From: Eubacteriales bacterium
GTDB taxonomy: Bacteria > Bacillota > Clostridia > Oscillospirales > CAG-382
Assembly: GCA_045540015.1 (NCBI GenBank)
Contig: JAZQGP010000014.1
Location: forward strand, 2,850 to 66,849
Length of the DNA stretch: 64,000 nucleotides
Direction: 5' to 3'
Positions within the stretch are counted from its first letter, which is position 1. Every line of letters begins with the position of its first letter. The position numbers were made by a program, and so were the translations under genes. This document shows, piece after piece, positions 1 through 64,000 of the stretch. The notes below the pieces were generated by a model. The model searched no databases. It saw only the letters and a program-made list of their open reading frames with translations, and was not told the origin of the DNA.

Positions 1-1
1 C

Positions 2-309
2 ATTTCGCAGGAGTGCGAAAGTGCAAACGGCACGCACGCATATGGAGAATACAGCAATATTTTTATTTCGGATTCCGAAAAAGAAGCGCTTATCGGACTG
101 CTTGGAAAGGAGCGCTTTGACCTATCCGTTGAGCATTTATCGCGGTACATAAAGCGAAAGACCGACTATCGAAGCGGCAGTCATTTTGAGGATCTGCGAG
201 GCTGGGTTCAAAGTGCGCTTGACGAGAGAGGCATACCTGCCAAAGCGCAAAGCGACAGCGCCAAGGGCGGTGTTTTTGACTTTGACCTGAGTGAGATTTT
301 TGAACGGTG
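2..309 (+). CDS. C-terminal fragment of a DnaD / phage replisome-organizer-like protein (5' end outside window)
   Basis: Frame 2 is open from the window edge to TGA at 307-309; it is absent from the ORF track because there is no in-window start. The translation ...HAYGEYSNIFISDSEKEALIGLLGKERFDLSVEHLSRYIKRKTDYRSGSHFEDLRGWV... resembles, from memory, the conserved C-terminal block of Firmicute phage/plasmid replisome organizers. Confidence 0.35.
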
Positions 310-320
310 AGTTGCGGTTT

Positions 321-388
321 CCCACGGCAGTGGGAAACCACAATTCAGCGCAAAACAGCCTCGGCGATAGCCGACAATGTAAACCGCA
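321..388 (+). repeat. Dispersed hairpin repeat, module E copy (GGCA-loop and GATA-loop hairpins)
   Basis: Contains CCCAC-GGCA-GTGGG and TCGGC-GATA-GCCGA hairpins. It is about 93% identical, by eye, to the reverse complement of 3039-3106. Related copies lie at 26348-26402 and 34085-34140. Confidence 0.8.
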
Positions 389-442
389 GTGAAAAAGCCA
401 TAAACTTAGTTTCATCCGTCAATAAAAAAGTTGTCTAAGTCC

Positions 443-471
443 TTGCAATATCACGATTTTTGTGATATAAT
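443..471 (+). promoter_or_regulatory. Sigma-A type promoter for the ACT/UPF0210 operon
   Basis: TTGCAA (443-448), a 17-nt spacer, then an extended -10 TGaTATAAT (463-471). Confidence 0.55.
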
Positions 472-504
472 ATGCAAAATCACACCCCGGAGGTTAAAAT
501 CAAC

Positions 505-774
505 ATGAAAGCAGTTATCACCGTCACGGCAAAGGACGCAAAAGGAATTATAGCAAAGGTAAGCGCGACCGTCAGCGAGCACGAAGCAAATATCGTTGAC
601 ATTTCGCAGACCGTCATGGGCGAATACTTCGCAATGATTATGCTCATCGAGCTTGACGAAAAGCAAAAGCGTTTCTCTGAGCTTTCGGATGCACTCACAA
701 AGCTCGGAAAAGAAAACTGTCTTGACATTCACGCAATGCACGAGGACATTTTTAACTCGATGCACCGCATCTGA
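505..774 (+). CDS. ACT domain protein, UPF0237 family
   Basis: MKAVITVTAKDAKGIIAKVSATVSEHEANIVDISQTVMGEYFAMIMLIELD is a typical ~90-aa ACT protein. GGAGG lies at 488-492. Pairing with a downstream UPF0210 gene is the usual arrangement. The track ORF starts at 472; ATG 505 is preferred. Confidence 0.8.
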   Translation: MKAVITVTAKDAKGIIAKVSATVSEHEANIVDISQTVMGEYFAMIMLIELDEKQKRFSELSDALTKLGKENCLDIHAMHEDIFNSMHRI

Positions 775-795
775 AAGGACAAGAGGTAAGTATAC

Positions 796-2154
796 ATGCT
801 CAACATACATGACATTTTTGAAACAATCAACATGATTGACCACGAGCATCTCGATGTGCGTACAATCACCATGGGAATTTCCCTTCTTGACTGCGCCGCA
901 TCCGATGCCAAGACCACCTGTGAAAACATATATAACAAGATAACCACCTACGCAAAGAACCTTGTTTCTGTCGGCGAGGACATTGAAAAGGAATACGGTA
1001 TTCCGATTGTCAACAAGCGCGTGTCGGTAACACCAATTTCGATTGTCGGCGGTCTTAAAACAAAGGAGGACTACATCCTCGCGGCTAAAACTCTCGACAG
1101 AGCCGCAAAAACTCTCGGCATAAACTTTATCGGCGGCTTTTCGGCACTTGTACAAAAGGGCATGACAAAAAAGGACCTTGCGTTCCTTGATGCCGTTCCC
1201 GAAGCAATCTCATCAACCGAGCGCGTATGCTCAAGCGTTAACGTCGGCTCGACACGTGCAGGCATTGACATGGATGCCGTCAACAAGTGCGGACACATTG
1301 TAAAAGAGCTTGCGTATCTCACAAAGGACAATTATTCAATAGGCTGCGCAAAGTTTGTTGTATTTGCAAACGTTCCCGAGGACAACCCGTTTATGGCAGG
1401 TGCGTTCCACGGAGTAGGCGAGCCTGAATGTGAAATAAACGTAGGCGTATCGGGACCGGGCGTTGTCAGAAGCGCCGTTGAAAAGGCGGGCGACTGTTCG
1501 CTTTCCGAGCTTGCGGATATTATAAAGAAAACAGCGTTCAAGGTAACGCGAATGGGACAGCTTGTTGCGTGTGAAGCCTCCCGCAGACTCGGCGTTCCTT
1601 TCGGAATCGTTGACCTGTCGCTTGCACCCACACCTGCAGTCGGCGACTCTGTTGCTCACATTTTAGAGGCAATGGGACTTGAAAGATGCGGAACTCACGG
1701 CACAACCGCGGCTCTTGCAATGCTCAACGATGCCGTCAAAAAGGGCGGTTCAATGGCGTCAAGCCACGTCGGCGGACTTTCGGGCGCGTTTATCCCCGTG
1801 TCCGAGGATCAGGGCATGATTGATGCGGCAACATGCGGAGCGTTGACGCTTGAAAAGCTTGAAGCAATGACCTGCGTATGCTCTGTGGGACTTGACATGA
1901 TTGCAATTCCCGGTGACACGCCTGCCGAAACAATCTCTGCTATCATTGCGGACGAGGCGGCAATCGGCATGATTAACAGCAAGACAACAGCAGCTCGTCT
2001 TATTCCGGCTTACGGCAAAGATGTCGGCGACAACGTTGAGTTCGGAGGACTGCTTGGCTACTGTCCTGTTATCGCTGTCAACAAGCATTCAAGCGAAAAG
2101 TTTGTAAAACGCGGCGGCAGAATCCCGGCGCCGATTCACAGCTTGAAAAATTAA
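796..2154 (+). CDS. UPF0210 (DUF711, PFL4705-like) family protein
   Basis: 452 aa. The N-terminus ...[25 protein letters not shown] and the length are typical of UPF0210. It follows the ACT partner gene. Confidence 0.8.
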
Positions 2155-2447
2155 CCTACTTTCTTGGAAGAAAGTAGGCAAAGAACTTTTCATTGGTGAA
2201 ATTGAAGTTTAAACAACTTCAATTTCACGGAACTTTCTTGACGATTAAAGCTTAGCAAAAACTTTTCATTGGTGACATCGAAGTCTGAACAACTTCGATG
2301 TCACGTTGTATATTTAGGCGGAATCTGAGAACGAGGTTGTTTAAAGCTCGTTTTCAGCGTGAAACGGACGCAGTCCGCGCTTTTTGAAAAAAGCTTAGCA
2401 AAAACTTTTCATTGGTGAAATTGAAGTCTGAACAACTTCGATGTCAC
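2155..2447 (+). repeat. Dispersed repeat cluster: post-stop palindrome plus three module-A hairpins plus a module-B hairpin
   Basis: CCTACTTTCTT-GG-AAGAAAGTAGG (2155-2178) lies directly after the stop codon. Module-A hairpins are at 2196-2228, 2272-2304 and 2415-2447, each preceded by AAAGCTTAGCAAAAACTTTTCATTG. The module-B hairpin CTGAGAACGAG...CTCGTTTTCAG is at 2325-2357. Confidence 0.85.
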
Positions 2448-2602
2448 GTTTTAATTTCTATAACAACAACCCTTTTATTGATTTTTCTGCAATTATCAAT
2501 TACATGTTTTGTTCCCTTTGACGAGCCGTCCCAAAAAGCAAGCACAACATCTGATGCATTTATTATTTCAAGACCTCTTGAACCGATAATTGCAACTATC
2601 AT
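2444..2602 (-). pseudogene. Internally deleted remnant of a DUF2493/SLOG-like gene (52 codons)
   Basis: Below the track size cutoff. AGGAG lies 8 nt upstream of the ATG at 2602. The translation is MIVAIIGSRGLEIINASDVVLAFWDGSSKGTKHVIDNCRKINKRVVVIEIKT. It joins the N-terminal (I)IGSRG motif directly to the C-terminal AFWDGxSKGT motif, with the ~70 central residues of full-length family members missing. The stop codon lies inside the repeat hairpin at 2415-2447. Confidence 0.4.
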
Positions 2603-2622
2603 TTTAATTCCTCCTTAATTTG

Positions 2623-2643
2623 GTATACTTATTTTAAGTATAC
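2623..2643. promoter_or_regulatory. Palindromic candidate operator in the divergent promoter region
   Basis: GTATACTTA-TTT-TAAGTATAC is a perfect 9-bp inverted repeat. A related half-site ATATACTTAA lies near 2676-2686, immediately upstream of the RHH gene. Confidence 0.4.
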
Positions 2644-2699
2644 TCACAACATTATACCACAAAATAAACTTAAAATATACTTAAATTAAGATATTTTAG

Positions 2700-2891
2700 G
2701 TGATTATTTTGAGAAACAAAAACAACAAGCATCTCGGACTTGAAATCGACCCCGAAACTCACTTCAAGCTACACTATATTTCAAAATACGAAGGTAGAAG
2801 CGCAAACGGTCAGATTTTGTATCTCCTTCGCAAATGCATAAAAGAATTCGAGGAAAAAGAGGGACAAATTGTAATTCCAAAAGAACAATGA
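2700..2891 (+). CDS. Small ribbon-helix-helix (Arc/CopG-like) DNA-binding protein
   Basis: 63 aa. KHLGLEIDPETHFKLHYISKYEGRSANGQILYLLRKCIKEF fits a beta-strand/helix/helix RHH pattern. GTG start, and the exact start is uncertain. Followed by a clean terminator. Confidence 0.5.
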   Translation: MIILRNKNNKHLGLEIDPETHFKLHYISKYEGRSANGQILYLLRKCIKEFEEKEGQIVIPKEQ

Positions 2892-2896
2892 GCGCA

Positions 2897-2923
2897 AGGC
2901 GGACGAAAGTCCGCCTGTTTTTA
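2897..2923 (+). terminator. Rho-independent terminator after the RHH gene
   Basis: AGGCGGAC-GAAA-GTCCGCCT followed by GTTTTT. Confidence 0.8.
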
Positions 2924-2934
2924 TCTTAGTTGTC

Positions 2935-3180
2935 GTGGTGTCGTAAACCAAGTTTACAGTTTTTGTCTATCGGTGTTACACATCGTGCCTATCGGCAGGC
3001 AGTCATAAAGTGAATTTGCAGCTTTTGGCTACCGGCGGTGCGGTTTACATTGTCGGCTATCGCCGAGGCAGTTTTACGCTAAATTGTTGTTTCCCACTGC
3101 CGTGGGGGCGTTACCCTTTCTGTTTGCCCAGAAAGGTAACCGAAAGATGCCCACAAGTGAACCTACGGTTCCCTTATGCA
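2935..3180 (-). repeat. Dispersed hairpin repeat, modules D+E, reverse orientation
   Basis: Hairpins at 3053-3066 (GATA loop), 3093-3106 (GGCA loop), 3110-3140 and 3152-3178 (ACCGTAGGT loop) are collinear with 26276-26481 when read on the minus strand. Confidence 0.8.
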
Positions 3181-3407
3181 ACCCTCCCTAAAGCTCGCGG
3201 ACTCTCACGTTCTCGAAAACTTTAACCTGAGGAGATTTACGTTCTCCAATAAGGCTTCAATGTGCTTCGCTACGCGAGCTTGTTCTCAAGTGCCGTTTTG
3301 TTGCTTAGAGAATAAATAATCAACTACCTATCTTACACAAGAAAATTTAGTTTTTCGTTCAAATTTGTTGTAATGTTTACCATGAGGGTAGTTAAGCCAC
3401 CACGGCG

Positions 3408-3536
3408 AAAGAAGGGAAATCAGCGGAAGTTGGGAAGTTGAAATAGGGGTTTGCGGACATCTGAATTTGACCTCATTAATGGTCAAATTCAGCAAATTTC
3501 AGTATTGCATAACCCCAACTGAGCCATCCCTTCTTT
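3408..3536. other. Long imperfect hairpin (~130 nt) in an ORF-free region
   Basis: AAAGAAGGGA (3408-3417) pairs with TCCCTTCTTT (3527-3536). GGGGTT (3446-3451) pairs with AACCCC (3511-3516). The apical stem CTGAATTTGACC/GGTCAAATTCAG (3461-3492) is a perfect 12 bp. Confidence 0.5.
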
Positions 3537-3664
3537 TTGAGTGGGGAACTTTTGGTACTTTTCCTTCATTGGAAAAGTACGGAGAATGAAACCGTAGTTT
3601 CAAATTTGTATTTCTCGGTCGGTAAGGCAAAAAATCCCCCTTTAAACCTACCAAACATAAACTA

Positions 3665-3701
3665 ACAAAAAAGCGGCTGCAGCTAAGTAATTGCTGCAGC
3701 C
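3665..3701 (-). terminator. Rho-independent terminator of the methyltransferase gene
   Basis: GGCTGCAGC...GCTGCAGCC stem (3675-3701) followed on the minus strand by a T6 tract. Confidence 0.8.
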
Positions 3702-3731
3702 TCTTATCATTTTATAAACCGTTTCAAAAAA

Positions 3732-4289
3732 TCACTTGTCATACTTCTCAACCGCAATAACAAACGGTGCATCGGGTGAATTTATAATTCTGAAGTACGT
3801 AACACAGAACAGTTTTTTGTCAAGCTTTGAAAGCTCCTCTGACACCAGTTGTCCCTCAAGGCTGCCTTCCTCGTGTCCTGGATAAACCGATATTACAAGA
3901 ACACATCCTTTTTTTAGAAGGCTTACGGCTGTTCTTATTGCCGGAAGCGTGCTTTCTCTCATTGTGTGAACGCTCTTGTCTCCGCCGGGAAGATATCCGA
4001 GATTGAACATTCCGCCGTCAATGGGCTCATTTATATAGTTTGCTGCGTTTGCATGGCTGTCGTGAATAAGCACGGCAGTGTTTTCAAAACCGGCATCTTT
4101 TATACGGATACGGGTGTTGTTTACAGCCTGCTCCTGTATGTCAAAGGCGTATACTTTTCCTCCGCGTGAAAGACGGCATAAGTATTCTGTGTCATAGCCG
4201 TTGCCCATGGTAAAATCCGCAAGCACAGCTTTTTCCGGAATGCTTCCGCCCTCAAGGAATTTTTTTGCTACATCAAGAAGTTCGTACAT
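3732..4289 (-). CDS. Class I SAM-dependent methyltransferase, YtqB/MnmM (putative rRNA methylase, PF06962-like) family
   Basis: 185 aa with ADFTMGNGYDT, VYAFDIQ, FNLGYLPGGDK and SVYPGHEEG motifs characteristic of this family. Confidence 0.75.
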   Translation of the reverse strand: MYELLDVAKKFLEGGSIPEKAVLADFTMGNGYDTEYLCRLSRGGKVYAFDIQEQAVNNTRIRIKDAGFENTAVLIHDSHANAANYINEPIDGGMFNLGYLPGGDKSVHTMRESTLPAIRTAVSLLKKGCVLVISVYPGHEEGSLEGQLVSEELSKLDKKLFCVTYFRIINSPDAPFVIAVEKYDK

Positions 4290-4328
4290 TTTCTACCTCA
4301 TTAAATTCATAGGTTTTTGTTTTATCTT

Positions 4329-6539
4329 TCAGCAGGGACCTGTTTGTTCAACAAATGTTACCTCAAACCTACCCTCTGTCTTTGAAACAAGCCTTGCTAC
4401 TGAAAACGCGGGCATGTATTCGTCAGTGCTGCCGCGTTTTACACGGTAATGTGTTACAACCGGCGTGCTTTCTGTCAGGTGCTTTTCAAGGTATTCTCTC
4501 GAATTGTTGCTTATGAACAGACACCTGTCCTCGGGATGCAGGTTTTCGTCGGCGTATTCATACATTCGTTTTTTGAAATCAACCGCAGACGGTTTTCTGC
4601 AAAGAGTTTTGCCGTCGGTGCTTATAATGTAAATGGTGTTTTTATCAAGGTCTGCAAAGCTTGCATGCGTGCAGGTACCGGACAGTGCGGCAAATACGCC
4701 GTCAGCTATTCGCATCACCTTGTCTTTTTGAGCAGATCCGGAGAATTTTTCAAGGTCATTCTTTTCAACGTTTCTGATATAAATGTCGGCTTTTGCCTCG
4801 TCTGTTGATTTGTCGCGCAGAGTGTGTATTTCAAGAACCCTGTACTCGTAATCTTCGCCGGAAAGGCTGGTTTTTATGCGGTACTGCAGTGTTTTTTCAC
4901 TCATTCCCTTTCTGAAATCAGAAAGCAAATTGAGGCGATTCATGAAGCCGGAAAACGCGCTTCTGTCGCTTGGATGGATTGCAGGAAGTAAGATTTTTTC
5001 AAGGTCACTGTCGTAATGCAGCCGGAATACCCCCGAATTTACAAGGTCGGTGAATAGCGGTTCATTGTTCCAGACGATTCTCCAGCGTCCGGATTCGAGA
5101 AAAATTTCAAGACCTGTTGTGTTGTAGTTTACAACCGTACTGCGGAAGCTTTCAAGGTCAAGCTGCTTTTGTCTGGTTCTTTCATACTCTGTGATGTCTC
5201 TTGCCGTTCCGATAATGATGTTTTCCTTGCCCGACTCATCCTTAGAGCGTGTAAGAGTATAGCGCAGGAAGGTTTCTTCACCGCCTCTGTGTGAGCAAAC
5301 AGTGAGTTTTTTTACTTTTCCCGAGCCCGAAAGGCTGAAGGCGTTGCGAAGTTTTCTTGCATCGTCATTACTTAGCAGTTCGCTTTTTATTATATAGTCA
5401 AGACCGTTTTTGATTTCACTTGACTGTTCGGCAGTTCCTGGAGTTTCTCCGCTTTTGAGTATAACAACCGTATCGGAGCTGCGATAGTAAAGGAAAACTC
5501 GTATTGAAGAATCGGAAAGAGCATTTGCAAGGATGCTGTCGCGTACATTTACCTGATATCTTGCGTTTTTGGCACTCAGGGAGGATTTGGCTGTTCTGCT
5601 GTTAATCCAGAAAGCAAATATCAAAAGTCCTGCTGCGGTTGCAAGTAAAACGAAAATGAGAGAGGTGCTGTTGCGGTGGAGCTGCGAAAACAGTATGCTT
5701 TCGGGAACTACCTGCATTATATACCAGTTACTGATTCCGACAGGAAGATAAGCACACACCATTTTGCCATCGGGCGTGTCAATTACGGTGCTTCCACTCA
5801 GGTTTTTGTTTATGTCCGAGTGAAATTCACTTTTGGAGTGGCCGTTTGCAAAAACGAGCGCGTTGAGCGTTCCTAAGGCGTTGCTTCGTATATCTAAGCC
5901 GCTGCCGGTGTCCATAAACACGCCGAGACTGTCCGCTTCAAATGCAATAAGCGCACTGTTTCCGCCAAAGCCGGAGGACGTATATTCTTCGGAAAGACGA
6001 TCCGTTTCGATTATTCCGTACAGATAGTTCTGAGTGTCTCCGATGGGGGTAAACATTCGGATTATTTCTTTTGAGGTGATTTGAGACGTGGTTTTTTTGC
6101 TTATGGTGATGTTGCTTCTTTCGGGTGAGAGCGCAACCTCTTCGTTCCACTGCATACCGGACTGTGTTTCGCCCTGACCTTTTATTACGGTGCCGTCGGC
6201 AAGTCTTATGGCAAGGTCGGAAAAAAGGCTGTCATGACGAAGTGAGGTGGTTATGGCGATTGCATTTTTTTCGTCAATTTCGTCTTCTTTGGCGAGGATA
6301 GAGGCAAGTCCTTCAAGGCGGTTTGCTGCGGAATGTACGGCCTCACTCAGCTTTGCACTGCTTTGCGAGGCGGACTCTGTTATAATTTCCATTGAGATTT
6401 TTTTTGTCTGGGTATAGAAATTGTAAAGAAGAATGAAAGTGACGGCCGAAATGAATATAATGAGAAGCCGGGTTCCCATAAGTATACTGCGTCGTTCGGA
6501 ATTTTTGCCCGAGCGTTCTGCAAAATTGGTTTTTTTCAT
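4329..6539 (-). CDS. Membrane sensor protein: extracytoplasmic Cache-like region plus about three PAS-like modules, with no recognisable output domain
   Basis: 736 aa. Two TM segments (LLIIFISAVTFILLY and LIFVLLATAAGLLIFAFWI) bracket ~250 aa. The cytoplasmic part carries PAS_3-like signatures (IHPSDRSAF, LHPEDRCLF, ARDITEYERTR). No H-box, HATPase, GGDEF, EAL or HD-GYP motif was seen. GGAGGTG RBS. Confidence 0.55.
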   Translation of the reverse strand: MKKTNFAERSGKNSERRSILMGTRLLIIFISAVTFILLYNFYTQTKKISMEIITESASQSSAKLSEAVHSAANRLEGLASILAKEDEIDEKNAIAITTSLRHDSLFSDLAIRLADGTVIKGQGETQSGMQWNEEVALSPERSNITISKKTTSQITSKEIIRMFTPIGDTQNYLYGIIETDRLSEEYTSSGFGGNSALIAFEADSLGVFMDTGSGLDIRSNALGTLNALVFANGHSKSEFHSDINKNLSGSTVIDTPDGKMVCAYLPVGISNWYIMQVVPESILFSQLHRNSTSLIFVLLATAAGLLIFAFWINSRTAKSSLSAKNARYQVNVRDSILANALSDSSIRVFLYYRSSDTVVILKSGETPGTAEQSSEIKNGLDYIIKSELLSNDDARKLRNAFSLSGSGKVKKLTVCSHRGGEETFLRYTLTRSKDESGKENIIIGTARDITEYERTRQKQLDLESFRSTVVNYNTTGLEIFLESGRWRIVWNNEPLFTDLVNSGVFRLHYDSDLEKILLPAIHPSDRSAFSGFMNRLNLLSDFRKGMSEKTLQYRIKTSLSGEDYEYRVLEIHTLRDKSTDEAKADIYIRNVEKNDLEKFSGSAQKDKVMRIADGVFAALSGTCTHASFADLDKNTIYIISTDGKTLCRKPSAVDFKKRMYEYADENLHPEDRCLFISNNSREYLEKHLTESTPVVTHYRVKRGSTDEYMPAFSVARLVSKTEGRFEVTFVEQTGPC

Positions 6540-6649
6540 TCATTCCACCTCCAAAACAAATTTCTTCAAGGCTATATTAACACACTTTTTTGCTCATTAC
6601 AACAAAACACAAATTGTTTTAAAATATCTGCGACAATATATTTACAAAT

Positions 6650-6685
6650 ATAAAAAGAATGAGGCTGAGTAAATAACTCAGTCTC
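6650..6685 (-). terminator. Terminator after spo0A (hairpin usable in both directions)
   Basis: GAGACTGAG...CTCAGCCTC stem (6661-6685) with T-tracts on both sides. Confidence 0.7.
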
Positions 6686-6694
6686 ATTTTGTTT

Positions 6695-7522
6695 TTATAT
6701 TGCAAACCCGGTCTGCGGCGTGGTTTTCTTCTTTTTAAGCCGCAGGCTGTCTGCGACAAGAGCGATAAACTCGGAGTTTGTGGGTTTTCCTCGTGTGCTT
6801 TGAACGGTGTAGCCGAAGAAAGAGTTTATAACGTCAATATCTCCTCTGTCCCAGGCAACCTCAATTGCATGGCGGATTGCACGTTCAACACGCGAAGAGG
6901 TTGTTCCGTATGCCTTGGCAACCCCGGGATAAAGCTGTTTTGTTATGGAATTTATAAGCTCTGGTCTGTCCATTGTCATGATTATGGCGCTTCTTAAGTA
7001 TTGGTAGCCCTTTATGTGAGCAGGTACGCCTATCTGGTGAATTATTTTTGTAACGAGAGTTTCAAGGTCTGAGTCACTGTCCTGAGACAAATCTGCTCCC
7101 GAAGGGAATACGGCAACGTTGTCCGCATCTTTTCCCGCAGTGCTTAAGGCGCGCTCTATTTTTCCTGACAAAGCAGAGTATTCGCAGGGCTTCATTATGC
7201 AGTAATGTGCTCCTGCATCTACTGCCTCGGAAAGCATTTTCTGATTGCCTATGCCGCTTGTGATAATAAACATCGGAAGAGGCTTTACGCCGCGTGATTT
7301 TATCTCGTTTATTACTTCTGTTCCGTCAAGACGAGGAAGAAGCAGGTCAAGGATTACAACGTCGGGATGAAGCGATTGTATTTGCCTGACGGCTTCGTAT
7401 CCGTCAGAGCAGTCGCCGACGATATCAAACCCTCTCTTTGAAAGATGACTTTTAAGTCCGATTCTGAATTCGGATGTCGAATCCGCGATAAGTACCTTTG
7501 CCGCTGTTGTTGTGTAATTCAT
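6695..7522 (-). CDS. spo0A: Sporulation master response regulator Spo0A
   Basis: Receiver domain ([10 protein letters not shown]...[14 protein letters not shown]) plus the Spo0A C-terminal DNA-binding signature [35 protein letters not shown]...[13 protein letters not shown] at 7522 preferred over the track start at 7576. Confidence 0.95.
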
Positions 7523-7738
7523 TTTTTTGTTCCTTTCTTTAACAAAAATTGTGTAAAACAAGACTGTTTTCCCCAAAAAATTAAGTGGGTTAATCTTAAC
7601 ATACGGTCAAAATACGGACAATTTCTTTTTGCTTTCGTTCATGAAGTTTACAGGTTGGTTGCAGAAAAGTCTGAAAAAAGGAGGGTGTTTTGTCGAATGG
7701 AGGTGATGTAACACATAAAAGCGCATTAAATGATGGAT

Positions 7739-9358
7739 TTAGTAACCGCGGTTTACGAGGTATTTGTTCACAATTCCAAAGATTTCGGCAGGCGAATAAT
7801 TGTTTCGACCGTTTCCGTCGCAAAGGATAATTATGGAATATTTTGGCATATTTTCAGGGTAAATGCCGCAAAACCAGGTATGCAGTATTTCCTTGCCGTT
7901 TTTGCTCTTCTGACCAGTCTGTGCAGTCGCGGTTTTTCCTCCCGAAGATACGCCTGAAAGGTGTGCTTTTCTGCCTGTTCCCTCCTCTACACATTTTTTC
8001 ATCATGCTGCGTAATTTTTCGCATGTTTCGTCCGACAAAACCCGAATCGGAGCATTTTTTTGCGTCTTGTGCAACGTACCGTTTTTGTATATTCCTTTTA
8101 TGACGGAAAGCGTCGGTACAAAACCCGTTCCCGCGGCGTTTGTCACATTGACAAGGTCAAGGGGAGATAAAAGCAGCGGACCCTGACCGAAGGAGATGTT
8201 TGCAAGGAGATTTTCGGGACAATTTGCACTATTTGGGAGCTTTGCGGCGCTTGATTTGAGGGTGTCGGCGAAAACGGCACTTCCCACTCCCATTTTGTTT
8301 GCTGTGTCAAGTATTGCTTCAATCCCGATTTTCCTGCCAAGCTCGATAAAATATGTGTTGCAGGAATTGGCAAAGGCATCCGATAAATCCAGCTTTCCGT
8401 GTCCGCTTGTGTTGTGACAGCGGAAAATGTCCTCGCCGACAGCGATACTTCCTTTGCAGTCGCAGACAAACTCCGAAAGATTTTGATTTTGCTCAAGAGC
8501 TGCTGCGGCAACAACCATTTTAAAGACGGAGCCCGGTGTAAACAGAGAGGTTGCCCTGTTTAGCAGCTCGCCCCTGTCTGAGGAAAGGCTTTTGGCAATA
8601 TTTTCGGGATCGTAGGAAGGATAGCTTGACAGGGCGAGAATGTCGCCGCTGTTTATGTCCGTGACAACAACGGCACCCATATCAAGGATGTTTTGTCCGA
8701 GGCTGTCGGTAAAGCGTTGAAGGTCTGCGTCAATCGTAAGAACCAGCCCGTCATCCTTTGTGTAGCCATCATCGTATATTTCAAATAAAGAACCGTTTAT
8801 GCTTCGGGACATGGCGTTTGCTTCAAAGCGTGCATAAATACGCCCCGACAAAGCCGAAAGACTGCTTTTGCAATCAAGCAGAAGTCCACTCACGGGAGCG
8901 TTGTCCGAGTTTTTGTAGCCTACAAGATGTACTGCATCTGAAAAGTTTTCTTCATATATATAGTAGCAGTATACGCCGTCTGTTCTCTCTGCAATTGATA
9001 AATCCGCATCCGCAGGAGCTGTCAGAGTAAAAACCTTTCCTTCATACAGATGTGAATACACCTCGGAAAGAGGAACCGAGCATAAGAGAGCTATGTTTTT
9101 GGCGGCAGAGGAAATGTTTTTTGTTATAAGTGCAGGGTTTACGGTTACCGATACGTGAGAAATCCTATGGGAAATAAGCTTTCCGTTTGTATCATATATA
9201 AAGCCGCTTCGCTCTGCAATGTCAAGCCTTCTTGTGTATTGCCCCGAAAGCACTGTGCGGCTTTTGTTTCCGCTTGAGAGCACATACAGCCGTACCGTCA
9301 GAAACGACAGACACATAAGGATTGTAAAATACATGGCGGCAACACGCTTTACGGACAT
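7739..9358 (-). CDS. Class B penicillin-binding protein (SpoVD/FtsI-like transpeptidase)
   Basis: N-terminal TM segment, dimerisation region, and transpeptidase motifs SVFK, SCN and GKTATA. AAGGAG lies 7 nt upstream of the ATG at 9358. Confidence 0.85.
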   Translation of the reverse strand: MSVKRVAAMYFTILMCLSFLTVRLYVLSSGNKSRTVLSGQYTRRLDIAERSGFIYDTNGKLISHRISHVSVTVNPALITKNISSAAKNIALLCSVPLSEVYSHLYEGKVFTLTAPADADLSIAERTDGVYCYYIYEENFSDAVHLVGYKNSDNAPVSGLLLDCKSSLSALSGRIYARFEANAMSRSINGSLFEIYDDGYTKDDGLVLTIDADLQRFTDSLGQNILDMGAVVVTDINSGDILALSSYPSYDPENIAKSLSSDRGELLNRATSLFTPGSVFKMVVAAAALEQNQNLSEFVCDCKGSIAVGEDIFRCHNTSGHGKLDLSDAFANSCNTYFIELGRKIGIEAILDTANKMGVGSAVFADTLKSSAAKLPNSANCPENLLANISFGQGPLLLSPLDLVNVTNAAGTGFVPTLSVIKGIYKNGTLHKTQKNAPIRVLSDETCEKLRSMMKKCVEEGTGRKAHLSGVSSGGKTATAQTGQKSKNGKEILHTWFCGIYPENMPKYSIIILCDGNGRNNYSPAEIFGIVNKYLVNRGY

Positions 9359-9560
9359 AAAAAACTCCTTTACAGAAAAAATGAACATTTATGAGCACAA
9401 GGAAAATGTTAAAAATCTTCAAACAACGCGAGGAGGAATAAAAAACGGCTGAGTATAACATCAACATGTTGTTTTAGAAAGAGGAAATTTGCGCATATGT
9501 AGTTTTTTTCGGGGAATGTATACTTTATGCACAAAATGGGTGAATTTTTTTGGTATTCTA

Positions 9561-9589
9561 TTGACTTTTTTGTAATTTGCATATATAAT
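9561..9589 (+). promoter_or_regulatory. Sigma-A type promoter of the giant surface protein gene
   Basis: TTGACT (9561-9566), a 17-nt spacer, TATAAT (9584-9589). Confidence 0.55.
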
Positions 9590-9665
9590 ATCGATGTATC
9601 CCTATACGTATGTAAAAGCATAAGTATTTGGGGAAGAAACAATTTTTGTAAGGAGTGCAGACCCC

Positions 9666-12600
9666 ATGAAAAAAATCCTAAGTATTATCCTGTGTCTGTC
9701 GATGCTTATGTCAAGCGTTGCTTTTGCTGCGCCTGTTAATATGGCACCGATTGATGTTGAGAGTGCTGTTGAAGAAACTCTCGCAGGACCCGAAATTGAA
9801 GCAGAGCTTTCCGCAATTCTCCCTGCTCTTGCACCCGTTTCAACTTATCCCGAAAACGGCGCTGCAGATGTCAGCCTCGGAGACATCGCGTATAAGGTAA
9901 CCTTCGACAAGGCTGTCAAAGCCGAAGATGTTACCCTTGAAAATCTCGCATCCGACTATGTTGGTGCTATCCACTTTGACAAGGATACCAACACCGTATA
10001 TCTCTTCCCGAAGACTGAATATAAGAATTATACATACGGATACGATGTGGGAACTACATTTAGCTTCCCCGAAATTAAATCGAATATTCCTACGGCTGAC
10101 GGACAGAACAGCCTCTATTTCCCTGCGGTTTCCTATACTATAGGCATGTCTCACGGTGATGACGGCGAGAACATGGTTCCGTACGGAAATATGGAATACG
10201 GATTTATTCCGATAGCTTCCGCTCATGTTACAGCAATTGAAGAGGAAGACGGAAACCATTATGTAAGTGTAACGAAAAATCCCTCATCAGGTAATAAGAA
10301 CTGGATATATATTTATGCTCCTGTTCACTTTGAACCCAACACGGAGTATAAGTATTCCTATAATGTTAAGGCTTTGGAGGTTGTTCCTGCAATTGCCGGT
10401 GTTGATAAATCTGCTGCGCGTACTACCATAAGATACTCGCCTTCCGACCACAGCGACAGAAAGACTCATAATGGAGATAGTAAGGCTATCTCTGTAGGCG
10501 GCGGATGGGTAACCGTAGGCGGCACTTATACTACAGGTGAAGTTACCTCTACCGCGGGTGACTCGCTTGCATGCTATGTTGAGCCTCCCAAGAACGGTGC
10601 CGGCCAGGAACAGGATGCATCAATGAATTACCTTATTGATAACATTGAGCTTATCAAGAAGGTTAAGCATACATTCTCGGCAGACAGCAGAACAACTCTT
10701 GTAGGTACTGCTCCTGCGACAATTTCCGGCTATAACGGAGATACGATTGCACTTCCTGCTACAACAGCATTTGAACCCAAGGACGACAGATGGGAAATTA
10801 CCGGCTGGACTGACGGAGAAAATTACTACATGCCCGGCGAAGAAATAACCGTTGACGGCGCTAAAAACTTTACTCCTTACCTTGAAACCGAATATAATGT
10901 ATTTAACATTTCGTTCTCGTCAGAGCAAACGGGTGTTACACTTCCCAGAGCTTTTGATATGTTTGAAGGCGATATTGTTGACCTTACAACTTCAGAGTAT
11001 CAGCCTTCAAAGCTTGGATACTGGTTTGACGGCTGGTCTGTAAAGGGCTCGGATGAGATTATCACCTCTTTGACTGTAACAGAGGACACCGAGCTTGTTG
11101 CAAACTTTACTCTCGTTACCGAATGGGACTTCAGAAAGAAGGCTCATTTTGACCAGTTGAATGCAGATAAATGTACTATTGAATACAGCCCGACCAGCGG
11201 TGTTATTGTAACGCCTACCAATATGGACAATATCATCAAACCCCTCAATCAGATGATTATCAATGCAGCTGATTACGGCACAATAGAGATGGTATTTGAT
11301 AAAAACATAACTTCTTTCGTATCAGAGAGCACAAGAAGTCTTGTTTTGCGTTATACCGAGCCTTCAAATCCACATGGTTGGAATGAAGCAAAGACTATAA
11401 GAGACTGTAAGTTTGACCGCTATGAAGGCGAGAACGGCATTGTTTTCAGATACGACATGACAACAAAGGATACATGGAAAGGTGATATCGGATATTTCAG
11501 AATCGACCCCGTGGATTCAATGGATAAATGGGCTTTGATAAGACTTACCCTTATCCCGAGTGAGGACATTGAAGCTGTTGAAATTACAGACCTTGATGAG
11601 CCTGAACTGAGAACAGAGCCTGATACAACGGTTTCTGTTCCTGCAGATGCAGACTATACTGTTCAGTCTGTTACATGGACTCCTGCAGTTGAAAGCATCT
11701 TTGCTCATGATACAGCGTATACCGCAAATGTTACATTGAAGTCAAATCCCGGATGCCGTTTCACAGCAGAAACTACTGCAACAATCAACGGTACAACCGT
11801 ACCCCTTATAATCAATGCAGATAAAACTGCAACAGTTTCCTATAAGTTCGCTGCAACGGCATCTCTTGCAGAAGTTACCGTAACTGCAGACAAGAGCGTT
11901 ACAACTATTGAGGGCGAGAATACACTCGACCTTTCCGCAACCGTTGCAACAGTTAACCCCGATGATACAATCGATACTGATGCTGTGACATGGGGCGTTG
12001 ACAATGAGAGCATCGCGGTTGTTGAAGGAAATGTTTTAAAGCCTCTTGATAACGGTACAGTAAAGGTTACCGCAACAAGTGTATATGACCCCACAAAGAC
12101 AGATTCCTTTACAGTTACTATATCGGGACTTACCCTTTACACTGTTACCTTTAACGCGGGTACAACAGCAACTGTTACAAATCTTCCCGATTCTATCAGA
12201 TGCAGAAGAGATGTTGACCTCAAGAGTATTGCAGCTCCTAAGAGAGACGGATATATCTTCCTCGGCTGGAAGACCGCTACCTATGCAGAAGAAACTGTTA
12301 ACAGCATCTTTGTAGAAGAAGATACGACTCTCTACGCAACATGGGCCGAAGGCGTAATTTACGATTTCTATACCATTCCGAGTGAAATTAAGTTTAATAA
12401 GTTTGATGTAGAGCATGATCCTGTTGCGGGAACAGTTAAGCTCACGACAAATACAGATGACCCGCAGATTGAAATTAATAAAGCCTACAATGCTTCAACT
12501 AAGACCGGAGGTGTTGTTGACGGACGTAAATTCAGCAAGATTGAAGTAAGACTTGCTTCTTCGGTTGCATGTAATGTAGGTACCTACTTTACATCTGTAG

Positions 12601-15600
12601 ATGCTGATACAGGAAACTATGTCAGCGCCGGCTACGGCACAAGTCCGACTCAGTATTTAGCCTCATGGAAATCAGGAACAAGCGGAGGCGGCTCACTTGA
12701 CAGCTTCTTTACATCTGTAATCGACTATTCCGCATATACACCCTGGACCACGGGTATTATCAATAGTATAAGAATGGACCCGCCGGATACAGAAGGTAAT
12801 GTTTATATCGTTGACTATATCCGCATGATGAATATTGTCGAGGAGTATGTTGATATCGCTGCAATTGACGCACCTGCTGTTATGGCAGAGGCTGCGACAA
12901 CTGCAGAAGCTCTTGCGGCAGGCAAGTTTGAAGTTAAGAAGGTAGAATGGGACAAGGAGCTCTTTGAGGGCAAGTATTTCTATGACAATACTGTATACAC
13001 GGCAAAGATTACCGTTGCTCCCAAGGCAGGAACCAAGGTTTCCGAAACCGCGGTTGCAACAGTCGGCGGCAAGGCAGCTACACTTTCCGACAACGGCGAC
13101 GGAACATACCTTGTTACTTATACATATCCCGCAACCGAGGATCTTACAGACGTTAAGGTTGTGATTGACGAAACAAATAACGCAATTACTACAGCCGACG
13201 GCAAGCTCACTCTTTCCGCAGAGGTTCTTGATGTTGAAACAAACGAGCCTATCTCAGAACAGGGTATTGTATGGACAGCAACGGGTTCTGTTGACGGAAG
13301 CTTCTCTATCGACGGAAACGTGCTTACAGCTATATATGATGACAATGATGTAACGGTTACCGCAACAAGCGTATATGACCGTACAAAATCTGCATCCTAT
13401 AAGATTACCATTTCAAACCAGATTCCTCCTTACACTCTTAAATTCCAGAACGGTACAAACGGGGTAGTTACTAACCTTCCTTCTGAATATAAGGGCAAGG
13501 GAACGGTAAAGCTTTCACAGTTCAAGAAGCCTGTAAGAGAAGGCTTTAGCTTCCTTGGATGGATGACAGATCCGAGAGGAACAGAAACTGTTGACAGCAT
13601 TGTTCTTAACAAGGATACAACCCTTGTTGCTAAATGGGTTTCCGGTCTGGTGTTTGAATTTAACACAGACGGAGACGCGGAAGGCTGGAAAGCCAATACT
13701 CCCAGTCACTTTAGTGAACTTGGCGTCAAAGATGGTTCATTAAACTTTACATCAGCAGTTGGTGACAACCAGCTTTACTTAACCGATATCAACCTCAATG
13801 CCGATGTTCATAAGAAGATAGAAGTAAGAATTTCTTCTAATACAGCTTCAAGCTTTGAGCTGTTCTTCAAGTCTACATATTGCTCAAATTATGCCGGAGG
13901 AGCAGCTAACAGTACCGGTGCGGGTTATTCTGCAACCGGTGCGGGAAAATATACAATTGTTACTTTCGATATGAGCAAGGTTGCAAACTGGAGAGGAACG
14001 GTTTCATCAATCCGTCTTGACCCTTCAACAAAAGCAGGTGTTAGTGCAAAGATTGACTATATCCGTATTGTGGAAGATGTTAACGAATATGTTGACATCA
14101 CAGGCATCACTGCTCCTGTTGCAAAGGCAGTTGCAGACACAAGCGCTGTAAGTGCGGATACTTCAAAGTATATCGTTAAGAGCGTAAGCTGGTCTCCTGC
14201 TCTTCTTTACAACGAGTATCATAACGGTGATACAGCATATACCGTAACCGTTAAGGTTGCAGCAGCAAACGGTGCAATTCTTTCTGACGGACCTTATGCT
14301 ACTATCAACGGAAAGACCGCAACCACAAAGGCTAACAGCGATGGAACGGTAGATGTTTCATATACATTCACCAAGACAGCATCTATAGAAAACACAGATG
14401 CTATTGACGTTAACCTTGTATTGAAGAAGGACGGCAATCCTTATACAAAGACCAAAAAGGTATTTGTAGGCGACAAGATGACAATTGACTTCAGCCTTGT
14501 TGAAAACATCGCCGGCGGTGTACGCTGGGTTGGCTGGGCAGAAGTTGACGGCGATCCTTCTACTATATTTGAGGGCGAATTCACCGCAGAAAGCGGAAAG
14601 AACAGAACTTTCTATGCTCAGTATGAGGATGTTCTTGGATTTGATTATACTAACAAGTATCACCAGAACAGAAATGCAGCATACAACGCAAAGCTTACCT
14701 TCAGCGAAGGCGCTGCAGTTGTTACGCCTAATTCCGCTACCGCAGATGCAAGGCTTGCAACAGATACAATGCATCTCTTGACTACCGATTATGCATATGC
14801 AGAAGTAGTATTTGATGCAGCTCTCAGCACAGGAATAACTGTTGATTCAGAGCCGAGTCTGTACTTCTCGTACTACACGGCAACTACCGCATTTGCAAAC
14901 GAGCGCAACGGAAAGCTTATTTCTGCCGAAGAAATTGAAGACGACGGAAGAAAGGCTATAAAGTTTACCTACGACCTCGCTTCCAACGACAACTGGAAGG
15001 GTTATATCGGCAAGTTTGCCATAGATCCTTACAACGGCACTCCTGCATGGGCAGTAAGAAGCATCAAGCTCATTCCCACAGAATATACGAACGAACCTAT
15101 TAACATTACGGGTATTGTTGCTCCCGAAACATGGGAAACTCCTAATACCGCAGTTGATAAGGGAACCAACTTTACAGTTAAGTCTGTTACATGGGATACA
15201 AGCGATCTCAATGACGCAGGCGCATACAAGCCTGAAACTGCATACTCAGTAACAGTTGTTGTAAAACCAGAAACAGGCTATAAGTTCAATCCCGAGGATG
15301 TTGCTCCCGTAACAATCAACGGTGCAACCGTTACAAGCGTAACTGTTAACACCGATGATAATACAATTACCGCGGTCGGCACATTCCCTGCAACACTGCC
15401 CTTCAAGGATATTGAAGTTACAGTTTCCGGTCCTGCAACAATTGCAAAAGCCGGACGTTACGAAACATACAAATATACAATTGAGACTGTTGACGGTTCT
15501 GCATTGCCTATGAACAAGGCAACCTTCGGAATATCCAAGATACTTGACGGAAACGGCGATGAGGTTGCACAGGCTGACTATGATGAATACGCAACCTTCG

Positions 15601-18600
15601 ATACAGCTACTTCAAGACTCTATCCTCTTCTCAACAGCACAGTTACAATCAGAGCAACAAGTGTATACAATCCCGCAGAATACGGCGAAATTACAGTTGT
15701 TGTTACAAACCAGAGAGAACAGCATCTGGTTACATATGATCTCAATACTACCGATGCTGTTACAGGCAGTGCTCCTGCTCCCGAATATGCATCCGGAGCA
15801 TTTACTCCTTCTAATTGTACAGCCACAAGAGACGGCTACTTCTTCTCAGGCTGGTCGCTTGAGCCGGATGATGCAAATACTGTTTCTACAGTAAATGTTA
15901 CCGGTGCAACAACCCTTTACGCAATCTGGGGTAAGGGTATAAGCTATGACTTTACAACATCTGCGATACCGAGCGAAATCAGATTCAACAGATTTGATGT
16001 ATTGCACGATACCGATGCAGGTGTTATCACGATTACTGCTAACGGAAACGACCCGCAGATGAATATCAATAAGGCATATTCCTCTGCATCCAAGACCGGT
16101 GGCGTTGCTGACGGACGCGTATATAAAAAGGTTGTTGTAAGAGTTTCTTCTGAAAAGCTGAGTACTTCATGGAGTATGTACTTTACTTCTGTGAATCCCG
16201 AGAACGACAAAGAAGCTGTCAGCCCCGGATATTCGAGTTCTAACCCCGGTCCGTATGTAAGCACTTTTAAAAGCCAGGCGCTTTCCGGTGGTTCGCTTGA
16301 CGACTTTACCATTGTTACGTTTGACTATTCTTCGTTTACACCCTGGACTACGGGTATTGTAAACTCCGTCAGAATGGACCCGCCGGATACAGCCGGAAAT
16401 GCGTATGCGATTGACTATATCAGATTTATATCTGATAACAGAGAGGTTGTATTTAACGCAAACGGCGGAGCAATAGATAACGGTGAAACCTATAAGATGA
16501 CTGCTGATGTCGGAACAAACAGCGTTCCTTTCACGCCCACAAGAGTAGGCTACGCCTTCATGGGCTGGTGCAAGAGCGCAGACGGTACAGGCAAGCTTTA
16601 TGGCGGAAACACAGTTAAGGTTGTTGACGATACTACCTTCTATGCAATCTGGGCACCTTCTGCAGACCTTTCCGATGAAAGCTCTGTAACAACAGAAGAT
16701 GAAGCAGATGCAGAAAACATAACTGTTACAGCAGATGAAGATAAGCTTTCCATCACAACAAGCGCAAATGCTGCTCCTGTTATCGCAATAGCAGATGCAA
16801 TGACTGTTGATGCTTCCTCTAACACTCTTCTTATTAAGCTTGACTACAGCTATAACTCGATGACAGATGACAAAATGTACATCAAGTTTACTGCCGGCGG
16901 CACAGAGTATACAGAAGAAATAAAGACAGGTCTTGCAAGCAAGCTTGATACAGACTACATTTCTGCAGATCTTTCCGGAATAGCAGACTTCAGCGGAGAT
17001 GTTGAAAATGTTTCACTTGTACTTCCCGAGGGTAAGATTAATAGTCTTAACATTTATGAGCTCTCGCTCACAAGTGCTGCTCTTGCAGAGAGCGCAATAG
17101 AAAGCTTCTATACAGGTGATATGGGTGTTTCATCGCCTGAGGTTACAATCGGCAACGGTGATGACGGTTCTGATCCCAAGACCTACGCTCCCACAACTCA
17201 GCCTGAAAATCCTGCAGGTACAGTGGGCGGCGGTTCTCAGCTCGGCGGCAGCGTTGGTACAAACAAGAACGATGTTGCAGGCGGAACAGGCTCAGGTACA
17301 ACAATGAAGGTTCCCGAAGCTACCGGTAATAATACAGGTACGGGAACAGGTACAGGTACAACAACACCTGTTGTATCAACTCCTGCAATTGAAAACAACT
17401 TTAAGTATATCAACGAGTTTAAAGCAGGCACCTTTACAGACGTTGTAAGTTCCGACTGGTTCTACGGCGACGTTGAAAAGTCCTATAAGCTTGGTCTTAT
17501 GAACGGTGTCGGCGGAACAACCTTTGATCCTAACGGCTCTGTTACAATTGCTCAGGCAATTACGGTAGCGGCAAGAATTCATTCAACCTGCGTAAAGAAG
17601 TCCGTACCTGATGCAAAGAGCGGAGAACAGTGGTATACTCCTTATGTGAACTATGCAATTGATGCAAAGATTATCACGAAGGGCCAGTTTGCTGACTATA
17701 CCGCAAAGGCAACAAGAAAGCAGGTAGCTCAGATATTTGCTAATTGCTCGCCTGCAGGATGGCTTAACACAATTAATATGTTTAATTCCATCCCCGATGT
17801 GACTTCCACAGATGCAGCATTCAGTGCAATCCTCTCGCTTTACAATGCAGGTATTCTCACTGGTATTGACGCAACCTATAAGTTCAACCCCAATGCAGAT
17901 ATCAAGCGAAGCGAAATGAGTGCTATCATTAACCGTGTTGCAATTCCCGAAAGCCGTATCAGAGTTGTAACAGATGTTGAAAAGAACGAAGCTGCATGGA
18001 TTGGTCTTACAACATGTGAAGACACAGCAAAGTCAGGCTTCTATGTAACTCAGACCAATAATTCACTTACAGTTGTTGACGATCCTACAAATCCCGATAA
18101 CAAGGTATTTAAGATTGATACAGTAAAAGACAGCAAGATTTGGTCGTACATCTGGCATAAGATGCGTCTTAAGGGTGGAGAAACTTATAAGATAGAATTT
18201 GATATATATCTTGTTTCTGCATATAACGGCGCAGCAGTTACCGAAACGAATATCGGTCTTAACTTCCGTTATGGTAACAAGGATCATGGCTTTGGTGCAG
18301 GAAAGATTGCTCCCGGCAAATGGGTTCATGTAAGCAAAGAACGCAAGATTGAGGACGGTTATACGTTTACTGCAGGAGATATGTTCGGTATTTATCTCGA
18401 TCCTGTAGATGATAAGGGATGTGTATACCTTGTAGATAACCTCTCTGTTATCCCTGCAAGCGGAAGCGCATCAATCGGTTCTTCCACAGGCAGCTCTTCA
18501 GGTTCTACCGCGACAGTAACTCCCAGCGCAAATTCAGTGAACTCCATTAAGTTTACAAGCGCTGATGATTTCAAAGCATACAACGTAGACGGTCTTACAG

Positions 18601-18938
18601 TAAACGGCTCCTTCAAGGGCAAGTCCACAACAGATGATGCGAACGTTGTTTATAAGACTAAGGTAAATCTTAATGCAAGCGAAATTAAGACCATTAAGAT
18701 TACCGCTAAAATCCCGAAGGGCAAATCTGCAGAAATTTTCTTCACAACAGACGCGGAAAAAGGTCTTTCCGGAGATAAGAGATACGGATTCTCTTCCACT
18801 TCCGATGATGTAGCAACTTATACAATTGATACATCCAAGTGTGCAAAGTGGACAGGAACCATCCTGGAATTCAGATTTGACCCCGTTGTAGGTGCAGGTC
18901 TCAATTTTGAATGGCTCGCAATCGAATTCTGCAAATAA
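9666..18938 (+). CDS. Giant (3090 aa) secreted, SLH-anchored multidomain cell-surface protein
   Basis: Signal peptide MKKILSIILCLSMLMSSVAFA/AP. Listeria-Bacteroides (Flg_new) repeats are present (RDGYIFLGWKT, REGFSFLGWMTD, RDGYFFSGWSLE, RVGYAFMGWCKS), along with Big_2-like modules. About seven copies of a ~150-aa domain end in W-x-G-x(4-5)-R-x-DP. Three SLH motifs and a CBM_4_9-like module follow, and a strong terminator closes the gene. Confidence 0.9.
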   Translation: MKKILSIILCLSMLMSSVAFAAPVNMAPIDVESAVEETLAGPEIEAELSAILPALAPVSTYPENGAADVSLGDIAYKVTFDKAVKAEDVTLENLASDYVGAIHFDKDTNTVYLFPKTEYKNYTYGYDVGTTFSFPEIKSNIPTADGQNSLYFPAVSYTIGMSHGDDGENMVPYGNMEYGFIPIASAHVTAIEEEDGNHYVSVTKNPSSGNKNWIYIYAPVHFEPNTEYKYSYNVKALEVVPAIAGVDKSAARTTIRYSPSDHSDRKTHNGDSKAISVGGGWVTVGGTYTTGEVTSTAGDSLACYVEPPKNGAGQEQDASMNYLIDNIELIKKVKHTFSADSRTTLVGTAPATISGYNGDTIALPATTAFEPKDDRWEITGWTDGENYYMPGEEITVDGAKNFTPYLETEYNVFNISFSSEQTGVTLPRAFDMFEGDIVDLTTSEYQPSKLGYWFDGWSVKGSDEIITSLTVTEDTELVANFTLVTEWDFRKKAHFDQLNADKCTIEYSPTSGVIVTPTNMDNIIKPLNQMIINAADYGTIEMVFDKNITSFVSESTRSLVLRYTEPSNPHGWNEAKTIRDCKFDRYEGENGIVFRYDMTTKDTWKGDIGYFRIDPVDSMDKWALIRLTLIPSEDIEAVEITDLDEPELRTEPDTTVSVPADADYTVQSVTWTPAVESIFAHDTAYTANVTLKSNPGCRFTAETTATINGTTVPLIINADKTATVSYKFAATASLAEVTVTADKSVTTIEGENTLDLSATVATVNPDDTIDTDAVTWGVDNESIAVVEGNVLKPLDNGTVKVTATSVYDPTKTDSFTVTISGLTLYTVTFNAGTTATVTNLPDSIRCRRDVDLKSIAAPKRDGYIFLGWKTATYAEETVNSIFVEEDTTLYATWAEGVIYDFYTIPSEIKFNKFDVEHDPVAGTVKLTTNTDDPQIEINKAYNASTKTGGVVDGRKFSKIEVRLASSVACNVGTYFTSVDADTGNYVSAGYGTSPTQYLASWKSGTSGGGSLDSFFTSVIDYSAYTPWTTGIINSIRMDPPDTEGNVYIVDYIRMMNIVEEYVDIAAIDAPAVMAEAATTAEALAAGKFEVKKVEWDKELFEGKYFYDNTVYTAKITVAPKAGTKVSETAVATVGGKAATLSDNGDGTYLVTYTYPATEDLTDVKVVIDETNNAITTADGKLTLSAEVLDVETNEPISEQGIVWTATGSVDGSFSIDGNVLTAIYDDNDVTVTATSVYDRTKSASYKITISNQIPPYTLKFQNGTNGVVTNLPSEYKGKGTVKLSQFKKPVREGFSFLGWMTDPRGTETVDSIVLNKDTTLVAKWVSGLVFEFNTDGDAEGWKANTPSHFSELGVKDGSLNFTSAVGDNQLYLTDINLNADVHKKIEVRISSNTASSFELFFKSTYCSNYAGGAANSTGAGYSATGAGKYTIVTFDMSKVANWRGTVSSIRLDPSTKAGVSAKIDYIRIVEDVNEYVDITGITAPVAKAVADTSAVSADTSKYIVKSVSWSPALLYNEYHNGDTAYTVTVKVAAANGAILSDGPYATINGKTATTKANSDGTVDVSYTFTKTASIENTDAIDVNLVLKKDGNPYTKTKKVFVGDKMTIDFSLVENIAGGVRWVGWAEVDGDPSTIFEGEFTAESGKNRTFYAQYEDVLGFDYTNKYHQNRNAAYNAKLTFSEGAAVVTPNSATADARLATDTMHLLTTDYAYAEVVFDAALSTGITVDSEPSLYFSYYTATTAFANERNGKLISAEEIEDDGRKAIKFTYDLASNDNWKGYIGKFAIDPYNGTPAWAVRSIKLIPTEYTNEPINITGIVAPETWETPNTAVDKGTNFTVKSVTWDTSDLNDAGAYKPETAYSVTVVVKPETGYKFNPEDVAPVTINGATVTSVTVNTDDNTITAVGTFPATLPFKDIEVTVSGPATIAKAGRYETYKYTIETVDGSALPMNKATFGISKILDGNGDEVAQADYDEYATFDTATSRLYPLLNSTVTIRATSVYNPAEYGEITVVVTNQREQHLVTYDLNTTDAVTGSAPAPEYASGAFTPSNCTATRDGYFFSGWSLEPDDANTVSTVNVTGATTLYAIWGKGISYDFTTSAIPSEIRFNRFDVLHDTDAGVITITANGNDPQMNINKAYSSASKTGGVADGRVYKKVVVRVSSEKLSTSWSMYFTSVNPENDKEAVSPGYSSSNPGPYVSTFKSQALSGGSLDDFTIVTFDYSSFTPWTTGIVNSVRMDPPDTAGNAYAIDYIRFISDNREVVFNANGGAIDNGETYKMTADVGTNSVPFTPTRVGYAFMGWCKSADGTGKLYGGNTVKVVDDTTFYAIWAPSADLSDESSVTTEDEADAENITVTADEDKLSITTSANAAPVIAIADAMTVDASSNTLLIKLDYSYNSMTDDKMYIKFTAGGTEYTEEIKTGLASKLDTDYISADLSGIADFSGDVENVSLVLPEGKINSLNIYELSLTSAALAESAIESFYTGDMGVSSPEVTIGNGDDGSDPKTYAPTTQPENPAGTVGGGSQLGGSVGTNKNDVAGGTGSGTTMKVPEATGNNTGTGTGTGTTTPVVSTPAIENNFKYINEFKAGTFTDVVSSDWFYGDVEKSYKLGLMNGVGGTTFDPNGSVTIAQAITVAARIHSTCVKKSVPDAKSGEQWYTPYVNYAIDAKIITKGQFADYTAKATRKQVAQIFANCSPAGWLNTINMFNSIPDVTSTDAAFSAILSLYNAGILTGIDATYKFNPNADIKRSEMSAIINRVAIPESRIRVVTDVEKNEAAWIGLTTCEDTAKSGFYVTQTNNSLTVVDDPTNPDNKVFKIDTVKDSKIWSYIWHKMRLKGGETYKIEFDIYLVSAYNGAAVTETNIGLNFRYGNKDHGFGAGKIAPGKWVHVSKERKIEDGYTFTAGDMFGIYLDPVDDKGCVYLVDNLSVIPASGSASIGSSTGSSSGSTATVTPSANSVNSIKFTSADDFKAYNVDGLTVNGSFKGKSTTDDANVVYKTKVNLNASEIKTIKITAKIPKGKSAEIFFTTDAEKGLSGDKRYGFSSTSDDVATYTIDTSKCAKWTGTILEFRFDPVVGAGLNFEWLAIEFCK
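11576..16440 (+). repeat. Intragenic tandem super-repeats (four units of ~1.0-1.3 kb) within the giant gene
   Basis: Units start near 11576, 12850, 14091 and 15100, each opening with (V/I)(E/D/N)IT..I.AP. The segments 12360-12840 and 15940-16440 are the closest paralogues at DNA level and share, for example, AGAATGGACCCGCCGGATACAG. Confidence 0.75.
17430..17960 (+). other. Three SLH (S-layer homology) motifs, placed internally in the giant protein
   Basis: FTDVVSSDWFYGDVEKSYKLGLMNGVGGTTFDPNGSVTIAQA; WYTPYVNYAIDAKIITKGQF...ATRKQVAQI; IPDVTSTDAAFSAILSLYNAGILTGID...IKRSEMSAIINRV. Confidence 0.8.
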
Positions 18939-18955
18939 TCTAAATAAAAACACGA

Positions 18956-18984
18956 GAACCGCGGTTAGAGCCGCGGTTCTTTTT
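18956..18984 (+). terminator. Rho-independent terminator of the giant gene
   Basis: GAACCGCGG-TTAGAG-CCGCGGTTC followed by TTTTT. Confidence 0.9.
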
Positions 18985-18988
18985 GCAT

Positions 18989-19019
18989 AAAAAGAGCCAT
19001 GGATTGTTTGCCATGGCTC
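18989..19019 (-). terminator. Rho-independent terminator of dnaX
   Basis: GAGCCATGG...CCATGGCTC stem (18994-19019) followed on the minus strand by TTTTT. Confidence 0.8.
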
Positions 19020-19040
19020 AAAGCTTATGTTAGATTGTGA

Positions 19041-20690
19041 TTAAAACCCGCCAAGGTCGGGAAGAGAGCTGTTTTTATTAGATGCATCACCGAGAGGTAT
19101 AACGGATACTCTGACGCTGTAGCCGAGACGGTTTGAACAGGTTTTTGCAAGCAAATCCAGAAAAGCGGCATTGCCGTTTATCATGAAAACCCCCATGCTG
19201 CCGCATTCTATAGTAACATCGTCTCCGTTAAGAGAAGCACGTGAATCGACAATAAAGGAATAAAGTATCGGATCGGCAATTTTTATGTCTTCAAGTACTT
19301 CACCAAAGGCAAGGAAACTCTGACTGGATTTCGGTTTCTTTGGTGCAGGAGGTTCGGGTGTAAATTCAGGCACAGCCGCAGGCACATCCGGCTCAAAAGG
19401 AAGATCCGCAGGAAAAGCGTTTTCAGGCGGAGGAGTCAGATCAAAAGGCGGCTCGTCCGGAATAAAGCTGTCAGAGCTTTCGGAAGGAGTGTTCTGTTTG
19501 GGATGTTTTTCGACGGTCTGCTGTTTTGCAGGCGCGGAAGATGCTTTCACTCCGTTTGTTTCAAGTGCAGAAATACGTGCTGCAAGTGCTTCGGAGCTTG
19601 TACTCAGCCGGCAGTCGCAAAGACGCATTATCATGAGCTCGATAAGGGTTCTGCGCGAAAGCCCGTTTTGCATGAGCTTGTTTTGAGTTTGCTCGACGAT
19701 TTCTGTTGCGTAAAGCAGATATTCGGGTGTGAATTTTGACTCTATGTCGCGAAGCGTGTCGATAACGTCTTTGCCGGAATCTATAAGGAACGAAACGGAG
19801 CTACTCGCGTATTTCATAATGAGGAGATTGCGGAACATTTCGCCAAGCTCGCTACAGAGAACGCTCATGTCCTTGCTTGCGTTGTAGGCATTTGATATTT
19901 CTTCAAGAGCAAGTGAAGCGTTTTTGTCTGCAATTGCACGCAGCACCGAAAGAACCGATGCGTTTCCGACAACGCCGAGAACTTTGGATGCTTTTTCTGC
20001 GTCAACACCGCTTTGTCCCACAAACAGTTCAAGCATTGAAAGCGCATCACGCATAGCACCCGTTGCAAGAGTTGCGATAAGGCGAAGTGCATCCGTTTCG
20101 ATTCCGATGTTCTCACTGTCGCTTATGTGACGAAGACGTGGGAGCATATCCTCGGGACTTATTCTGTGAAAATCAAAACGCTTACAGCGTGAGAGAATTG
20201 TTGCGGGAATTTTGTTAAGCTCTGTGGTTGCGAGTATGAACATAACATGAGACGGAGGCTCTTCAAGGGTTTTGAGAAGTGCGTTGAAGGCACTGTCTGA
20301 GAGCATATGAACCTCGTCTATGATGTAAACGCGCTTTTTCAGCTCAATCGGCATAAAGCTTATTTTTTCGCGAAGCTCTCTTATGTTGTCAACGCCGTTG
20401 TTTGATGCTGCATCCATTTCGGTTATGTCAAAGCTGTTTTCCGCGGCAAGACAGCGCTCGCATTTTCCGCACGGGTCACCGTTTTGCGGATTCTCGCAGC
20501 TTACTGCACGTGCAAGAATTTTTGCACAGGTGGTTTTTCCTGTTCCGCGTGAGCCGCAGAAAAGATATGCGTGCGAAACACTGCCCTGCATTACCTCGCT
20601 TTGCAGAACCTTTGTGATATGCTCCTGTCCGATAACGTCCGCAAAAACCGACGGGCGCCATTTTCTGTATAAAGCCATATACTGTGACAT
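19041..20690 (-). CDS. dnaX: DNA polymerase III subunits gamma/tau
   Basis: MSQYMALYRKWRP..F.DVIGQEHI, Walker A GSRGTGKTT, the zinc module C..C..C, and a proline-rich linker. Confidence 0.95.
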   Translation of the reverse strand: MSQYMALYRKWRPSVFADVIGQEHITKVLQSEVMQGSVSHAYLFCGSRGTGKTTCAKILARAVSCENPQNGDPCGKCERCLAAENSFDITEMDAASNNGVDNIRELREKISFMPIELKKRVYIIDEVHMLSDSAFNALLKTLEEPPSHVMFILATTELNKIPATILSRCKRFDFHRISPEDMLPRLRHISDSENIGIETDALRLIATLATGAMRDALSMLELFVGQSGVDAEKASKVLGVVGNASVLSVLRAIADKNASLALEEISNAYNASKDMSVLCSELGEMFRNLLIMKYASSSVSFLIDSGKDVIDTLRDIESKFTPEYLLYATEIVEQTQNKLMQNGLSRRTLIELMIMRLCDCRLSTSSEALAARISALETNGVKASSAPAKQQTVEKHPKQNTPSESSDSFIPDEPPFDLTPPPENAFPADLPFEPDVPAAVPEFTPEPPAPKKPKSSQSFLAFGEVLEDIKIADPILYSFIVDSRASLNGDDVTIECGSMGVFMINGNAAFLDLLAKTCSNRLGYSVRVSVIPLGDASNKNSSLPDLGGF

Positions 20691-20716
20691 ATTCGCATGC
20701 TCTCCTTATGTTTTTA

Positions 20717-21472
20717 TCAATAGAATATTTTGTTGAGATACAGTCCGTGTGCAGGTGCTGTATCGCCTGCATTTTTTCGGTCAAGGCTTTCAATTATTGC
20801 TCGTACCGTACCCTCGGGCGCATCGTTTCTTATACAGTCAAGGTAGGTTCCGACCATGATTCGCACCATGTTGTAGAGAAATCCGTCGGCACAGACGGAA
20901 ATTGTAATAAGCCCGTCGCTGTCTTTTTCAACTCGGAAATATTTTACGGTTCTTATGGTGTTTTCCTCGTTTTTTGAGCCTTTTGACATGAATGCACGAA
21001 AATCGCAAGTTCCCTCAAATTCTCCGCAAAGATACGAAAACTTTTCCGTGTCAATAAACTGCGGATAAAACAATGCATAGCCCTCAAGAAAAGGGTTTAC
21101 ATAGTCGTTGTTCCAGATTTTGTAGATGTATTCCTTGCCGAGACATGAATAGCGTGCGTGAAAATCCGCGTCTTTTTCCTGACAGCTTTTTACGCACAAA
21201 CCGCTTGATCTTAGGTGAAAGTTTAACGCTTTGGGAAGCTTGTCTGTAGGGATGCAGACATTGTCAGAGGAAATGTGGCAAACGTAATTGTTGGCATGAA
21301 CGCCTGCATCCGTGCGTGAACAGCCGCTGACATCGGGGCGAAAGCCGAGAACGGCTTCGAGTGCGTCCTGAATTGTGCTTTGCACGCTTTTTGCGTTTGG
21401 TTGAACCTGCCAGCCGTGGAATTTTCCGCCGTCATACATAAGATGCAAGGCGATGTTTTTGTTTTTACTCAT
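20717..21472 (-). CDS. truA: tRNA pseudouridine(38-40) synthase
   Basis: YDGGKFHGWQVQPN and RTDAGVHA motifs. 4-nt overlap with ecfT. Confidence 0.9.
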   Translation of the reverse strand: MSKNKNIALHLMYDGGKFHGWQVQPNAKSVQSTIQDALEAVLGFRPDVSGCSRTDAGVHANNYVCHISSDNVCIPTDKLPKALNFHLRSSGLCVKSCQEKDADFHARYSCLGKEYIYKIWNNDYVNPFLEGYALFYPQFIDTEKFSYLCGEFEGTCDFRAFMSKGSKNEENTIRTVKYFRVEKDSDGLITISVCADGFLYNMVRIMVGTYLDCIRNDAPEGTVRAIIESLDRKNAGDTAPAHGLYLNKIFY

Positions 21473-22287
21473 ATAACTGCCTCTAAAACAAATCGCGAAG
21501 CGATAATAAGCGCGGCATACAGGGCAAAAAACAAAAGAACAGCAAAATCCTCTCCTGATGCCTTCATGGTTTTCATGCGTGTTCTTCCTTCACCGCCTCT
21601 GTAAAGACGGCACTCCATGGCTGACGCAAGCTCGTCTGCTCTGCGGAAGGCTGAAACAAACAGCGGAATGAGTATTGGCACAAGCGCTTTTGCTCGTCTT
21701 ACAAGACTTCCGCTTTCAAAGTCAGCACCTCTTGCCTTCTGGGCGTTTATTATCTTTTGTGTTTCCTCAATAAGTGTCGGGATAAAACGCAGCGCTATTG
21801 TCATCATCATGGAAAATTCGTGTACGGGAAGACCGATTTTTGCAAACGGTGAGAGCAGGCGCTCTATTGCATCTGTCAGGGAAACGGGCGTTGTTGTGTA
21901 GGTCAGAAGCACGAAGGTGCCAAGAATAAGGCATATTATGCGCAGTGCCATGAGTAAAGCATAAAGAATTCCTTCGGGATAAATCTTTATAAAGCCTATA
22001 TGCACAAGAGGAGTCTCGCCCGATGTCAGAAACAGGTTCGCAAGCACCGTAAAAGCAAGAATAAACACAATGGGCTTAAGACTTTTTAATATGACCTTTA
22101 CGTTAAGCCGTGAAGCAGCTATAATAAGCAGCGTCTGTAAAACCACAGCGGAATACGCAATCAGGCTGTTTGCACTGAAAATGCCGACAATGTAGAATAT
22201 GATTGCTATAATTTTAAACCGCGGGTCAAAGCGGTGAATAATCGAGTTTCCGGGGAAATATTGCCCCAAAGTGATGTCGGAAAGCAT
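21469..22287 (-). CDS. ecfT: Energy-coupling factor transporter transmembrane subunit (CbiQ/EcfT family)
   Basis: 272 aa, polytopic, with the ARG..F...L...A..L.P motif region (QKARGADFESGSLVRRAKALVPILIPLF). Classic ecfT-truA adjacency, but no ecfA genes lie upstream in this window. Confidence 0.85.
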   Translation of the reverse strand: MLSDITLGQYFPGNSIIHRFDPRFKIIAIIFYIVGIFSANSLIAYSAVVLQTLLIIAASRLNVKVILKSLKPIVFILAFTVLANLFLTSGETPLVHIGFIKIYPEGILYALLMALRIICLILGTFVLLTYTTTPVSLTDAIERLLSPFAKIGLPVHEFSMMMTIALRFIPTLIEETQKIINAQKARGADFESGSLVRRAKALVPILIPLFVSAFRRADELASAMECRLYRGGEGRTRMKTMKASGEDFAVLLFFALYAALIIASRFVLEAVI

Positions 22288-22527
22288 CTTTCATGTCCTT
22301 TCGAAAAATAATTACCTATCTTAACATACTATTGTACCACATTTTTTTGAATTGTGCTATACTTTTCTGAAAAAAATATGTGTAGATGCCGGATAATTAA
22401 TACATAAGAGAATTTGTAAACAATAATAAATCTGAAAATAACACTTGAAAAACACATTTTTTTGTGCTATACTACTCGTGTATATCAGTTAAACTGTAAC
22501 ATTATGGCATAAAGGAGCAAAATCGTT

Positions 22528-23433
22528 ATGAAAAAATTACTTACCGCATTACTTTGTGTTTCGCTTATTTGTGCAGGTTTTCTCACTTCCTGTAACAAAA
22601 AAGAGAAGGTAGAAGAAGCACCGGTCGAAGAAGTGGTTGAAGAACAGGTTCCCGAGGTAGACCCCATCCCCTTTGAATATGACCTTGACAAGACAGAAGG
22701 TACTGCGGTTATTACAAGTTACATAGGAGAGGAAACAGAGGTTACTGTTCCTGCCGTTATTTCCGCTGTTGTTGATGTCGCGCTCACCGAAGAAGAAATT
22801 GCAGCGCTCCCAAAGACCGAAGCAGACGAAAAGAAGACAAGAAAGTCATCCAAGGTTCCTACAAAAAAAGTGATTCAGGAATTTGCAGTTACAGGCATTT
22901 CTGCCGGAGCATTTTTTGACAATGAAACCGTTGAGAGTGTTGTTATTGAAGAAGGAATTGAAACAATAGGCGACGCTGCCTTCCAGAACTGCAAGGCAAT
23001 GAAGAGCATAAAGCTCCCCGAAAGCCTTCTTTCAATAGGAAGCCGTGCGTTCTACGGCTGTGAGACTCTTTCTGAGCTCAACATAGGTGCGAACGTAAAC
23101 AGCATCGGCTATATGGCATTCTCCGACATTTTCTTTGAAATTCCGTGGTACTCTGCGCTTACAGATACAGCAGTTATCGTAGGTGACGGCGTGCTTCTCA
23201 AGTACAACAGCACATCGGATGCAGTGTTCGGCGACGAAGTAAAGCATGTTGCTTACTATGCATTTGCAGACAGCACCGTTGCAAACATCACATTCTCAGG
23301 TTCTCTTGAAACAGTTGACTCAAAAGCGTTCTTTGAAAGCAAGCCCACAGTACATGTTCCTGAAGGCTCTGCTGCAATCAAGGATTTAACTCTTGCAAAT
23401 GCAAAGTATGTTACTTATAAACCCGCAGCATAA
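22528..23433 (+). CDS. Lipoprotein with BspA-type leucine-rich repeats
   Basis: Lipobox FLTSC. An E/V-rich linker is followed by LRR_5-like repeats (AFQNCKAMKSIKLPESLLSIGSRAFYGCETLSELNI). Confidence 0.75.
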   Translation: MKKLLTALLCVSLICAGFLTSCNKKEKVEEAPVEEVVEEQVPEVDPIPFEYDLDKTEGTAVITSYIGEETEVTVPAVISAVVDVALTEEEIAALPKTEADEKKTRKSSKVPTKKVIQEFAVTGISAGAFFDNETVESVVIEEGIETIGDAAFQNCKAMKSIKLPESLLSIGSRAFYGCETLSELNIGANVNSIGYMAFSDIFFEIPWYSALTDTAVIVGDGVLLKYNSTSDAVFGDEVKHVAYYAFADSTVANITFSGSLETVDSKAFFESKPTVHVPEGSAAIKDLTLANAKYVTYKPAA

Positions 23434-23474
23434 TAACAGCTACAATACAGGCAGTAATTAATATTGTAAACATA

Positions 23475-23505
23475 GACCGTATGAAATTTATCATGCGGTC
23501 TTTTT
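23475..23505 (+). terminator. Rho-independent terminator
   Basis: GACCGTAT...ATGCGGTC hairpin followed by TTTTT. Confidence 0.7.
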
Positions 23506-23588
23506 GTGTGAGGTAAACTGTTGACGAAAATGAAAAAATATGTTATTATAATTGGTGGAAAAAAGTAAGCATATGAGGTGATGCGGTA

Positions 23589-24530
23589 ATGAAGAAAAGA
23601 ATACTTGCCATAGGCTCATCAAACATTGATTTTGTAAGCCGTATGCCGAGAGTTCCTCAGCCAGGAGAAACTCTCATTTCAAACGACACATATGCGTTTG
23701 TTCCCGGTGGAAAGGGCGCAAACAGCGCGGTTGCGGCAGCACGCCTGGGTGCGGATGTTGTATTCTGCACAAGAGTCGGAAACGACGGCTATGCATCCCA
23801 GCTTCACGACAAATACAAAGCAGAGGGAATTGACACGCGATTTGTTTTCCGCGACAAAACAGCTCAGACAGGTCTTGCGGTTGTTATGGTTGAACATACA
23901 GGGCACAACAGGATTGTTGTATATCCCGGTGCAAATGCGCTTTTGTCGGAGATAGATATTGAAGAAGCGTTCACCTGTTATCCCGACGCACTTCTCATAC
24001 AGCTTGAGATTGATTTTGCCACAGTTGTTTCCGCAACGAAAATGGCTTATAATCAGGGAGCAAAGATATTTCTTGATGCAGGTCCAGCAAGAAGCGATTA
24101 TCCTTATTCGTCGCTTGCTCCGCTTGAGGTATTCTCTCCCAATGAAACCGAAACTGAAATTATTACAGGCATAAAGCCGCTTGGTGCAGACAGTTGTCTT
24201 CGTGCGGCAATTGCAATCTGTTCAATGGTACAGACAAAGTATGTTGTTATAAAGCTTGGAGAGAGAGGCTGCTTTGTATATGACGGAACACATTGCAGAC
24301 ATATAGCCCCCGTTGAAATAGGCAGAGCTGTTGACACAACGGCGGCAGGTGATGCATTTACCGCGGCACTTACGCACAGGTATCTTGACAACGGCGAGGA
24401 CATTTTTGAGGCGTGTGAATATGCGAACTGTGTCGGTGCTTATGTTGTAACAAAGCAGGGAGCTTTTTCGTCTTTGCCGACTCAAAAACAGCTTGACGAG
24501 TTTTTGAAAAGCAAAAACCAAGATGAGTAA
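23589..24530 (+). CDS. rbsK: Ribokinase (PfkB family carbohydrate kinase)
   Basis: GSSNIDF, GGKGANSAVAAARLG and DTTAAGDAFTAAL motifs. Confidence 0.8.
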   Translation: MKKRILAIGSSNIDFVSRMPRVPQPGETLISNDTYAFVPGGKGANSAVAAARLGADVVFCTRVGNDGYASQLHDKYKAEGIDTRFVFRDKTAQTGLAVVMVEHTGHNRIVVYPGANALLSEIDIEEAFTCYPDALLIQLEIDFATVVSATKMAYNQGAKIFLDAGPARSDYPYSSLAPLEVFSPNETETEIITGIKPLGADSCLRAAIAICSMVQTKYVVIKLGERGCFVYDGTHCRHIAPVEIGRAVDTTAAGDAFTAALTHRYLDNGEDIFEACEYANCVGAYVVTKQGAFSSLPTQKQLDEFLKSKNQDE

Positions 24531-24688
24531 TCATAGCATTTTATGATGTTGATTAAAAAATTGCTTGCAATATGCGCATAAATATGGTAGAATATATCAG
24601 TTAAAGCTGAACATCATAGAATAAATGTTAAATTGAAGTCGTTTAGACTTCAATTTAACAAATTAAAAATGTGCAAAGGGGAATGATT

Positions 24689-25396
24689 ATGCCAAAGTAT
24701 AAGAGAGTGCTTCTAAAGCTTTCGGGCGAAGCACTGATGAACGGCAGCAAGGACGGAATTATTGATTTTGATTTTGTAGATACTATAGCAAAGCAGATTA
24801 AGCGTTGCACAAGTGAAGGAGTTTCATTTGGAATTGTTATCGGCGGCGGCAACATCTGGCGCGGTGCAGGAAAGAAGATCAACAGAACAAGAGCAGACCA
24901 TATGGGAATGCTTGCAACTGTTATAAATTCTCTTGCAGTTCAGTCTGTGTTTGAGGAAAACGGCATTGAAACAAGAACAATGACAGCCCTTCAGATGAAT
25001 CAGGTGGCAGAGCCTTATATCAGAAACAAGGCGGTTTCCCACATGGATAAGGGCAGAGTTGTTATAATAGGCTGCGGCTCGGGAAATCCCTATTTCTCAA
25101 CCGACACGGCAGCGGTTTTAAGAGCTGCCGAAATAGGAGCAGAAATCGTTCTCTTTGCAAAGAATGTAGACGGCGTTTACACGGCTGACCCGAAAAAAGA
25201 TCCGAATGCCAAAAAGGTTGACAGCATTACTTATGACGAAATCATACATCACGACCTGACGGTTATAGACAGTACTGCATCCGCTTTCGGACGCGACAAC
25301 AATTTGCCGCTTCTGCTGTTCGGTCTTAACGATCCGGAGAACATCTACCGCGCAGTAAACGGTGAGAAAATCGGAACAATGGTTTCTCTTGGTTAA
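24689..25396 (+). CDS. pyrH: UMP kinase
   Basis: MPKYKRVLLKLSGEAL...GGGNIWRG motifs. The track ORF begins at 24671; ATG 24689 or 24683 is preferred. Confidence 0.95.
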   Translation: MPKYKRVLLKLSGEALMNGSKDGIIDFDFVDTIAKQIKRCTSEGVSFGIVIGGGNIWRGAGKKINRTRADHMGMLATVINSLAVQSVFEENGIETRTMTALQMNQVAEPYIRNKAVSHMDKGRVVIIGCGSGNPYFSTDTAAVLRAAEIGAEIVLFAKNVDGVYTADPKKDPNAKKVDSITYDEIIHHDLTVIDSTASAFGRDNNLPLLLFGLNDPENIYRAVNGEKIGTMVSLG

Positions 25397-25437
25397 ATAC
25401 AAATAAACTATAATTATACAAAACGGAGGATATACCT

Positions 25438-25992
25438 ATGAAAATTGACACAAAGCCTTATGAAGAAAAAATGAGCAAATCCGTTGCAAGTCTTGAAACA
25501 GAATTCGGTTCAATCAGTGCAGGACGTGCAAGTGCGGCAGTGCTTGACAGAGTTCTTGTAGATTACTGTGGCAGCAGCATGCCCGTAAACCAGGTTGCAG
25601 GCGTTAAAATGCCAGACCCCAGAACACTTGTTATCTCTCCTTGGGATGCAAGCATTTTAAAGGATATTGAAAAGGCAATTCTTGCTTCCGACCTCGGAAT
25701 TACACCTCAGAACGACGGCAAGGTTATCCGTCTTTCATTCCCTCAGCCTACAGAAGAAAGAAGAAAAGAGCTTTCAAAGAAGGTTGAAAAGCTTACCGAG
25801 GAATGCAAGGTTGCTATCAGAAATATCCGCCGCGATGCAAACGACAAGTGTAAGGACATGAAGAAGAACGGCGAAATGACTGAGGACGAGCAGAAGGCGT
25901 CCGAAAAGCTCATCCAGGATGTAACCGACAAGTATGCAAAGCTTGCCGATGCAGCAGCCGATACCAAGAAAAAAGAAATCATGACCGTCTAA
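25438..25992 (+). CDS. frr: Ribosome recycling factor
   Basis: 184 aa with SISAGRASAAVLD..V.VDYCG, ITPQNDG and RNIRRDAND motifs. pyrH-frr synteny. Confidence 0.95.
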   Translation: MKIDTKPYEEKMSKSVASLETEFGSISAGRASAAVLDRVLVDYCGSSMPVNQVAGVKMPDPRTLVISPWDASILKDIEKAILASDLGITPQNDGKVIRLSFPQPTEERRKELSKKVEKLTEECKVAIRNIRRDANDKCKDMKKNGEMTEDEQKASEKLIQDVTDKYAKLADAAADTKKKEIMTV

Positions 25993-26485
25993 CCGCTTTC
26001 TTGAAAGAAAGCTTGGCAAAGAACTTTTCATTGGTGAAATTGACGTTTGAACAACATCACGCTTTTTGAAAAAAGCTTAGCAAAAACTTTTAAACGGTGA
26101 AATTGACGTTTGAACAACATCAATTTCAGAATTGCTCAATCAGTGCAGCTTTGCCATCTTACAAGTAATCGCCGTAAGCTATGGAAGCCGGGCTGAAAGA
26201 CCAAACAGGTTTAAGATGAGGAATAAACTTTTAAAAAAAGTAAGATAGAAAGGCGTCGGCGACAAGGGAAGAATACATAAGGAAACCGTAGGTGTCCTTA
26301 TGGGTGCTCTTTTGCCTACTTATCTGCACAAGCAGAAAAGTAGGGCCTCCACGGCAGTGGAAAGCTACAAATTTGGTTTATGCCCACCTCGGCGATAGCC
26401 GACCATTATCAATAGAAAGAGTAACGCCCCACGGCAGTGGAAAACTGCAAATACAGTTTATGACTTCCTGCCGTCAGGCAGAATG
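25993..26485 (+). repeat. Composite dispersed repeat (post-stop palindrome, 2x module A, modules C, D, E), forward copy
   Basis: Palindrome at 25995-26012. Hairpins at 26276-26302, 26315-26345, 26348-26361, 26389-26402, 26429-26440 and 26468-26481. 26050-26183 is the exact reverse complement of 34302-34435. Confidence 0.9.
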
Positions 26486-26545
26486 AGAAATCAAATTTTT
26501 GTATATTAAAGAATGGAATGTGACATGAAAGTTGTTTAAACTTTT

Positions 26546-27382
26546 ATGTCACCAATCAAAAATATGAAGCAGAGAATTTTGACGGGAATAGCTCTTGTTC
26601 TCGCTATGATTTGCGTGTTCCTGCTTTCGGGAACATGGGTTTACATTGCCTTTTGCAGCCTGCTGTCGGTTTTTGGCACATGGGAAATGCTGGGCTGTGT
26701 AGGCAAACTCAAAACAAGAATACTTTCAGTTCCGGCGCTGATAATTTCGGCGGCGTGTCCTCTTTGCGCTCATTTTGTCGGAATGCAGTCGCTTCCTGTG
26801 ATGCTTTCTGGACTGCTGTTTTATATGCTTGTTGTTTCCGTGTTCACGGCAGACAGCATTGATACGCAGTCAGTTTCAACGGCGTTTACGACTACGGCGT
26901 ATGTTATAATCTGCTTTACATGTCTTCTTCAGCTTCGCTATATTGCGGACGCAGACGGAAATACAGTGGGACAGTATTTTTACCTGCTTGTATTTGTTGC
27001 GGCATGGATAACGGACACGTTTGCGTATTTTACGGGTGTTTTCTTCGGAAAGCACAAGCTGATACCTCGTGTCAGTCCAAAAAAGACTGTTGAGGGTGCT
27101 GTCGGCGGAATTGTTTTCTGTGTTATTGCGTTTCTTGTATATGCAAAGGTTCTCACAAGTGTATCGGATATACAAGTGAATTACGTTGCTTTTGCAATTT
27201 TCGGACTGTGCCTTTCGGTGCTTTCGCAGATTGGCGATTTGCTTGCATCTGCCATAAAACGCAGCTACGGTATAAAGGACTACGGAAAGCTTTTTCCCGG
27301 CCACGGCGGTGTGCTTGACAGGTTTGACAGTATTATGGTGCTGTGTCCGGTGCTGTATATTTGTATTGGAATTCTAATATGA
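26546..27382 (+). CDS. cdsA: Phosphatidate cytidylyltransferase
   Basis: Signature SAIKRSYGIKDYGKLFPGHGGVLDRFDS in a polytopic protein. The start may instead be the M at 26564. Confidence 0.9.
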   Translation: MSPIKNMKQRILTGIALVLAMICVFLLSGTWVYIAFCSLLSVFGTWEMLGCVGKLKTRILSVPALIISAACPLCAHFVGMQSLPVMLSGLLFYMLVVSVFTADSIDTQSVSTAFTTTAYVIICFTCLLQLRYIADADGNTVGQYFYLLVFVAAWITDTFAYFTGVFFGKHKLIPRVSPKKTVEGAVGGIVFCVIAFLVYAKVLTSVSDIQVNYVAFAIFGLCLSVLSQIGDLLASAIKRSYGIKDYGKLFPGHGGVLDRFDSIMVLCPVLYICIGILI

Positions 27383-27391
27383 CAAATGTGC

Positions 27392-27420
27392 GACCGGCGC
27401 TTCTTTGGCGTCGGTCTTTA
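27392..27420 (+). terminator. Hairpin / weak terminator between cdsA and ispE
   Basis: GACCGGCGC-loop-GCGTCGGTC (9 bp including one G-T) followed by TTTAATATTT. Confidence 0.45.
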
Positions 27421-27449
27421 ATATTTATCGGATTAAAGGAGATATCAGC

Positions 27450-28313
27450 TTGAAGATCACGGCTTTTGCAAAAATAAATCTGACGCTTGAAATCCTCGGA
27501 ACAAAACGTGCTGACGGGTTTCACGATTTGCTGTCAGTTATGCACAAAATTCCTGTCGGGGATGAGGTTTCTCTTGAATTGACAAATACCGGTGAGCTTG
27601 AGTTTTCGTGCTCGGAAAAAGTATGCGCAAACGAGGATAACCTTGCATACAAGGCGTTTGTGCTCTACAGAGAAAAGGCTGTTGAAAAGGGACATGAAAG
27701 CTTTGGCGCAAAAATCCATATAGAAAAAGTAATGCCGACGGGAGCCGGTCTTGCAGGAGGAAGTGCGGACGGTGCAGCGGTGCTTGATATGCTGCAGGAA
27801 AGCCTTGGAGTTTTCACAAAAGATGAGCTTCATTCGATTGCAGCGTCTCTCGGAAGCGATGTGCCGTTTTGTCTTAAACGTCATACCGCTTGTCTTTGCT
27901 CGGGACGCGGCGAGGTGATGACGGACATAGCCTCTCTTTCTGGAGTTTTCTGCCTTGTTGCAAAGCCGAACGAAAACCTGTCGACAAAGGGCATATATAA
28001 GCTGTATGACGAAATGCATGGTGACGACTATTCGAAAAATGCGTCATTACTTATGAAAGATGCTCTGTCTGAGAGGGATGTGAAAAAGGCTTCACAGCTT
28101 CTTGTAAATGATTTTGAAGAAATATGTGTAGCAAGGCTTCCCGAAATAGAAACACTTCGCAAAGAACTGCTTTTACACGGAGCAATGGGAGCACGTATGT
28201 CGGGAAGCGGTTCGGCGGTATTCGGACTTTTTGACAGTGAAAAGGATATGCAAAAATGCAGGGCTGTGCTTAAAGATAGAGGCTTATTCTTCAGAGGGTT
28301 TGAATATATTTAA
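27450..28313 (+). CDS. ispE: 4-diphosphocytidyl-2-C-methyl-D-erythritol kinase
   Basis: AFAKINLTLEIL at the N-terminus and the GHMP motif PTGAGLAGGSADGAAVL. TTG start at 27450 with AAAGGAG 8 nt upstream is preferred over the track TTG at 27405. Confidence 0.9.
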   Translation: MKITAFAKINLTLEILGTKRADGFHDLLSVMHKIPVGDEVSLELTNTGELEFSCSEKVCANEDNLAYKAFVLYREKAVEKGHESFGAKIHIEKVMPTGAGLAGGSADGAAVLDMLQESLGVFTKDELHSIAASLGSDVPFCLKRHTACLCSGRGEVMTDIASLSGVFCLVAKPNENLSTKGIYKLYDEMHGDDYSKNASLLMKDALSERDVKKASQLLVNDFEEICVARLPEIETLRKELLLHGAMGARMSGSGSAVFGLFDSEKDMQKCRAVLKDRGLFFRGFEYI

Positions 28314-28376
28314 GAGTTAAAACAACTGAATAACAAATAAATTTACGGCAAAACTCTTGTTATGGGAGGAATTGCC

Positions 28377-29036
28377 ATGAATAACATAAAGCTTAAAAAA
28401 TTGTTTCGCGAAGGTGCGGTGTACCTTTGTTTCCTGGTACTTATAACAGCAGCGTTTTTGTCGGCGTTTACGGTTAAAGGCGAGCTTTGTGCAGAAAACA
28501 TTTCCCAAAGGCTTATACGGCTTCATGTTATAGCGTCGTCCGACAGCGACAGCGACCAGAACCTTAAGCGAAAGGTTCGTGATGCGCTTATAATTGAGAG
28601 CGCAGCTTTGTTTGACGGATGCGAGAATATTTTCGATGCAGAGAAAATATGCCGTGAAAACAAATTGCTTCTTGAAAAGGCGGCAAGAAAGGTTGTAGAG
28701 CAGGAAGGCTTTGATTATACGGTGAGTACCAAGTTTGATTACGAACTTTATCCTGTAAGACGTTATGAGGAGTTTACACTTCCGGCGGGAGAATATCTGT
28801 CGCTAAGGGTTATTATCGGAGAAGGAAAAGGAAAAAACTGGTGGTGCGTGCTGTATCCGCCGCTTTGCACGTCTTATGCTTCAAGAACCGTTTCGACAGA
28901 TAAAAAGTGCTTGTCGGAATACGGCTTTTCGGACAACGAAATCGCAATTCTTGAAGATGGCGAGCCTGACAAAAGCGGAAAAATTGTGTTAAAATCGTAT
29001 TTGTTTGATATGCTTTTTAAAAATAGTAGAAAATGA
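28377..29036 (+). CDS. spoIIR: Stage II sporulation protein R
   Basis: LIRLHVIASSDSDSDQNLKRKVRDAL and NWWCVLYPPLC motifs. GGGAGGA lies 7 nt upstream of ATG 28377. Confidence 0.9.
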   Translation: MNNIKLKKLFREGAVYLCFLVLITAAFLSAFTVKGELCAENISQRLIRLHVIASSDSDSDQNLKRKVRDALIIESAALFDGCENIFDAEKICRENKLLLEKAARKVVEQEGFDYTVSTKFDYELYPVRRYEEFTLPAGEYLSLRVIIGEGKGKNWWCVLYPPLCTSYASRTVSTDKKCLSEYGFSDNEIAILEDGEPDKSGKIVLKSYLFDMLFKNSRK

Positions 29037-29045
29037 GGTGCTTTT

Positions 29046-30167
29046 ATGACATCGTGCGGTATCATATGTGAATACAACCCGTTTCATACGGGTCATGCCT
29101 TTCAGCTTGAACAAGTGAAAAGACGTTTTGATGCCGCGGTGTGTGTTATGAGCGGAGATTTTGTTCAAAGAGGCGAGTGCGCATTTTCGGACAAAGAAAA
29201 GCGTGCACAGAATGCTGTTAAAAACGGTGCGGACGTTGTGCTTGAGTTGCCGTTTCCGTTTTCAAGCATGAGTGCGGAAGGCTTTGCAAGGGCAGGCATT
29301 GAAATCCTTTCAAAAAGCGGACTTTGCTCTTCTTTTGCTTTTGGCTCGGAATGTGCGGATATTGAGCTTTTGTGCAGAGTTTCTCAGATAATCTCTGAAA
29401 AAGCTTTTGATAAAAATGTAAGAAACGAAATGTCTTTTGACCCATCGCTTAGCTACGCAAGGGCGAGAAGTAAATTTGTCAGAGAGCAGTTTGGAGAAAA
29501 ATTTGCCTGTGTTCTTGAAAATCCAAACGACATTCTTGCCGTGGAATACATAAGAGCAAACCTTGCTTTGTCAAAACCGATGACGCCTATAGCAATAAAG
29601 CGCAGTACTCCGAGATTGTCTAAGGATGACAAATTTGCATCAAGCTCGTATATAAGAAAAAATATAAAAGACGCAAAGCTCAATGAAGTGAGTGCATACC
29701 TGCCGTACGAAACGGACTTTTGCGATTATTTCACAGATGACAACGGCTTTTACGAGTTTTTAAAGCTTTGCCTGTCGATGAAAACTCCTGACGAACTAAA
29801 GGGTATTGCTGAGGTGTCGGGCGGAGTTCATCATGCGATAGTAAAAAACGCAGTGAGCACCGAGAGCTATGACGCACTTTCGGAGGCTCTTTCAAACAAA
29901 GGAACAACTGACGCCAAGGCAAGAAGAATGTTGCTTTTCAGCCTTTTCGGTGTTGATAAAAAGTATCTTAAAGAAAGTGTCGCATTTACAAGGGTTCTTG
30001 CAATGAATGAAACAGGGCAAAAGTTACTTTCCGAAACACGCAAAAACAGAAACATAATAATCGCCGGAAAAGCAGCTCATGTAAAAGCAAATGAAAACGC
30101 ACGCAGACAGTACGACCTTGCAGAAAAAGCAAGACGAGTGCTCTACTTGTGCAGAAATAGTTTTTAA
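29046..30167 (+). CDS. tmcAL: tRNA(Met) cytidine acetate ligase (UPF0348 / YlbM family nucleotidyltransferase)
   Basis: GIICEYNPFHTGHAFQLEQ N-terminal signature; length 373 aa. Confidence 0.85.
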   Translation: MTSCGIICEYNPFHTGHAFQLEQVKRRFDAAVCVMSGDFVQRGECAFSDKEKRAQNAVKNGADVVLELPFPFSSMSAEGFARAGIEILSKSGLCSSFAFGSECADIELLCRVSQIISEKAFDKNVRNEMSFDPSLSYARARSKFVREQFGEKFACVLENPNDILAVEYIRANLALSKPMTPIAIKRSTPRLSKDDKFASSSYIRKNIKDAKLNEVSAYLPYETDFCDYFTDDNGFYEFLKLCLSMKTPDELKGIAEVSGGVHHAIVKNAVSTESYDALSEALSNKGTTDAKARRMLLFSLFGVDKKYLKESVAFTRVLAMNETGQKLLSETRKNRNIIIAGKAAHVKANENARRQYDLAEKARRVLYLCRNSF

Positions 30168-30184
30168 TCAAAGGAGGACTGACC

Positions 30185-31177
30185 ATGCCGAAATCGCCCA
30201 TGCAGAAATCAAAGCTTCTATACATAATGAAATATCTTGAAACACATTCGGATGAGGAGCATACGGTAACGGTTGAGGACATTGTGTCGTACCTTGATTC
30301 TAAGAGTATTAAGGCGGAGAGAAAAAGCCTGTATGATGATTTTGAACAGCTAAAGCTGTTTGGAGCAGATATTCTTTCTGTGAGAAAAAACAGGACTGTC
30401 GGCTATTATCTTGCTTCGCGTACCTTTGAGGTTTCGGAATTGAAACTTCTTGTTGATGCGGTTCAAGGCTCAAGGTTTATAACGCAGAAAAAGTCGGCAG
30501 AGCTTATAAAAAAGCTGGGTTCTCTCTGCAGTACATATGAAAATGCGGCGCTCTCCCGTCAGGTGCTTCTCAGCAACAGAATCAAGTCAATGAACGAGAG
30601 TATTTACTACAATGTTGACAAAATACATAATGCAATAAACAACGACAAAGCGATAACGTTTCATTATTTTGAATACAACCGCAAGAAAGAACGTGTTCTT
30701 AGACACGACGGAAAGCTGTACAGCGTAAGCCCGTTTGCACTCAACTGGGATGACGAAAACTATTATCTGATAGGATTTGACAACAACATAGAAAAAATCC
30801 GTCATTACCGCGTGGACAAAATGATAGACATTACGGTGACACGAAACATCCGCCAAGGAAAAGAGGTTTTCAGAGAGCTTGACGTTGAAAAATACGCAGG
30901 AAAAGTGTTTTCGATGTTTGGCGGGCAGCAGGTGCGAGTGTGCATGGAGTTTGACGAGAGCCTTTGCGGTGCGGTTATTGACAGATTTGGCAAGGACGTG
31001 CTTATGCGTGACAGCGAAAATGAGGGCAAATTCTATGTTCACAGCGATATTGTTGTAAGTGACCATTTCTTTGGTTGGCTGTTCTCGTTCGGGGATAAGG
31101 CAAGGGTTGTGACACCCGAAAATGTTGTGGTGCAGTTCAGGGAGTATGCAGAAAAAGTTCTGGGGTTGTATAGTTAA
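30185..31177 (+). CDS. WYL-domain transcriptional regulator (wHTH-WYL-WCX; BrxR/CapW/PafBC-like layout)
   Basis: N-terminal wHTH (KLLYIMKYLETHSDEEHTVTVEDIVSYL), a central WYL-type block (ITFHYFEYN...YSVSPFALNWDDENYYLIGFD...IRHYRVDKM), and a C-terminal extension. Confidence 0.8.
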   Translation: MPKSPMQKSKLLYIMKYLETHSDEEHTVTVEDIVSYLDSKSIKAERKSLYDDFEQLKLFGADILSVRKNRTVGYYLASRTFEVSELKLLVDAVQGSRFITQKKSAELIKKLGSLCSTYENAALSRQVLLSNRIKSMNESIYYNVDKIHNAINNDKAITFHYFEYNRKKERVLRHDGKLYSVSPFALNWDDENYYLIGFDNNIEKIRHYRVDKMIDITVTRNIRQGKEVFRELDVEKYAGKVFSMFGGQQVRVCMEFDESLCGAVIDRFGKDVLMRDSENEGKFYVHSDIVVSDHFFGWLFSFGDKARVVTPENVVVQFREYAEKVLGLYS

Positions 31178-31192
31178 CCCAATCACATATGT

Positions 31193-31221
31193 TTGACATT
31201 TTCAACTAAAAATGTTATAAT
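31193..31221 (+). promoter_or_regulatory. Consensus sigma-A promoter with an embedded inverted repeat, driving the nuclease-like gene
   Basis: TTGACA (31193-31198), a 17-nt spacer, extended -10 TGtTATAAT (31213-21). The 7-bp inverted repeat ACATTTT / AAAATGT (31196-31202 and 31209-31215) occupies the spacer. Confidence 0.6.
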
Positions 31222-31242
31222 TTTATAAAGGAGTGGTATATA

Positions 31243-32781
31243 ATGGATTTTTTAAAATTTGTAGAACAAATACCCAACATTTCTATTGCCAAAAGAGTAG
31301 CTTCTGCATATGTTGCCGACTATAGGCGTTTAGAGCTTGGAGAAATTATTGAGTTTTTGAAAAAAACCGCCCAACAGTATACCTCCTACGAAAATATATC
31401 TAATAGATTAGAAGAAATAAAGCTTGATTCAAATAGGGCGGTACGTATCATTGCTCCGATTCTCTTGCGTGATTATCTGTTGAACCAGGATGATTTTATT
31501 TCTCCAACAAAAGACACCGATACTGCAATCCTCAATTACGAGAAAAGCATTATAGATGAATCTAATAACTTCGAAATATCAAAAATGTCAAAAGATTTTG
31601 CCTTGTTTAAACACATGCTTGATGCAGCGTGGGCACATAATGACGACATATCTGTAGATGAAAAGAATTTGTTAGAAACATTAAGAAAATATCTATCCAT
31701 ATCCATAAAAGAATTCCATATGCTGGATGCAAAATCCGGAAGATTTCCTATGCTCGGAAATGCGCTTCATACATACGATGACATTGAGGACACACGAAAG
31801 ATTCTTCAAACAAAAGGCTTGATTGTTTCAATAAGGAATTCTGATGGTGTTATGTGTGATATGATACCTGATGATATAGCAAAATGTATTCGTCAGTACT
31901 ATAATATTGAAATTCGTTCATATGGATATGAAAAATTGACTGATTATGTTATTAAAAAGACTAAAAAACAATATCTTATAGATATTATTGAAAAGGCAAA
32001 CCAATATTTGGAAAAGGCTAAAATTGAAATATCAAACAATCCCACAATAAGTGAACTAAAAGAAGTTATATTGAAATCTATTCAGCCTTCCAACCTTATT
32101 GGTGGTTTCTCTCCTCGAGATGGGTTAGATGTAACGATGCTTACAAATTGGTGTTCGGACATTGGACTTAGTGTTTCTGGTAATAAAAGTTCTTTAATTG
32201 AAAGAATTCTTGAATACTACGACTCAATGCGAAAAATTGAAATAAAAACCGAAGATGAAAGAGAAAAACTTCTTGCTTTTTATAATCAGCTTGCAAACAG
32301 AGATTTGAAAAATTTAAGGGCAAATAATGTAATAGAAAAAGATTTGCAGTGCGAGCATTTGTTTGAAGATGCAACAAATTATATTTTTGAAAAATTATTG
32401 CTCAATAAACCTTTAACACTAACCGGATCAGAACATCCGGACGGCAAATTGTCTTTCAAAGATAAATATATCATGTGGGACAACAAGTCAAAAGAAACAG
32501 CAGTCAACCTTAAAGACCATATCAATCAATTTGAACGTTATATAAAAACATCCGACAAAGATGTTGCTGTGTTCATGGTTATTGCTCCTGATTTTACTCA
32601 ACAAAGTATTCAGGAATGTGTCGATTTCGCTTTGAATAATGACACACAAATTCTCTTAATTACAGCAGAAGAATTGAAAACGGTTGCCGAAACATGGTCA
32701 AAGAATCATCCTGGTGAAATCTTCAATTTGGGCTATTTCAAACAGAATGGCAGATTTGACATTAAGCTATTAAACTTATAA
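31243..32781 (+). CDS. Orphan multidomain protein: unknown N-terminal region + SAP-like motif + C-terminal FokI-type PD-D/ExK nuclease-like domain
   Basis: 512 aa, with AAAGGAG RBS. SAP-like LTNWCSDIGLSVSGNKSSLIERILEYY. C-terminal blocks FEDATNYIFEKL, HPDGKLSF, IMWDNKSK, NQFERYI, VFMVIAPDF and ILLITAEEL parallel the FokI cleavage domain as remembered. Noticeably AT-rich compared with its neighbours. Confidence 0.55.
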   Translation: MDFLKFVEQIPNISIAKRVASAYVADYRRLELGEIIEFLKKTAQQYTSYENISNRLEEIKLDSNRAVRIIAPILLRDYLLNQDDFISPTKDTDTAILNYEKSIIDESNNFEISKMSKDFALFKHMLDAAWAHNDDISVDEKNLLETLRKYLSISIKEFHMLDAKSGRFPMLGNALHTYDDIEDTRKILQTKGLIVSIRNSDGVMCDMIPDDIAKCIRQYYNIEIRSYGYEKLTDYVIKKTKKQYLIDIIEKANQYLEKAKIEISNNPTISELKEVILKSIQPSNLIGGFSPRDGLDVTMLTNWCSDIGLSVSGNKSSLIERILEYYDSMRKIEIKTEDEREKLLAFYNQLANRDLKNLRANNVIEKDLQCEHLFEDATNYIFEKLLLNKPLTLTGSEHPDGKLSFKDKYIMWDNKSKETAVNLKDHINQFERYIKTSDKDVAVFMVIAPDFTQQSIQECVDFALNNDTQILLITAEELKTVAETWSKNHPGEIFNLGYFKQNGRFDIKLLNL

Positions 32782-32806
32782 AATCTAAAAAAATTTCAAA
32801 AAACCC

Positions 32807-32835
32807 TTGACAAAGCGGACAATGCGTGATATAAT
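32807..32835 (+). promoter_or_regulatory. Consensus sigma-A promoter of the rplJL operon
   Basis: TTGACA (32807-32812), a 17-nt spacer, extended -10 TGaTATAAT (32827-35). Confidence 0.7.
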
Positions 32836-32841
32836 CCGTGT

Positions 32842-33012
32842 GTTGACCTGAGAAAACAGGTGGTGAGGCTCTCACTCTAACGGATTTTAAATGCAAAGTC
32901 CGCCTGTCGAGGAAGATGTAATTAAAAGAATATAATTTGATTTGTATTCTCCCGTACATTGTCCTTTTTCTATGGTCGAAAAGGGCATTTTTTATTTTGG
33001 GAGGTGAAACAT
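32842..33012 (+). promoter_or_regulatory. Ribosomal protein L10 leader (autoregulatory 5' UTR with terminator-like hairpin)
   Basis: A ~170-nt untranslated leader lies between the promoter and rplJ. It ends in a CCTTTT...AAAAGG hairpin followed by a T-run (about 32960-32995). The position and layout match the Firmicute L10 leader, but the consensus was not verified. Confidence 0.55.
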
Positions 33013-33534
33013 ATGCCAAGCGCAAAGATTCTTGAACAGAAGGAAAAACTCGTTAATGATCTTGCAGAAAAGATGAAGGCCGCAAAGAGCGGTGTTATCG
33101 TTGACTACTGCGGCATCACTGTTGATAAGGACACTGCTCTCAGAGCTGAACTCCGTAAGGCAGGCGTTGAGTACACCGTTATCAAGAATACCTACATCAA
33201 GAGAGCGGCTGAAATCGCAGGTATCGAAGGATTCGATCCTTACCTCGAAGGCATGACCGCATTCGCACTCAGCAATGAGGATCCGCTTGCACCCGCGAAG
33301 GTTCTCTGCAAGTTTGCAGAAGAAAACGATACCTTCAAGGTTAAGGTAGGTATGATGGACGGCCAGGTTATGGAAGCTGCTGAAGTTGAAGCTCTTTCCA
33401 AGATTCCTTCAAAGGAAGTTCTTATCGGAAAGATTCTCGGAAGCATTCAGGGTCCTCTCTACGGACTTGCTTACGTACTCCAGGCAAAGATCGACAAAGA
33501 CGGCGGCGTAGCAGAAGAAGCTGCTGCAGAATAA
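33013..33534 (+). CDS. rplJ: 50S ribosomal protein L10
   Basis: MPSAKILEQKEKLVNDLAEKMKAAKSGVIVDYCGITV...; GGGAGGTG RBS. Confidence 0.95.
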   Translation: MPSAKILEQKEKLVNDLAEKMKAAKSGVIVDYCGITVDKDTALRAELRKAGVEYTVIKNTYIKRAAEIAGIEGFDPYLEGMTAFALSNEDPLAPAKVLCKFAEENDTFKVKVGMMDGQVMEAAEVEALSKIPSKEVLIGKILGSIQGPLYGLAYVLQAKIDKDGGVAEEAAAE

Positions 33535-33608
33535 GCCAAAGCAGGGCGGCTTAATAAAAAATCCCTGTAATAAAAAATTAAATTTAAAATCATCGGAGGT
33601 AATTTAAA

Positions 33609-33989
33609 ATGGCTACAGAAAAGTCTCTCCAGATTCTTGAAGAAATCAAGGGTCTCACAATACTTGAACTCGCAGATCTCGTAAAGGCACTCGAAGAAGA
33701 ATTCGGCGTATCCGCAGCTCCCGTTGCAGTTGCAGGTGCAGCAGCTCCCGCAGCAGGCGGCGCAGCAGCTGAAGAAAAGACAGAATTTGACGTTGTTCTC
33801 ACAGATGCAGGTGCATCCAAGCTCAACGTTATCAAGGTTGTTCGTGAAATCACAGGTCTCGGCCTTAAGGAAGCTAAGGAACTCGTTGAGTCCACTCCTA
33901 AGACTCTCAAGGAAGGCGCATCCAAGGAAGAAGCTGACAAGCTTAAGGAACAGCTCACCGCTGCAGGCGCAACTGTTGAAGTTAAGTAA
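33609..33989 (+). CDS. rplL: 50S ribosomal protein L7/L12
   Basis: Alanine-rich hinge and C-terminal [24 protein letters not shown]...KEQL...GA.VE.K. Confidence 0.95.
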
Positions 33990-34020
33990 TTTAGCTTGCA
34001 TAAATAAAAAATGCTTTTTT

Positions 34021-34049
34021 AAACCGCAGTCGAAAGGCTGCGGTTTTTG
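34021..34049 (+). terminator. Rho-independent terminator after rplL
   Basis: AAACCGCAG-TCGAAAGG-CTGCGGTTT followed by TTGC. Confidence 0.8.
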
Positions 34050-34084
34050 CTATGTTATCCACTGACGTGAAGACAGTTTACATC

Positions 34085-34492
34085 GCGGCTATCGCCGGAG
34101 AGTCATAATCCAAGTTTATGGCTTTTCACTCTGCCGAGAGCGTTCATTTTCTGTTCGCCCAGAAAATGAACCAAAAGATGCGACTAAGAGCACCTACGGT
34201 TCTCTTAGTTATCTCTCCCTTATCGCCGACGCCTTTCTATCTTACTTTTTTAAAAAGTCTACCCATCATCTCAAACCTGTTCGGTCTTTTCTTCCGGCTC
34301 TCATAGCTTACGGCGATTACTTGTAAGATGGCAAAGCTGCACTGATTGAGCAATTCTGAAATTGATGTTGTTCAAACGTCAATTTCACCGTTTAAAAGTT
34401 TTTGCTAAGCTTTTTTCAAAAAGCGTGATGTTGTTTAAACATCAATTTCACCGATGGAAAGTTCTTTGCTAAGCTTTCTTTCAAGAAAGCGT
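34085..34492 (-). repeat. Composite dispersed repeat, reverse copy (inverted partner of 25993-26485)
   Basis: Same module order when read on the minus strand. Hairpins at 34085-34098, 34127-34140, 34142-34171 and 34183-34209. Palindrome at 34473-34490. 34302-34435 is the exact reverse complement of 26050-26183. Confidence 0.9.
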
Positions 34493-34592
34493 GGCTTTTT
34501 TCAAAAAGCGGGTAGACAAATGCGGGATTGTGTGGTATAATATATGCGTATATTTGTGTTCAGACGTAATTTTTGTGAAGGAATAGAGTAAT

Positions 34593-35354
34593 ATGAATAA
34601 ATGTACGATAATCGCCTTTGCCAATCAGAAAGGCGGAGTTGGTAAAACAACGAGTGCTGTAAATATTGCAAGCGCGGTTGCAGAATGCGGAAAACGTGTG
34701 CTTTTGTGCGATTTTGACCCGCAGGGAAATGCTACAAGTGGAGTTGGTGCAGATAAACACGCAAACGTCACGGCATATGATGTGTTGCTGGGAGCAAATC
34801 CGTATGAGGCGGTAGTAAAGACCGAGTTTGAAAGACTTGATGTGCTTCCTGCATCTATGAGCCTTGCAGGCGCAGAGCTTGAGATTGCCGATGAGCAAAG
34901 ACGAGAAGCAAAGCTCAAAACGGCGCTTGATATGTTAAGACCTGATTACGATTACATATTTATCGACTGTCCTCCGGCACTCGGACTTCTTACGATAAAC
35001 GCACTTTGTGCGACAGACGGCGTGATTGTTCCGATGCAGTGTGAATATTTTGCACTTGAGGGACTTTCCCAGCTTATGCAGACGCTTTCGATTGTGCGAA
35101 AAAAGTATAATCCGTCGCTGACGCTAACGGGGGTTGTGCTTACGATGTTTGATGGACGACTGAATTTGTCATTGCAGGTGCTTGAGGAAATCAAAAAATA
35201 TCTGCCGGGAAAAATCTTCAGAACTCCCGTGCCGAGAAATGTGCGGCTCTCAGAGGCGCCCAGCCACGGTATGCCTGTAAAATACTACGATAAGCACTCT
35301 AAAGGCGCTGCGGCATATGACGATATAGCTAAAGAGCTTCTTGAAAGAATATAA
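34593..35354 (+). CDS. ParA/Soj family ATPase (no parB partner in window)
   Basis: Deviant Walker A NQKGGVGKTTSAVN and DCPPALGLLTINAL motifs. Confidence 0.9.
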   Translation: MNKCTIIAFANQKGGVGKTTSAVNIASAVAECGKRVLLCDFDPQGNATSGVGADKHANVTAYDVLLGANPYEAVVKTEFERLDVLPASMSLAGAELEIADEQRREAKLKTALDMLRPDYDYIFIDCPPALGLLTINALCATDGVIVPMQCEYFALEGLSQLMQTLSIVRKKYNPSLTLTGVVLTMFDGRLNLSLQVLEEIKKYLPGKIFRTPVPRNVRLSEAPSHGMPVKYYDKHSKGAAAYDDIAKELLERI

Positions 35355-35381
35355 TTGAACAATTGAAAGGATGGAATTGAA

Positions 35382-36503
35382 ATGAAAGTTAAAGCAATTG
35401 TTTGTGCACTGCTTGCGACAACGGTTATTTTCGGTGCAGGCTGTAAAAAGAAAAACGAGGATTTTAACGATGAAACCGTAAAGGTTATAGACGATGCCGA
35501 GACTGAGAAGGATGCGGAGCCTGAGGCTGAGGATGAGAATAACGAGGAGAACGCCGATCTTCCCGAAAAGCCCGAGTTTGTAAATCCCCTTACAGGTGAA
35601 GAAACAACGCAGGAGCTTGTCGGCAACAGACCTGTTGCAATTATGATAAACAACATACATCTTGCAATGCCTCAGATGGCAATTTCAAAGGCAGACATTG
35701 TTTATGAGGTTCTTGAAGAAGGCGGAATTACCCGTCTTATGGCACTTTATCAGGATTATGAAAGCTTACCTGAGACAGGCTCAATACGTTCGGCGAGAGA
35801 CTATTATATTGATTTGTCCGATGCACATGATGCAATTTATGTTCATTGCGGCGGAAGCACCTATGCAACAGCAACACTTGCACAGAGAAAAACCGAAAAC
35901 ATAGACGGTATGTACCTTGGCAACTTCTACAGAAGTGCAGAACGCCGAAAGACTATGGCAAGCGAACATACACTTATGATTACGGGCGAAGGTCTTGCAA
36001 AAAACATTGCCCAGAAGGGTTATCGCACCGAAAGCTCTGCACAGCAGCCGCTGGCGTTTTATGATGTTGAAACCGAATTTGAGGGAAGAAGTGCAAAGAG
36101 CATAAGAGTTCCTTTTTCGCTTGCACTTGATAACGACCCGTATGCACTTTCTACTTTTGAATATGATGAAGCAACAGGAAAATACCTGAAGAGCCAGTAT
36201 GATAAAGCTCATATAGATGGTGGAACAGGCGAGCAGCTTGCTTTTGAAAACGTTATAACCCTTGAATGTAAGCAGTATCAGATAAGAGGCGATGCACTCG
36301 GATGTATCGCAGTTGACTTTTTCGGAAGCGGCGAGGGAAAATACGCTTCAAACGGAGTTATGAAGAACATTGTATGGAAAAAGCAGTCCAGAACAAGTTC
36401 TTATACACTTTATGAAGAAGACGGCACAACTCCTCTTCTTATCAACCCGGGAAAATCCTATATTGCAGTTGTTCCTTCGGGCACAACCGTAAGTGCAGAA
36501 TAA
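35382..36503 (+). CDS. DUF3048 (YerB-like) lipoprotein
   Basis: Lipobox FGAGC, an acidic linker, then RPVAIMINNIHLAMPQMAISKADIVYEVLEEGGITRLMALY, typical of DUF3048. Confidence 0.75.
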   Translation: MKVKAIVCALLATTVIFGAGCKKKNEDFNDETVKVIDDAETEKDAEPEAEDENNEENADLPEKPEFVNPLTGEETTQELVGNRPVAIMINNIHLAMPQMAISKADIVYEVLEEGGITRLMALYQDYESLPETGSIRSARDYYIDLSDAHDAIYVHCGGSTYATATLAQRKTENIDGMYLGNFYRSAERRKTMASEHTLMITGEGLAKNIAQKGYRTESSAQQPLAFYDVETEFEGRSAKSIRVPFSLALDNDPYALSTFEYDEATGKYLKSQYDKAHIDGGTGEQLAFENVITLECKQYQIRGDALGCIAVDFFGSGEGKYASNGVMKNIVWKKQSRTSSYTLYEEDGTTPLLINPGKSYIAVVPSGTTVSAE

Positions 36504-36540
36504 CTTAACGCAAATCCACTTTTTTACAGAGGTCTTTAAA

Positions 36541-38247
36541 ATGAATGAAAAAATAATTATTGCAGAAAAGCTCAAAAGTGCAATTCCCGACCAGAGTGTT
36601 GAGGAAATCGCAGGAATGCTTGAATATCCTGCCGACAAAAAAATGGGTGACCTTGCTCTGCCTTGCTTTAAGCTATCGAGAGTTCTTCGTAAAGCGCCGC
36701 CGATGATTGCGGATTCCTTTAAGGAAATGCTTTGTGCGGACAGTGAAATAACAGGTCTTTTTGAAAAAATCGAGAGCGTAAACGGATACCTCAATTTCTT
36801 TATAGGAAAAGGCTCTCTTGCATCTGAGCTTTGTGCGATTGCCGAAAATGAAAACTACGGTTCCTCCGAGGTTGGAAAGGGAAAGACAATTGTTATAGAC
36901 TATTCGTCTCCAAATGTTGCAAAGCCTTTCCATATCGGACACCTTCGCTCAACCGTTATCGGTCAGTCGATTAAGAATCTCCACAAGTTCTGCGGATATG
37001 AATGCGTAGGCGTAAACCATCTCGGTGACTGGGGCACTCAGTTTGGAAAGCTTATTGTTGCCTATAAAAAATGGGGCAGCAAGGAAAAAATCGAGGAGGG
37101 CGGAATTGACGCTCTTACCGAAATTTATGTAAAATTCCACAAGGAAGCTGAAGAAAACCCTGCACTTGAAGACGAAGCAAGAGCAGCGTTTACTGCCATG
37201 GAAAACGGCGACGAAGAATGTCTTGCTCTGTGGAAATGGTTTATTGAGATTTCAATTAATGAATATAAGAAAACCTATAGTCTTATTGGCGCAGATTTTG
37301 AATCCTGGAACGGCGAAAGCTTTTATTTTGATAAAACAGACCGCGTAGTTAATGAACTTAGAGACAAAAAGCTTCTGACAGTTGACGAGGGTGCAGAAAT
37401 CGTAAAGCTTGACGAATACGATATGCCTCCCTGCCTTATACTCAAGTCTGACGGCTCGACAATATATGCAACCCGCGATATTGCGGCTGCCATATACCGT
37501 AAGGAAACATACGACTTTGACAAGTGTATTTATGTAACGAGTGCAGGACAGAGCCTTCATTTTGCACAGTTTTTCAAGGTTATTGGCATGATGGGCTATG
37601 ATTGGGCAAAGGATTTGGTTCATGTTCCGTTTGGTACGGTAAGCATTGAGGGTGCAAAGCTTGCAACAAGAACAGGTAACGTTGTTTTGCTTGAAGACAT
37701 CTTCAGAATTGCAACCGAAAAGACGCTTGAGATTATAAATCAGAAAAACCCTGATCTTGCAGACAAAGAAGAAGTTGCAAGTGCTGTGGGTGTGGGTGCT
37801 GTTGTGTTCCACGACCTTTCAAACAACCGCATAAAGGACGTAAACTTCATGTGGGACGAGGTTTTGAACTTCGACGGAAACACAGGTCCTTATGTTCAGT
37901 ACACATATGCACGCTGCTTTGGTATTCTCGAAAAGGCGGCGGCTGAGGGTATAGACGGCAATGGCGAGCTTTGTCTTACGGATGACACAGAGTCTGCTCT
38001 TATAAAAACACTTAAAGCATTTCCCGAAAAGGTAGAGCAAGCAAGGAGTGATCTTGAGCCGTCTGTCATTGCAAGATACCTGCTTGACGTGTGTGCGGAC
38101 TTCAACCGCTTCTATCACGACTGTCCCGTACTTCGTGCCGAGGACGAAAAGGTAAAGAACACACGTGTCGCTCTTGTCAAGGCAACAAGTATAGTTTTAA
38201 ATAATGGTTTGAAGCTTATTGGTCTTAAGAGACCCAAGAATATTTAG
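36541..38247 (+). CDS. argS: Arginine--tRNA ligase
   Basis: HIGH-type motif PFHIGHLRS and class I architecture. ATG 36541 is preferred over the track start at 36493. Confidence 0.95.
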   Translation: MNEKIIIAEKLKSAIPDQSVEEIAGMLEYPADKKMGDLALPCFKLSRVLRKAPPMIADSFKEMLCADSEITGLFEKIESVNGYLNFFIGKGSLASELCAIAENENYGSSEVGKGKTIVIDYSSPNVAKPFHIGHLRSTVIGQSIKNLHKFCGYECVGVNHLGDWGTQFGKLIVAYKKWGSKEKIEEGGIDALTEIYVKFHKEAEENPALEDEARAAFTAMENGDEECLALWKWFIEISINEYKKTYSLIGADFESWNGESFYFDKTDRVVNELRDKKLLTVDEGAEIVKLDEYDMPPCLILKSDGSTIYATRDIAAAIYRKETYDFDKCIYVTSAGQSLHFAQFFKVIGMMGYDWAKDLVHVPFGTVSIEGAKLATRTGNVVLLEDIFRIATEKTLEIINQKNPDLADKEEVASAVGVGAVVFHDLSNNRIKDVNFMWDEVLNFDGNTGPYVQYTYARCFGILEKAAAEGIDGNGELCLTDDTESALIKTLKAFPEKVEQARSDLEPSVIARYLLDVCADFNRFYHDCPVLRAEDEKVKNTRVALVKATSIVLNNGLKLIGLKRPKNI

Positions 38248-38284
38248 TTTATAAATTTATTTTCAAATACAAGGAGAAATAATC

Positions 38285-39016
38285 ATGTCCGGACATTCCA
38301 AATGGAAAAACATTATGCACAAGAAGGAAAAAACCGACCTTCAGCGTGCAAAGGTATTTACAAAAATCGGTAAGGAAATAGCAATGGCAGTACGCGACGG
38401 CGGTCCCGACCCCGTTTCCAACACAAAGCTTCGTGACCTTATTGCAAAGGCTAAGGCTAACAATGTGCCTAACGACAATATTGAGCGTACCATCAAAAAA
38501 GCATCCGGTGCGGACGGCTCCGTTAACTACGAGGTTATCGTATACGAAGGTTACGGACCGAGCGGCGTTGCGGTTATTGTTGAAACAACCACCGACAACA
38601 GAAACAGAACGGGTGCAGACATGAGGCATTATTTTGACAAATTTGGCGGAAATCTCGGTCAGACAGGCTGTGTATCATACATGTTCTCCGACAAGGGTGT
38701 TATTGCCATTGACGGAGAGGGTATTGACGAAGAAAAGCTCATGGAGGATGCTCTTGAAGCGGGTGCCGACGACATTTCCGGAGAAGACGGAATTTTTGAG
38801 GTTACAACAGACCCGTCTGAATTCTCGGCTGTCACCGAAGCGCTCACCGAAAAGGGCTACAAGTTTATTTCGGCAGAGCAGTCCAAAGTTCCTGCAAACT
38901 ATGTAACTCTTACTGACGAGGATGCCATCAAAAACATGACAAAGCTTCTTGATATGTTTGACGAAAATGACGACGTTACCAACGTCTGGCACAACTGCGA
39001 CAACGACGATTTTTAA
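38285..39016 (+). CDS. yebC: YebC/PmpR family DNA-binding transcriptional regulator
   Basis: MSGHSKWKNIMHKKEKTDLQRAKVFTKIGKEI signature. Confidence 0.95.
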   Translation: MSGHSKWKNIMHKKEKTDLQRAKVFTKIGKEIAMAVRDGGPDPVSNTKLRDLIAKAKANNVPNDNIERTIKKASGADGSVNYEVIVYEGYGPSGVAVIVETTTDNRNRTGADMRHYFDKFGGNLGQTGCVSYMFSDKGVIAIDGEGIDEEKLMEDALEAGADDISGEDGIFEVTTDPSEFSAVTEALTEKGYKFISAEQSKVPANYVTLTDEDAIKNMTKLLDMFDENDDVTNVWHNCDNDDF

Positions 39017-39059
39017 AAAAAGCTTAGCAAAAATTTTTGATTGGTGAAATTGAAGTTTG

Positions 39060-39226
39060 AACAACTTCAATTTCACAATACTTCCTCAAGAAGCCAAACA
39101 TTAATTTTTAACAACTTCAATTTCACAATACTTCCTCAAGAAGCCAAACATTAATTTTTAACAACTTCAATTTCACAATACTTCCTCAAGAAGCTAAACA
39201 TTGATTTTTAACAACATCAATTTCAC
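39060..39226 (+). repeat. 50-bp tandem repeat, 3.3 units, seeded from the 3' arm of a module-A hairpin
   Basis: The unit AACAACTTCAATTTCACAATACTTCCTCAAGAAGCCAAACATTAATTTTT starts at 39060, 39110 and 39160, with a partial unit at 39210. The first two units are identical, the third has 2 changes, and the partial fourth unit (17 nt) has one change. A complete module-A hairpin sits at 39044-39076. Confidence 0.9.
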
Positions 39227-39352
39227 AAAAACGTTTTATTCGTGCAGAAGCCGAAAACGAGGTTGTTAAAAGGTGGTTTTCAGCAAGGAACATACGCAAT
39301 GTGCATTTCCAACTCCTAATTTCTAATTCCTAATTTCATCAAAGGTGACATC

Positions 39353-40033
39353 ATGGCAAACACAAAAGACAACCCACACAAACACCACCGTGAACGGCTT
39401 CGCAGCCGATATGTTGAGAACGGAATATCAAGCCTTCAGGAGCATGAAATTCTGGAGATGCTGCTGTTCTATTCAATTCCTGTTGTTAACACAAATCCGC
39501 TTGCACATGAGCTGCTTTCAAAGTTTGGCTCGCTGAAAAATGTGCTTGAAGCATCGTCTGAGGAATTGTCTCAGATTTCGGGACTTGGAGAAAAAAGCGC
39601 AATTTTCCTTGGTTTTTTAAGAGATGTTTATTCCCGTATTTCCGCTAAACCCATAGATAAGAAAGCAGTTATGACATATGAGAGTATGGGTGACTTGTTT
39701 GTTGAGCGGTTAAAGGACTGCAAGACGGAAAACATAGAAATTCTACTGCTTGATGCAAAGGACAGAATAATTTCTGTTGAGAAAATTGCCGAAGGCTCTT
39801 TCGATTCTGCAGAACTGGATATGAGAAAGATTGCGCAGCTTGCACTGATAAGAAATGCGGCAAGAATTGCCGTTGCGCATAATCATCCTAACGGCAACAA
39901 GAATTTATCGATTTCTGACAAGGCAGCGGCAACAATGCTTACAACCTTCCTCAATCAAATCGGCGTGGAATTTGCGGAGCTTTACGTTGTTGCAAACGGA
40001 GAATACATAGGATTGCGGAATTTGATAAAATGA
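39353..40033 (+). CDS. radC: RadC-like JAB/MPN domain protein (UPF0758)
   Basis: N-terminal HhH region (HEILEMLLFYSIP) and JAMM motif VAHNHPNGN. Confidence 0.9.
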   Translation: MANTKDNPHKHHRERLRSRYVENGISSLQEHEILEMLLFYSIPVVNTNPLAHELLSKFGSLKNVLEASSEELSQISGLGEKSAIFLGFLRDVYSRISAKPIDKKAVMTYESMGDLFVERLKDCKTENIEILLLDAKDRIISVEKIAEGSFDSAELDMRKIAQLALIRNAARIAVAHNHPNGNKNLSISDKAAATMLTTFLNQIGVEFAELYVVANGEYIGLRNLIK

Positions 40034-40044
40034 AATTACAAAGC

Positions 40045-40078
40045 AAGGCGTGTGTCTTTTCGGACACACGCCTTTTAA
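40045..40078 (+). terminator. Rho-independent terminator after radC
   Basis: AAGGCGTGTGTC-TTTTCG-GACACACGCCTT followed by TT. Confidence 0.75.
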
Positions 40079-40092
40079 TATGCAGTTGAGTT

Positions 40093-42324
40093 TTACTGTG
40101 CGGAATATTCTTTAAAATCCTTGACCTTTCCGTTTTCCCAGGTAATGTCAATGATTTTTCCGCCTCTTACACGCATACCCTTGATACTTCCATTCTTCCA
40201 CTCATCGGGAAGTGCAGGAAGCAGAACAAGCTTACCGTTTCTTACGTCTGCAAGCATTTCAAGAACGCCGCTTACAAAACCGAAGTTTCCGTCAATCTGG
40301 AACGGCGGATGAGCGTCAAGCAGGCTGATAAATGTGCCGCCGCCTTTAGAGTAAGTTGTTGCAAGCGCATCGTATACAGGACGAAGCTGCATATCCATAA
40401 GAGTTTTTGCGTGGTTTCCGTCATCAAGTCTTGCCCAGACATTTATTTTCCAGCCAAGACTCCAGCCCGTTCCGTCATCACCGCGAACCTCGAGTGTTTT
40501 AAGACAAGCGTCTACAAGCTCGGGGGTTTTTTCTTTTGTGATAAGATGAGCGGGATGAAGCGGATATATGTGAGAGAGATGACGGTGCTGAGGGGCGCTT
40601 TCGGTTACATCCTCCGTCCACTCAAGAAGTCTGCCGTCCTTGCCTATACGCATCGGGTCCATAGACTCAATTGCTTCTTCGAGAGCCTTCTTGAAATCAT
40701 AGTCGCAAATGCCGAGATCTTCTATTGAGGTAAGGCAGTTCTTGAATAAATCGTATGCGATACAGTCGGACATGGTTGTGTACTTTGCAACACCAGAGCC
40801 CTGTCCGTCTGCCTGTGTGAACATGTTTTCCGGTGAGGTTGCGGGACATATGGATTTGTGTCCGTCACCTCTTTCGCAGAGAATATCAAGATAATAGCGA
40901 GCAGCTTCTTTGATTATCGGATAGCAGGTGTCGCGAAGGAAATCCTTATCAAGCGTATATTCGTAGTAGTCAAAAAGGTTTCTGCACAGCCAGCCCGAGC
41001 CGCCGTTCCAGAATCCCCATACGGGATTTGCAGGCATAGGACCTGCGTTGCCCCAAAGGTCTGTGTTGTGGTGAAGCACAAAGCCGTTTGCGCGGTAGTA
41101 GTGCTTTGCGATTTCGATTCCTGTTTTGCTTACCTTTTTGCAAAGATCTATCATGGGTACAAAGCATTCCTGGAGATTGATTCCGAGAGTTGGCCAGTAG
41201 TTCATTTCTGTGTTTATGTTTACTGTATAGTCTGAGCGCCAGGGAGGAGTCATTAAGTTGTTCCATATACCTTGGAGATTCATTGCCTGAGAGCCTTCAC
41301 GGGAGCCGGCAATTGTAAGATATCTTCCGAAGTCGAACATGAGCGTGTAAAGGCTGATATCGGAATGGTCTTCAGCGTGCTTTCCAAGACGCTCGTCTGT
41401 CGGCATGTCTTCTCTGCCGCTTGTTCCGAGGTCGAGTTTTACTCTGTTGTAAAGCGTTGTGTAATCGGAAATATGCTCACTCTTTACCTTTTCATACCCG
41501 TCTGAGAGAACTTTGTTGATTGTGTTTTCTGCTACATTTATGTATTCTCTGCCGTCTATGGAGGGAAGCTTGTTGTAGCCGTTGAAGTTTGAGAACACGG
41601 AGAAAACAATAACTGCGCTGTCTGCGTTCTTTATGGCTATTCCGTCCTTTGAGCTTTCTACTGTTCCGCCCTCAGCTTTTATTCTAAAACCTCCGCGGAA
41701 TGAAATGCCCTGCTTTTCGGGTTCTTCTGGATAGCTGTAGGTGTTGTCTGCTACATTTATGTAATCGGGACAGATACCATCAAAATACAAGTATCCGTCT
41801 TTTTCGCCCGTTTGTCCTTTCATGGGTGTTGAAATATTTGCTTTAAAGCTTATTTTGCCGGGTTTGTCGGCAGTCAGCTTTATAACAAGGGCGTCTGCAG
41901 GGTTTGAGCAGAAATACTCACGTGTAAATCTTGTACCGTTCTGCGTGTAAGCTACTGTAACAACGGCATTGTCAAGGTCTAAAGTTCTGCCGTAGTCGGA
42001 AAACTCTTCACTTCCTTCAAACTCAATATCCATGTCTCCGAACAGAAGATAGTGTGCTACGGGTTCGTCAAGAAAGTTCTGAGCAAGATGCATATGTGCA
42101 TCGTGGTAATTTCCCTCAAAAACGAGTTTTTTAGCATCGCAGTAAGCCTCGTATGCACCCTCTTTAAGAGAAACTCTCGGATGACCGGACCATAGAGTGT
42201 CGTCGTTTATTGTAATCTTTTCGTTTTTCACGCCGCCGCACACCATGGCGCCGAGTCTACCGTTACCGATGGGCTGGCCTTCTATCCAGTATTCGGCAGG
42301 CTTTGTGTAATAAGTTTTAGACAT
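40093..42324 (-). CDS. Glycoside hydrolase family 95 (alpha-L-fucosidase type)
   Basis: 743 aa. N-terminus YWIEGQPIGNGRLGAMVCGG...INDDTLWSG is typical of GH95. No signal peptide. Confidence 0.85.
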   Translation of the reverse strand: MSKTYYTKPAEYWIEGQPIGNGRLGAMVCGGVKNEKITINDDTLWSGHPRVSLKEGAYEAYCDAKKLVFEGNYHDAHMHLAQNFLDEPVAHYLLFGDMDIEFEGSEEFSDYGRTLDLDNAVVTVAYTQNGTRFTREYFCSNPADALVIKLTADKPGKISFKANISTPMKGQTGEKDGYLYFDGICPDYINVADNTYSYPEEPEKQGISFRGGFRIKAEGGTVESSKDGIAIKNADSAVIVFSVFSNFNGYNKLPSIDGREYINVAENTINKVLSDGYEKVKSEHISDYTTLYNRVKLDLGTSGREDMPTDERLGKHAEDHSDISLYTLMFDFGRYLTIAGSREGSQAMNLQGIWNNLMTPPWRSDYTVNINTEMNYWPTLGINLQECFVPMIDLCKKVSKTGIEIAKHYYRANGFVLHHNTDLWGNAGPMPANPVWGFWNGGSGWLCRNLFDYYEYTLDKDFLRDTCYPIIKEAARYYLDILCERGDGHKSICPATSPENMFTQADGQGSGVAKYTTMSDCIAYDLFKNCLTSIEDLGICDYDFKKALEEAIESMDPMRIGKDGRLLEWTEDVTESAPQHRHLSHIYPLHPAHLITKEKTPELVDACLKTLEVRGDDGTGWSLGWKINVWARLDDGNHAKTLMDMQLRPVYDALATTYSKGGGTFISLLDAHPPFQIDGNFGFVSGVLEMLADVRNGKLVLLPALPDEWKNGSIKGMRVRGGKIIDITWENGKVKDFKEYSAQ

Positions 42325-42342
42325 GGCTGATATCTCCTTGAA

Positions 42343-42383
42343 TAAAAAATAGAGGTAGTTTACATATATTGTAAACTACCTCT
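42343..42383 (-). terminator. Rho-independent terminator after aspS
   Basis: AGAGGTAGTTTAC...GTAAACTACCTCT stem followed on the minus strand by a T-rich run. Confidence 0.8.
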
Positions 42384-42470
42384 GCCATTCTGTCAATGTA
42401 AAAAAGCGCACAAAAAAATGTAAAATTCAGCACATATTTCGATTATTTACTGCTTTTTATATTATAAAAC

Positions 42471-44258
42471 TTATTCTTCTGCTTTTTTTGTGTGTTCAAT
42501 ACCAAGCTCCGAAAGTGTTTTTGCATCAACGGGAGCAGGACACATTGTCATAAGCTCAGACGCATTCTGAACCTTCGGGAACGCGATAACGTCTCTGAGG
42601 CTCTCAGCTCCGAGAAGCTGCATTACAAGTCTGTCAAGACCAATTCCCATACCACCGTGAGGAGGAGCGCCGTACTTGAATGCGGTTGTAAGGAAGCCGA
42701 ACTTTTCCTGGATTTCTTCATCGGAAAGACCGAGAAGTGTAAATATTCTGTTCTGAAGCTCAGGATTTGTAATTCTTATTGAGCCGCTTGAAAGCTCAAT
42801 GCCGTTGAGTACAAGGTCGTATGCCTTTGCACGAACTTTACCCTTGTCTGTTTCAAGATATTCAAGGCACTCGTCAAGAGGAGAAGTAAAGGGATGGTGC
42901 ATTGCAAGCCATTCACCGCTTTCCTCATCGTATTCAAAGAACGGGAACTCGGTAATCCAGAGGAGATTGTAGCCCTTCTTTTCAACGCCGAGCTTGTTTG
43001 AAACCTCGGTTCTGAGAGAGCCGAGCTGGGATAGAATTTTGTTGTTGTTGGTGTCTGCGATTATGAGAACAACGTCGCCCTCTTTAGCACCTGCTTTCTG
43101 AGCAATTGCGTTCATTTCATCCTCTGTCATGAACTTTGCAAAGGAGGATGCTATTCCTTCGGGAGTGTATCTTATCCATGCAAGACCCTTGCCGCCGATA
43201 CCCTTGACATATTCGGTAAGCTTGTCAACTTCTTTTCTTGTAAGAACCGAAACAGCATTATCTGCCTTGATTGCTCTTACAGAGCCGCCGCCTGAGATTG
43301 CACCCGTGAATACGCCGAAGCCGCAGTCCTTTACAACGTCGGAAAGGTCGAAGATTTCCATGCCGTAACGTGTGTCGGGTTTATCCGATCCGTATCTTTC
43401 CATTGCTTCCTTGTAGGTAAGTCTCGGAAGCGGAAGCGGAAGGTCAATGTCGAGAACCTCTTTGAAAATTCTCTTCATGAAGCCCTCGCCTATGCTGAGC
43501 ACGTCTTCCATTTCAACAAAGCTCATTTCAAGGTCAATCTGTGTAAATTCAGGCTGACGGTCAGCTCTCAGGTCTTCATCTCTGAAGCAGCGTGCTATCT
43601 GCATGTATCTGTCAAAGCCTGCAACCATACAAAGCTGCTTGTAGAGCTGAGGCGACTGAGGAAGAGCGTAGAACGAGCCCTTGTGGACACGGCTTGGAAC
43701 GAGATAGTCGCGTGCACCCTCGGGAGTGCTTCTTATAAGCATAGGGGTTTCGATTTCAATAAAGCCGTTTTCATCAAAGTAGTCACGTGTGATTTTTGTT
43801 ATTTTGTGACGTATAAGAATGTTGTTTAAGATGTCGGGACGACGAAGGTCGAGGTAACGGTGCTTTAAGCGAAGCTCCTCGTTTGACTTGCAGTTTTCCA
43901 CTATTTCAAAGGGAGGAGTCTGACTTTCCCCGAGAATTTTTATTTCTTCTACATACACCTCAACATGACCTGTTGGGATGGTTTCGTTTTTGCTGGATCT
44001 TTCGCGAACAACACCGCTTGCGGCAATAACATATTCGCTTCTTGCACTTCTTGCTTTTTCCATTACCGCCTTGTCGGTATTTTCGTCAAAGGCAAGCTGA
44101 AGAATGCCTGTTCTGTCGCGAAGGTCTATAAAGCACAGAGCTCCGAGGTCACGGGTTTTCTGAACCCAGCCCATAACGGTGACATTTTTGCCTATATGTC
44201 CGTCTCTTACTTCTCCACAGTAGTCTGTTCTTTTTGTATTACCTAAGAATTCTGCCAT
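42471..44258 (-). CDS. aspS: Aspartate--tRNA ligase
   Basis: 595 aa with class II motifs (FRDEDLRADRQPEFTQID, GGMGIGLDRL). Confidence 0.95.
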   Translation of the reverse strand: MAEFLGNTKRTDYCGEVRDGHIGKNVTVMGWVQKTRDLGALCFIDLRDRTGILQLAFDENTDKAVMEKARSARSEYVIAASGVVRERSSKNETIPTGHVEVYVEEIKILGESQTPPFEIVENCKSNEELRLKHRYLDLRRPDILNNILIRHKITKITRDYFDENGFIEIETPMLIRSTPEGARDYLVPSRVHKGSFYALPQSPQLYKQLCMVAGFDRYMQIARCFRDEDLRADRQPEFTQIDLEMSFVEMEDVLSIGEGFMKRIFKEVLDIDLPLPLPRLTYKEAMERYGSDKPDTRYGMEIFDLSDVVKDCGFGVFTGAISGGGSVRAIKADNAVSVLTRKEVDKLTEYVKGIGGKGLAWIRYTPEGIASSFAKFMTEDEMNAIAQKAGAKEGDVVLIIADTNNNKILSQLGSLRTEVSNKLGVEKKGYNLLWITEFPFFEYDEESGEWLAMHHPFTSPLDECLEYLETDKGKVRAKAYDLVLNGIELSSGSIRITNPELQNRIFTLLGLSDEEIQEKFGFLTTAFKYGAPPHGGMGIGLDRLVMQLLGAESLRDVIAFPKVQNASELMTMCPAPVDAKTLSELGIEHTKKAEE

Positions 44259-44290
44259 TTTGCATACTTCCTTTCTGTATTATCGTCAAA

Positions 44291-45550
44291 TTAAAACTCG
44301 TTTTCAAGCGTTTCGAGCTTAATGGTCTTTGTGTCATCTCTGTCACGCATGTTTTTAAGGAGTGCTTCCCCTGTTTCAAGCTCATTGTCGCCTACAACAA
44401 GTGCATATTGAGCGCCTATTTTGTCTGCATATTTCATCTGAGCTTTCAGGCTTCTTGAAACAATGTCGCACTCGGCGTAAATGCCCTTCTTTCTGAGAGC
44501 TTCACATTTTGAGAGGGCGTAAAGTGCAGCCTTTTCTCCCATGGGTGCAATATAAAGAACGGGTTTTGCATTTTCGGGAAGAGCATATTCTCCCTTTTGC
44601 GCTTTTGACTTCATTGCAAGAATTATTCTTGTAAGACCCATGCCAAAGCCGATACCGCAGAGCTTGGGACCTGACAGCTCTTCAACGAGTCCGTCATAGC
44701 GTCCGCCGCCGCAGACGGTGCTTTGTGCACCTATGTCGTCCGAAATGAACTCAAATACAGTCTTTACATAATAGTCAAGTCCGCGGACAATCATGGGGTT
44801 GATTTCATACTTTATTTCAAGTGCGTCAAGTGCACTTTTAAGTGTGTCAAAATGTCCTTTGCAGTCTTCGCACAGGCAGTCAACGGTTTTCGGTGCGCCG
44901 AGAGCTATTTCCTTGCATATCGGACTCTTGCAGTCGAGAATGCGAAGCGGATTTGTCTTTAATCTCTCCTTGCAGGTAGGACAAAGCTCCTCTTCGTGAG
45001 CCATGAAATAATCACGCAAATCGTCGTGGTATTTCGGTCTGCAGTTCGGGCAGCCTATGGAATTTATGTGAAGTGTCGCACCGATGTCAAGCTCTTCGAG
45101 CACGTTGTTTGCAAGCGCGATAACCGATGCATCTGCAAGAGCGCCCTCAGCGCCGAACATTTCTATACCGAACTGATAAAACTCTCGCGTTCTTCCTGCC
45201 TGCGGCTTTTCATAGCGGAAGAACGGACCGAGGTAGTAGAGCTTTAAGGGCATAGGCTCGTTGAAAAGTCCGTTTTCTATAACGCTTCTTACAACGCCTG
45301 CCGTTCCTTCGGGACGAAGGCAAAACTCCTCTCCCTCGCGATCATTGAGAGTAAACATCTCTTTCTGAACAATGTCGGTTGTGTTTCCGACACCGCGTCT
45401 GTAAAGCGAAGCGCTTTCAAAGGTCGGGATGCGGATTTCTTCAAAGCCCGCCTTTTGAGTGCAGGTTCTTATAACCTCTTCGATTTTGTGCCATATGGCG
45501 GTTTCCTCGGGAAGAATGTCAAGTGTTCCCTTTGGTTTCTGAATTGTCAT
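44291..45550 (-). CDS. hisS: Histidine--tRNA ligase
   Basis: KGTLDILPEE, FRYEKPQAGRTREFYQFG and GGGRYDGL motifs. Confidence 0.95.
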   Translation of the reverse strand: MTIQKPKGTLDILPEETAIWHKIEEVIRTCTQKAGFEEIRIPTFESASLYRRGVGNTTDIVQKEMFTLNDREGEEFCLRPEGTAGVVRSVIENGLFNEPMPLKLYYLGPFFRYEKPQAGRTREFYQFGIEMFGAEGALADASVIALANNVLEELDIGATLHINSIGCPNCRPKYHDDLRDYFMAHEEELCPTCKERLKTNPLRILDCKSPICKEIALGAPKTVDCLCEDCKGHFDTLKSALDALEIKYEINPMIVRGLDYYVKTVFEFISDDIGAQSTVCGGGRYDGLVEELSGPKLCGIGFGMGLTRIILAMKSKAQKGEYALPENAKPVLYIAPMGEKAALYALSKCEALRKKGIYAECDIVSRSLKAQMKYADKIGAQYALVVGDNELETGEALLKNMRDRDDTKTIKLETLENEF

Positions 45551-45577
45551 GGTCTTTATTACTCCTTAAAGGTTGTT

Positions 45578-45949
45578 TTACTTCTTGTAATTCAAAAGAT
45601 AGTCGGCAAAATCATATACGGTTTTTTGCTGACCTGTGGAGAGCTTTTCAAACATGCTCTGAATGTCCGCACTTTTTCGCGGCTTTTCATTTTGTCGGAT
45701 GCTTTCAAGGTCGTGTCCCGAAGCAAAGAGGAAATCCTCAAGCTCAATACCGCCCTCGCTGTTTTCGGCAAGCTTTGTGAGAAGTTTTAAACCGGGAGGA
45801 TTTTCCTGGGCGCACTTTTCAAGCTTGTGAAGCTGAACGTAGCTGATTCCGCACTGTTCTGCAAAGGTGCGCGTTGAACGCTCTCCTTTTGCCTTTTCAA
45901 GAAGCAGAGCGAATATCTTTTTGTTAAAATGAGCTTCGCGTGATTTCAT
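45578..45949 (-). CDS. XRE-family helix-turn-helix protein
   Basis: RTFAEQCGISYVQLHKLE HTH motif. GGAGG RBS before the ATG at 45949. Ends 27 nt upstream of hisS. Confidence 0.65.
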   Translation of the reverse strand: MKSREAHFNKKIFALLLEKAKGERSTRTFAEQCGISYVQLHKLEKCAQENPPGLKLLTKLAENSEGGIELEDFLFASGHDLESIRQNEKPRKSADIQSMFEKLSTGQQKTVYDFADYLLNYKK

Positions 45950-46282
45950 GTTTTTCCTCCGAGTATATTTTAACTCAATAATAATACCACAAAACACGCA
46001 CTTTTGCAAGGGTATTTGTTGTAAAAACATTGAAATATTTAACATTATATATAATAAAACACCGCTTGATATGAATCAGATAACGGCTGTGAAGGATTTT
46101 ATCGCGGTTTTCTCGGCAAAACGCGAAAATACTCTGTCGTGTATAAGCGGTGTATGTATATGAATGTCATATTCCGTGCATAAGGCAAAACGCAGGTCGT
46201 ATTGCGTCGAGCGATTATGCTTGAAAAGAACACATGCGTATATGTATAATTTTACTGTAAATATGTGAAAGGAATGATAAAT

Positions 46283-46831
46283 ATGAATGATTTGCCGAAC
46301 GCGTCGTTTGTTTGCTCGGGTGAAAACGCACTTGAGCTGTCAAGCGCAATTTGCTGTGCCGGAAAGCTTATACGCTTACTCAAGGACGAGGGCTTTTGCG
46401 TTTCGGGCTGCTACTCCTGCATTTCTCCGTCAGAAAAAATATCACTTACCGCAAGAAAGCTGCGGCATATGTGTTCTGTTTCCGACCTTGTAATAACCGT
46501 TGGCTGTGAGGGCTTCAGACCGTGCGACGTTATTCCCGACATTACAAGAGCTATTATTGACAAGGACGCAAACTTTTTTACGGGTGTACTCGGTGCAGGA
46601 GATATTGATAACGGAAAAACAGAGGATTGCTCGCAAGTGTTTCCCTCGAGAGCATTTGCCGGTTTTTGCTCGGGTGCGCTCATTATGAATCTTCCGTGCG
46701 ATGCTCACGTTTCCGCCAAAAGACTGTCTGCTTTGCTTCCGTCGGTAAGATATGCCGTTTCTCACAGCAAGGGAAAAACCGCTATGAAAAGTAAGAGCGC
46801 CGAGGAGCTTATAGCGGAGTTTTTTTCATAA
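46283..46831 (+). CDS. MogA/MoaB-like molybdopterin-binding-fold protein (divergent)
   Basis: DLVITVGCEGFRPCDVIPDIT and LIMNLPCDAH echo the MoCF_biosynth motifs (TTGGTG..RD.TPE and INLPGSP). The start is ambiguous (46265, 46274 or 46283). Confidence 0.4.
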   Translation: MNDLPNASFVCSGENALELSSAICCAGKLIRLLKDEGFCVSGCYSCISPSEKISLTARKLRHMCSVSDLVITVGCEGFRPCDVIPDITRAIIDKDANFFTGVLGAGDIDNGKTEDCSQVFPSRAFAGFCSGALIMNLPCDAHVSAKRLSALLPSVRYAVSHSKGKTAMKSKSAEELIAEFFS

Positions 46832-46996
46832 CAGACGTTTTCACAATATTTTCCTCTTAAGTAAACAGAAAATACATATATACTTTACTGTTTGTTCACC
46901 CAAATGTAAGTGTTTTGGAATATAATTAACATAAAGATGTGTTTATTTAAACAATCTGAGAACAAACGGGGCTTAAAAACCAAGGAGGAAAAGAAG

Positions 46997-47686
46997 ATGG
47001 GACTTAAAATATTAATTGCAGACGACGATACAAACATCTGCGACCTTCTTAAGCTTTATCTGGAAAACGAAGGTTATGAAATTGTAACTGCAAACGACGG
47101 CATAAAGGCGCTTTCTGCCTTCAAGATATATGAGCCTGACCTTGTTTTGCTTGACATCATGATGCCGAGAAAAGACGGCTGGCAGGTATGCCGCGAAATC
47201 AGAGAAATGTCTTCAAAGCCGATTATCATGGTAACGGCAAAGGGAGATGTGTTCGACAAGGTGCTCGGACTTGAGCTTGGTGCTGACGACTTTATCACAA
47301 AGCCCTTCGACATGAAGGAGGTTTCCGCAAGAGTAAAGGCTGTTCTTCGCCGCTACTCCGGACATGACAACGACGACAGCGAGGTTATCAAGTTTGACAA
47401 TCTTGAAATCAGCCTTCAGAAGTATGAGCTTAAGCTTGCAGGCAAGGCTGTTGACATTCCACCTAAGGAACTTGAGCTTCTCTACTTCCTTACTTCAAAC
47501 TACAACCGCGTATTCACCCGTGACCAGCTTCTTGATAAGGTTTGGGGCTTTGACTACCTCGGTGACTCAAGAACAGTTGACGTACACGTTAAGCGTCTTC
47601 GCGAAAAGCTTGAGGGCGTTTCGGACAAGTGGATGCTTAAGACTGTCTGGGGCGTTGGTTACAAGTTTGAGCTTTTACAGCAGTAA
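46997..47686 (+). CDS. OmpR/PhoB-family response regulator (no cognate kinase adjacent)
   Basis: Receiver domain (ILIADDD...LLDIMMPRKDG...TAKG) plus a winged-helix output (DVHVKRLREKL...TVWGVGYKF). Confidence 0.9.
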   Translation: MGLKILIADDDTNICDLLKLYLENEGYEIVTANDGIKALSAFKIYEPDLVLLDIMMPRKDGWQVCREIREMSSKPIIMVTAKGDVFDKVLGLELGADDFITKPFDMKEVSARVKAVLRRYSGHDNDDSEVIKFDNLEISLQKYELKLAGKAVDIPPKELELLYFLTSNYNRVFTRDQLLDKVWGFDYLGDSRTVDVHVKRLREKLEGVSDKWMLKTVWGVGYKFELLQQ

Positions 47687-47724
47687 TACAGAATATACAG
47701 AGGATACCTGCGGGTGTCCTCTTA

Positions 47725-47795
47725 TTACTTTCTTAGAAGAAAGTAAGCAAAGATTTTTTGAACAGAGACATTGAAGTTTAAACAACTTCAATGTC
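47725..47795 (+). repeat. Dispersed repeat: post-gene palindrome plus a module-A hairpin
   Basis: TTACTTTCTT-AG-AAGAAAGTAA (47725-47746) and GACATTGAAGTT-TAAAC-AACTTCAATGTC (47767-47795). Confidence 0.8.
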
Positions 47796-48048
47796 ACACT
47801 GCGTTTCATTGTTGTTACGCTTGAAGTTTGAATGACTTTAGTATCCCGTTATACCTGTCAGCAAGGAGTTACAAGCCGTGTTTGAGGCTTACGTGTTTTT
47901 GCTGCTTTTCGCCCGATAGCGCAGCCAAAACGTCAAAGCATAGTGTATTATCTTAACTCTTTTGCTGATTTTTACACTTTACAATATAAAAAAATATGGT
48001 ACAATAATACTATAAACCACAAATTTCGGTGATATTGGAGGTATAAAA

Positions 48049-50499
48049 ATGCCCAAATTATACTTTGTGGGAAACGCACACCTTGACCCTGTTTGGCAGT
48101 GGAGATGGCAGGAGGGTTCCGCAGAAGCTAAGGCGACCGTGCGCTCTGCACTTGACAGAATGAAGGAGTTTCCTGAATTTAAGTTCGTTTGTTCCTCGGC
48201 ATCCGTGTACCGTTGGATTGAGGAATTCGACAGCGATATGTTTGAAGAAATAAAAATGCGTGTAAAGGAAGGCAGATTTATTATTGTCGGCGGATGGCAC
48301 GTTCAGCCCGACTGCAACCTTCCTTCGGGAGAAGGCTTTGCAAGACAAACACTTTATTCTCAGAGATATTTCAAGGAAAACTTCGGCACAACGGCAAAGG
48401 TCGGCTATAACGTTGACTCGTTCGGCCACAACGCCAATCTTCCGCAGATTTTAAAGAAGAGCGGCATGGACCAGTATATATTTATGCGTCCGTCGCCTGA
48501 GGAAAACAATCTCGATTCCGATGTTTTCAACTGGACGTCTGCAGACGGCTCAAGCGTTCTTACGTACCGTATTCTTGACCCGTACTGTTTTAAGTTTGAC
48601 GAACCGGAAAAGCTCGAGGAGAGAATTAAATATCTCACAGAGACACAAAAGCTGAACATGGATATAATTCCTCTGTTCTACGGTGTGGGAAACCACGGCG
48701 GAGGTCCGACCATCCGCCATATCGAGCTTCTGAAGGAATATGCAAAGGCTCATCCTGAATGTGAAACCCATTTTTCTACATTACTTGATTTCTTTGACCG
48801 TGTTCGTGAAGAAAACAAAAGCATTCCCGGTTATGCCGGCGACCTCCAGCATCACGCTGCCGGCTGTTATGCTGCAGTTTCATCAATCAAGAACGGCATA
48901 AGAAGAAGCGAATGCGAGCTTGTTGCGGCAGAGGGATTTTCCGTACTTGCGAGAAGACTTTGCTCAAAGAAGTATAATGCAAAGAAATTTGAAGAGGCAT
49001 GGAATAACGTTTGCTTTATGCACTTCCATGATATTATGGACGGTTGCTGCATAAAAGAAGCATATGACGACACAAAGTATATGTATGGCTCTGCTCTTGA
49101 GGTTGCGATGGTTGCGGAAAATAACGCACTCCAGACAATTTCCTGGGCTGTTGATACATCGGGCGACAAGGAAAAGGGGATTCCCGTGTTTGTGTTCAAC
49201 CCGCATTCATTCCCTGTGCAACAGTGTGTTCAGGTAAATGAAAGGGCGGTTGGTGTTCTTGACAGCAACGGCAACGCCGTACCTTGGCAGCTTGTTCGTT
49301 CCTCGTCAAAGGAATGCTATAACAGACCTGACATTGCTTTTATGGCAAATGTTCCCGCACTCGGATATGCGGTTTACTATCTTGTAGGTGCAAAAACCGA
49401 TCCCGAAGAAGGCTTCAAACCCGAGGAAAGCGATGTTAAGGCATACGACAGCTACGGCTGGAAGCATGCACACGGCTGTTCTACAATTAACCTTGAAAAC
49501 GATTACTGGCATATAAAGTTTGAAAACTACTCAGGCTTTATCTCCTCTTTCTTTGATAAGAAAGCAGAAAAGGAAATCATAAAGGGCAAGGCGGCAGTTC
49601 CTGTGGTTATAGACGAATATTATCACGACACATGGAGCCATGCAAAGAACTTCTTTACGGATGAAATGGCACGTTTCTCGGATGCGGAAGTGAAAATAAT
49701 CGAAAAAGGACCTGTAAGAGCCACGGTAAAGGTGGTAAGCAGATACAACAATTCTACACTTACGCAGTACTTTACGCTTTACTCGAACAGTCCGAAGCTT
49801 GAAGTCAGAGCAAGTGTTGACTGGCATGAAAAGCACAAGCTGTTAAAGCTCAAATGGCCTTTTGATGTGGAAAATCCCAAGGCGGTATACGAAATACCTT
49901 TCGGAATCATTGAGCGTCCTGCAGACGGCGAGGAAGAGCCCGGTCTTACCTGGTTTGGTGTTAAGGGCGACAATACAGGATACGCAATTTGCAACAGCGA
50001 TACGTATTCTTCTTCCGTTAAGGACGGCACGCTTTACCACACGGTTCTCAGAAGCCCTGTTTACGGTGACCACGGCGGTCCGAGAAGTGATGAGTCCGAT
50101 TACACCGAACAAGGTATAAGAGAGTTTAAATATGTGGTTATGCCTTTCGGTGACAGCAACTCAGAGGTAATAAAGGCTGCACGTGTACTTAATAAGCCTC
50201 TTACAAATATCATTGAAAACTGGCACAGCGGAAAGCTTGCGGATAAGTTGTATGCAGGTGTGAATGTGAGTGAAGATAACGTTATCATTTCCGCACTCAA
50301 GAGAAGCGAGGACGGAAAAGGACTTGTTGTCAGAATCTATGAAACTGAGGGAAAGAAGACAAACGTCAAGCTCACGGGCGACGTGCTGACAGCACCGCTT
50401 GAAACGGAAATCACTCCTTACAGTTTTGAAACCTTCTATATTGAAGACGGACAGAAAACCTGGAAAAAGGTTATGCTTACCGAATACGATTACGAATGA
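48049..50499 (+). CDS. Glycoside hydrolase family 38 alpha-mannosidase (cytoplasmic)
   Basis: N-terminus YFVGNAHLDPVWQWRWQEG and 816-aa length; no signal peptide. Confidence 0.85.
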   Translation: MPKLYFVGNAHLDPVWQWRWQEGSAEAKATVRSALDRMKEFPEFKFVCSSASVYRWIEEFDSDMFEEIKMRVKEGRFIIVGGWHVQPDCNLPSGEGFARQTLYSQRYFKENFGTTAKVGYNVDSFGHNANLPQILKKSGMDQYIFMRPSPEENNLDSDVFNWTSADGSSVLTYRILDPYCFKFDEPEKLEERIKYLTETQKLNMDIIPLFYGVGNHGGGPTIRHIELLKEYAKAHPECETHFSTLLDFFDRVREENKSIPGYAGDLQHHAAGCYAAVSSIKNGIRRSECELVAAEGFSVLARRLCSKKYNAKKFEEAWNNVCFMHFHDIMDGCCIKEAYDDTKYMYGSALEVAMVAENNALQTISWAVDTSGDKEKGIPVFVFNPHSFPVQQCVQVNERAVGVLDSNGNAVPWQLVRSSSKECYNRPDIAFMANVPALGYAVYYLVGAKTDPEEGFKPEESDVKAYDSYGWKHAHGCSTINLENDYWHIKFENYSGFISSFFDKKAEKEIIKGKAAVPVVIDEYYHDTWSHAKNFFTDEMARFSDAEVKIIEKGPVRATVKVVSRYNNSTLTQYFTLYSNSPKLEVRASVDWHEKHKLLKLKWPFDVENPKAVYEIPFGIIERPADGEEEPGLTWFGVKGDNTGYAICNSDTYSSSVKDGTLYHTVLRSPVYGDHGGPRSDESDYTEQGIREFKYVVMPFGDSNSEVIKAARVLNKPLTNIIENWHSGKLADKLYAGVNVSEDNVIISALKRSEDGKGLVVRIYETEGKKTNVKLTGDVLTAPLETEITPYSFETFYIEDGQKTWKKVMLTEYDYE

Positions 50500-50508
50500 T
50501 ATATATTT

Positions 50509-50541
50509 CAGCTGCAGTGTTTTGCTGCAGCTGTTGTTTTG
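50509..50541 (+). terminator. Rho-independent terminator after the GH38 gene
   Basis: CAGCTGCAG...CTGCAGCTG followed by TTGTTTTG. Confidence 0.75.
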
Positions 50542-50622
50542 TAAAAGAAAGGGTAAATAACCAAAACAAACACAAACCTTGCAAAAAACCACATAAATTA
50601 ACATTTTTTTGTGTGGAATCTA

Positions 50623-50651
50623 TTGACAAACATAAATATGTATACTATAAT
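50623..50651 (+). promoter_or_regulatory. Sigma-A promoter of the microcompartment locus
   Basis: TTGACA (50623-50628), a 17-nt spacer, TATAAT (50646-50651). Confidence 0.6.
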
Positions 50652-50726
50652 TGAAATGAATAAATGTAAATCCCGTAAAATCGGAAATTGTTATATACAG
50701 CAAAATACATTTCAGAGGTGAAAACC

Positions 50727-53255
50727 ATGGAAAAAAGATATTCGGACAGTATTGTAAAAAGTGAAAGAATAGACAGATTGAAGGAAAACCTGTTCCGTGA
50801 AAAACCGCAGGTTGAGGCAGACAGAGCGGTTCTTTTGACGCAGTCCTATATGTCGACAGAAGGAGAGCCGATGGTGATAAGACGTGCCAAGGCTTTCAAA
50901 AACATTCTCGAATACATACCGATAACAATCAGAGACGAGGAGCTTGTTGTAGGTGCTGCAACAAAAAAATCCAGAAGCTGTCAGATATTTCCTGAATTTT
51001 CCTTTAAATGGATAGAGGACGAGTTTGACACAATGGAAACAAGAAGCGCCGATGCGTTTCACATTTCCGAGGAAACCAAACGTACTCTCCATGACGTTTT
51101 CAAATATTGGGACGGAAAGACAACAAGCGAACTTGCAACAAATTATCTTGCTCCCGAAACCAAAACCGCGATGGAGCATAATATTTTCACGCCCGGAAAC
51201 TATTTTTATAACGGTGTGGGACATGTAACCGTTCAGTACGACAAGGTGCTGAAAATTGGTTACAAGGGCATTCTTAAGCAAATCCGCGATGAGATGGCAA
51301 GTCAGAATGTGGGCGATGCGGATTATGTGACAAAGCGTGCATTCCTTGAAGCGGCAGAAATGAGCTGTGAGGCGGCAATTTTCTACGCAAGACGTTATGC
51401 AAAGCTTGCGCTTGAAATGCTTGAAAAGGAAAAGGACGAAAAGAGACGTGCAGAGCTTGCAATAATTGCACGCAACTGTTCAAGAGTTCCCGAAAACGGA
51501 GCAGAGAACTTCTATGAAGCATGCCAGAGCTTCTGGTTTGTTCAGCTTCTTGTACAGACCGAGTCCAACGGACACTCTATTTCTCCCGGACGCTTTGACC
51601 AGTATATGTACCCATTTTATAAGAAGGATATTGAAAGCGGAGCAATTACCAAGGAATTTGCACAGGAACTTCTTGACTGTGTGTGGATAAAGCTCAATGA
51701 TTTCAGCAAAATCAGAGATGCGGCAAGTGCCGAGGGCTTTGCAGGCTACAGTCTGTTCCAGAATCTTATTGCAGGCGGGCAGGATAAACACGGCAGGGAT
51801 GCAACAAATGAGCTGTCTTACATGTGCCTTGAAGCAACACTTCACGTTATGCTTCCGGCTCCGTCTCTTTCGATAAGAGTGTGGAACGGTTCTCCGCATG
51901 AGTTTTTAATTAAAGCGGCAACTGTTACGAGAACAGGTATTGGTCTTCCGGCATATTACAACGACGAGATTATAGTGCCTGCACTCATGTCGAGAGGTCT
52001 TACGCTCGAGGATGCGAGAGATTACGGAATTATTGGCTGTGTTGAACCGCAGAAGGCGGGCAAAACATGGGGCTGGCACGATGCGGCGTTCTTTAACATG
52101 TGCAGAGTTCTTGAGCTTGTTTTCTCCGGAGGCGTTGATAAGGGCGTTCAGGTTGGACTTGCAACAGGCCCCGTTAACACGCTAAGAACATATGATGCAT
52201 TCTTTGACACATTTGCAAAGCAGATGGAATACATGGTAACGCTCATGGCAAATGCCTGCAACGCAATAGACGTTGCTCATGCAGAGCGTTGTCCCCTGCC
52301 CTATCTTGCAACTATGATTGACGACTGTATATCACGCGGAAAAACTCCCGAACAAGGCGGTGCAGTTTACAACTTCACGGGTCCTCAGGGCTTCGGTATA
52401 GCAAACGTTGCTGATGCACTTTATGCAATAAAAACGCTTGTTTACGAAAAGAAAGCATTTACGCTGTGCGAACTTAAGGAAGCACTTGATGCAAACTTCG
52501 GTCTTGACATGGGAGTGAACGATGCTCTTGTAAAGGAAATAACCGAAAAGACCGTGGCTGAAATTGCAAAGAACGGAAAGATGCTTTCCAAGGAAGATAT
52601 TGCAAAAGTATATGAAGCCGTTAAGGCGGCTGCTCCCTCTGCAGGAAACAAATACAACGACATACGCGAGCAGATACTTGCAGTCGAAAAATTCGGAAAC
52701 GACATCGACGAGGTTGATGCAATAGCAAGAGAAGCGGCGTATACATATACAAAACCGGTTCAGACCTTCAAAAACCCGAGAGGCGGTATATTCCATGCAG
52801 GTCTTTATCCTGTTTCGGCAAATGTTCCGCTGGGTGCGCAGACGGGTGCAACGCCTGACGGAAGGTATGCATATAAGCCCGTTGCGGACGGTGTATCTCC
52901 TTCTGCGGGCTTTGACACACACGGACCTACATCCTCTGCAAACTCCGTTGCAAAGCTCGACCACGGCATCTGCTCAAACGGAACGCTCTTTAACATGAAG
53001 TTCCATCCTTCGGCACTTGAAGGAACAAGCGGACTTGAAAGCTTTGTTGCCCTTATCAGAGGTTACTTTGACCAGAAGGGTATGCATATGCAGTTCAACG
53101 TTGTAAGCCGCGAAACACTTCTTGATGCACAGAAAAACCCCGACAAGTACAGAAGCCTTGTTGTACGTGTTGCGGGATACAGCGCACTCTTTACAACACT
53201 TTCCAAATCGCTTCAGGACGATATCATTAAGAGAACAGAACAAGGTGGATTCTGA
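50727..53255 (+). CDS. Glycyl radical enzyme (PFL-like dehydratase/lyase; likely B12-independent 1,2-propanediol dehydratase type)
   Basis: Glycyl radical motif VVRVAGYSALF, active-site IIGCVEPQ, and ~842 aa from ATG 50727 (GAGGTG RBS). Confidence 0.85.
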   Translation: MEKRYSDSIVKSERIDRLKENLFREKPQVEADRAVLLTQSYMSTEGEPMVIRRAKAFKNILEYIPITIRDEELVVGAATKKSRSCQIFPEFSFKWIEDEFDTMETRSADAFHISEETKRTLHDVFKYWDGKTTSELATNYLAPETKTAMEHNIFTPGNYFYNGVGHVTVQYDKVLKIGYKGILKQIRDEMASQNVGDADYVTKRAFLEAAEMSCEAAIFYARRYAKLALEMLEKEKDEKRRAELAIIARNCSRVPENGAENFYEACQSFWFVQLLVQTESNGHSISPGRFDQYMYPFYKKDIESGAITKEFAQELLDCVWIKLNDFSKIRDAASAEGFAGYSLFQNLIAGGQDKHGRDATNELSYMCLEATLHVMLPAPSLSIRVWNGSPHEFLIKAATVTRTGIGLPAYYNDEIIVPALMSRGLTLEDARDYGIIGCVEPQKAGKTWGWHDAAFFNMCRVLELVFSGGVDKGVQVGLATGPVNTLRTYDAFFDTFAKQMEYMVTLMANACNAIDVAHAERCPLPYLATMIDDCISRGKTPEQGGAVYNFTGPQGFGIANVADALYAIKTLVYEKKAFTLCELKEALDANFGLDMGVNDALVKEITEKTVAEIAKNGKMLSKEDIAKVYEAVKAAAPSAGNKYNDIREQILAVEKFGNDIDEVDAIAREAAYTYTKPVQTFKNPRGGIFHAGLYPVSANVPLGAQTGATPDGRYAYKPVADGVSPSAGFDTHGPTSSANSVAKLDHGICSNGTLFNMKFHPSALEGTSGLESFVALIRGYFDQKGMHMQFNVVSRETLLDAQKNPDKYRSLVVRVAGYSALFTTLSKSLQDDIIKRTEQGGF

Positions 53256-54040
53256 TGGATATATATAATGTAAAAGGTAGAATATTTGATATACAAAAGT
53301 TTTCGGTTCATGATGGCCCGGGAATAAGGACAATTGTGTTTTTAAAGGGTTGTGCACTAAGGTGTAAATGGTGCTGTAATCCCGAATCACAATCTCATGA
53401 CATAGAGAACATGAGCACACCGGACGGTAACAAAACCGTAGGCAAAGATGTGACAGTCGGCGAGGTAATTACAGATATTCTAAAAGACCGCCCCTACTTT
53501 CGCCGTTCGGGCGGAGGGATAACACTTTCCGGAGGCGAAACCTTGCTTCAAAGCGAATTTGCACTTGCACTCTTTAAAGCAGCAAAGGAAAACGGCATCA
53601 GCACTGCCATAGAATCAACCGGCTTTGCCAAATACGAAATTATAGAAAAGCTATTGCCCTATATAGATGTGTTTTTGATGGATATAAAGCACACAAACTC
53701 CCAAAAGCACAGAGAGTTTACCACTCAGCCAAATGAGCTGATACTGGAAAACGCCCGGAAAATTGCCAAAAATGCAAATGAGCTTATAATAAGAGTTCCC
53801 GTAATACCCACATTTAACGACACTGTCGAGGAGATAACGGATATAGCTGAGTTTACAAAGAGTCTTGGAAGCGTAAATGAGCTTCATCTGCTCCCTTACC
53901 ACAGACTCGGCGAGGACAAATACACCTACCTCGGCAGAAATTATGAATTAAGGCATATAACTACACCCTCGGACGATACGATGCAAAAACTTAAAAATGC
54001 GGTTGAAAGCTGCGGACTTAAGTGTCAAATCGGCGGCTGA
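53255..54040 (+). CDS. Glycyl-radical enzyme activating enzyme (radical SAM)
   Basis: CALRCKWCCNPES cluster motif. The start overlaps the GRE stop codon. Confidence 0.9.
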   Translation: MDIYNVKGRIFDIQKFSVHDGPGIRTIVFLKGCALRCKWCCNPESQSHDIENMSTPDGNKTVGKDVTVGEVITDILKDRPYFRRSGGGITLSGGETLLQSEFALALFKAAKENGISTAIESTGFAKYEIIEKLLPYIDVFLMDIKHTNSQKHREFTTQPNELILENARKIAKNANELIIRVPVIPTFNDTVEEITDIAEFTKSLGSVNELHLLPYHRLGEDKYTYLGRNYELRHITTPSDDTMQKLKNAVESCGLKCQIGG

Positions 54041-54054
54041 AGAAAGGAAATAAA

Positions 54055-54423
54055 ATGGACAGACTATCACTTCAGGACAAAATGAGAATAGTTCAGGAAA
54101 TAGTACCGGGCAAGCAGATAACACTGATGCACATAATTGCAAATCCCGACGATGTACTCTACCAAAAGCTCGGTCTAGACACCTCGGAGGACTATAACAA
54201 AGGTGCTATCGGCGTAATGACGGTATCGCCGAGCGAAACAGTAATAATCGCAGGTGATATCGCAATAAAGGCATCGGGTGCAGAAATTGGTTTTGTAGAC
54301 AGATTCAGCGGCACCCTCATAATAACAGGTACGGTATCATCTGTTCAGGCGGCATTTGACGCTGTGAGGGATTACACTCAAAACACCCTTGGCTACGAAG
54401 TGTGCGCCGTGACAAAGACATGA
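54055..54423 (+). CDS. BMC shell protein, circularly permuted PduU/EutS type
   Basis: RIVQEIVPGKQITLMHIIANP...VSPSETVIIAGDIAIKASGAEIGFVDRFSGTLIITG. Confidence 0.8.
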   Translation: MDRLSLQDKMRIVQEIVPGKQITLMHIIANPDDVLYQKLGLDTSEDYNKGAIGVMTVSPSETVIIAGDIAIKASGAEIGFVDRFSGTLIITGTVSSVQAAFDAVRDYTQNTLGYEVCAVTKT

Positions 54424-54857
54424 TTAAGAAAAAACGCCTGATGCTCATAGGCAGAAGCGAAGCCGGCAAGACCACTCTTACACAGGCACTTCGCCAAAGA
54501 CCCATTGAGTACGAAAAAACCCAGTCTGTAAGCATGGATGAGCTTCTTATAGATACACCGGGTGAATACATACAAACCAAAAACTTTGGAACTGCACTTG
54601 CAATTTACTCATACGAGGCAGATGTTATAGGGCTATTGCTTAGTGCTACCGAGGATTATTCTCTGTACAGCCCCAACATAACCTGCATGACTACCAAAGA
54701 AGTAATCGGCATCATAACAAAGATAGACCACAAAAACGCAAATATTCAAAACGCAGAAAAGTGGTTAAAACTTGCCGGATGCAAAAAAATCTTTAGGGTA
54801 AACTCGCTTGCAAGCCAAGGCATTGACGAAATTAAAGCACATTTGGGTTGGATTTAA
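54420..54857 (+). CDS. EutP/PduV family small GTPase
   Basis: P-loop GRSEAGKTTL and DTPGEY. ATGA overlap with the upstream gene. Confidence 0.85.
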   Translation: MIKKKRLMLIGRSEAGKTTLTQALRQRPIEYEKTQSVSMDELLIDTPGEYIQTKNFGTALAIYSYEADVIGLLLSATEDYSLYSPNITCMTTKEVIGIITKIDHKNANIQNAEKWLKLAGCKKIFRVNSLASQGIDEIKAHLGWI

Positions 54858-54907
54858 TTAAAACCAACAAAAACAAAGATAAAAAGTAAAAAAACCACAT
54901 TTTTGTA

Positions 54908-54936
54908 TTGACACTTTGTGTCGTATATGATATTAT
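54908..54936 (+). promoter_or_regulatory. Internal sigma-A promoter in the BMC locus
   Basis: TTGACA (54908-54913), a 17-nt spacer, extended -10 TGaTATTAT (54928-36). Confidence 0.5.
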
Positions 54937-54975
54937 TACAATATAGGTTAAAATTTTTTATAAGGAGATATAGAT

Positions 54976-55782
54976 ATGGTAAACGAATACGAAATCAAAA
55001 AACAAATCTGTGAAATCGGTAAAAGAATTTACGACAGAGGAATGGTTGCTTCCAACGACGGTAACATCTCCGTTAAAATCGGCGAAAACGAATTTCTCTG
55101 TACACCCACAGGCGTAAGTAAGGGCTTTATGACACCGGACTACATCTGCAAGGTAGACGGCGAAGGCAAGGTAATCTCCGCAAACGGTAACTTCCGTCCT
55201 TCTTCCGAAATCAAGATGCACATGAGAGTTTACAAGCAGAGACCCGATGTTAAGTCTGTTGTACACGCTCACCCGATTTATGCAACAAGCTTCGCTATTG
55301 CAGGCATTCCGCTTACTCAGCCCATCATGCCCGAAGCTGTTATTGCTCTCGGTTGCGTTCCGATTGCTGACTACGGTACACCCTCTACCGAAGAAATCCC
55401 CGATGCAGTAGAAAAGTACCTCCAGCACTTTGATGCGGTTCTTCTTGCTAACCACGGTGCTCTCTCCTTCTCGGACAGCCTTCTCTCGGCTTATCATAAG
55501 ATGGAATCTCTTGAATTCTATGCACAGTTGCTCTATCATTCCAAGGTTCTCGGCGGACCCAAGGAGTTATCCAAGACACAGGTCAAGAGACTCTATGAAG
55601 TCAGAAAGGCTTTCGGCATGACCGGTAAGCACCCCGCTGATATCTGTCTCAATGCACACTCCGGCACACAGAACTGCCACAACTGCAACATGGGCGTAGA
55701 AAAGAGCTGTGCTTCTTCTTCTGCTGATGCAGACCTTATCGCTGCTATAACCAAAAAGGTTATGGAAGAACTCGGCAAATAA
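54976..55782 (+). CDS. Class II aldolase (L-fuculose/rhamnulose-phosphate aldolase-like) with a Cys-rich C-terminal extension and putative encapsulation helix
   Basis: Aldolase_II core (NDGNISVK, HAHP, ANHGALS). The extra ~50-aa tail is ...CLNAHSGTQNCHNCNMGVEKSCASSSADADLIAAITKKVMEELGK. Confidence 0.8.
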   Translation: MVNEYEIKKQICEIGKRIYDRGMVASNDGNISVKIGENEFLCTPTGVSKGFMTPDYICKVDGEGKVISANGNFRPSSEIKMHMRVYKQRPDVKSVVHAHPIYATSFAIAGIPLTQPIMPEAVIALGCVPIADYGTPSTEEIPDAVEKYLQHFDAVLLANHGALSFSDSLLSAYHKMESLEFYAQLLYHSKVLGGPKELSKTQVKRLYEVRKAFGMTGKHPADICLNAHSGTQNCHNCNMGVEKSCASSSADADLIAAITKKVMEELGK

Positions 55783-55797
55783 GCACGGGGTGACACT

Positions 55798-56301
55798 ATG
55801 GACGACAAAACACTAAATGATTTGGTCGATGCCGTTACAAAAAGTGTACTTAATATATCTGCTTTAGCAAAAAAAGATTATTCCAAAAGCTACATATCGC
55901 TTAATTTAGCGAAAAAGCTTGTAAAGAAAATCGAGGACGAAGCAGAAAGAATCGGTGTCAAAGCAGTGGTTGCAGTATCAAATGCTGCCGCAAGACCCGT
56001 AATTATAGAATGTATGGATGACTCCTACATTGCAAGCTACGACATAGCACTAAACAAAGCCTATACATCGGTTGCACTAAAGATGTCCACAAGCACTCTT
56101 AAGGGACTAACTAAGCCGGGCGATTCGCTCTATGGTATCCAGTATACAAATGACGGCAAAATCGTAATATTCGGCGGCGGAGAGCCTTTGATGCGAAATG
56201 GTGAAATAATCGGCGGTCTCGGTGTAAGCGGCGGAAGCGAGGAACAAGATACCTATCTTGCCAGGTTCGGTGCTGAGGTCTTTGGGGAGGAGTTATCATA
56301 A
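55798..56301 (+). CDS. GlcG/HbpS-like (DUF336, PduO C-terminal-domain-like) protein
   Basis: VAVSNAAARPV...AYTSVALKMST...GGGEPL..NGEIIGGLGVSGGSEEQD. N-terminal amphipathic helix LNDLVDAVTKSVLNI. Confidence 0.75.
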   Translation: MDDKTLNDLVDAVTKSVLNISALAKKDYSKSYISLNLAKKLVKKIEDEAERIGVKAVVAVSNAAARPVIIECMDDSYIASYDIALNKAYTSVALKMSTSTLKGLTKPGDSLYGIQYTNDGKIVIFGGGEPLMRNGEIIGGLGVSGGSEEQDTYLARFGAEVFGEELS

Positions 56302-56660
56302 ATACTACATATAATGTTTCGGATAACCCTGACCTTTACGCCAGAACGCTTACAGCGGATATAAATTCAAACATCACAATCACAGTTAGCCCGCTAGTAA
56401 AGGACGAATTTATATATCACCTTGTGGAAAACGGCGGCTATCTTGCTTCGGCAAAACAGCGTGATATGATGCTAAAGGCGGCAAAGACTACCAAAAGTTT
56501 AAAGGCTGTGTTGTACTCAATGGGTGCCATAACAGCTACAAACCACAAGTTTATAATCTACGAAGCAAACGCAGACGATGCCGTTTTAAATGCCAATTTA
56601 CCATTTGGTGCAACAGGCATTGTGTGCGAAAACACAAATAACAATACAAGGAGAATAGCT

Positions 56661-57863
56661 ATGGATGTAAATCAAGAGCAAATTCAGGCTATTGTTCAGC
56701 AGATTTTAGCAGGTATGAACCAAGACTCACCTGCACCCAAGGCAAGCTTTAGCGGCGATATCCCCAAGACGAGCCGTGCGGCTATGCTCACAAAGCTCGA
56801 AAACTACGAAATCAAAGAGTTCCCTATTCCGGAGCTTGGCGATGATGACATTTTAGTTAAAGTTGAGGGCTGCGGCATCTGCGGAACTGATGCTCACGAA
56901 TTTAAACGCGACCCGTTTGGACTTATTCCGCTTGTACTCGGACACGAAGGAACAGGCGAAATAGTAAAAATGGGCAAAAATGTAACCAAAGACAGTGCAG
57001 GAAAGCCCCTTGCCGTAGGCGACAAGGTTGTAACCTGTATGATCTTTAAAGACAACCCCGATATTACCATGTTTGACTTAAACAAGCAAAATGTCGGCGG
57101 TGCAGATGTATACGGACTTCTCCCCGATGACGATGTTCACTTAAACGGCTGGTTTGCCGACTACCTCGTTATAAGAGGCGGCTCTACCGTATTTAATGTA
57201 AGTGATTTAAGTCTCGACATGAGAATCTTAATTGAGCCATCGGCAGTATTGATTCACGCTGTGGAAAGAGCCAAAACAACAGGAATACTAAGATTCAATT
57301 CCCGTGTTGCGGTTCAGGGCTGCGGACCTATCGGTCTTATATGTATAGCTGTCCTTAGAACTATGGGTATTGAAAACATAGTTGCAATAGACGGTCAGGC
57401 TAAAAGACTTGAATTTGCAAAGGAGCTTGGTGCTACTGCAACTGTTAACTTTACTGAGTTCAAAGGTCAGGAGGCACTTGCAGAAGGTGTTAAAGAAGCA
57501 CTCGGAGGCTATCTTGCAGACTTTGCGTTCCAGTGTACAGGCTCACCTGTTGCTCACAGCAACATCTACAAGTTCATACGCAACGGCGGCGGACTTTGCG
57601 AGCTTGGATTCTTTATCAACGGCGGCGATGCTACCATCAATCCGCACTTTGATATATGTGCTAAGGAAATCACAACAGTAGGCTCATGGGTATACACCTT
57701 AAGAGACTACGCAACAACATTTGATTTCTTAAAGCGTGCTAAGGGAATCGGACTTCCGCTTGAGAAGCTCATAACACACAAATTCCCACTTTCACAAATC
57801 AACGAAGCCCACAGAACCAACCTTGAGATGAAGGGGCTTAAAATAGCTATTATTAATGAATAA
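56661..57863 (+). CDS. Zinc-dependent (MDR family) alcohol dehydrogenase with N-terminal encapsulation-peptide-like helix
   Basis: GCGICGTDAHEF, GHEGTGEIV and GCGPIGL motifs. AAGGAG lies 8 nt before ATG 56661. N-terminus MDVNQEQIQAIVQQILAGM. The track ORF extends in frame upstream to GTG 56424 (see findings). Confidence 0.8.
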   Translation: MDVNQEQIQAIVQQILAGMNQDSPAPKASFSGDIPKTSRAAMLTKLENYEIKEFPIPELGDDDILVKVEGCGICGTDAHEFKRDPFGLIPLVLGHEGTGEIVKMGKNVTKDSAGKPLAVGDKVVTCMIFKDNPDITMFDLNKQNVGGADVYGLLPDDDVHLNGWFADYLVIRGGSTVFNVSDLSLDMRILIEPSAVLIHAVERAKTTGILRFNSRVAVQGCGPIGLICIAVLRTMGIENIVAIDGQAKRLEFAKELGATATVNFTEFKGQEALAEGVKEALGGYLADFAFQCTGSPVAHSNIYKFIRNGGGLCELGFFINGGDATINPHFDICAKEITTVGSWVYTLRDYATTFDFLKRAKGIGLPLEKLITHKFPLSQINEAHRTNLEMKGLKIAIINE

Positions 57864-57882
57864 ATTTTAGGAGGATATAACA

Positions 57883-58158
57883 ATGGCAAAAGAAGCATTA
57901 GGAATGATTGAAACTAGAGGTTTAACAGCAGCAGTTGAGGCAGCAGACGCAATGGTTAAGGCAGCAGAGGTATCTCTCGTAGGTACTGAAAAAATCGGTT
58001 CCGGTCTTGTAACCGTAATGGTTAGAGGCGATGTAGGAGCTGTTAAGGCTGCAACAGAAGCAGGTGCTGCAACAGCATCAAGACTTGGAGAACTCATCGC
58101 AGTTCATGTAATTCCCAGACCCCATGACGATGTAGAAAAGATTCTCCCCAAATTCTAA
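57883..58158 (+). CDS. BMC-H shell protein (PduA/EutM type)
   Basis: [54 protein letters not shown]. Confidence 0.95.
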
Positions 58159-58251
58159 TTAAAGGCGGAATACAAAATGGCTACATCAAAAACCACGAAA
58201 AAAACCACTAAGACAGCAGAAGTTGTCAATACCGTTAAGGAGGAAAAGAAA

Positions 58252-58530
58252 ATGTCATTAGAAGCATTAGGTATTATTGAAACAAGAGGTTTAGTTGCTG
58301 CAATCGAAGCTGCAGACGCTATGCTCAAGGCTGCAAATGTTCAGCTCGTAGGCACAGAAAAGATCGGTTCCGGTCTTGTGAGCGTTATGGTAAGAGGCGA
58401 TGTAGGTGCTGTTAAATCTGCAGTAGAAGCAGGTCAGTCAAATGCATCAAGACTTGGCGAAATCATCGCAACTCATGTAATCCCCAGACCTCACGGAGAT
58501 GTTGAAAAGATTATTCCTACACTTAAATAA
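58252..58530 (+). CDS. BMC-H shell protein (PduA/EutM type); alternative start at 58177 would add a K/T-rich extension
   Basis: [30 protein letters not shown]... AAGGAGG lies 7-8 nt before ATG 58252. Confidence 0.85.
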
Positions 58531-58568
58531 TCCCACCCCCTACATTAATCTTAATACGAGGTGATATT

Positions 58569-58832
58569 GTGATTATCGGTAAAGTAGTAGGAAGCGTCGT
58601 ATCAACAAGAAAAAATGAAAATCTGGTCGGAAGTAAATTTATGGTGATTGAGCCTTGCAAAGGCATGGCTCAGTCACGATTTGTAGCTGTGGACAATGTT
58701 GGTGCAGGTATTGGCGAAATTGTTCTCGTAGCTACCGGAAGTGCCGCAAGAATCGGCTGCAACATGGAGAACTCTCCTATCGACGCCGCAATAGTCGGCA
58801 TTGTGGATTCCGGCACAGAATTGGAGTTTTGA
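58569..58832 (+). CDS. BMC-P pentameric vertex protein (EutN/PduN/CcmL family)
   Basis: IIGKVVGSVVSTRKNENLVGSKFMVIE. GTG start with GAGGTG RBS. Confidence 0.9.
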   Translation: MIIGKVVGSVVSTRKNENLVGSKFMVIEPCKGMAQSRFVAVDNVGAGIGEIVLVATGSAARIGCNMENSPIDAAIVGIVDSGTELEF

Positions 58833-58838
58833 TTTTAA

Positions 58839-60167
58839 ATGGATATAGCTATCTTAAAAGACATCATACAAAATGCAGGTATTGCCGGTGCCGGTGGTGC
58901 CGGCTTCCCAGCATATGCAAAACTTAATACAAACGCAGAAGTTGTTATATTAAACTGTGCAGAATGCGAACCTCTTATCAAGGTTCACCGCCAGCTCCTT
59001 GCAAACTACTCCGAAGAGATAATAAGCACCATGTCTTTAATAGCAAAGACTCTCGGTGCCAGAGAGTTTGTCGTAGGCATAAAGGAAGAATACGAGGAAG
59101 CATTAACCGCAGTTAGGTCTGAAATCAAGGACATTAAAAACGGAAGAATACATCTGTTAAAGGAAGTGTATCCCTCGGGCGACGAAGTGATTCTTACCTA
59201 TGATGTTACAGAAAAAATCGTTCCACCAGGTGCGATTCCGATTGATGTAGGCGTTATCGTATACAATGTTGAGACTGTTTTAAACATCTATAACGCCGTT
59301 AAACTAAACAAAAATGTAACACATAAGTATGTAACCGTAGCAGGCGAAGTTAAGAGTCCTAAAACTTTCAAGGTTCCCATAGGAACTAAGTTTTCGCAGC
59401 TTATAGAAATGTGCGGGGGGAAAACAGCCCAAAGCACTGCCCTTATTCAAGGCGGTCCAATGACCGGCAGAAATGCGTGCGAAAACGATACTGTTACCAA
59501 AACAACAAACGCTCTACTGGTACTGCCCAAGGAGCATTACCTTATAAGCAAACGAAATCAGAAAATAACAATGAGTGTAAAAAGAGCACTAAGTGCTTGC
59601 TGCCAGTGCAAAACCTGTACTGAAATGTGCCCCAGAAATCTCTTGGGGCACCCCATTAATCCGAGTGACTTTATGAGGTCGCTCACTTCCAATGTAGCAC
59701 ATACAGATACACTTTTAAATACGCAATACTGCTCACAGTGCGGACTGTGCGAGATGTATGCGTGTCCGCAAGGCTTAAGCCCTGCCACACTCATTGGCAT
59801 ATATAAATCCAAGCTTAAGAAAAACGGCATTAAACCCGAAAAGCTTAAAGCACCCCAAAGTTCTAAAGAAGAAAGAAATTACAGACAAATCCCAATGTCA
59901 AGATTAATACGCAGATTGGATATATTAAAGTACAATGTACCCGCTCCCCTCTGCGATAACAGCATAGAGACAAAAAGAGTAAAGATTTCTCTGTCACAGT
60001 CAATTGGTGCTCCCGCTGTACCTTGTGTTAAAGTAAACGACACGGTTGCCGTAGGAGACAAAATTGCCGATGCAAAAGAAAACTCCCTGTCTCTGCCACT
60101 GCACAGCTCTATAAACGGAACTGTAACCGATATCACAGACAAATACATAACGATATCGGCAAAATAA
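58839..60167 (+). CDS. PduS-like RnfC-family flavo-iron-sulfur oxidoreductase
   Basis: GAGGAGFP nucleotide-binding motif and two 4Fe-4S motifs (CCQCKTCTEMCP, CSQCGLCEMYACP). Confidence 0.85.
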   Translation: MDIAILKDIIQNAGIAGAGGAGFPAYAKLNTNAEVVILNCAECEPLIKVHRQLLANYSEEIISTMSLIAKTLGAREFVVGIKEEYEEALTAVRSEIKDIKNGRIHLLKEVYPSGDEVILTYDVTEKIVPPGAIPIDVGVIVYNVETVLNIYNAVKLNKNVTHKYVTVAGEVKSPKTFKVPIGTKFSQLIEMCGGKTAQSTALIQGGPMTGRNACENDTVTKTTNALLVLPKEHYLISKRNQKITMSVKRALSACCQCKTCTEMCPRNLLGHPINPSDFMRSLTSNVAHTDTLLNTQYCSQCGLCEMYACPQGLSPATLIGIYKSKLKKNGIKPEKLKAPQSSKEERNYRQIPMSRLIRRLDILKYNVPAPLCDNSIETKRVKISLSQSIGAPAVPCVKVNDTVAVGDKIADAKENSLSLPLHSSINGTVTDITDKYITISAK

Positions 60168-60189
60168 GCATTTGAAAGGAAAGACTTCC

Positions 60190-60738
60190 ATGGCAAAAGC
60201 ATTAGGAATGGTTGAATACTTTAATGTAACTACCGGTGTACAAGCCGCCGACATAATGGCAAAAACTGCCGATGTGGAAATAATCGAAGCAATGACGGTG
60301 TGCCCCGGCAAATACATAGTTATAATATCGGGCGAGCTAAGTGCCGTTAAAGCCTCGGTAGAAGCCTCCAAAGAGAGATTCCCCCAAAAGCTTGTAGACA
60401 GCTTTGTGCTCGGAAATCCTCACGAGGACATATTCCCCGCTATATACGCATCTACCGACCCAGGCGAGGTATCTGCACTTGGTGTTTTGGAAACCTTCTC
60501 GGTGGCATCTGCGATAGTTGCGGCAGACATCGCCGCCAAGACGGCAATAGTTAAGCTCATAGAGCTCCGCCTTGCCAAGGGTATGAGTGGAAAGTCGTAT
60601 CTTTTCCTTACAGGTGAGGTAGCGGCTGTAACTGCCGCTATCGAAAAAGCAAGAGAAAGCATCAAGGACGAGGGTATGTACTTAGACAGTGCCGTTATAC
60701 CCCGCCCTGATAAGAATCTTTGGAAATCAATACTTTAA
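60190..60738 (+). CDS. BMC-T tandem-domain shell protein (PduT-like, with candidate cluster-ligating Cys)
   Basis: Two BMC domains (ALGMVEY...; ALGVLETFSVASAIVAADIAAK...). TVCPGKY contains the Cys in the position expected for PduT. Confidence 0.8.
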   Translation: MAKALGMVEYFNVTTGVQAADIMAKTADVEIIEAMTVCPGKYIVIISGELSAVKASVEASKERFPQKLVDSFVLGNPHEDIFPAIYASTDPGEVSALGVLETFSVASAIVAADIAAKTAIVKLIELRLAKGMSGKSYLFLTGEVAAVTAAIEKARESIKDEGMYLDSAVIPRPDKNLWKSIL

Positions 60739-60764
60739 AATACACGACGAAAGGCCTTGATAAA

Positions 60765-62174
60765 ATGGATAACGAAAAGTATATCAGCGAAATAGTTGCA
60801 AATGTAATTAAATCAATAAACACAGGCTCCGAGATAAAAAAGGCAAACACATCGCACAAAAAGGGCGTGTTCACCTCAATGTCCGAAGCTCTTGATGCTG
60901 TAAATAAAGCATATAACGAGCTTAAGAAATACTCAGTTGCACAAAGAGAAGAAATGATTAAAAACATAAGACGACTTACTTTGGAAGAAGCTGAAGCAAT
61001 GGCTGTACTCGGCGTCAAAGAAACCGGCATGGGCAATGTTAATGACAAAATAATCAAGCATCAGCTTGTTGCCAAAAAAACTCCCGGTACAGAGGACCTT
61101 AAGCCGTCTGTAATGACCGGCGACGACGGAATGACCCTTATAGAAATGGCACCCTACGGCGTTATAGGAAGCATCACTCCCTCTACCAACCCCTCGGAAA
61201 CAGTTCTTTGTAACTCTATGGGTATGATAGCTGGCGGAAATGGTGTTGTATTTAACCCCCACCCCAATGCAAAAATGACCGCAAACTATGCAGTTGACCT
61301 TGTAAACCGTGCCGTACTTGAAGCAGGCGGCCCCGAAAATATAGTGGTTTCCGTAGAGAACCCCACCAAGGAATCCTCGGACGAAATGATGCAGTCTCCC
61401 ATAGTGAGAATGCTCGTTGCCACAGGCGGTCCCGGAGTTGTTAAAGCTCTGCTCTCTTCGGGCAAAAAAGCCATCGGTGCAGGCGCAGGCAATCCCCCTG
61501 TAATTGTTGACGATACTGCCGACATAGCCAAAGCGGCAAAGGATATAGTAAGCGGTGCAAGCTTTGATAACAACCTTCCCTGCATTGCAGAAAAGGAATG
61601 CTTTGCATTTGCAAATATTGCCGATGCCCTTATGGCAGACATGCAAAAGCACGGTGCTTACCTTGTAAAGGGTGACGATATCAGAAAGCTCGTTGAACTG
61701 TGTCTTATAAACAAAGACGGCAAGTATTCAATTAACAAAAAATGGGTAGGAAAAGATGCATATAAATTCCTTGAAGCTATCGGCATTACAGCTCCAATGG
61801 GAACCAAGCTTATAATATGCGAAACAGACGACTCCCACCCCTTTGTGCAGGAAGAGCTCATGATGCCTATACTTGCAATAGTGAGGGTTTCTGACATTGA
61901 CGAAGCAATTCAAAAGGCTTGCAAGGCTGAACACGGCAATAGACACTCGGCTCACATTCACTCCAAAAACATAGACCACCTTACAAGATTTGCCAAAGCG
62001 GTTGAAACAACAATCTTTGTTAAACACGCCCCCTCCTATGCAGGAATCGGTGCAGGCGGCGAGGGTTATACAACATTTACCATTGCAGGCCCCACAGGCG
62101 AAGGTCTTACAGCTGCACATTCATTTACCAGAAGCAGAAGATGTGTCCTCGTTGACGGATTCCATATAGTATAA
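60765..62174 (+). CDS. CoA-acylating aldehyde dehydrogenase (PduP/EutE type) with N-terminal encapsulation peptide
   Basis: N-terminal helix EKYISEIVANVIKSI, a linker, then an ALDH core with catalytic Cys in NNLPCIAEKE. Confidence 0.9.
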   Translation: MDNEKYISEIVANVIKSINTGSEIKKANTSHKKGVFTSMSEALDAVNKAYNELKKYSVAQREEMIKNIRRLTLEEAEAMAVLGVKETGMGNVNDKIIKHQLVAKKTPGTEDLKPSVMTGDDGMTLIEMAPYGVIGSITPSTNPSETVLCNSMGMIAGGNGVVFNPHPNAKMTANYAVDLVNRAVLEAGGPENIVVSVENPTKESSDEMMQSPIVRMLVATGGPGVVKALLSSGKKAIGAGAGNPPVIVDDTADIAKAAKDIVSGASFDNNLPCIAEKECFAFANIADALMADMQKHGAYLVKGDDIRKLVELCLINKDGKYSINKKWVGKDAYKFLEAIGITAPMGTKLIICETDDSHPFVQEELMMPILAIVRVSDIDEAIQKACKAEHGNRHSAHIHSKNIDHLTRFAKAVETTIFVKHAPSYAGIGAGGEGYTTFTIAGPTGEGLTAAHSFTRSRRCVLVDGFHIV

Positions 62175-62253
62175 AACACGCACAAGCAGTGCTTTAGTGT
62201 GACAGAATTATGCAGTTTTAAATTTAAACTTTATAGAAAGTACGGTTATAATT

Positions 62254-62907
62254 ATGAACGCTTTAGGATTAATAGAAGTATACAGCTTTACAACTGCACT
62301 TTGCGTGGCAGACCTTATGGCAAAATCGGCAAATGTCAGAGTAATAGCCTTTGACAGAAACCGTCCCTTTGCGCCAGATGCCCCCGCTCCGCTTATTATG
62401 GTGGTTAAGGTGGAAGGAAGCGTTGCCGCGGTAAGAGCAGCCATAGATGCAGGGGCAGTCTATGCCAAATCAAAAGGCAGATACATAGTATCGCACATAA
62501 TTGCAAGACCCGACGACAGCACCGAGAAGATGGCATATCTTATGGATATAAATAAGGACAAGTTTAATAAAAACTTCCCCAAGACTATGAATGGCATTGA
62601 AGCTCCCTCTCCTCTTGGAAAGGCAATAGGCATTATAGAAATATCGGGATTTACAGCGTCGGTAGTGGCACTTGACTCTATGTGCAAAGCAGCCGAAGTC
62701 CACCTTTTGCACAAGGAGGAAAGGCTTGGCGGAAGGCTTGTAACCCTGGTTGTTGCCGGAAGTGTATCGGCAGTTAAGGCTGCAGTTGAGCACGGAAGTG
62801 AAGCCGCATCTCCCGTGGGTGAGGTTTACGGCACAGAGTGCATACCAAGTCCCCACCCCGAACTTCTTAAATTTTTTGATTTGAGCTTGGTAAGCGAGGA
62901 GAAATAA
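62254..62907 (+). CDS. BMC-T tandem-domain shell protein
   Basis: Two BMC-like halves (ALGLIEVYSFTTALCVADLMAKSANV...; AIGIIEISGFTASVVALDSMCKAAEV...). Confidence 0.8.
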   Translation: MNALGLIEVYSFTTALCVADLMAKSANVRVIAFDRNRPFAPDAPAPLIMVVKVEGSVAAVRAAIDAGAVYAKSKGRYIVSHIIARPDDSTEKMAYLMDINKDKFNKNFPKTMNGIEAPSPLGKAIGIIEISGFTASVVALDSMCKAAEVHLLHKEERLGGRLVTLVVAGSVSAVKAAVEHGSEAASPVGEVYGTECIPSPHPELLKFFDLSLVSEEK

Positions 62908-62910
62908 ACA

Positions 62911-63546
62911 ATGTATGATGCAAATAAAATTCAACAGGCAGTAACTAAAATTTTAAAAGAATACAAACAGGATAAGAATAATGAAATAAAGATTGGTGTA
63001 TCACAAAGGCATATTCACCTTTCCCGAGAAGATTTGGATACTCTCTTTGGTAAGGGATATGAGCTTACCAAAAAGAAGACCCTCATGGGCAGAGAATTTG
63101 CCTCTGAGGAATTTGTAACACTGGTGGGTCCTTCGCTTAAATCAATAGAAAGAGTGAGAGTTCTCGGTCCTGTAAGAAAGAATACACAGGTTGAAATTTC
63201 TAAAACTGACACCTTTGTGCTTAAGGTTAGCCCCCCTGTTCGTCCCTCGGGCGAGGTGGAAGGTTCCGAAAAGCTTGTTATTGTTGGCCCCAAAGGCAGC
63301 GTGTATCTTAAACAGGGTGTTATAATTGCCAACAGACACATACACCTTACACCCGACTATGCTGCAAGTCATGGAATAAGTGACGGAGATTATGTTGATG
63401 TAATGGTTGAGAGCGTAAAGCCCACTAAGTTCTACGATGTTCAGGTAAGAGTGCGTGATGACTTTAATGTAGAAATGCACATAGACACCGACGACGCCAA
63501 CTCCGCAGGAATCAAAAACGGCGACATGGTAAGAATCATAAAATAA
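62911..63546 (+). CDS. pduL: Phosphate propanoyl/acyl-transferase PduL with N-terminal encapsulation-peptide-like helix
   Basis: Duplicated GVSQRHIHLS / ANRHIHLT motifs. N-terminal helix ANKIQQAVTKILKEY. Confidence 0.9.
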   Translation: MYDANKIQQAVTKILKEYKQDKNNEIKIGVSQRHIHLSREDLDTLFGKGYELTKKKTLMGREFASEEFVTLVGPSLKSIERVRVLGPVRKNTQVEISKTDTFVLKVSPPVRPSGEVEGSEKLVIVGPKGSVYLKQGVIIANRHIHLTPDYAASHGISDGDYVDVMVESVKPTKFYDVQVRVRDDFNVEMHIDTDDANSAGIKNGDMVRIIK

Positions 63547-63551
63547 CTTTG

Positions 63552-63590
63552 CGGAAGCTCTGAGACGTTTTGGAGCTTCCGTTTTTATTT
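63552..63590 (+). terminator. Rho-independent terminator closing the BMC operon
   Basis: CGGAAGCTC...GAGCTTCCG followed by TTTTT. Confidence 0.85.
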
Positions 63591-63690
63591 GACTTAATTG
63601 GAAATTTGATGTATAATAAAATGGTAAGCTATCGCTAAGGCTTGTACCTTTGGTATATTGTTATTAATATTAAAAATCTGAGGTGAACAT

Positions 63691-64000
63691 ATGTTTGCAG
63701 TAGAAAGGCAAAAGAGAATTATAGAAGCGCTTAAAACAGACGGTGCTGTGTGGGTAAGCAAATTAAGTCAGGAGCTTGGCGTAACAGAGGAAACAGTAAG
63801 ACGAGACCTCGAAAAGCTCGAAAAGCAAGAAGCGCTTGTAAGAACACACGGCGGTGCTATTCCCGTCGGTGAGAGCAATCACGAAATGTCGCTCGAAAAG
63901 AGGAAGCACCTAAATGCTGATGTCAAAGAAAAGCTCGCCAAAGAAGCTGTAAGACATATCCTGCCCGGAGACACTATCTTCCTTGATGCATCTACAACTA
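63691..64000 (+). CDS. DeoR-family transcriptional regulator (3' end outside window)
   Basis: MFAVERQKRIIEALKTDGAVWVSKLSQELGVTEETVRRDLEKLEKQEALVRTHGGA. GAGGTG RBS. The frame is open to the window edge, so it is not in the track. Confidence 0.85.
   Translation, partial: MFAVERQKRIIEALKTDGAVWVSKLSQELGVTEETVRRDLEKLEKQEALVRTHGGAIPVGESNHEMSLEKRKHLNADVKEKLAKEAVRHILPGDTIFLDASTT

Follow-up and report, generated by a model that had tools for sequence, protein, structure and literature searches.

Intergenic hairpin repeats with fixed loops and co-varying stems form an undescribed modular family in a spore-forming Clostridium-class organism

Proteobacteria and streptococci have well-characterised dispersed hairpin repeats. 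The BIMEs of Enterobacteria, made of REP (PU) units, are intergenic mosaics of palindromic units and other short conserved motifs; the number and order of their modules vary, they often lie downstream of genes and in opposite orientations, and they are sites of rearrangement. BOX elements of Streptococcus pneumoniae (boxA-boxB(n)-boxC) are non-autonomous modular repeats of a Firmicute, with a fixed head, variable tandem internal units and a predicted stable secondary structure, found near genes in either orientation. In the REPIN/RAYT systems of Pseudomonas and E. coli, short non-coding palindromes spread within a genome and form inverted doublets that fold into long hairpins. Integron attC sites and the ends of IS200/IS605 elements conserve structure rather than stem sequence, and have one active strand, on which alone mismatches are tolerated. 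Finally, the intergenic palindromes of Mimiviridae, which under the 'hairpin rule' sit at transcript 3' ends, are described as gene-specific.

The window analysed here, a 64-kb stretch of DNA, is chromosomal DNA of a spore-forming Clostridium-class organism and carries spo0A, spoIIR, pyrH, frr, cdsA, rplJL, several tRNA synthetases and a glycyl-radical microcompartment locus. Its repeats are an undescribed, non-coding modular family of hairpins with fixed loops and co-varying stems. Three long copies (c1, c2 and c3) and one partial copy (c4) can be read in it directly, which bears out both the coordinates and stems that a sequence-only reading had given for the long copies and the partial copy it had placed at 321-417 (plus strand, units only). 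The head of a long copy, 85-95 nt in length, runs from the purine block AGGGA (AGGGAR) through hairpin 1 (apex AACC-GTA-GGT) and the pyrimidine block TCTTT to hairpin 2. Downstream of it are one to three tandem units of about 65-80 nt, each with three mini-hairpins whose loops, by self-comparison and a unit profile, are in order GGCA, a variable loop, and GATA or GTCA. The full order is one or two A modules that follow directly on a stop codon, an arm of about 130 nt, the head and the units, so that whole elements are modular and 250-650 nt long. An A module is a weak hairpin (GCTTTCTT..AAGAAAGC), the stretch CAAAGAACTTTT and a palindrome of about 33 nt with an asymmetric fixed centre, GTTTGAACAAC (GTYTRAACAAC in the palindrome table). 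The features of the window are:

25996-26132, plus strand: c1 A modules, two in tandem, the first starting 4 nt past the frr stop codon (repeat family D1, self-BLAST, palindrome table)
26133-26261, plus strand: c1 5' arm, 91 % identical to the c2 arm, holding CTTACAAGTAATCGCCGTAAGCTAT and GGCGTCGGCGAC, both also in loci L235 and L234 of other genomes
26262-26347, plus strand: c1 head (covariance model R1, 61.5 bits, E 7e-11), with AGGGA at 26265-26269, hairpin 1 at 26276-26302, TCTTT at 26308-26312 and hairpin 2 at 26315-26345
26347-26491, plus strand: c1 units, two in tandem (26347-26427 and 26427-26491; unit HMM E 1e-16), with mini-hairpins CAC-GGCA-GTG, a variable middle one, then GGC-GATA-GCC in unit 1 and GCC-GTCA-GGC in unit 2 (loop table)
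26517-26563, minus strand: inverted half A module, palindrome GTGACAT..ATGTCAC plus CAATCAAAAA (inverted repeats I5, I8, I10 and I12)
34224-34491, minus strand: c2 A modules, two (34357-34491), and 5' arm, the inverted partner of 25994-26261
34139-34223, minus strand: c2 head (R1, 58.5 bits), with AGGGA at 34220-34216, hairpin 1 at 34209-34183, TCTTT at 34178-34174 and hairpin 2 at 34171-34142
34047-34139, minus strand: c2 units, one full (34074-34139) and one truncated (CAC-GTCA-GTG), adjoining the rplL terminator at 34015-34045 (unit HMM)
3107-3192, minus strand: c3 head (R1, 60.0 bits), with AGGGA at 3189-3185, hairpin 1 at 3178-3152, TCTTT at 3147-3143 and hairpin 2 at 3140-3110
2935-3107, minus strand: c3 units, three, progressively degenerate (3040-3107, 2974-3038 and 2935-2972; unit HMM)
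320-412, plus strand: c4, partial copy without a head; one full unit, 94 % identical to a c3 unit (I3, 68 nt), then a truncated unit
3540-3610, plus strand: degenerate, rearranged head fragment; CTTTTGGTACTTTTCC..GGAAAAGTAC (hairpin-2-like), then GAAAC-CGTA-GTTTC (hairpin-1-like apex)

Two details of the sequence-only reading are refined by this. The conserved loop that it assigned to hairpin 1 is real, but the 'loop' itself pairs as ACC/GGT around a GTA triloop; and the mini-hairpins that it placed in every copy with GGCA and GATA loops are present, but the second unit of c1 has a GTCA loop in place of GATA. The first mini-hairpin of c2 reads CTC-GGCA-GAG, a correction to the earlier description. 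Copies c1 and c2 share a 5' arm in inverted orientation (25994-26300 and 34185-34491; 307 nt, 91 % identical), which opens with the A modules, a repeat family in their own right. Their self-BLAST alignment covers 410 nt at 85 %, with identity falling abruptly at hairpin 1 from 91 % to about 70 %. The inverted half A module at 26517-26563 ends the 553-nt frr-cdsA spacer, immediately 5' of the likely cdsA start, and c1 is bracketed by inverted A-module palindromes. The c3 unit array stops at a bidirectional terminator-like hairpin (2897-2916), the c4 units are joined directly to half an A module, and the head fragment at 3540-3610 sits in a stretch of about 260 nt that recurs in L235 (window 3382-3644, L235 5652-5891). 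Against chance expectations of 0.16, 0.12 and 0.00, the window holds five matches to CCACGGCAGTGGRAA, four to CGGCGATAGCCG and three to the head pattern AGGGAR..RAACCGTAGGTK..TCTTT.

All window copies are intergenic. Copy c1 occupies the frr-cdsA spacer in the orientation of both genes, c2 follows immediately on the rplL terminator and runs antisense to the genes on either side, c3 falls between convergent genes, and c4 is upstream of an ACT-domain gene. The copies occur in both orientations relative to genes, and in both within 8 kb, with two inward-facing inverted pairs bracketing genes (c1/c2 around 7.9 kb and c4/c3 around ACT-DUF711). The A modules start 2-4 nt after stop codons. Among the roughly 55 ORFs scanned in the window there is no transposase, as had been claimed, nor any integrase or reverse transcriptase. 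Consensus scans gave no promoter or terminator belonging to the element above chance, and ARAGORN found no tRNA-like structure.

Set beside the described systems, the family has the traits given above for BIMEs, without any sequence similarity to them; its units are longer, with loops rather than stems conserved, the foot of the stem carries no GTAG or CGTC tag, the family belongs to a Firmicute, and no RAYT was seen. It likewise shares the listed traits of BOX, but its sequence is unrelated, no terminal boxC-like module was found, and its head is common to several genera and, in part, to giant viruses. Inverted doublets folding into long hairpins, as in REPINs, occur at L222, L234 and in Flavonifractor, and here too short non-coding palindromes have spread inside a genome; unlike REPINs, however, solo copies are common here, the elements are several hundred nucleotides long and the position of the GTAG differs. 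The conservation of structure over stem sequence and the single mismatch-tolerant strand recall attC and the IS200/IS605 ends, whereas attC carries its R and L boxes at the stem base with extrahelical bases and here the loop is the conserved part; neither an integrase nor a TnpA lies near the window copies. As for the Mimiviridae palindromes, a related 35-nt hairpin does lie between giant-virus genes, often followed directly by AAAATTGA, but it is one conserved family, present about 138 times in 414 kb, with members in bacteria and archaea as well.

Taken as single strands, the long copies are predicted to fold more stably than shuffled sequence (z = -4.4, -4.6 and -1.9), and in the three window copies alone 12 of 47 predicted pairs show two-sided compensation. 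A hand-made structural alignment of 11 heads (A3) has 97.8 % of cells paired and two-sided changes in 15 of 30 pairs. The covariance model R1, built from A3, found 22 heads, 20 of them distinct; in the model-derived alignment (A5) 97.2 % of the 542 pair cells of these 20 heads are paired, and two-sided changes again affect 15 of 30 pairs, although both alignments were fitted to the structure, which favours pairing, and the cells count sequences rather than independent events. Two-sided cells number 90, as against 26 ± 5 after shuffling (0 of 500 shuffles reach the observed value) and 1-11 in controls with slid partners. The varying pairs comprise 7 of 11 in hairpin 1 and 8 of 14 in hairpin 2, whose stems, as the sequence-only reading had it, differ and stay complementary; the loop AACC-GTA-GGT and the TTTCT/AGAAA core are invariant. 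Its broader claims, that structure is preserved through sequence change and that the copies are not decaying duplicates, hold on the larger sample. In the pattern that retrieved the copies from other genera, AGGGAR, the apex and TCTTT are held constant, so that conservation of those blocks is partly by construction; the copies of close strains (L235 and L237-L239), found via flanking genes, keep all three. The stems change freely, with pairing and loop sequences kept.

Mismatches are tolerated on one strand only. G·T/G·U accounts for 50 of the 542 cells and A·C for none, which indicates that one strand, here called forward, folds or is under constraint. Of the wobble cells, 42 sit in the weak AGGGA/TCTTT helix, where G·U and G-C exchange, while hairpin 2 contains Watson-Crick pairs only. 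Predicted stability is equal for the forward and reverse strands.

The family matches no catalogued RNA. Rfam 15 gave no gathering-score match on the elements in the window or in 17 related loci, in keeping with the earlier statement that no named ncRNA family could be recognised, and permissive scans (E ≤ 10) of the three copies and one viral relative returned only chance-level miRNA and snoRNA matches; a known ncRNA is ruled out on this basis. Several other identities were rejected. A peptide encoded through the head is contradicted by start codons and a reading frame that are not conserved; a CRISPR, a type III antitoxin array or an integron, by the lack of spacers, toxin or integrase; a sequencing adaptor artefact, by variable stems and the normal gene context of the copies; and IS607 ends, by the lack of a match to the motifs in PMC6188088. 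Nothing relevant to the motif sequence turned up in the literature searched. As a search pattern CCACGGCAGTGGRAA was too short (118 chance loci), the pattern GGCGATAGCCGN{2,3}ATGTAAAC returned five loci and a single metagenome scan ten, all unrelated. No match came from three scans of viral sequences, for which unit, A-module or arm patterns were used, or from BLAST comparison of the elements with plasmids and phages. Spurious ORFs over the repeats gave no candidates as protein queries, and exact look-ups of the frr, ACT and ParA proteins found no record.

The 22 heads of the covariance model lie in the window, in related strains (97-99 %) and in two further multi-copy Clostridia MAGs. Scanning other genomes with a head pattern that leaves the stems free located six copies in 'Clostridia MAG55' and seven in 'Flavonifractor sp. 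MGBC117744'. All seven Flavonifractor copies lie at contig ends, as expected for high-copy repeats. A 2.8-kb contig binned as Paraprevotella, from the same scan, carries two heads that are close to c2 and share the arm sequence of the window. The 520 nt upstream in Flavonifractor form one very long imperfect hairpin (z = -13.9) and so point to outward-facing inverted dimers, which are also found at L222 and L234. Module order is conserved in four genomes. About 7 of 11 scored copies point at a downstream co-oriented gene, and seven copies (c1, c4, L216b, L218, L225, L219 and L229) have a co-oriented gene or leader 60-110 nt downstream of them. The neighbours (frr/cdsA, rplL/parA, an rRNA methylase, gyrA, pdp and a T-box leader) are functionally unrelated, and the constant orientation or position and the coherent gene set by which a cis-regulatory RNA is recognised were not seen.

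Between relatives, modules are gained, lost and re-joined, and they mark breaks of synteny. The frr-cdsA spacer is 553 nt in the window and 18 nt in the closest genome, the best frr match in the genome collection being 87 %, and no copy was found around frr in 80 loci of relatives. A metagenome contig with an identical RplL (L214) has the same terminator and the same outer arm, with an A module in place of the window's hairpins 1 and 2. Through homologues of the DUF711 protein, contigs could be compared from strains that are 99 %, 97 % and 89-92 % identical. In the 99 % identical strain (L235), DUF711 is followed by A-A-B, as against A-A and other sequence in the window; the 97 % strains have heads at other positions; and in the 89-92 % relatives the spacer past DUF711 is 57-110 nt, with no model match. 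The neighbours of the ACT-DUF711 pair differ in all three close lineages, with repeats at each junction. Presence and absence thus vary at orthologous sites, as in mobile repeats: insertion sites are empty in more distant relatives, and their content differs even between 99 % identical strains. This comparison supports the earlier view of the elements as non-autonomous, whether mobile or recombining. Filled and empty sites have no spacer sequence in common that would reveal ends or duplications, and neither a target-site duplication nor a terminal inverted repeat is definable for the element. Transposition is accordingly not separated from spread by recombination or gene conversion, as no element boundary is defined.

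We consider it about an even bet (probability roughly 0.5) that the element is a non-autonomous, modular, mosaic intergenic repeat, like BIMEs, BOX or REPINs, of an uncultured gut Oscillospiraceae lineage, and that a single strand of it, probably ssDNA, is read through its loops. In this model, the active form would be a single strand, exposed at replication or in single-strand transposition, whose hairpin loops are read by a trans-acting protein encoded outside the window, a candidate being a transposase or recombinase or another hairpin-binding factor. The search for a mobilising enzyme covered about 64 kb of this genome and short contigs of relatives, in which none was seen. Homologous recombination between copies would reshuffle both the modules and the neighbouring genes. 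When co-transcribed, the hairpins probably also serve as 3'-end or UTR structures, which would be a side effect and not the reason for their spread.

The composition of the loops bears on which nucleic acid is read. In the loop table the mini-hairpin loops are all C-GNA-G or C-GNNA-G (GTA, GCA, GGCA, GATA and GTCA), with a pyrimidine at the third position. Loops of this form are exceptionally stable in DNA mini-hairpins and are not the GNRA loops of RNA. From this general knowledge of loop stability, ssDNA appears more likely than RNA as the active form. The occurrence of both orientations and the variation between near-identical strains at housekeeping loci also lean towards ssDNA, while the G·U-rich AGGGA/TCTTT helix and the roughly 7 of 11 copies aimed at a downstream gene lean towards RNA.

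These latter signals belong to the rival that survives best, although we regard it as rather unlikely: that the elements are structured RNAs acting in cis, either as 3'-UTR stabilisers or terminators after frr and DUF711 or as 5'-leader modules, and have spread because the RNA is useful. The wobble and exchange pattern of the forward strand would suit such an RNA, and fixed loops on free stems are typical of protein-bound RNA hairpins; against this, both strands fold equally well, and the pyrimidine at loop position 3 is at odds with GNRA. The seven copies at 60-110 nt from co-oriented genes or leaders, and A modules that open close behind stop codons, speak for this reading, but c2 is antisense to both of its neighbours and c3 convergent with its own, the downstream genes have no function in common, promoter and terminator signals do not exceed chance, and presence differs at housekeeping loci between strains that are 99 % identical. 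One leader version would have a boxB hairpin and a boxA-like GCTCTTT direct processive antitermination ahead of cdsA, gyrA, pdp or the T-box gene; the G(C/T)TCTTT between hairpins 1 and 2 bears a resemblance to the boxA of antiterminators. In the rrn boxB-boxA antiterminator, boxA is bound by NusB/NusE and lies downstream of the promoter, co-oriented with the operon. Here, agreement with a GCTCTTTAACAA-like consensus is limited to G(C/T)TCTTT, followed by a different 3' half (TGGTWAC), and TCTTT is fixed by the retrieval pattern.

An improbable variant of mobility would make the elements substrates of a Y1 (HUH) transposase encoded elsewhere in the genome, either REP/REPIN-type repeats moved by a RAYT or gene-less derivatives of IS200/IS605 (PATEs). 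Strand-specific hairpins that tolerate G·T, REPIN-like inverted dimers and copies downstream of genes and adjoining terminators would all be expected of such substrates; a GTAG tetranucleotide is invariant in the hairpin-1 apex, and in viral relatives tandem slippage begins at GTAGG. However, a REP is a palindrome of 20-40 bp with an unpaired GTAG (or CGTC) tetramer at the end of its stem (PMC3733652), and here the GTAG is inside the apical loop (ACC-GTA-GGT) of modular elements that are 250-650 nt rather than 20-40 nt long. Nor do the elements have the two similar sub-terminal hairpins in the same orientation that define the ends of IS200/IS605 PATEs, hairpins 1 and 2 and the unit hairpins being different from one another. 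Both orientations occur inside 8 kb, and there is no Y1 gene in the window or in any of the other loci retrieved. Least probable of all is a functionless origin as segmental duplicates spread by recombination, their stems restored without selection by intrastrand template switching (quasi-palindrome correction): mosaic junctions inside palindromes, the abrupt drop in c1-c2 identity, the purely Watson-Crick hairpin 2 and a few viral copies with a flipped apex fit it, but it leaves unexplained the loops invariant across genera, the asymmetry of G·T and A·C, the 33 of 35 identities between the hairpin-1 module and giant-virus copies, and the module order kept in four genomes.

The hairpin-1 module extends well beyond the Clostridia. 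A scan of a viral collection with the head pattern, its gaps slightly widened, matched 46 loci, many of them giant-virus bins, and two control patterns, one with a scrambled apex and one with a different mini-hairpin apex, matched no viral locus. The viral consensus, AGGGAGGG(A/G)TCATA(A/G)GGGAACC-GTA-GGTTCCCTTA, is identical to c3 at 32 of 35 positions and to the L235 copy at 33 of 35; in the latter comparison the pattern leaves 17 positions free, and 15 of them agree. Chance would place the 9-nt apex about 6 times in the 414 kb of viral loci, and it is seen 138 times; pairing continues beyond the apex in 119 of these, 99 of which also have the upstream AGGGAR block. The viral copies show 45 G·T against 15 A·C, and 66 of 74 distinct ones have a purine-rich 5' arm. 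The genes beside them are usual for giant viruses (DNA ligase, DEAD helicase, RNR small subunit, RNase III). A genome scan found like hairpins, some in tandem, in a Gaiella MAG, a Bacteroidales MAG and three archaeal MAGs; the sequence of the viral and bacterial module was not found in the literature searched.

It is conceivable, if doubtful, that hairpin 1 and its purine leader (AGGGAGGGnTCATAAGGGAACC-GTA-GGTTCCCTTA) are a discrete 35-nt single-strand element, ancient or travelling horizontally, in giant viruses (Nucleocytoviricota bins), archaea, Actinobacteria, Bacteroidales and Clostridia, which would be read by a widespread factor and around which the Clostridial mosaics would have been built. 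More speculatively, the module might mimic the 3' end of small-subunit rRNA: its core AAGGNAACCGTAGG agrees at 13 of 14 positions with the universally conserved 16S 3' end, a comparison chosen after the fact and equalled by about 0.2 % of shuffles.

To our knowledge, hardly any work has addressed dispersed hairpin repeats in the uncultured Oscillospiraceae, which dominate metagenomes of the gut. In these organisms the repeats break assemblies and mark points of rearrangement and, because they differ between strains that are 99 % identical in their flanking genes, they should be useful strain markers and are a likely driver of synteny loss. The family is also an unusually clean case of fixed loops, freely co-varying stems and clear strand asymmetry, and together these make it directly testable which protein would read the loops, and whether on DNA or RNA. 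If the match with giant viruses reflects common descent or transfer, the hairpin-1 module would be a small, undescribed element with a cross-domain host range.

Besides the head/unit elements, a second dispersed repeat family of about 70 nt per copy is found in the window and in two contigs of close strains (L214 and L235), and we refer to its members as A modules.

A modules by contig
Window: 2158-2450, 24627-24668, 25996-26132, 26517-26563, 34357-34491, 39006-39079 and 47727-47800
L214: 4060-4135
L235: 11364-11537 and 5967-6066

The A modules run from a weak hairpin, either GCTTTTTgaAAAAAGC or CCTACTTTCTT..AAGAAAGTAGG, through the stretch CAAAAACTTTT to a 33-nt palindrome, whose asymmetric centre, GTYTRAACAAC, is fixed and whose arms co-vary (e.g. 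GTGAAATTGAA, GTGACATCGAA and GTTAAATTGAA). The distance from the stop codon to the start of the module is 2-4 nt, and the starts of pyrH and cdsA are each directly preceded by a half copy. The right arm of the palindrome also opens every repeat of a tandem array (50-nt repeat AACAACTTCAATTTCACAATACTTCCTCAAGAAGCCAAACATTAATTTTT, three and a half copies) in the yebC-radC spacer, at window 39053-39228.

Hairpin 1 of the window family, which lies in its conserved head, is nearly identical to a 35-nt hairpin repeat, AGGGAGGGnTCATAAGGGAACC-GTA-GGTTCCCTTA, in which giant-virus contigs are rich (L249-L294, from IMG/VR and including many GVMAG bins); across 414 kb of these contigs, 138 occurrences of the apex were counted. 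Archaeal, Gaiella and Bacteroidales MAGs carry the repeat as well (L220, L223, L224, L226 and L230). In viruses, AAAATTGA often comes after the repeat; at some loci GTAGGTTCTCTTT has undergone tandem slippage, and the apex is flipped in a few copies. A 2.8-kb contig binned as Paraprevotella (Bacteroidota; L234, JAFOXE010000038.1) contains two heads near-identical to that of window copy c2, together with sequence of the window arm, the stretch 5' of the head; either the contig has been assigned to the wrong bin or the element is shared across phyla.

Two tentative, post hoc comparisons concern the hairpin 1 region. The hairpin sequence AAGG(A/G)AACCGTAGG (window 26280-26293 and equivalents) agrees at 13 of 14 positions with AAGGTAACCGTAGG, the universally conserved 3' end of 16S rRNA, and the G(C/T)TCTTT that follows the hairpin resembles a boxA.

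A 1.5-kb repeat-rich island 3' of DUF711 holds two small ORFs.

Small ORFs of the island (window coordinates)
2444-2602, minus strand: 52 aa
2700-2891, plus strand: 63 aa

Neither ORF had a match in Pfam or NCBIfam; on visual inspection, the 52-aa product resembles part of a DprA/SLOG-type protein, and the 63-aa product a small DNA-binding protein. Between copy c3 and the rRNA methylase gene lies a non-coding stretch of about 260 nt (window 3382-3644), which had no match in Rfam and reappears in opposite orientation at L235 5652-5891 with 71 % identity. Within it lie the rearranged head fragment and a hairpin of considerable length (CTGAATTTGACC..GGTCAAATTCAG).

Elsewhere, window 9666-18938 encodes a surface protein of 3090 aa in which both Listeria-Bacteroides repeats and SLH domains occur; at the DNA level its gene contains repeats that are 54-99 nt long and 70-78 % identical. 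A glycyl-radical-enzyme microcompartment locus occupies 50688-63546.

Contents of the microcompartment locus
Enzymes and GTPase: PFL-like enzyme, activase, EutP/PduV GTPase, aldolase, alcohol dehydrogenase, aldehyde dehydrogenase, PduL
BMC shell genes: five, including a tandem pair, 79 % identical, at 57859-58527

Two inverted repeat pairs enclose segments of the window that contain genes. The first (25994-26300 and 34185-34491; 307 nt, 91 % identity) encloses 7.9 kb from cdsA to rplL, and the second (321-388 and 3039-3106; 68 nt, 94 % identity) encloses ACT-DUF711 and an island. Because gene order around both segments is changed in the close strains L214, L235 and L237 relative to the window, the comparison suggests that rearrangement at both has been mediated by the repeats.

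Follow-up and report, generated by a model that had tools for sequence, protein, structure and literature searches.

Two co-directional genes lie between tmcAL and the rplJ operon in the window, the 64,000-nt stretch of clostridial DNA analysed here, raising the question of whether they form a joint defence or toxin module, as an earlier note made from the sequence alone had proposed, and what the second of them encodes. Both ORFs were recovered at the coordinates, strand and lengths previously claimed (Table 1), separated by a gap of 65 bp, and every sequence feature described for them proved real, with small slips in one G+C count and in the start of a SAP motif. The first gene has the regulator layout attributed to it, with Pfam WYL (2.7e-10) and WCX (3.5e-7) domains, a PADLOC WYL match (5.8e-28) and an HTH-like N-terminus. 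Sequence comparison and structure prediction support the identification of the second as a PD-(D/E)xK nuclease of the FokI type joined to SAP DNA-binding motifs; it would represent a previously uncharacterised, stand-alone and probably DNA-cutting enzyme.

Table 1. Features of the nuclease cassette and its flanks (window coordinates)
Feature	Position	Strand	Details or basis
HTH-WYL-WCX regulator gene (gene 1), outside the cassette	30185..31177	+	330 aa
Cassette σ70 promoter: TTGACA, 17 nt, TG-extended TATAAT	31193..31221	+	12/12 match
Ribosome-binding site AAGGAG, 9 nt before ATG	31228..31233	+	Direct reading of sequence
SAP/FokI-like nuclease CDS (gene 2)	31243..32781	+	512 aa; stop codon 32779-32781
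All-helical N-terminal region, aa 1-170	31243..31752	+	AF2 secondary structure
Weakly TerB-like stretch, aa ~111-170 (DDISVDEKNLLETLRKYLSI)	within 31243..31752	+	Pfam TerB in relatives
Helix/beta-hairpin/helix module, aa 171-225	31753..31917	+	AF2 model
First SAP-like helix-loop-helix, aa 226-290	31918..32112	+	Aligned SAP in distant relatives
SAP motif, Pfam PF02037, aa 303-326	32149..32220	+	26.7 bits vs gathering score 23.9
FokI-type PD-(D/E)xK cleavage domain, aa 366-512	32338..32778	+	Pfam in relatives, Foldseek, hhalign
Codon E375, helix-alpha1 acidic residue of nuclease core	32365..32367	+	Conservation, hhalign
Codon D400 (HPDG) = FokI D450	32440..32442	+	Conservation, hhalign
Codons D413-N414-K415 (DxK motif) = FokI D467-T-K469	32479..32487	+	Conservation, hhalign
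Right-hand flank: rplJ promoter 32807-32835 (12/12 match), L10 leader 32829-33002	32807..33002	+	

Domain organisation of the 512-aa protein

The C-terminus had been aligned with the FokI cleavage domain, and a catalytic core placed at D400, D413 and K415. All six of the quoted FokI-like blocks are present at the positions given, and hhalign returned the same block alignment and confirmed the placement of the core. In this comparison of the family profile with the FokI cleavage domain (Prob 77 %, E 2e-5), D400, D413 and K415 were paired with FokI D450, D467 and K469, and E375 with the glutamate in FokI's 'ILEMKV' helix. All four residues are present without exception in 32 close relatives, and in 44 diverse relatives their conservation is at least 90 %. 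The Pfam model FokI_cleav_dom (PF09254) scored 13.7 bits (E=0.043) on the window protein itself, under the gathering score of 25; it was matched by 15 of the 44 diverse relatives at E ≤ 0.01 (best 9.3e-8), and precomputed tables assign it to most homologues. When the AF2 model of the nuclease (pLDDT 93.3, pTM 0.85) was compared with the PDB by Foldseek, FokI (2FOK/1FOK) was the top match (E 1.4e-5, prob 1.0); next came Nt.BspD6I, HindIII and the small subunit of R.BspD6I. The nuclease fold put forward for checking was thus matched both by profile, in relatives, and by structure, and as judged from these sequence comparisons and the predicted model the resemblance to FokI exceeds chance.

Within the N-terminal ~290 aa, where no motif could be named before, we likewise detected only a weak TerB-like similarity and the helix/beta-hairpin/helix module. 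Pfam TerB matched 6 of 44 relatives, all under the gathering score (best 1e-4), and no PDB sequence match was found for aa 1-170. The module contains P209, which is invariant across the nuclease family, and is possibly winged-helix-like, the Foldseek matches to winged-helix proteins being of low probability. Searches of Pfam, NCBIfam and the PDB with aa 1-295 of the window protein and with 44 relatives detected no modified-base reader of the SRA, PUA/EVE/YTH or DpnI-type winged-helix classes.

The SAP motif (LTNWCSDIGLSVSGNKSSLIERILEYY) recognised in the earlier note is present, although it spans aa 300-326 and does not start at aa 296; the AF2 model places helices there at 297-306 and 315-327. 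SAP was also matched in 31 of 32 close and 26 of 44 diverse relatives, and the family profile matched the SAP domains of Ku70, PIAS/SIZ1 and DEK in the PDB. The SAP-like motif that precedes it is degenerate and carries an insertion in the subfamily of the window protein; in distant relatives the aligned position holds a SAP that is significant in Pfam (e.g. P0177 aa 231-265, 2.6e-10). A helical linker joins these motifs to the cleavage domain, such that the domain order is a helical N-terminal region of ~290 aa, two SAP-type motifs, the linker and a C-terminal FokI-type PD-(D/E)xK domain.

Borders, spread and neighbours of the nuclease gene

DNA homology to other loci was confined to 31192-32781, beginning at the promoter, and the stretch of high identity shared with sister strain L108 (97 % identical) also begins there. 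In sister strain L270 (95.7 % identical) the nuclease is absent upstream of rplJ, and homology to its contig starts at 32788. Of the 52 homologous loci for which upstream sequence exists, nearly all keep the arrangement TTGACA-N17-TGnTAnAAT, and the GAGGTGG/AAGGAG element is conserved in other nuclease copies. The transferable unit is a consensus σ70 promoter, a ribosome-binding site and an ORF (31193–32781); from its consensus match and conservation, the promoter is predicted to be constitutive. At its right-hand end the cassette lacks its own terminator, and the L10 leader found in the right-hand flank matches RF00557 with 42.1 bits, just under the gathering score of 44.

The nuclease gene has a G+C content of 0.326, below that of the WYL gene (0.426) and of the window overall (0.436). 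Two of the hand counts reported previously (15/60 and 24/60) were reproduced, whilst the stretch counted within the WYL gene contains 28 rather than 27 G+C in 60. In 55 of 55 loci, from hosts of 34-61 % GC, the nuclease gene was AT-richer than its flanks, and its GC equals that of the flanks only in low-GC Mycoplasmatota and Erysipelotrichaceae; the WYL gene, in contrast, matches its host. More than 500 homologues of the nuclease were found, forming 261 clusters at 50 % identity, with hosts that include gut Clostridia, Mycoplasmatota and haloarchaeal mobile elements, and the close subfamily is patchily distributed (63 of ~185,000 species representatives). Between the window and the MAG JAZNBG, TmcAL is 31 % and the nuclease 88 % identical. 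The gene pair is not conserved at the tmcAL/rplJ position, and on these comparative grounds the nuclease gene was shown to be acquired, accessory and horizontally spread, passing between gut bacteria as one gene with its own promoter. The earlier assumption that this site should be free of accessory DNA is a weak one, as the region 5′ of the rplJ promoter varies in three close relatives and the family itself prefers sites near highly conserved translation genes (rrn/tRNA).

All domains of the nuclease are under strong purifying selection (dN/dS about 0.05-0.16, and about 0.05 for the CDS), with saturated synonymous sites (pS ~0.8), a length fixed at 512 aa and, among close copies, amino acid identities of 78-82 % for aa 1-170 and 88 % for the cleavage domain. 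Some genomes contain two copies. Because DNA divergence is at least 22 % even between the nearest copies and their synonymous sites are saturated, there is no sign of recent sweeps.

Neighbouring genes were surveyed in 63 close-subfamily loci (90 immediate neighbours) and 30 divergent loci (103 neighbours). The former yielded 142 Pfam families, of which 23S_rRNA_IVP (7) was the sole recurrent one, and the latter 100 families. No DNA methyltransferase was present among the recurrent or listed neighbour families of either set (90 + 103 neighbours, ~93 loci), and no conserved neighbour, ATPases included, was found across the 63+30 genomes carrying nuclease homologues; by this comparison the nuclease was shown to have no conserved partner gene. 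Similarly, no methyltransferase, helicase or ATPase gene adjoins it within the window. As no methyltransferase accompanies this AT-rich, acquired gene, it does not form a classical type IIS restriction–modification (R-M) system, and on both points our survey agrees with what had been claimed. At a few loci the surroundings are of another kind: AbiEii, SocA_Panacea and a ResIII helicase are encoded nearby in L112, a YhcG nuclease and an apparent RNase-toxin/barstar pair adjoin the nuclease in L005, and homologues are carried by the haloarchaeal virus Humcor1 and by a Natrinema plasmid, there beside an integrase. We counted these mobile-element and conflict-gene contexts for the restriction role considered below.

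The survey also bears on the proposal that the WYL protein controls nuclease expression in response to a signal that it senses, as BrxR/CapW-type regulators of defence or toxin genes do. The genes are indeed co-directional and closely spaced, the WYL-WCX architecture is real, and WYL genes lie near the nuclease in L030, L042 and L043. However, these represent only 3 of 63 loci (and 2 of 90 immediate neighbours), and the WYL proteins concerned are 28-37 % identical and are placed and oriented differently. Conversely, 0 of 44 loci of WYL homologues carry the nuclease, nor do these 44 share a common partner of any kind. Furthermore, the nuclease is preceded by a conserved consensus promoter of its own, the WYL gene has a host-like GC that the nuclease does not share, and in L108 the slot immediately upstream of the high-identity nuclease, filled by the WYL gene in the window, is taken by an LRR gene. 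As such, the WYL gene is, by all comparative indications, an unrelated chance neighbour, and gating of the nuclease by its product, a very unlikely arrangement in our view, is largely refuted on present evidence.

Possible roles of the nuclease

For the nuclease itself, a single-effector role in restriction or defence appears most plausible, and we judge the chances to be about even that it is specifically a methyltransferase-independent, type IV-like restriction enzyme directed against phage or plasmid DNA that enters the cell. Its occurrence without a methyltransferase (~93 loci) is the situation of type IV endonucleases. The gene would arrive alone and repeatedly, driven by a constitutive consensus promoter, in genomes that have no cognate methyltransferase, and because of this, discrimination between self and non-self would have to reside inside the protein. 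The SAP motifs may then tether the nuclease on DNA, with the N-terminal region either recognising a feature that host DNA lacks, be it a base modification or an unusual structure, or sequestering the nuclease, and cleavage would require two catalytic domains to meet in a FokI-like manner. Set against this role are the silence of the defence databases, with PADLOC-DB 2.0.0 giving 0 families for the nuclease and scattered single weak matches only among 44 relatives, and the location of most loci among housekeeping genes rather than in defence islands. The N-terminus also lacks a known modified-base reader, dN/dS values of 0.05-0.16 are unusual for arms-race proteins and equally fit a conserved cellular role, and the rrn/tRNA-adjacent placement hints at selfish mobility.

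Such mobility is the subject of a second explanation, in which the product of a selfish, homing-like gene recognises a conserved sequence close to rRNA, tRNA or other translation genes and cuts at a distance, like type IIS enzymes, and the promoter and ORF are copied into the break by repair, so that the gene would persist for its own benefit and not that of the host. A co-directional tRNA gene lies ≤800 bp upstream in 17 of 57 nuclease loci, as opposed to 12 of 467 other ORFs (p ~8e-11), and at least seven copies sit at the distal ends of rrn operons; the window copy, with no tRNA or rRNA at its site, directly precedes rplJ. In 7-8 loci the nuclease is adjoined by genes for the 23S-rRNA-IVS protein, another rrn-associated hitchhiker, and in one subgroup a ~35-40-nt direct repeat ('X') flanks the cassette on both sides. 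The single-gene format with sharp borders at the -35 element and stop codon and the double copies in some genomes also fit, and PD-(D/E)xK homing endonucleases exist. Nevertheless, insertion sites are non-homologous, involving tRNAs of about ten identities and in many cases no tRNA or rRNA, immediate tRNA adjacency is absent in the divergent subfamily, the window copy has no flanking repeat, and the extent of divergence speaks against recent sweeps. The rrn/tRNA bias would, moreover, also fit homology-facilitated recombination at conserved anchors or safe-harbour insertion. We consider homing of this kind unlikely. Its extension to the whole family, as a new free-standing homing-like selfish cassette of promoter, RBS and ORF with a FokI-type domain, spreading at distal rRNA/tRNA operon ends and beside ultra-conserved translation genes, is quite unlikely; there, the conserved translation-gene sequences could be recognition or recombination anchors, which would explain the sharp borders, the rrn/tRNA/rplJ neighbourhoods and the extreme conservation without a partner.

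Equally doubtful is an accessory cellular nuclease that processes DNA during repair, recombination or the maintenance of chromosomes. In eukaryotes, SAP domains typically occur in proteins of repair and chromatin, Ku70, PIAS and SLX4 among them, and the profile matches to Ku70, SIZ1 and DEK would suit this role, as would the very strong and uniform purifying selection, constant length, predicted constitutive promoter, largely housekeeping neighbourhoods and lack of defence-database matches. It is opposed by the patchy distribution, variable presence between strains, AT-richness in every higher-GC host, absence of synteny, virus- and plasmid-borne homologues and a sequestered FokI-type domain, which is typical of restriction enzymes. 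An orphan type IIS endonuclease with its cognate methyltransferase elsewhere in the genome is very unlikely: the order of N-terminal DNA-binding region and C-terminal FokI-type domain is the type IIS layout, and FokI and Nt.BspD6I are the top whole-chain structural matches, yet the recurrent or listed neighbour families at ~93 loci include no DNA methyltransferase, solo transfer would kill if the enzyme were sequence-specific on unmodified DNA, and the putative recognition region, far from being diversified, is highly conserved.

The family was not found in PADLOC or in the literature searched, and public records name it only 'SAP domain-containing' or 'hypothetical'. Should the restriction role be right, it would constitute a widespread restriction-type family that is functionally unannotated and missed by present defence-finding tools. 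The tethering of a bacterial nuclease by SAP motifs is an unusual architecture, and the conserved N-terminal region is a candidate new DNA-feature sensor. ZFNs and TALENs use FokI as their nuclease module, and for this reason a second, highly conserved FokI-type cleavage lineage could be useful. The placement at rrn, tRNA and ribosomal-protein operons raises the question of whether single genes cross species via ultra-conserved anchors, and the locus also advises caution in annotation, since an adjoining WYL regulator is not automatically the gatekeeper of a nearby nuclease.

Comparison with known systems

Gene 1, for which no solved homologue was detectable by sequence, shares WYL and WCX domains and an HTH-like N-terminus with BrxR/CapW/PafBC-type regulators; unlike these, it is accompanied by no conserved partner for defence or DNA damage across 44 homologous loci. 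The nuclease most resembles FokI (type IIS; PDB 1FOK/2FOK; PF09254), with an equivalent triad (D450/D467/K469), matching secondary-structure blocks and a C-terminal cleavage domain that follows an N-terminal DNA-binding part and a helical linker. It differs from FokI in having no cognate methyltransferase, a helical region with two SAP motifs in place of D1-D3, and a spacing from D to DxK of 13 rather than 17 residues. The second-best structural matches, Nt.BspD6I and R.BspD6I (PDB 2EWF, 5LIZ, 2P14; for 2P14, TM 0.57 on target), have a FokI-like catalytic domain and illustrate that the same fold acts as a nickase when dimerisation is impossible; these, however, are parts of an R-M system in which a methyltransferase is present and the small subunit is separate, and they lack SAP motifs.

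Solitary type IV fusion endonucleases, with winged-helix (PMC11037411) or PUA/SRA (PMC6765204) fusions, likewise combine a DNA-feature reader and a nuclease in one polypeptide encoded by a solitary gene without a methyltransferase, although no known reader domain was detected in the window nuclease, and the architectures listed in these two papers omit a FokI-type nuclease with SAP motifs. END nucleases, which join a PLD nuclease to an inactive EndoIII sensor (bioRxiv 10.1101/2025.03.31.646159), differ in superfamily (PLD versus PD-(D/E)xK) and in sensor, and have no sequence relationship to the family described here. What the two have in common is that they are single-gene, type-IIS-related enzymes of modular sensor and cleavage parts, END nucleases having been missed by both DefenseFinder and PADLOC (bioRxiv 10.1101/2025.03.31.646159).

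A SAP protein with a FokI-type cleavage domain

The two co-directional ORFs described in the earlier note were recovered at the positions claimed for them (table below), the first (gene 1) starting 17 nt after the end of tmcAL (Pfam HIGH_NTase1, 4e-95) and the second (gene 2) being followed by the rplJ promoter and L10 leader. Gene 1 does encode a WYL protein (Pfam WYL, 2.7e-10; WCX, 3.5e-7) and matched the generic WYL models of PADLOC (5.8e-28). Gene 2 is AT-rich, as had been noted (GC 0.326; gene 1, 0.426; window, 0.436), and its 2-kb bin is the lowest in GC of the entire window. The base counts made by hand, the motifs and the residue numbering given previously were near-exact, apart from one count that should read 28/60 rather than 27/60. 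The SAP motif is likewise present, but begins at aa 300 rather than aa 296; the Pfam match covers aa 303-326 (26.7 bits vs a gathering threshold of 23.9).

For the C-terminus, the Pfam model FokI_cleav_dom gave a mere hint with the gene 2 protein itself (E 0.043, below threshold), and matched 15 members of a diverse set of 44 full-length relatives (best E 9.3e-8). An AlphaFold2 model built from this 44-sequence alignment (pLDDT 93.3, pTM 0.85) replaced an earlier one made from 32 close homologues alone (pLDDT 52), and a fold search of the PDB returned as its best matches FokI (E 1.4e-5, probability 1.0), the FokI-like nickase Nt.BspD6I, HindIII and the R.BspD6I small subunit. Alignment of the family profile to the FokI cleavage domain with hhalign (Prob 77 %, E 2e-5) is corroboration only; it recovered the block alignment proposed earlier, pairing HPD400G with KPD450G, D413-N-K415 with D467-T-K469 and QFERYI with EMQRYV. 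E375, D400, D413 and K415 are invariant among close relatives and conserved at ≥ 90 % family-wide. Searches of the PDB with the single sequence or a close-homologue profile returned a weak AvtR match or SAP matches and never FokI; searching by sequence is too insensitive here, and the relation had to be sought by fold search and hhalign. With these several results converging, gene 2 very probably specifies a SAP-tethered FokI-type nuclease.

In the broad alignment, the SAP motif is present as a tandem pair in many relatives; the first member of the pair aligns to aa ∼226-290 of the gene 2 protein and is degenerate in that protein's subfamily. A segment of the N-terminus around DDISVDEKNLL is weakly TerB-like (6 of 44 relatives, best 1e-4, sub-threshold); this aside, aa 1-295 had no match in Pfam, NCBIfam, PADLOC or PDB sequences. 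Used alone as a homology query, the N-terminal 294 aa retrieved solely the same family, with no alternative architectures, and partial-coverage family representatives added no new Pfam domains. The BFVD viral fold search gave just weak, generic restriction-endonuclease-like matches.

Homologues number more than 500 in 90 %-identity clusters, and clustering at 50 % identity leaves 261; the layout is shared and the length about 500-610 aa in most of them, and the public record names them solely 'SAP domain-containing protein' or 'hypothetical protein'. Hosts of the subfamily at 45-50 % identity include Acidaminobacter, Izemoplasmatales, Acholeplasmataceae, Erysipelotrichaceae and Syntrophomonadaceae. 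Remote full-length homologues (23-24 % identity) are found in the haloarchaeal tailed virus Halorubrum virus Humcor1 (HrrHm1_140) and, near an integrase, in the haloarchaeal megaplasmid pNVE500 of Natrinema versiforme (FEJ81_RS20545); thus, the family crosses the divide between bacteria and archaea on mobile elements. Eight relatives matched the unannotated PHROGs family phrog_34709. Paralogous pairs occur within one genome in at least two low-GC organisms, Izimoplasma sp. ZiA1 (L197 and L202) and the MAG CBFCWH (L199 and L200).

Boundaries, strain variation and age of the cassette

DNA similarity to other loci spans about 31192 to 32781. It takes in a perfect promoter and ribosome-binding site whose pattern is kept in essentially all nuclease copies; at the right end there is no terminator belonging to the cassette, and the rplJ promoter begins 26 nt past the stop codon. 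The transferable unit is therefore promoter, ribosome-binding site and ORF. Read-through out of the terminator-less cassette would meet the L10-leader attenuator, which contains a terminator-like hairpin. No direct or inverted repeat flanks the window copy, nor is there a target-site duplication.

Contigs of two close relatives reveal what lies at this site in sister strains. L108 matches the window at 97 % identity across the cassette, rplJ leader and rplJ, with high identity beginning at the -35 element and a BspA-type LRR gene upstream. A breakpoint within the WYL 3' end (31150), which would have fused the WYL tail to the LRR gene, was rejected, as true identity begins at ∼31192, the -35 element. 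L270, a cassette-free contig found through an L7/L12 protein look-up, shares 95.7 % identity with the window across the rplJ leader and rplJL and lacks the nuclease; the match begins at 32788, 7 nt past the stop codon, with a different gene, on the reverse strand, upstream. From these junctions it follows that strains differ at this site in whether they carry the nuclease, and that the DNA 5' of the rplJ promoter is a variable region. Three relatives with 95-97 % nucleotide identity in rplJ/rplL have three different gene sets directly 5' of that promoter, and the region from 32788 upstream is a local rearrangement or insertion hotspot. The closest genome reached by an empty-site search via TmcAL was just 47 % identical, and none of 80 loci had an rplJ, WYL or nuclease gene downstream; exact look-ups of the window L10, WYL and TmcAL proteins, and a 29-nt rplJ-promoter probe against JGI metagenomes, gave no match. 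In the window, rplKA is not upstream of rplJL.

Two other features of the window were seen. A dispersed, partly tandem intergenic repeat of ∼71 nt, with at least ten copies in the window and one in L270, coincides with low-GC intergenic dips and holds two palindromes (GCTTTTTGAAAAAAGC and a 14-bp stem, GTGAAATTGAAGTT/AACTTCAATTTCAC); it resembles an element of the REP/MITE type. A giant 3090-aa ORF may specify a surface or repeat protein, a guess prompted by the BspA-type LRR gene in L108.

Features of the window and of compared loci (L numbers)
Feature	Sequence	Position	Remarks
Gene 1 (WYL)	window	30185-31177	330 aa
Gene 2 promoter	window	31193-31221	TG-extended sigma70, perfect; then AAGGAG
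Gene 2 (nuclease)	window	31243-32781	512 aa
rplJ promoter and L10 leader	window	32807-33002	perfect TTGACA-17-TATAAT; leader 42.1 bits, just under the Rfam gathering score of 44
L10-leader hairpin	window	32960-32987	terminator-like
Gene set 5' of rplJ promoter	window		tmcAL-WYL-nuclease
Gene set 5' of rplJ promoter	L108	1-1700	BspA-type LRR gene and nuclease
Gene set 5' of rplJ promoter	L270	1-2745	reverse-strand 831-aa gene, without nuclease
rRNA/tRNA upstream of nuclease, examples	L045; L036; L048; L010	1-307; 175-566; 2-200; 24-363	nuclease gene starts at 420-1400
23S_rRNA_IVP gene	L016-L019, L022, L041, L061; L055		upstream of nuclease; downstream in L055; Pfam 1.9e-26, 7 loci
Repeat X	L001	298-330, 1961-2001	
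Repeat X	L004	412-445, 2078-2119	
Repeat X	L047	5876-5909, 7540-7582	
Repeat X	L005	3958, 6677, 10130	
Repeat X	L062	389, 1570	
Accessory island	L005	2178-8112	around one nuclease copy
Gut-1 RNA (RF01706)	L018; L048; L022	2601-2673; 233-303; 3164-3234 (-)	orphan Rfam motif
RT-5 RNA (RF03026)	L046	7125-7226	
∼71-nt repeat	window	2164-2448, 24627-24659, 25994-26128, 34357-34496, 39006-39076, 47756-47797	
∼71-nt repeat	L270	4058-4145	
3090-aa ORF	window	9666-18938 (+)	

The gene is accessory and has been transferred horizontally. Between the MAG JAZNBG and the window, TmcAL is 31 % identical and the nuclease 88 %, and in all 55 loci compared (host GC 34-61 %) the gene is AT-richer than its flanks, the mean difference being ∼10 points. 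Gene and flanks do not differ in GC in the low-GC Mycoplasmatota and Erysipelotrichaceae, which points to an origin in low-GC lineages. High protein identity might suggest recent transfer, but this is ruled out by saturation of synonymous sites (between-copy pS about 0.8, pN 0.13). All domains, the unassigned N-terminus among them, have a dN/dS of about 0.05-0.16. The transfers must therefore be old and the whole protein tightly constrained, and it is this selective constraint that accounts for the high identity.

A solitary gene, often near rRNA or tRNA genes and here near ribosomal protein genes

None of the 63 species-representative genomes that make up the close subfamily (71-90 % identity) shares the window's flanks. 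Their 90 immediate neighbours matched 142 Pfam families, nearly all housekeeping, and no DNA methyltransferase, helicase or ATPase partner was found in these neighbourhoods. In the subfamily at 45-50 % identity there is again no conserved partner, 103 neighbours falling into 100 families. The nuclease is always alone, without a conserved partner gene. The sole recurrent neighbour family in the close subfamily (seven times) is 23S_rRNA_IVP, the '23S rRNA intervening sequence protein', a four-helix bundle of ∼115 aa placed between the tRNA array and the nuclease; its gene is a second small rrn-associated accessory gene. Some loci are rich in conflict genes, among them L112 (AbiEii, SocA_Panacea, ResIII helicase) and L005, and other nuclease loci are plainly housekeeping. 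The small island in L005 holds an apparent S49/ClpP-like peptidase, a 121-aa ORF, the SAP-FokI-like nuclease, a YhcG-type PD-(D/E)xK nuclease and an apparent RNase-like toxin with a barstar-like partner; Pfam confirms YhcG_C only, the remaining assignments being read from the sequences, and the label of the MAG (Gastranaerophilaceae) may be a binning error. Gut-1 RNA adjoins the cassette in three loci, and RT-5 RNA lies a few kb from it in one.

A co-directional tRNA gene lies within 800 bp upstream of the nuclease in 17 of 57 close-subfamily loci, compared with 12 of 467 for the remaining ORFs of these loci (odds ratio 16, p about 8e-11). By Rfam, the nuclease at many of these sites follows the distal end of an rRNA operon, marked by 23S (3' end) in L045 and by 5S plus tRNA genes in L010, L022, L033, L036, L046 and L048, which is why many contigs end just upstream of it. 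The gene's niche looks like that of an rrn-operon-distal hitchhiker, and its neighbour in the window, rplJL, is another ultra-conserved translation operon. Such conserved sequences may, once the gene has been transferred, anchor homology-facilitated recombination, or they may be safe harbours for it. That the gene is a homing-like selfish element, its nuclease acting like a homing enzyme at conserved translation-gene sites, we consider unlikely.

In the subgroup closest to the window protein, a 35-40-nt repeat in direct orientation (repeat X, GAAGAG-AGTGGCATCTAAACCATTCGG-CTCTTCCA...) brackets the cassette. It brackets other genes too, and the X-repeat profile found no copy in the window; it could be a recombination site of the cassette or a REP/terminator-type repeat.

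Proposed function and relation to known systems

As the nuclease gene arrives alone and would be constitutively expressed, the enzyme must presumably itself spare host DNA. We suggest that the SAP motifs would hold the nuclease on DNA, and that the conserved N-terminal region would read something that the host lacks (a modification or unusual structure) and/or sequester the nuclease, as the recognition domain of FokI does; two cleavage domains would then pair and cut. The product is probably a modular restriction-type nuclease. We have high confidence in the nuclease and stand-alone parts of this reading; as a whole statement, that of a type IV-like restriction enzyme, it merits moderate confidence.

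The tight constraint argues that the target is invariant, and against an arms race with phage proteins that vary. A role as an accessory repair nuclease seems quite unlikely to us. The earlier note had held that this is not a type IIS restriction-modification system, and the lack of a methyltransferase gene among the surveyed neighbours bears this out; an orphan type IIS enzyme is very unlikely. The claim that did fail is that of a joint WYL and nuclease cassette, as a conserved promoter belongs to the nuclease gene itself and just three of the 63 genomes have a WYL gene nearby, 28-37 % identical to gene 1 and differently placed. Furthermore, the GC of gene 1 is host-like, none of 44 WYL-gene homologues (38-68 % identical) has the nuclease adjacent or any common partner, and in L108 a different gene lies directly upstream of the nuclease. 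The WYL gene is a bystander, its coupling to the nuclease is not real, and a WYL-gated module is scarcely credible.

PADLOC does not represent the nuclease family, and literature searches for a bacterial SAP and FokI-type family, for SAP with anti-phage and for SAP with TerB found nothing relevant. This uncharacterised family is widespread, conserved to an unusual degree and peculiar in its genomic placement. Solitary type IV sensor-nuclease fusions have been described with winged-helix (PMC11037411) and PUA/SRA (PMC6765204) domains, as have END nucleases (bioRxiv 10.1101/2025.03.31.646159). The reader domains of all these are absent from the gene 2 protein, and the nuclease of END enzymes differs from its own. 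Nevertheless, its predicted working scheme would resemble that of these solitary fusions, the END nucleases included, whilst by fold and active site its cleavage domain groups with FokI and BspD6I.
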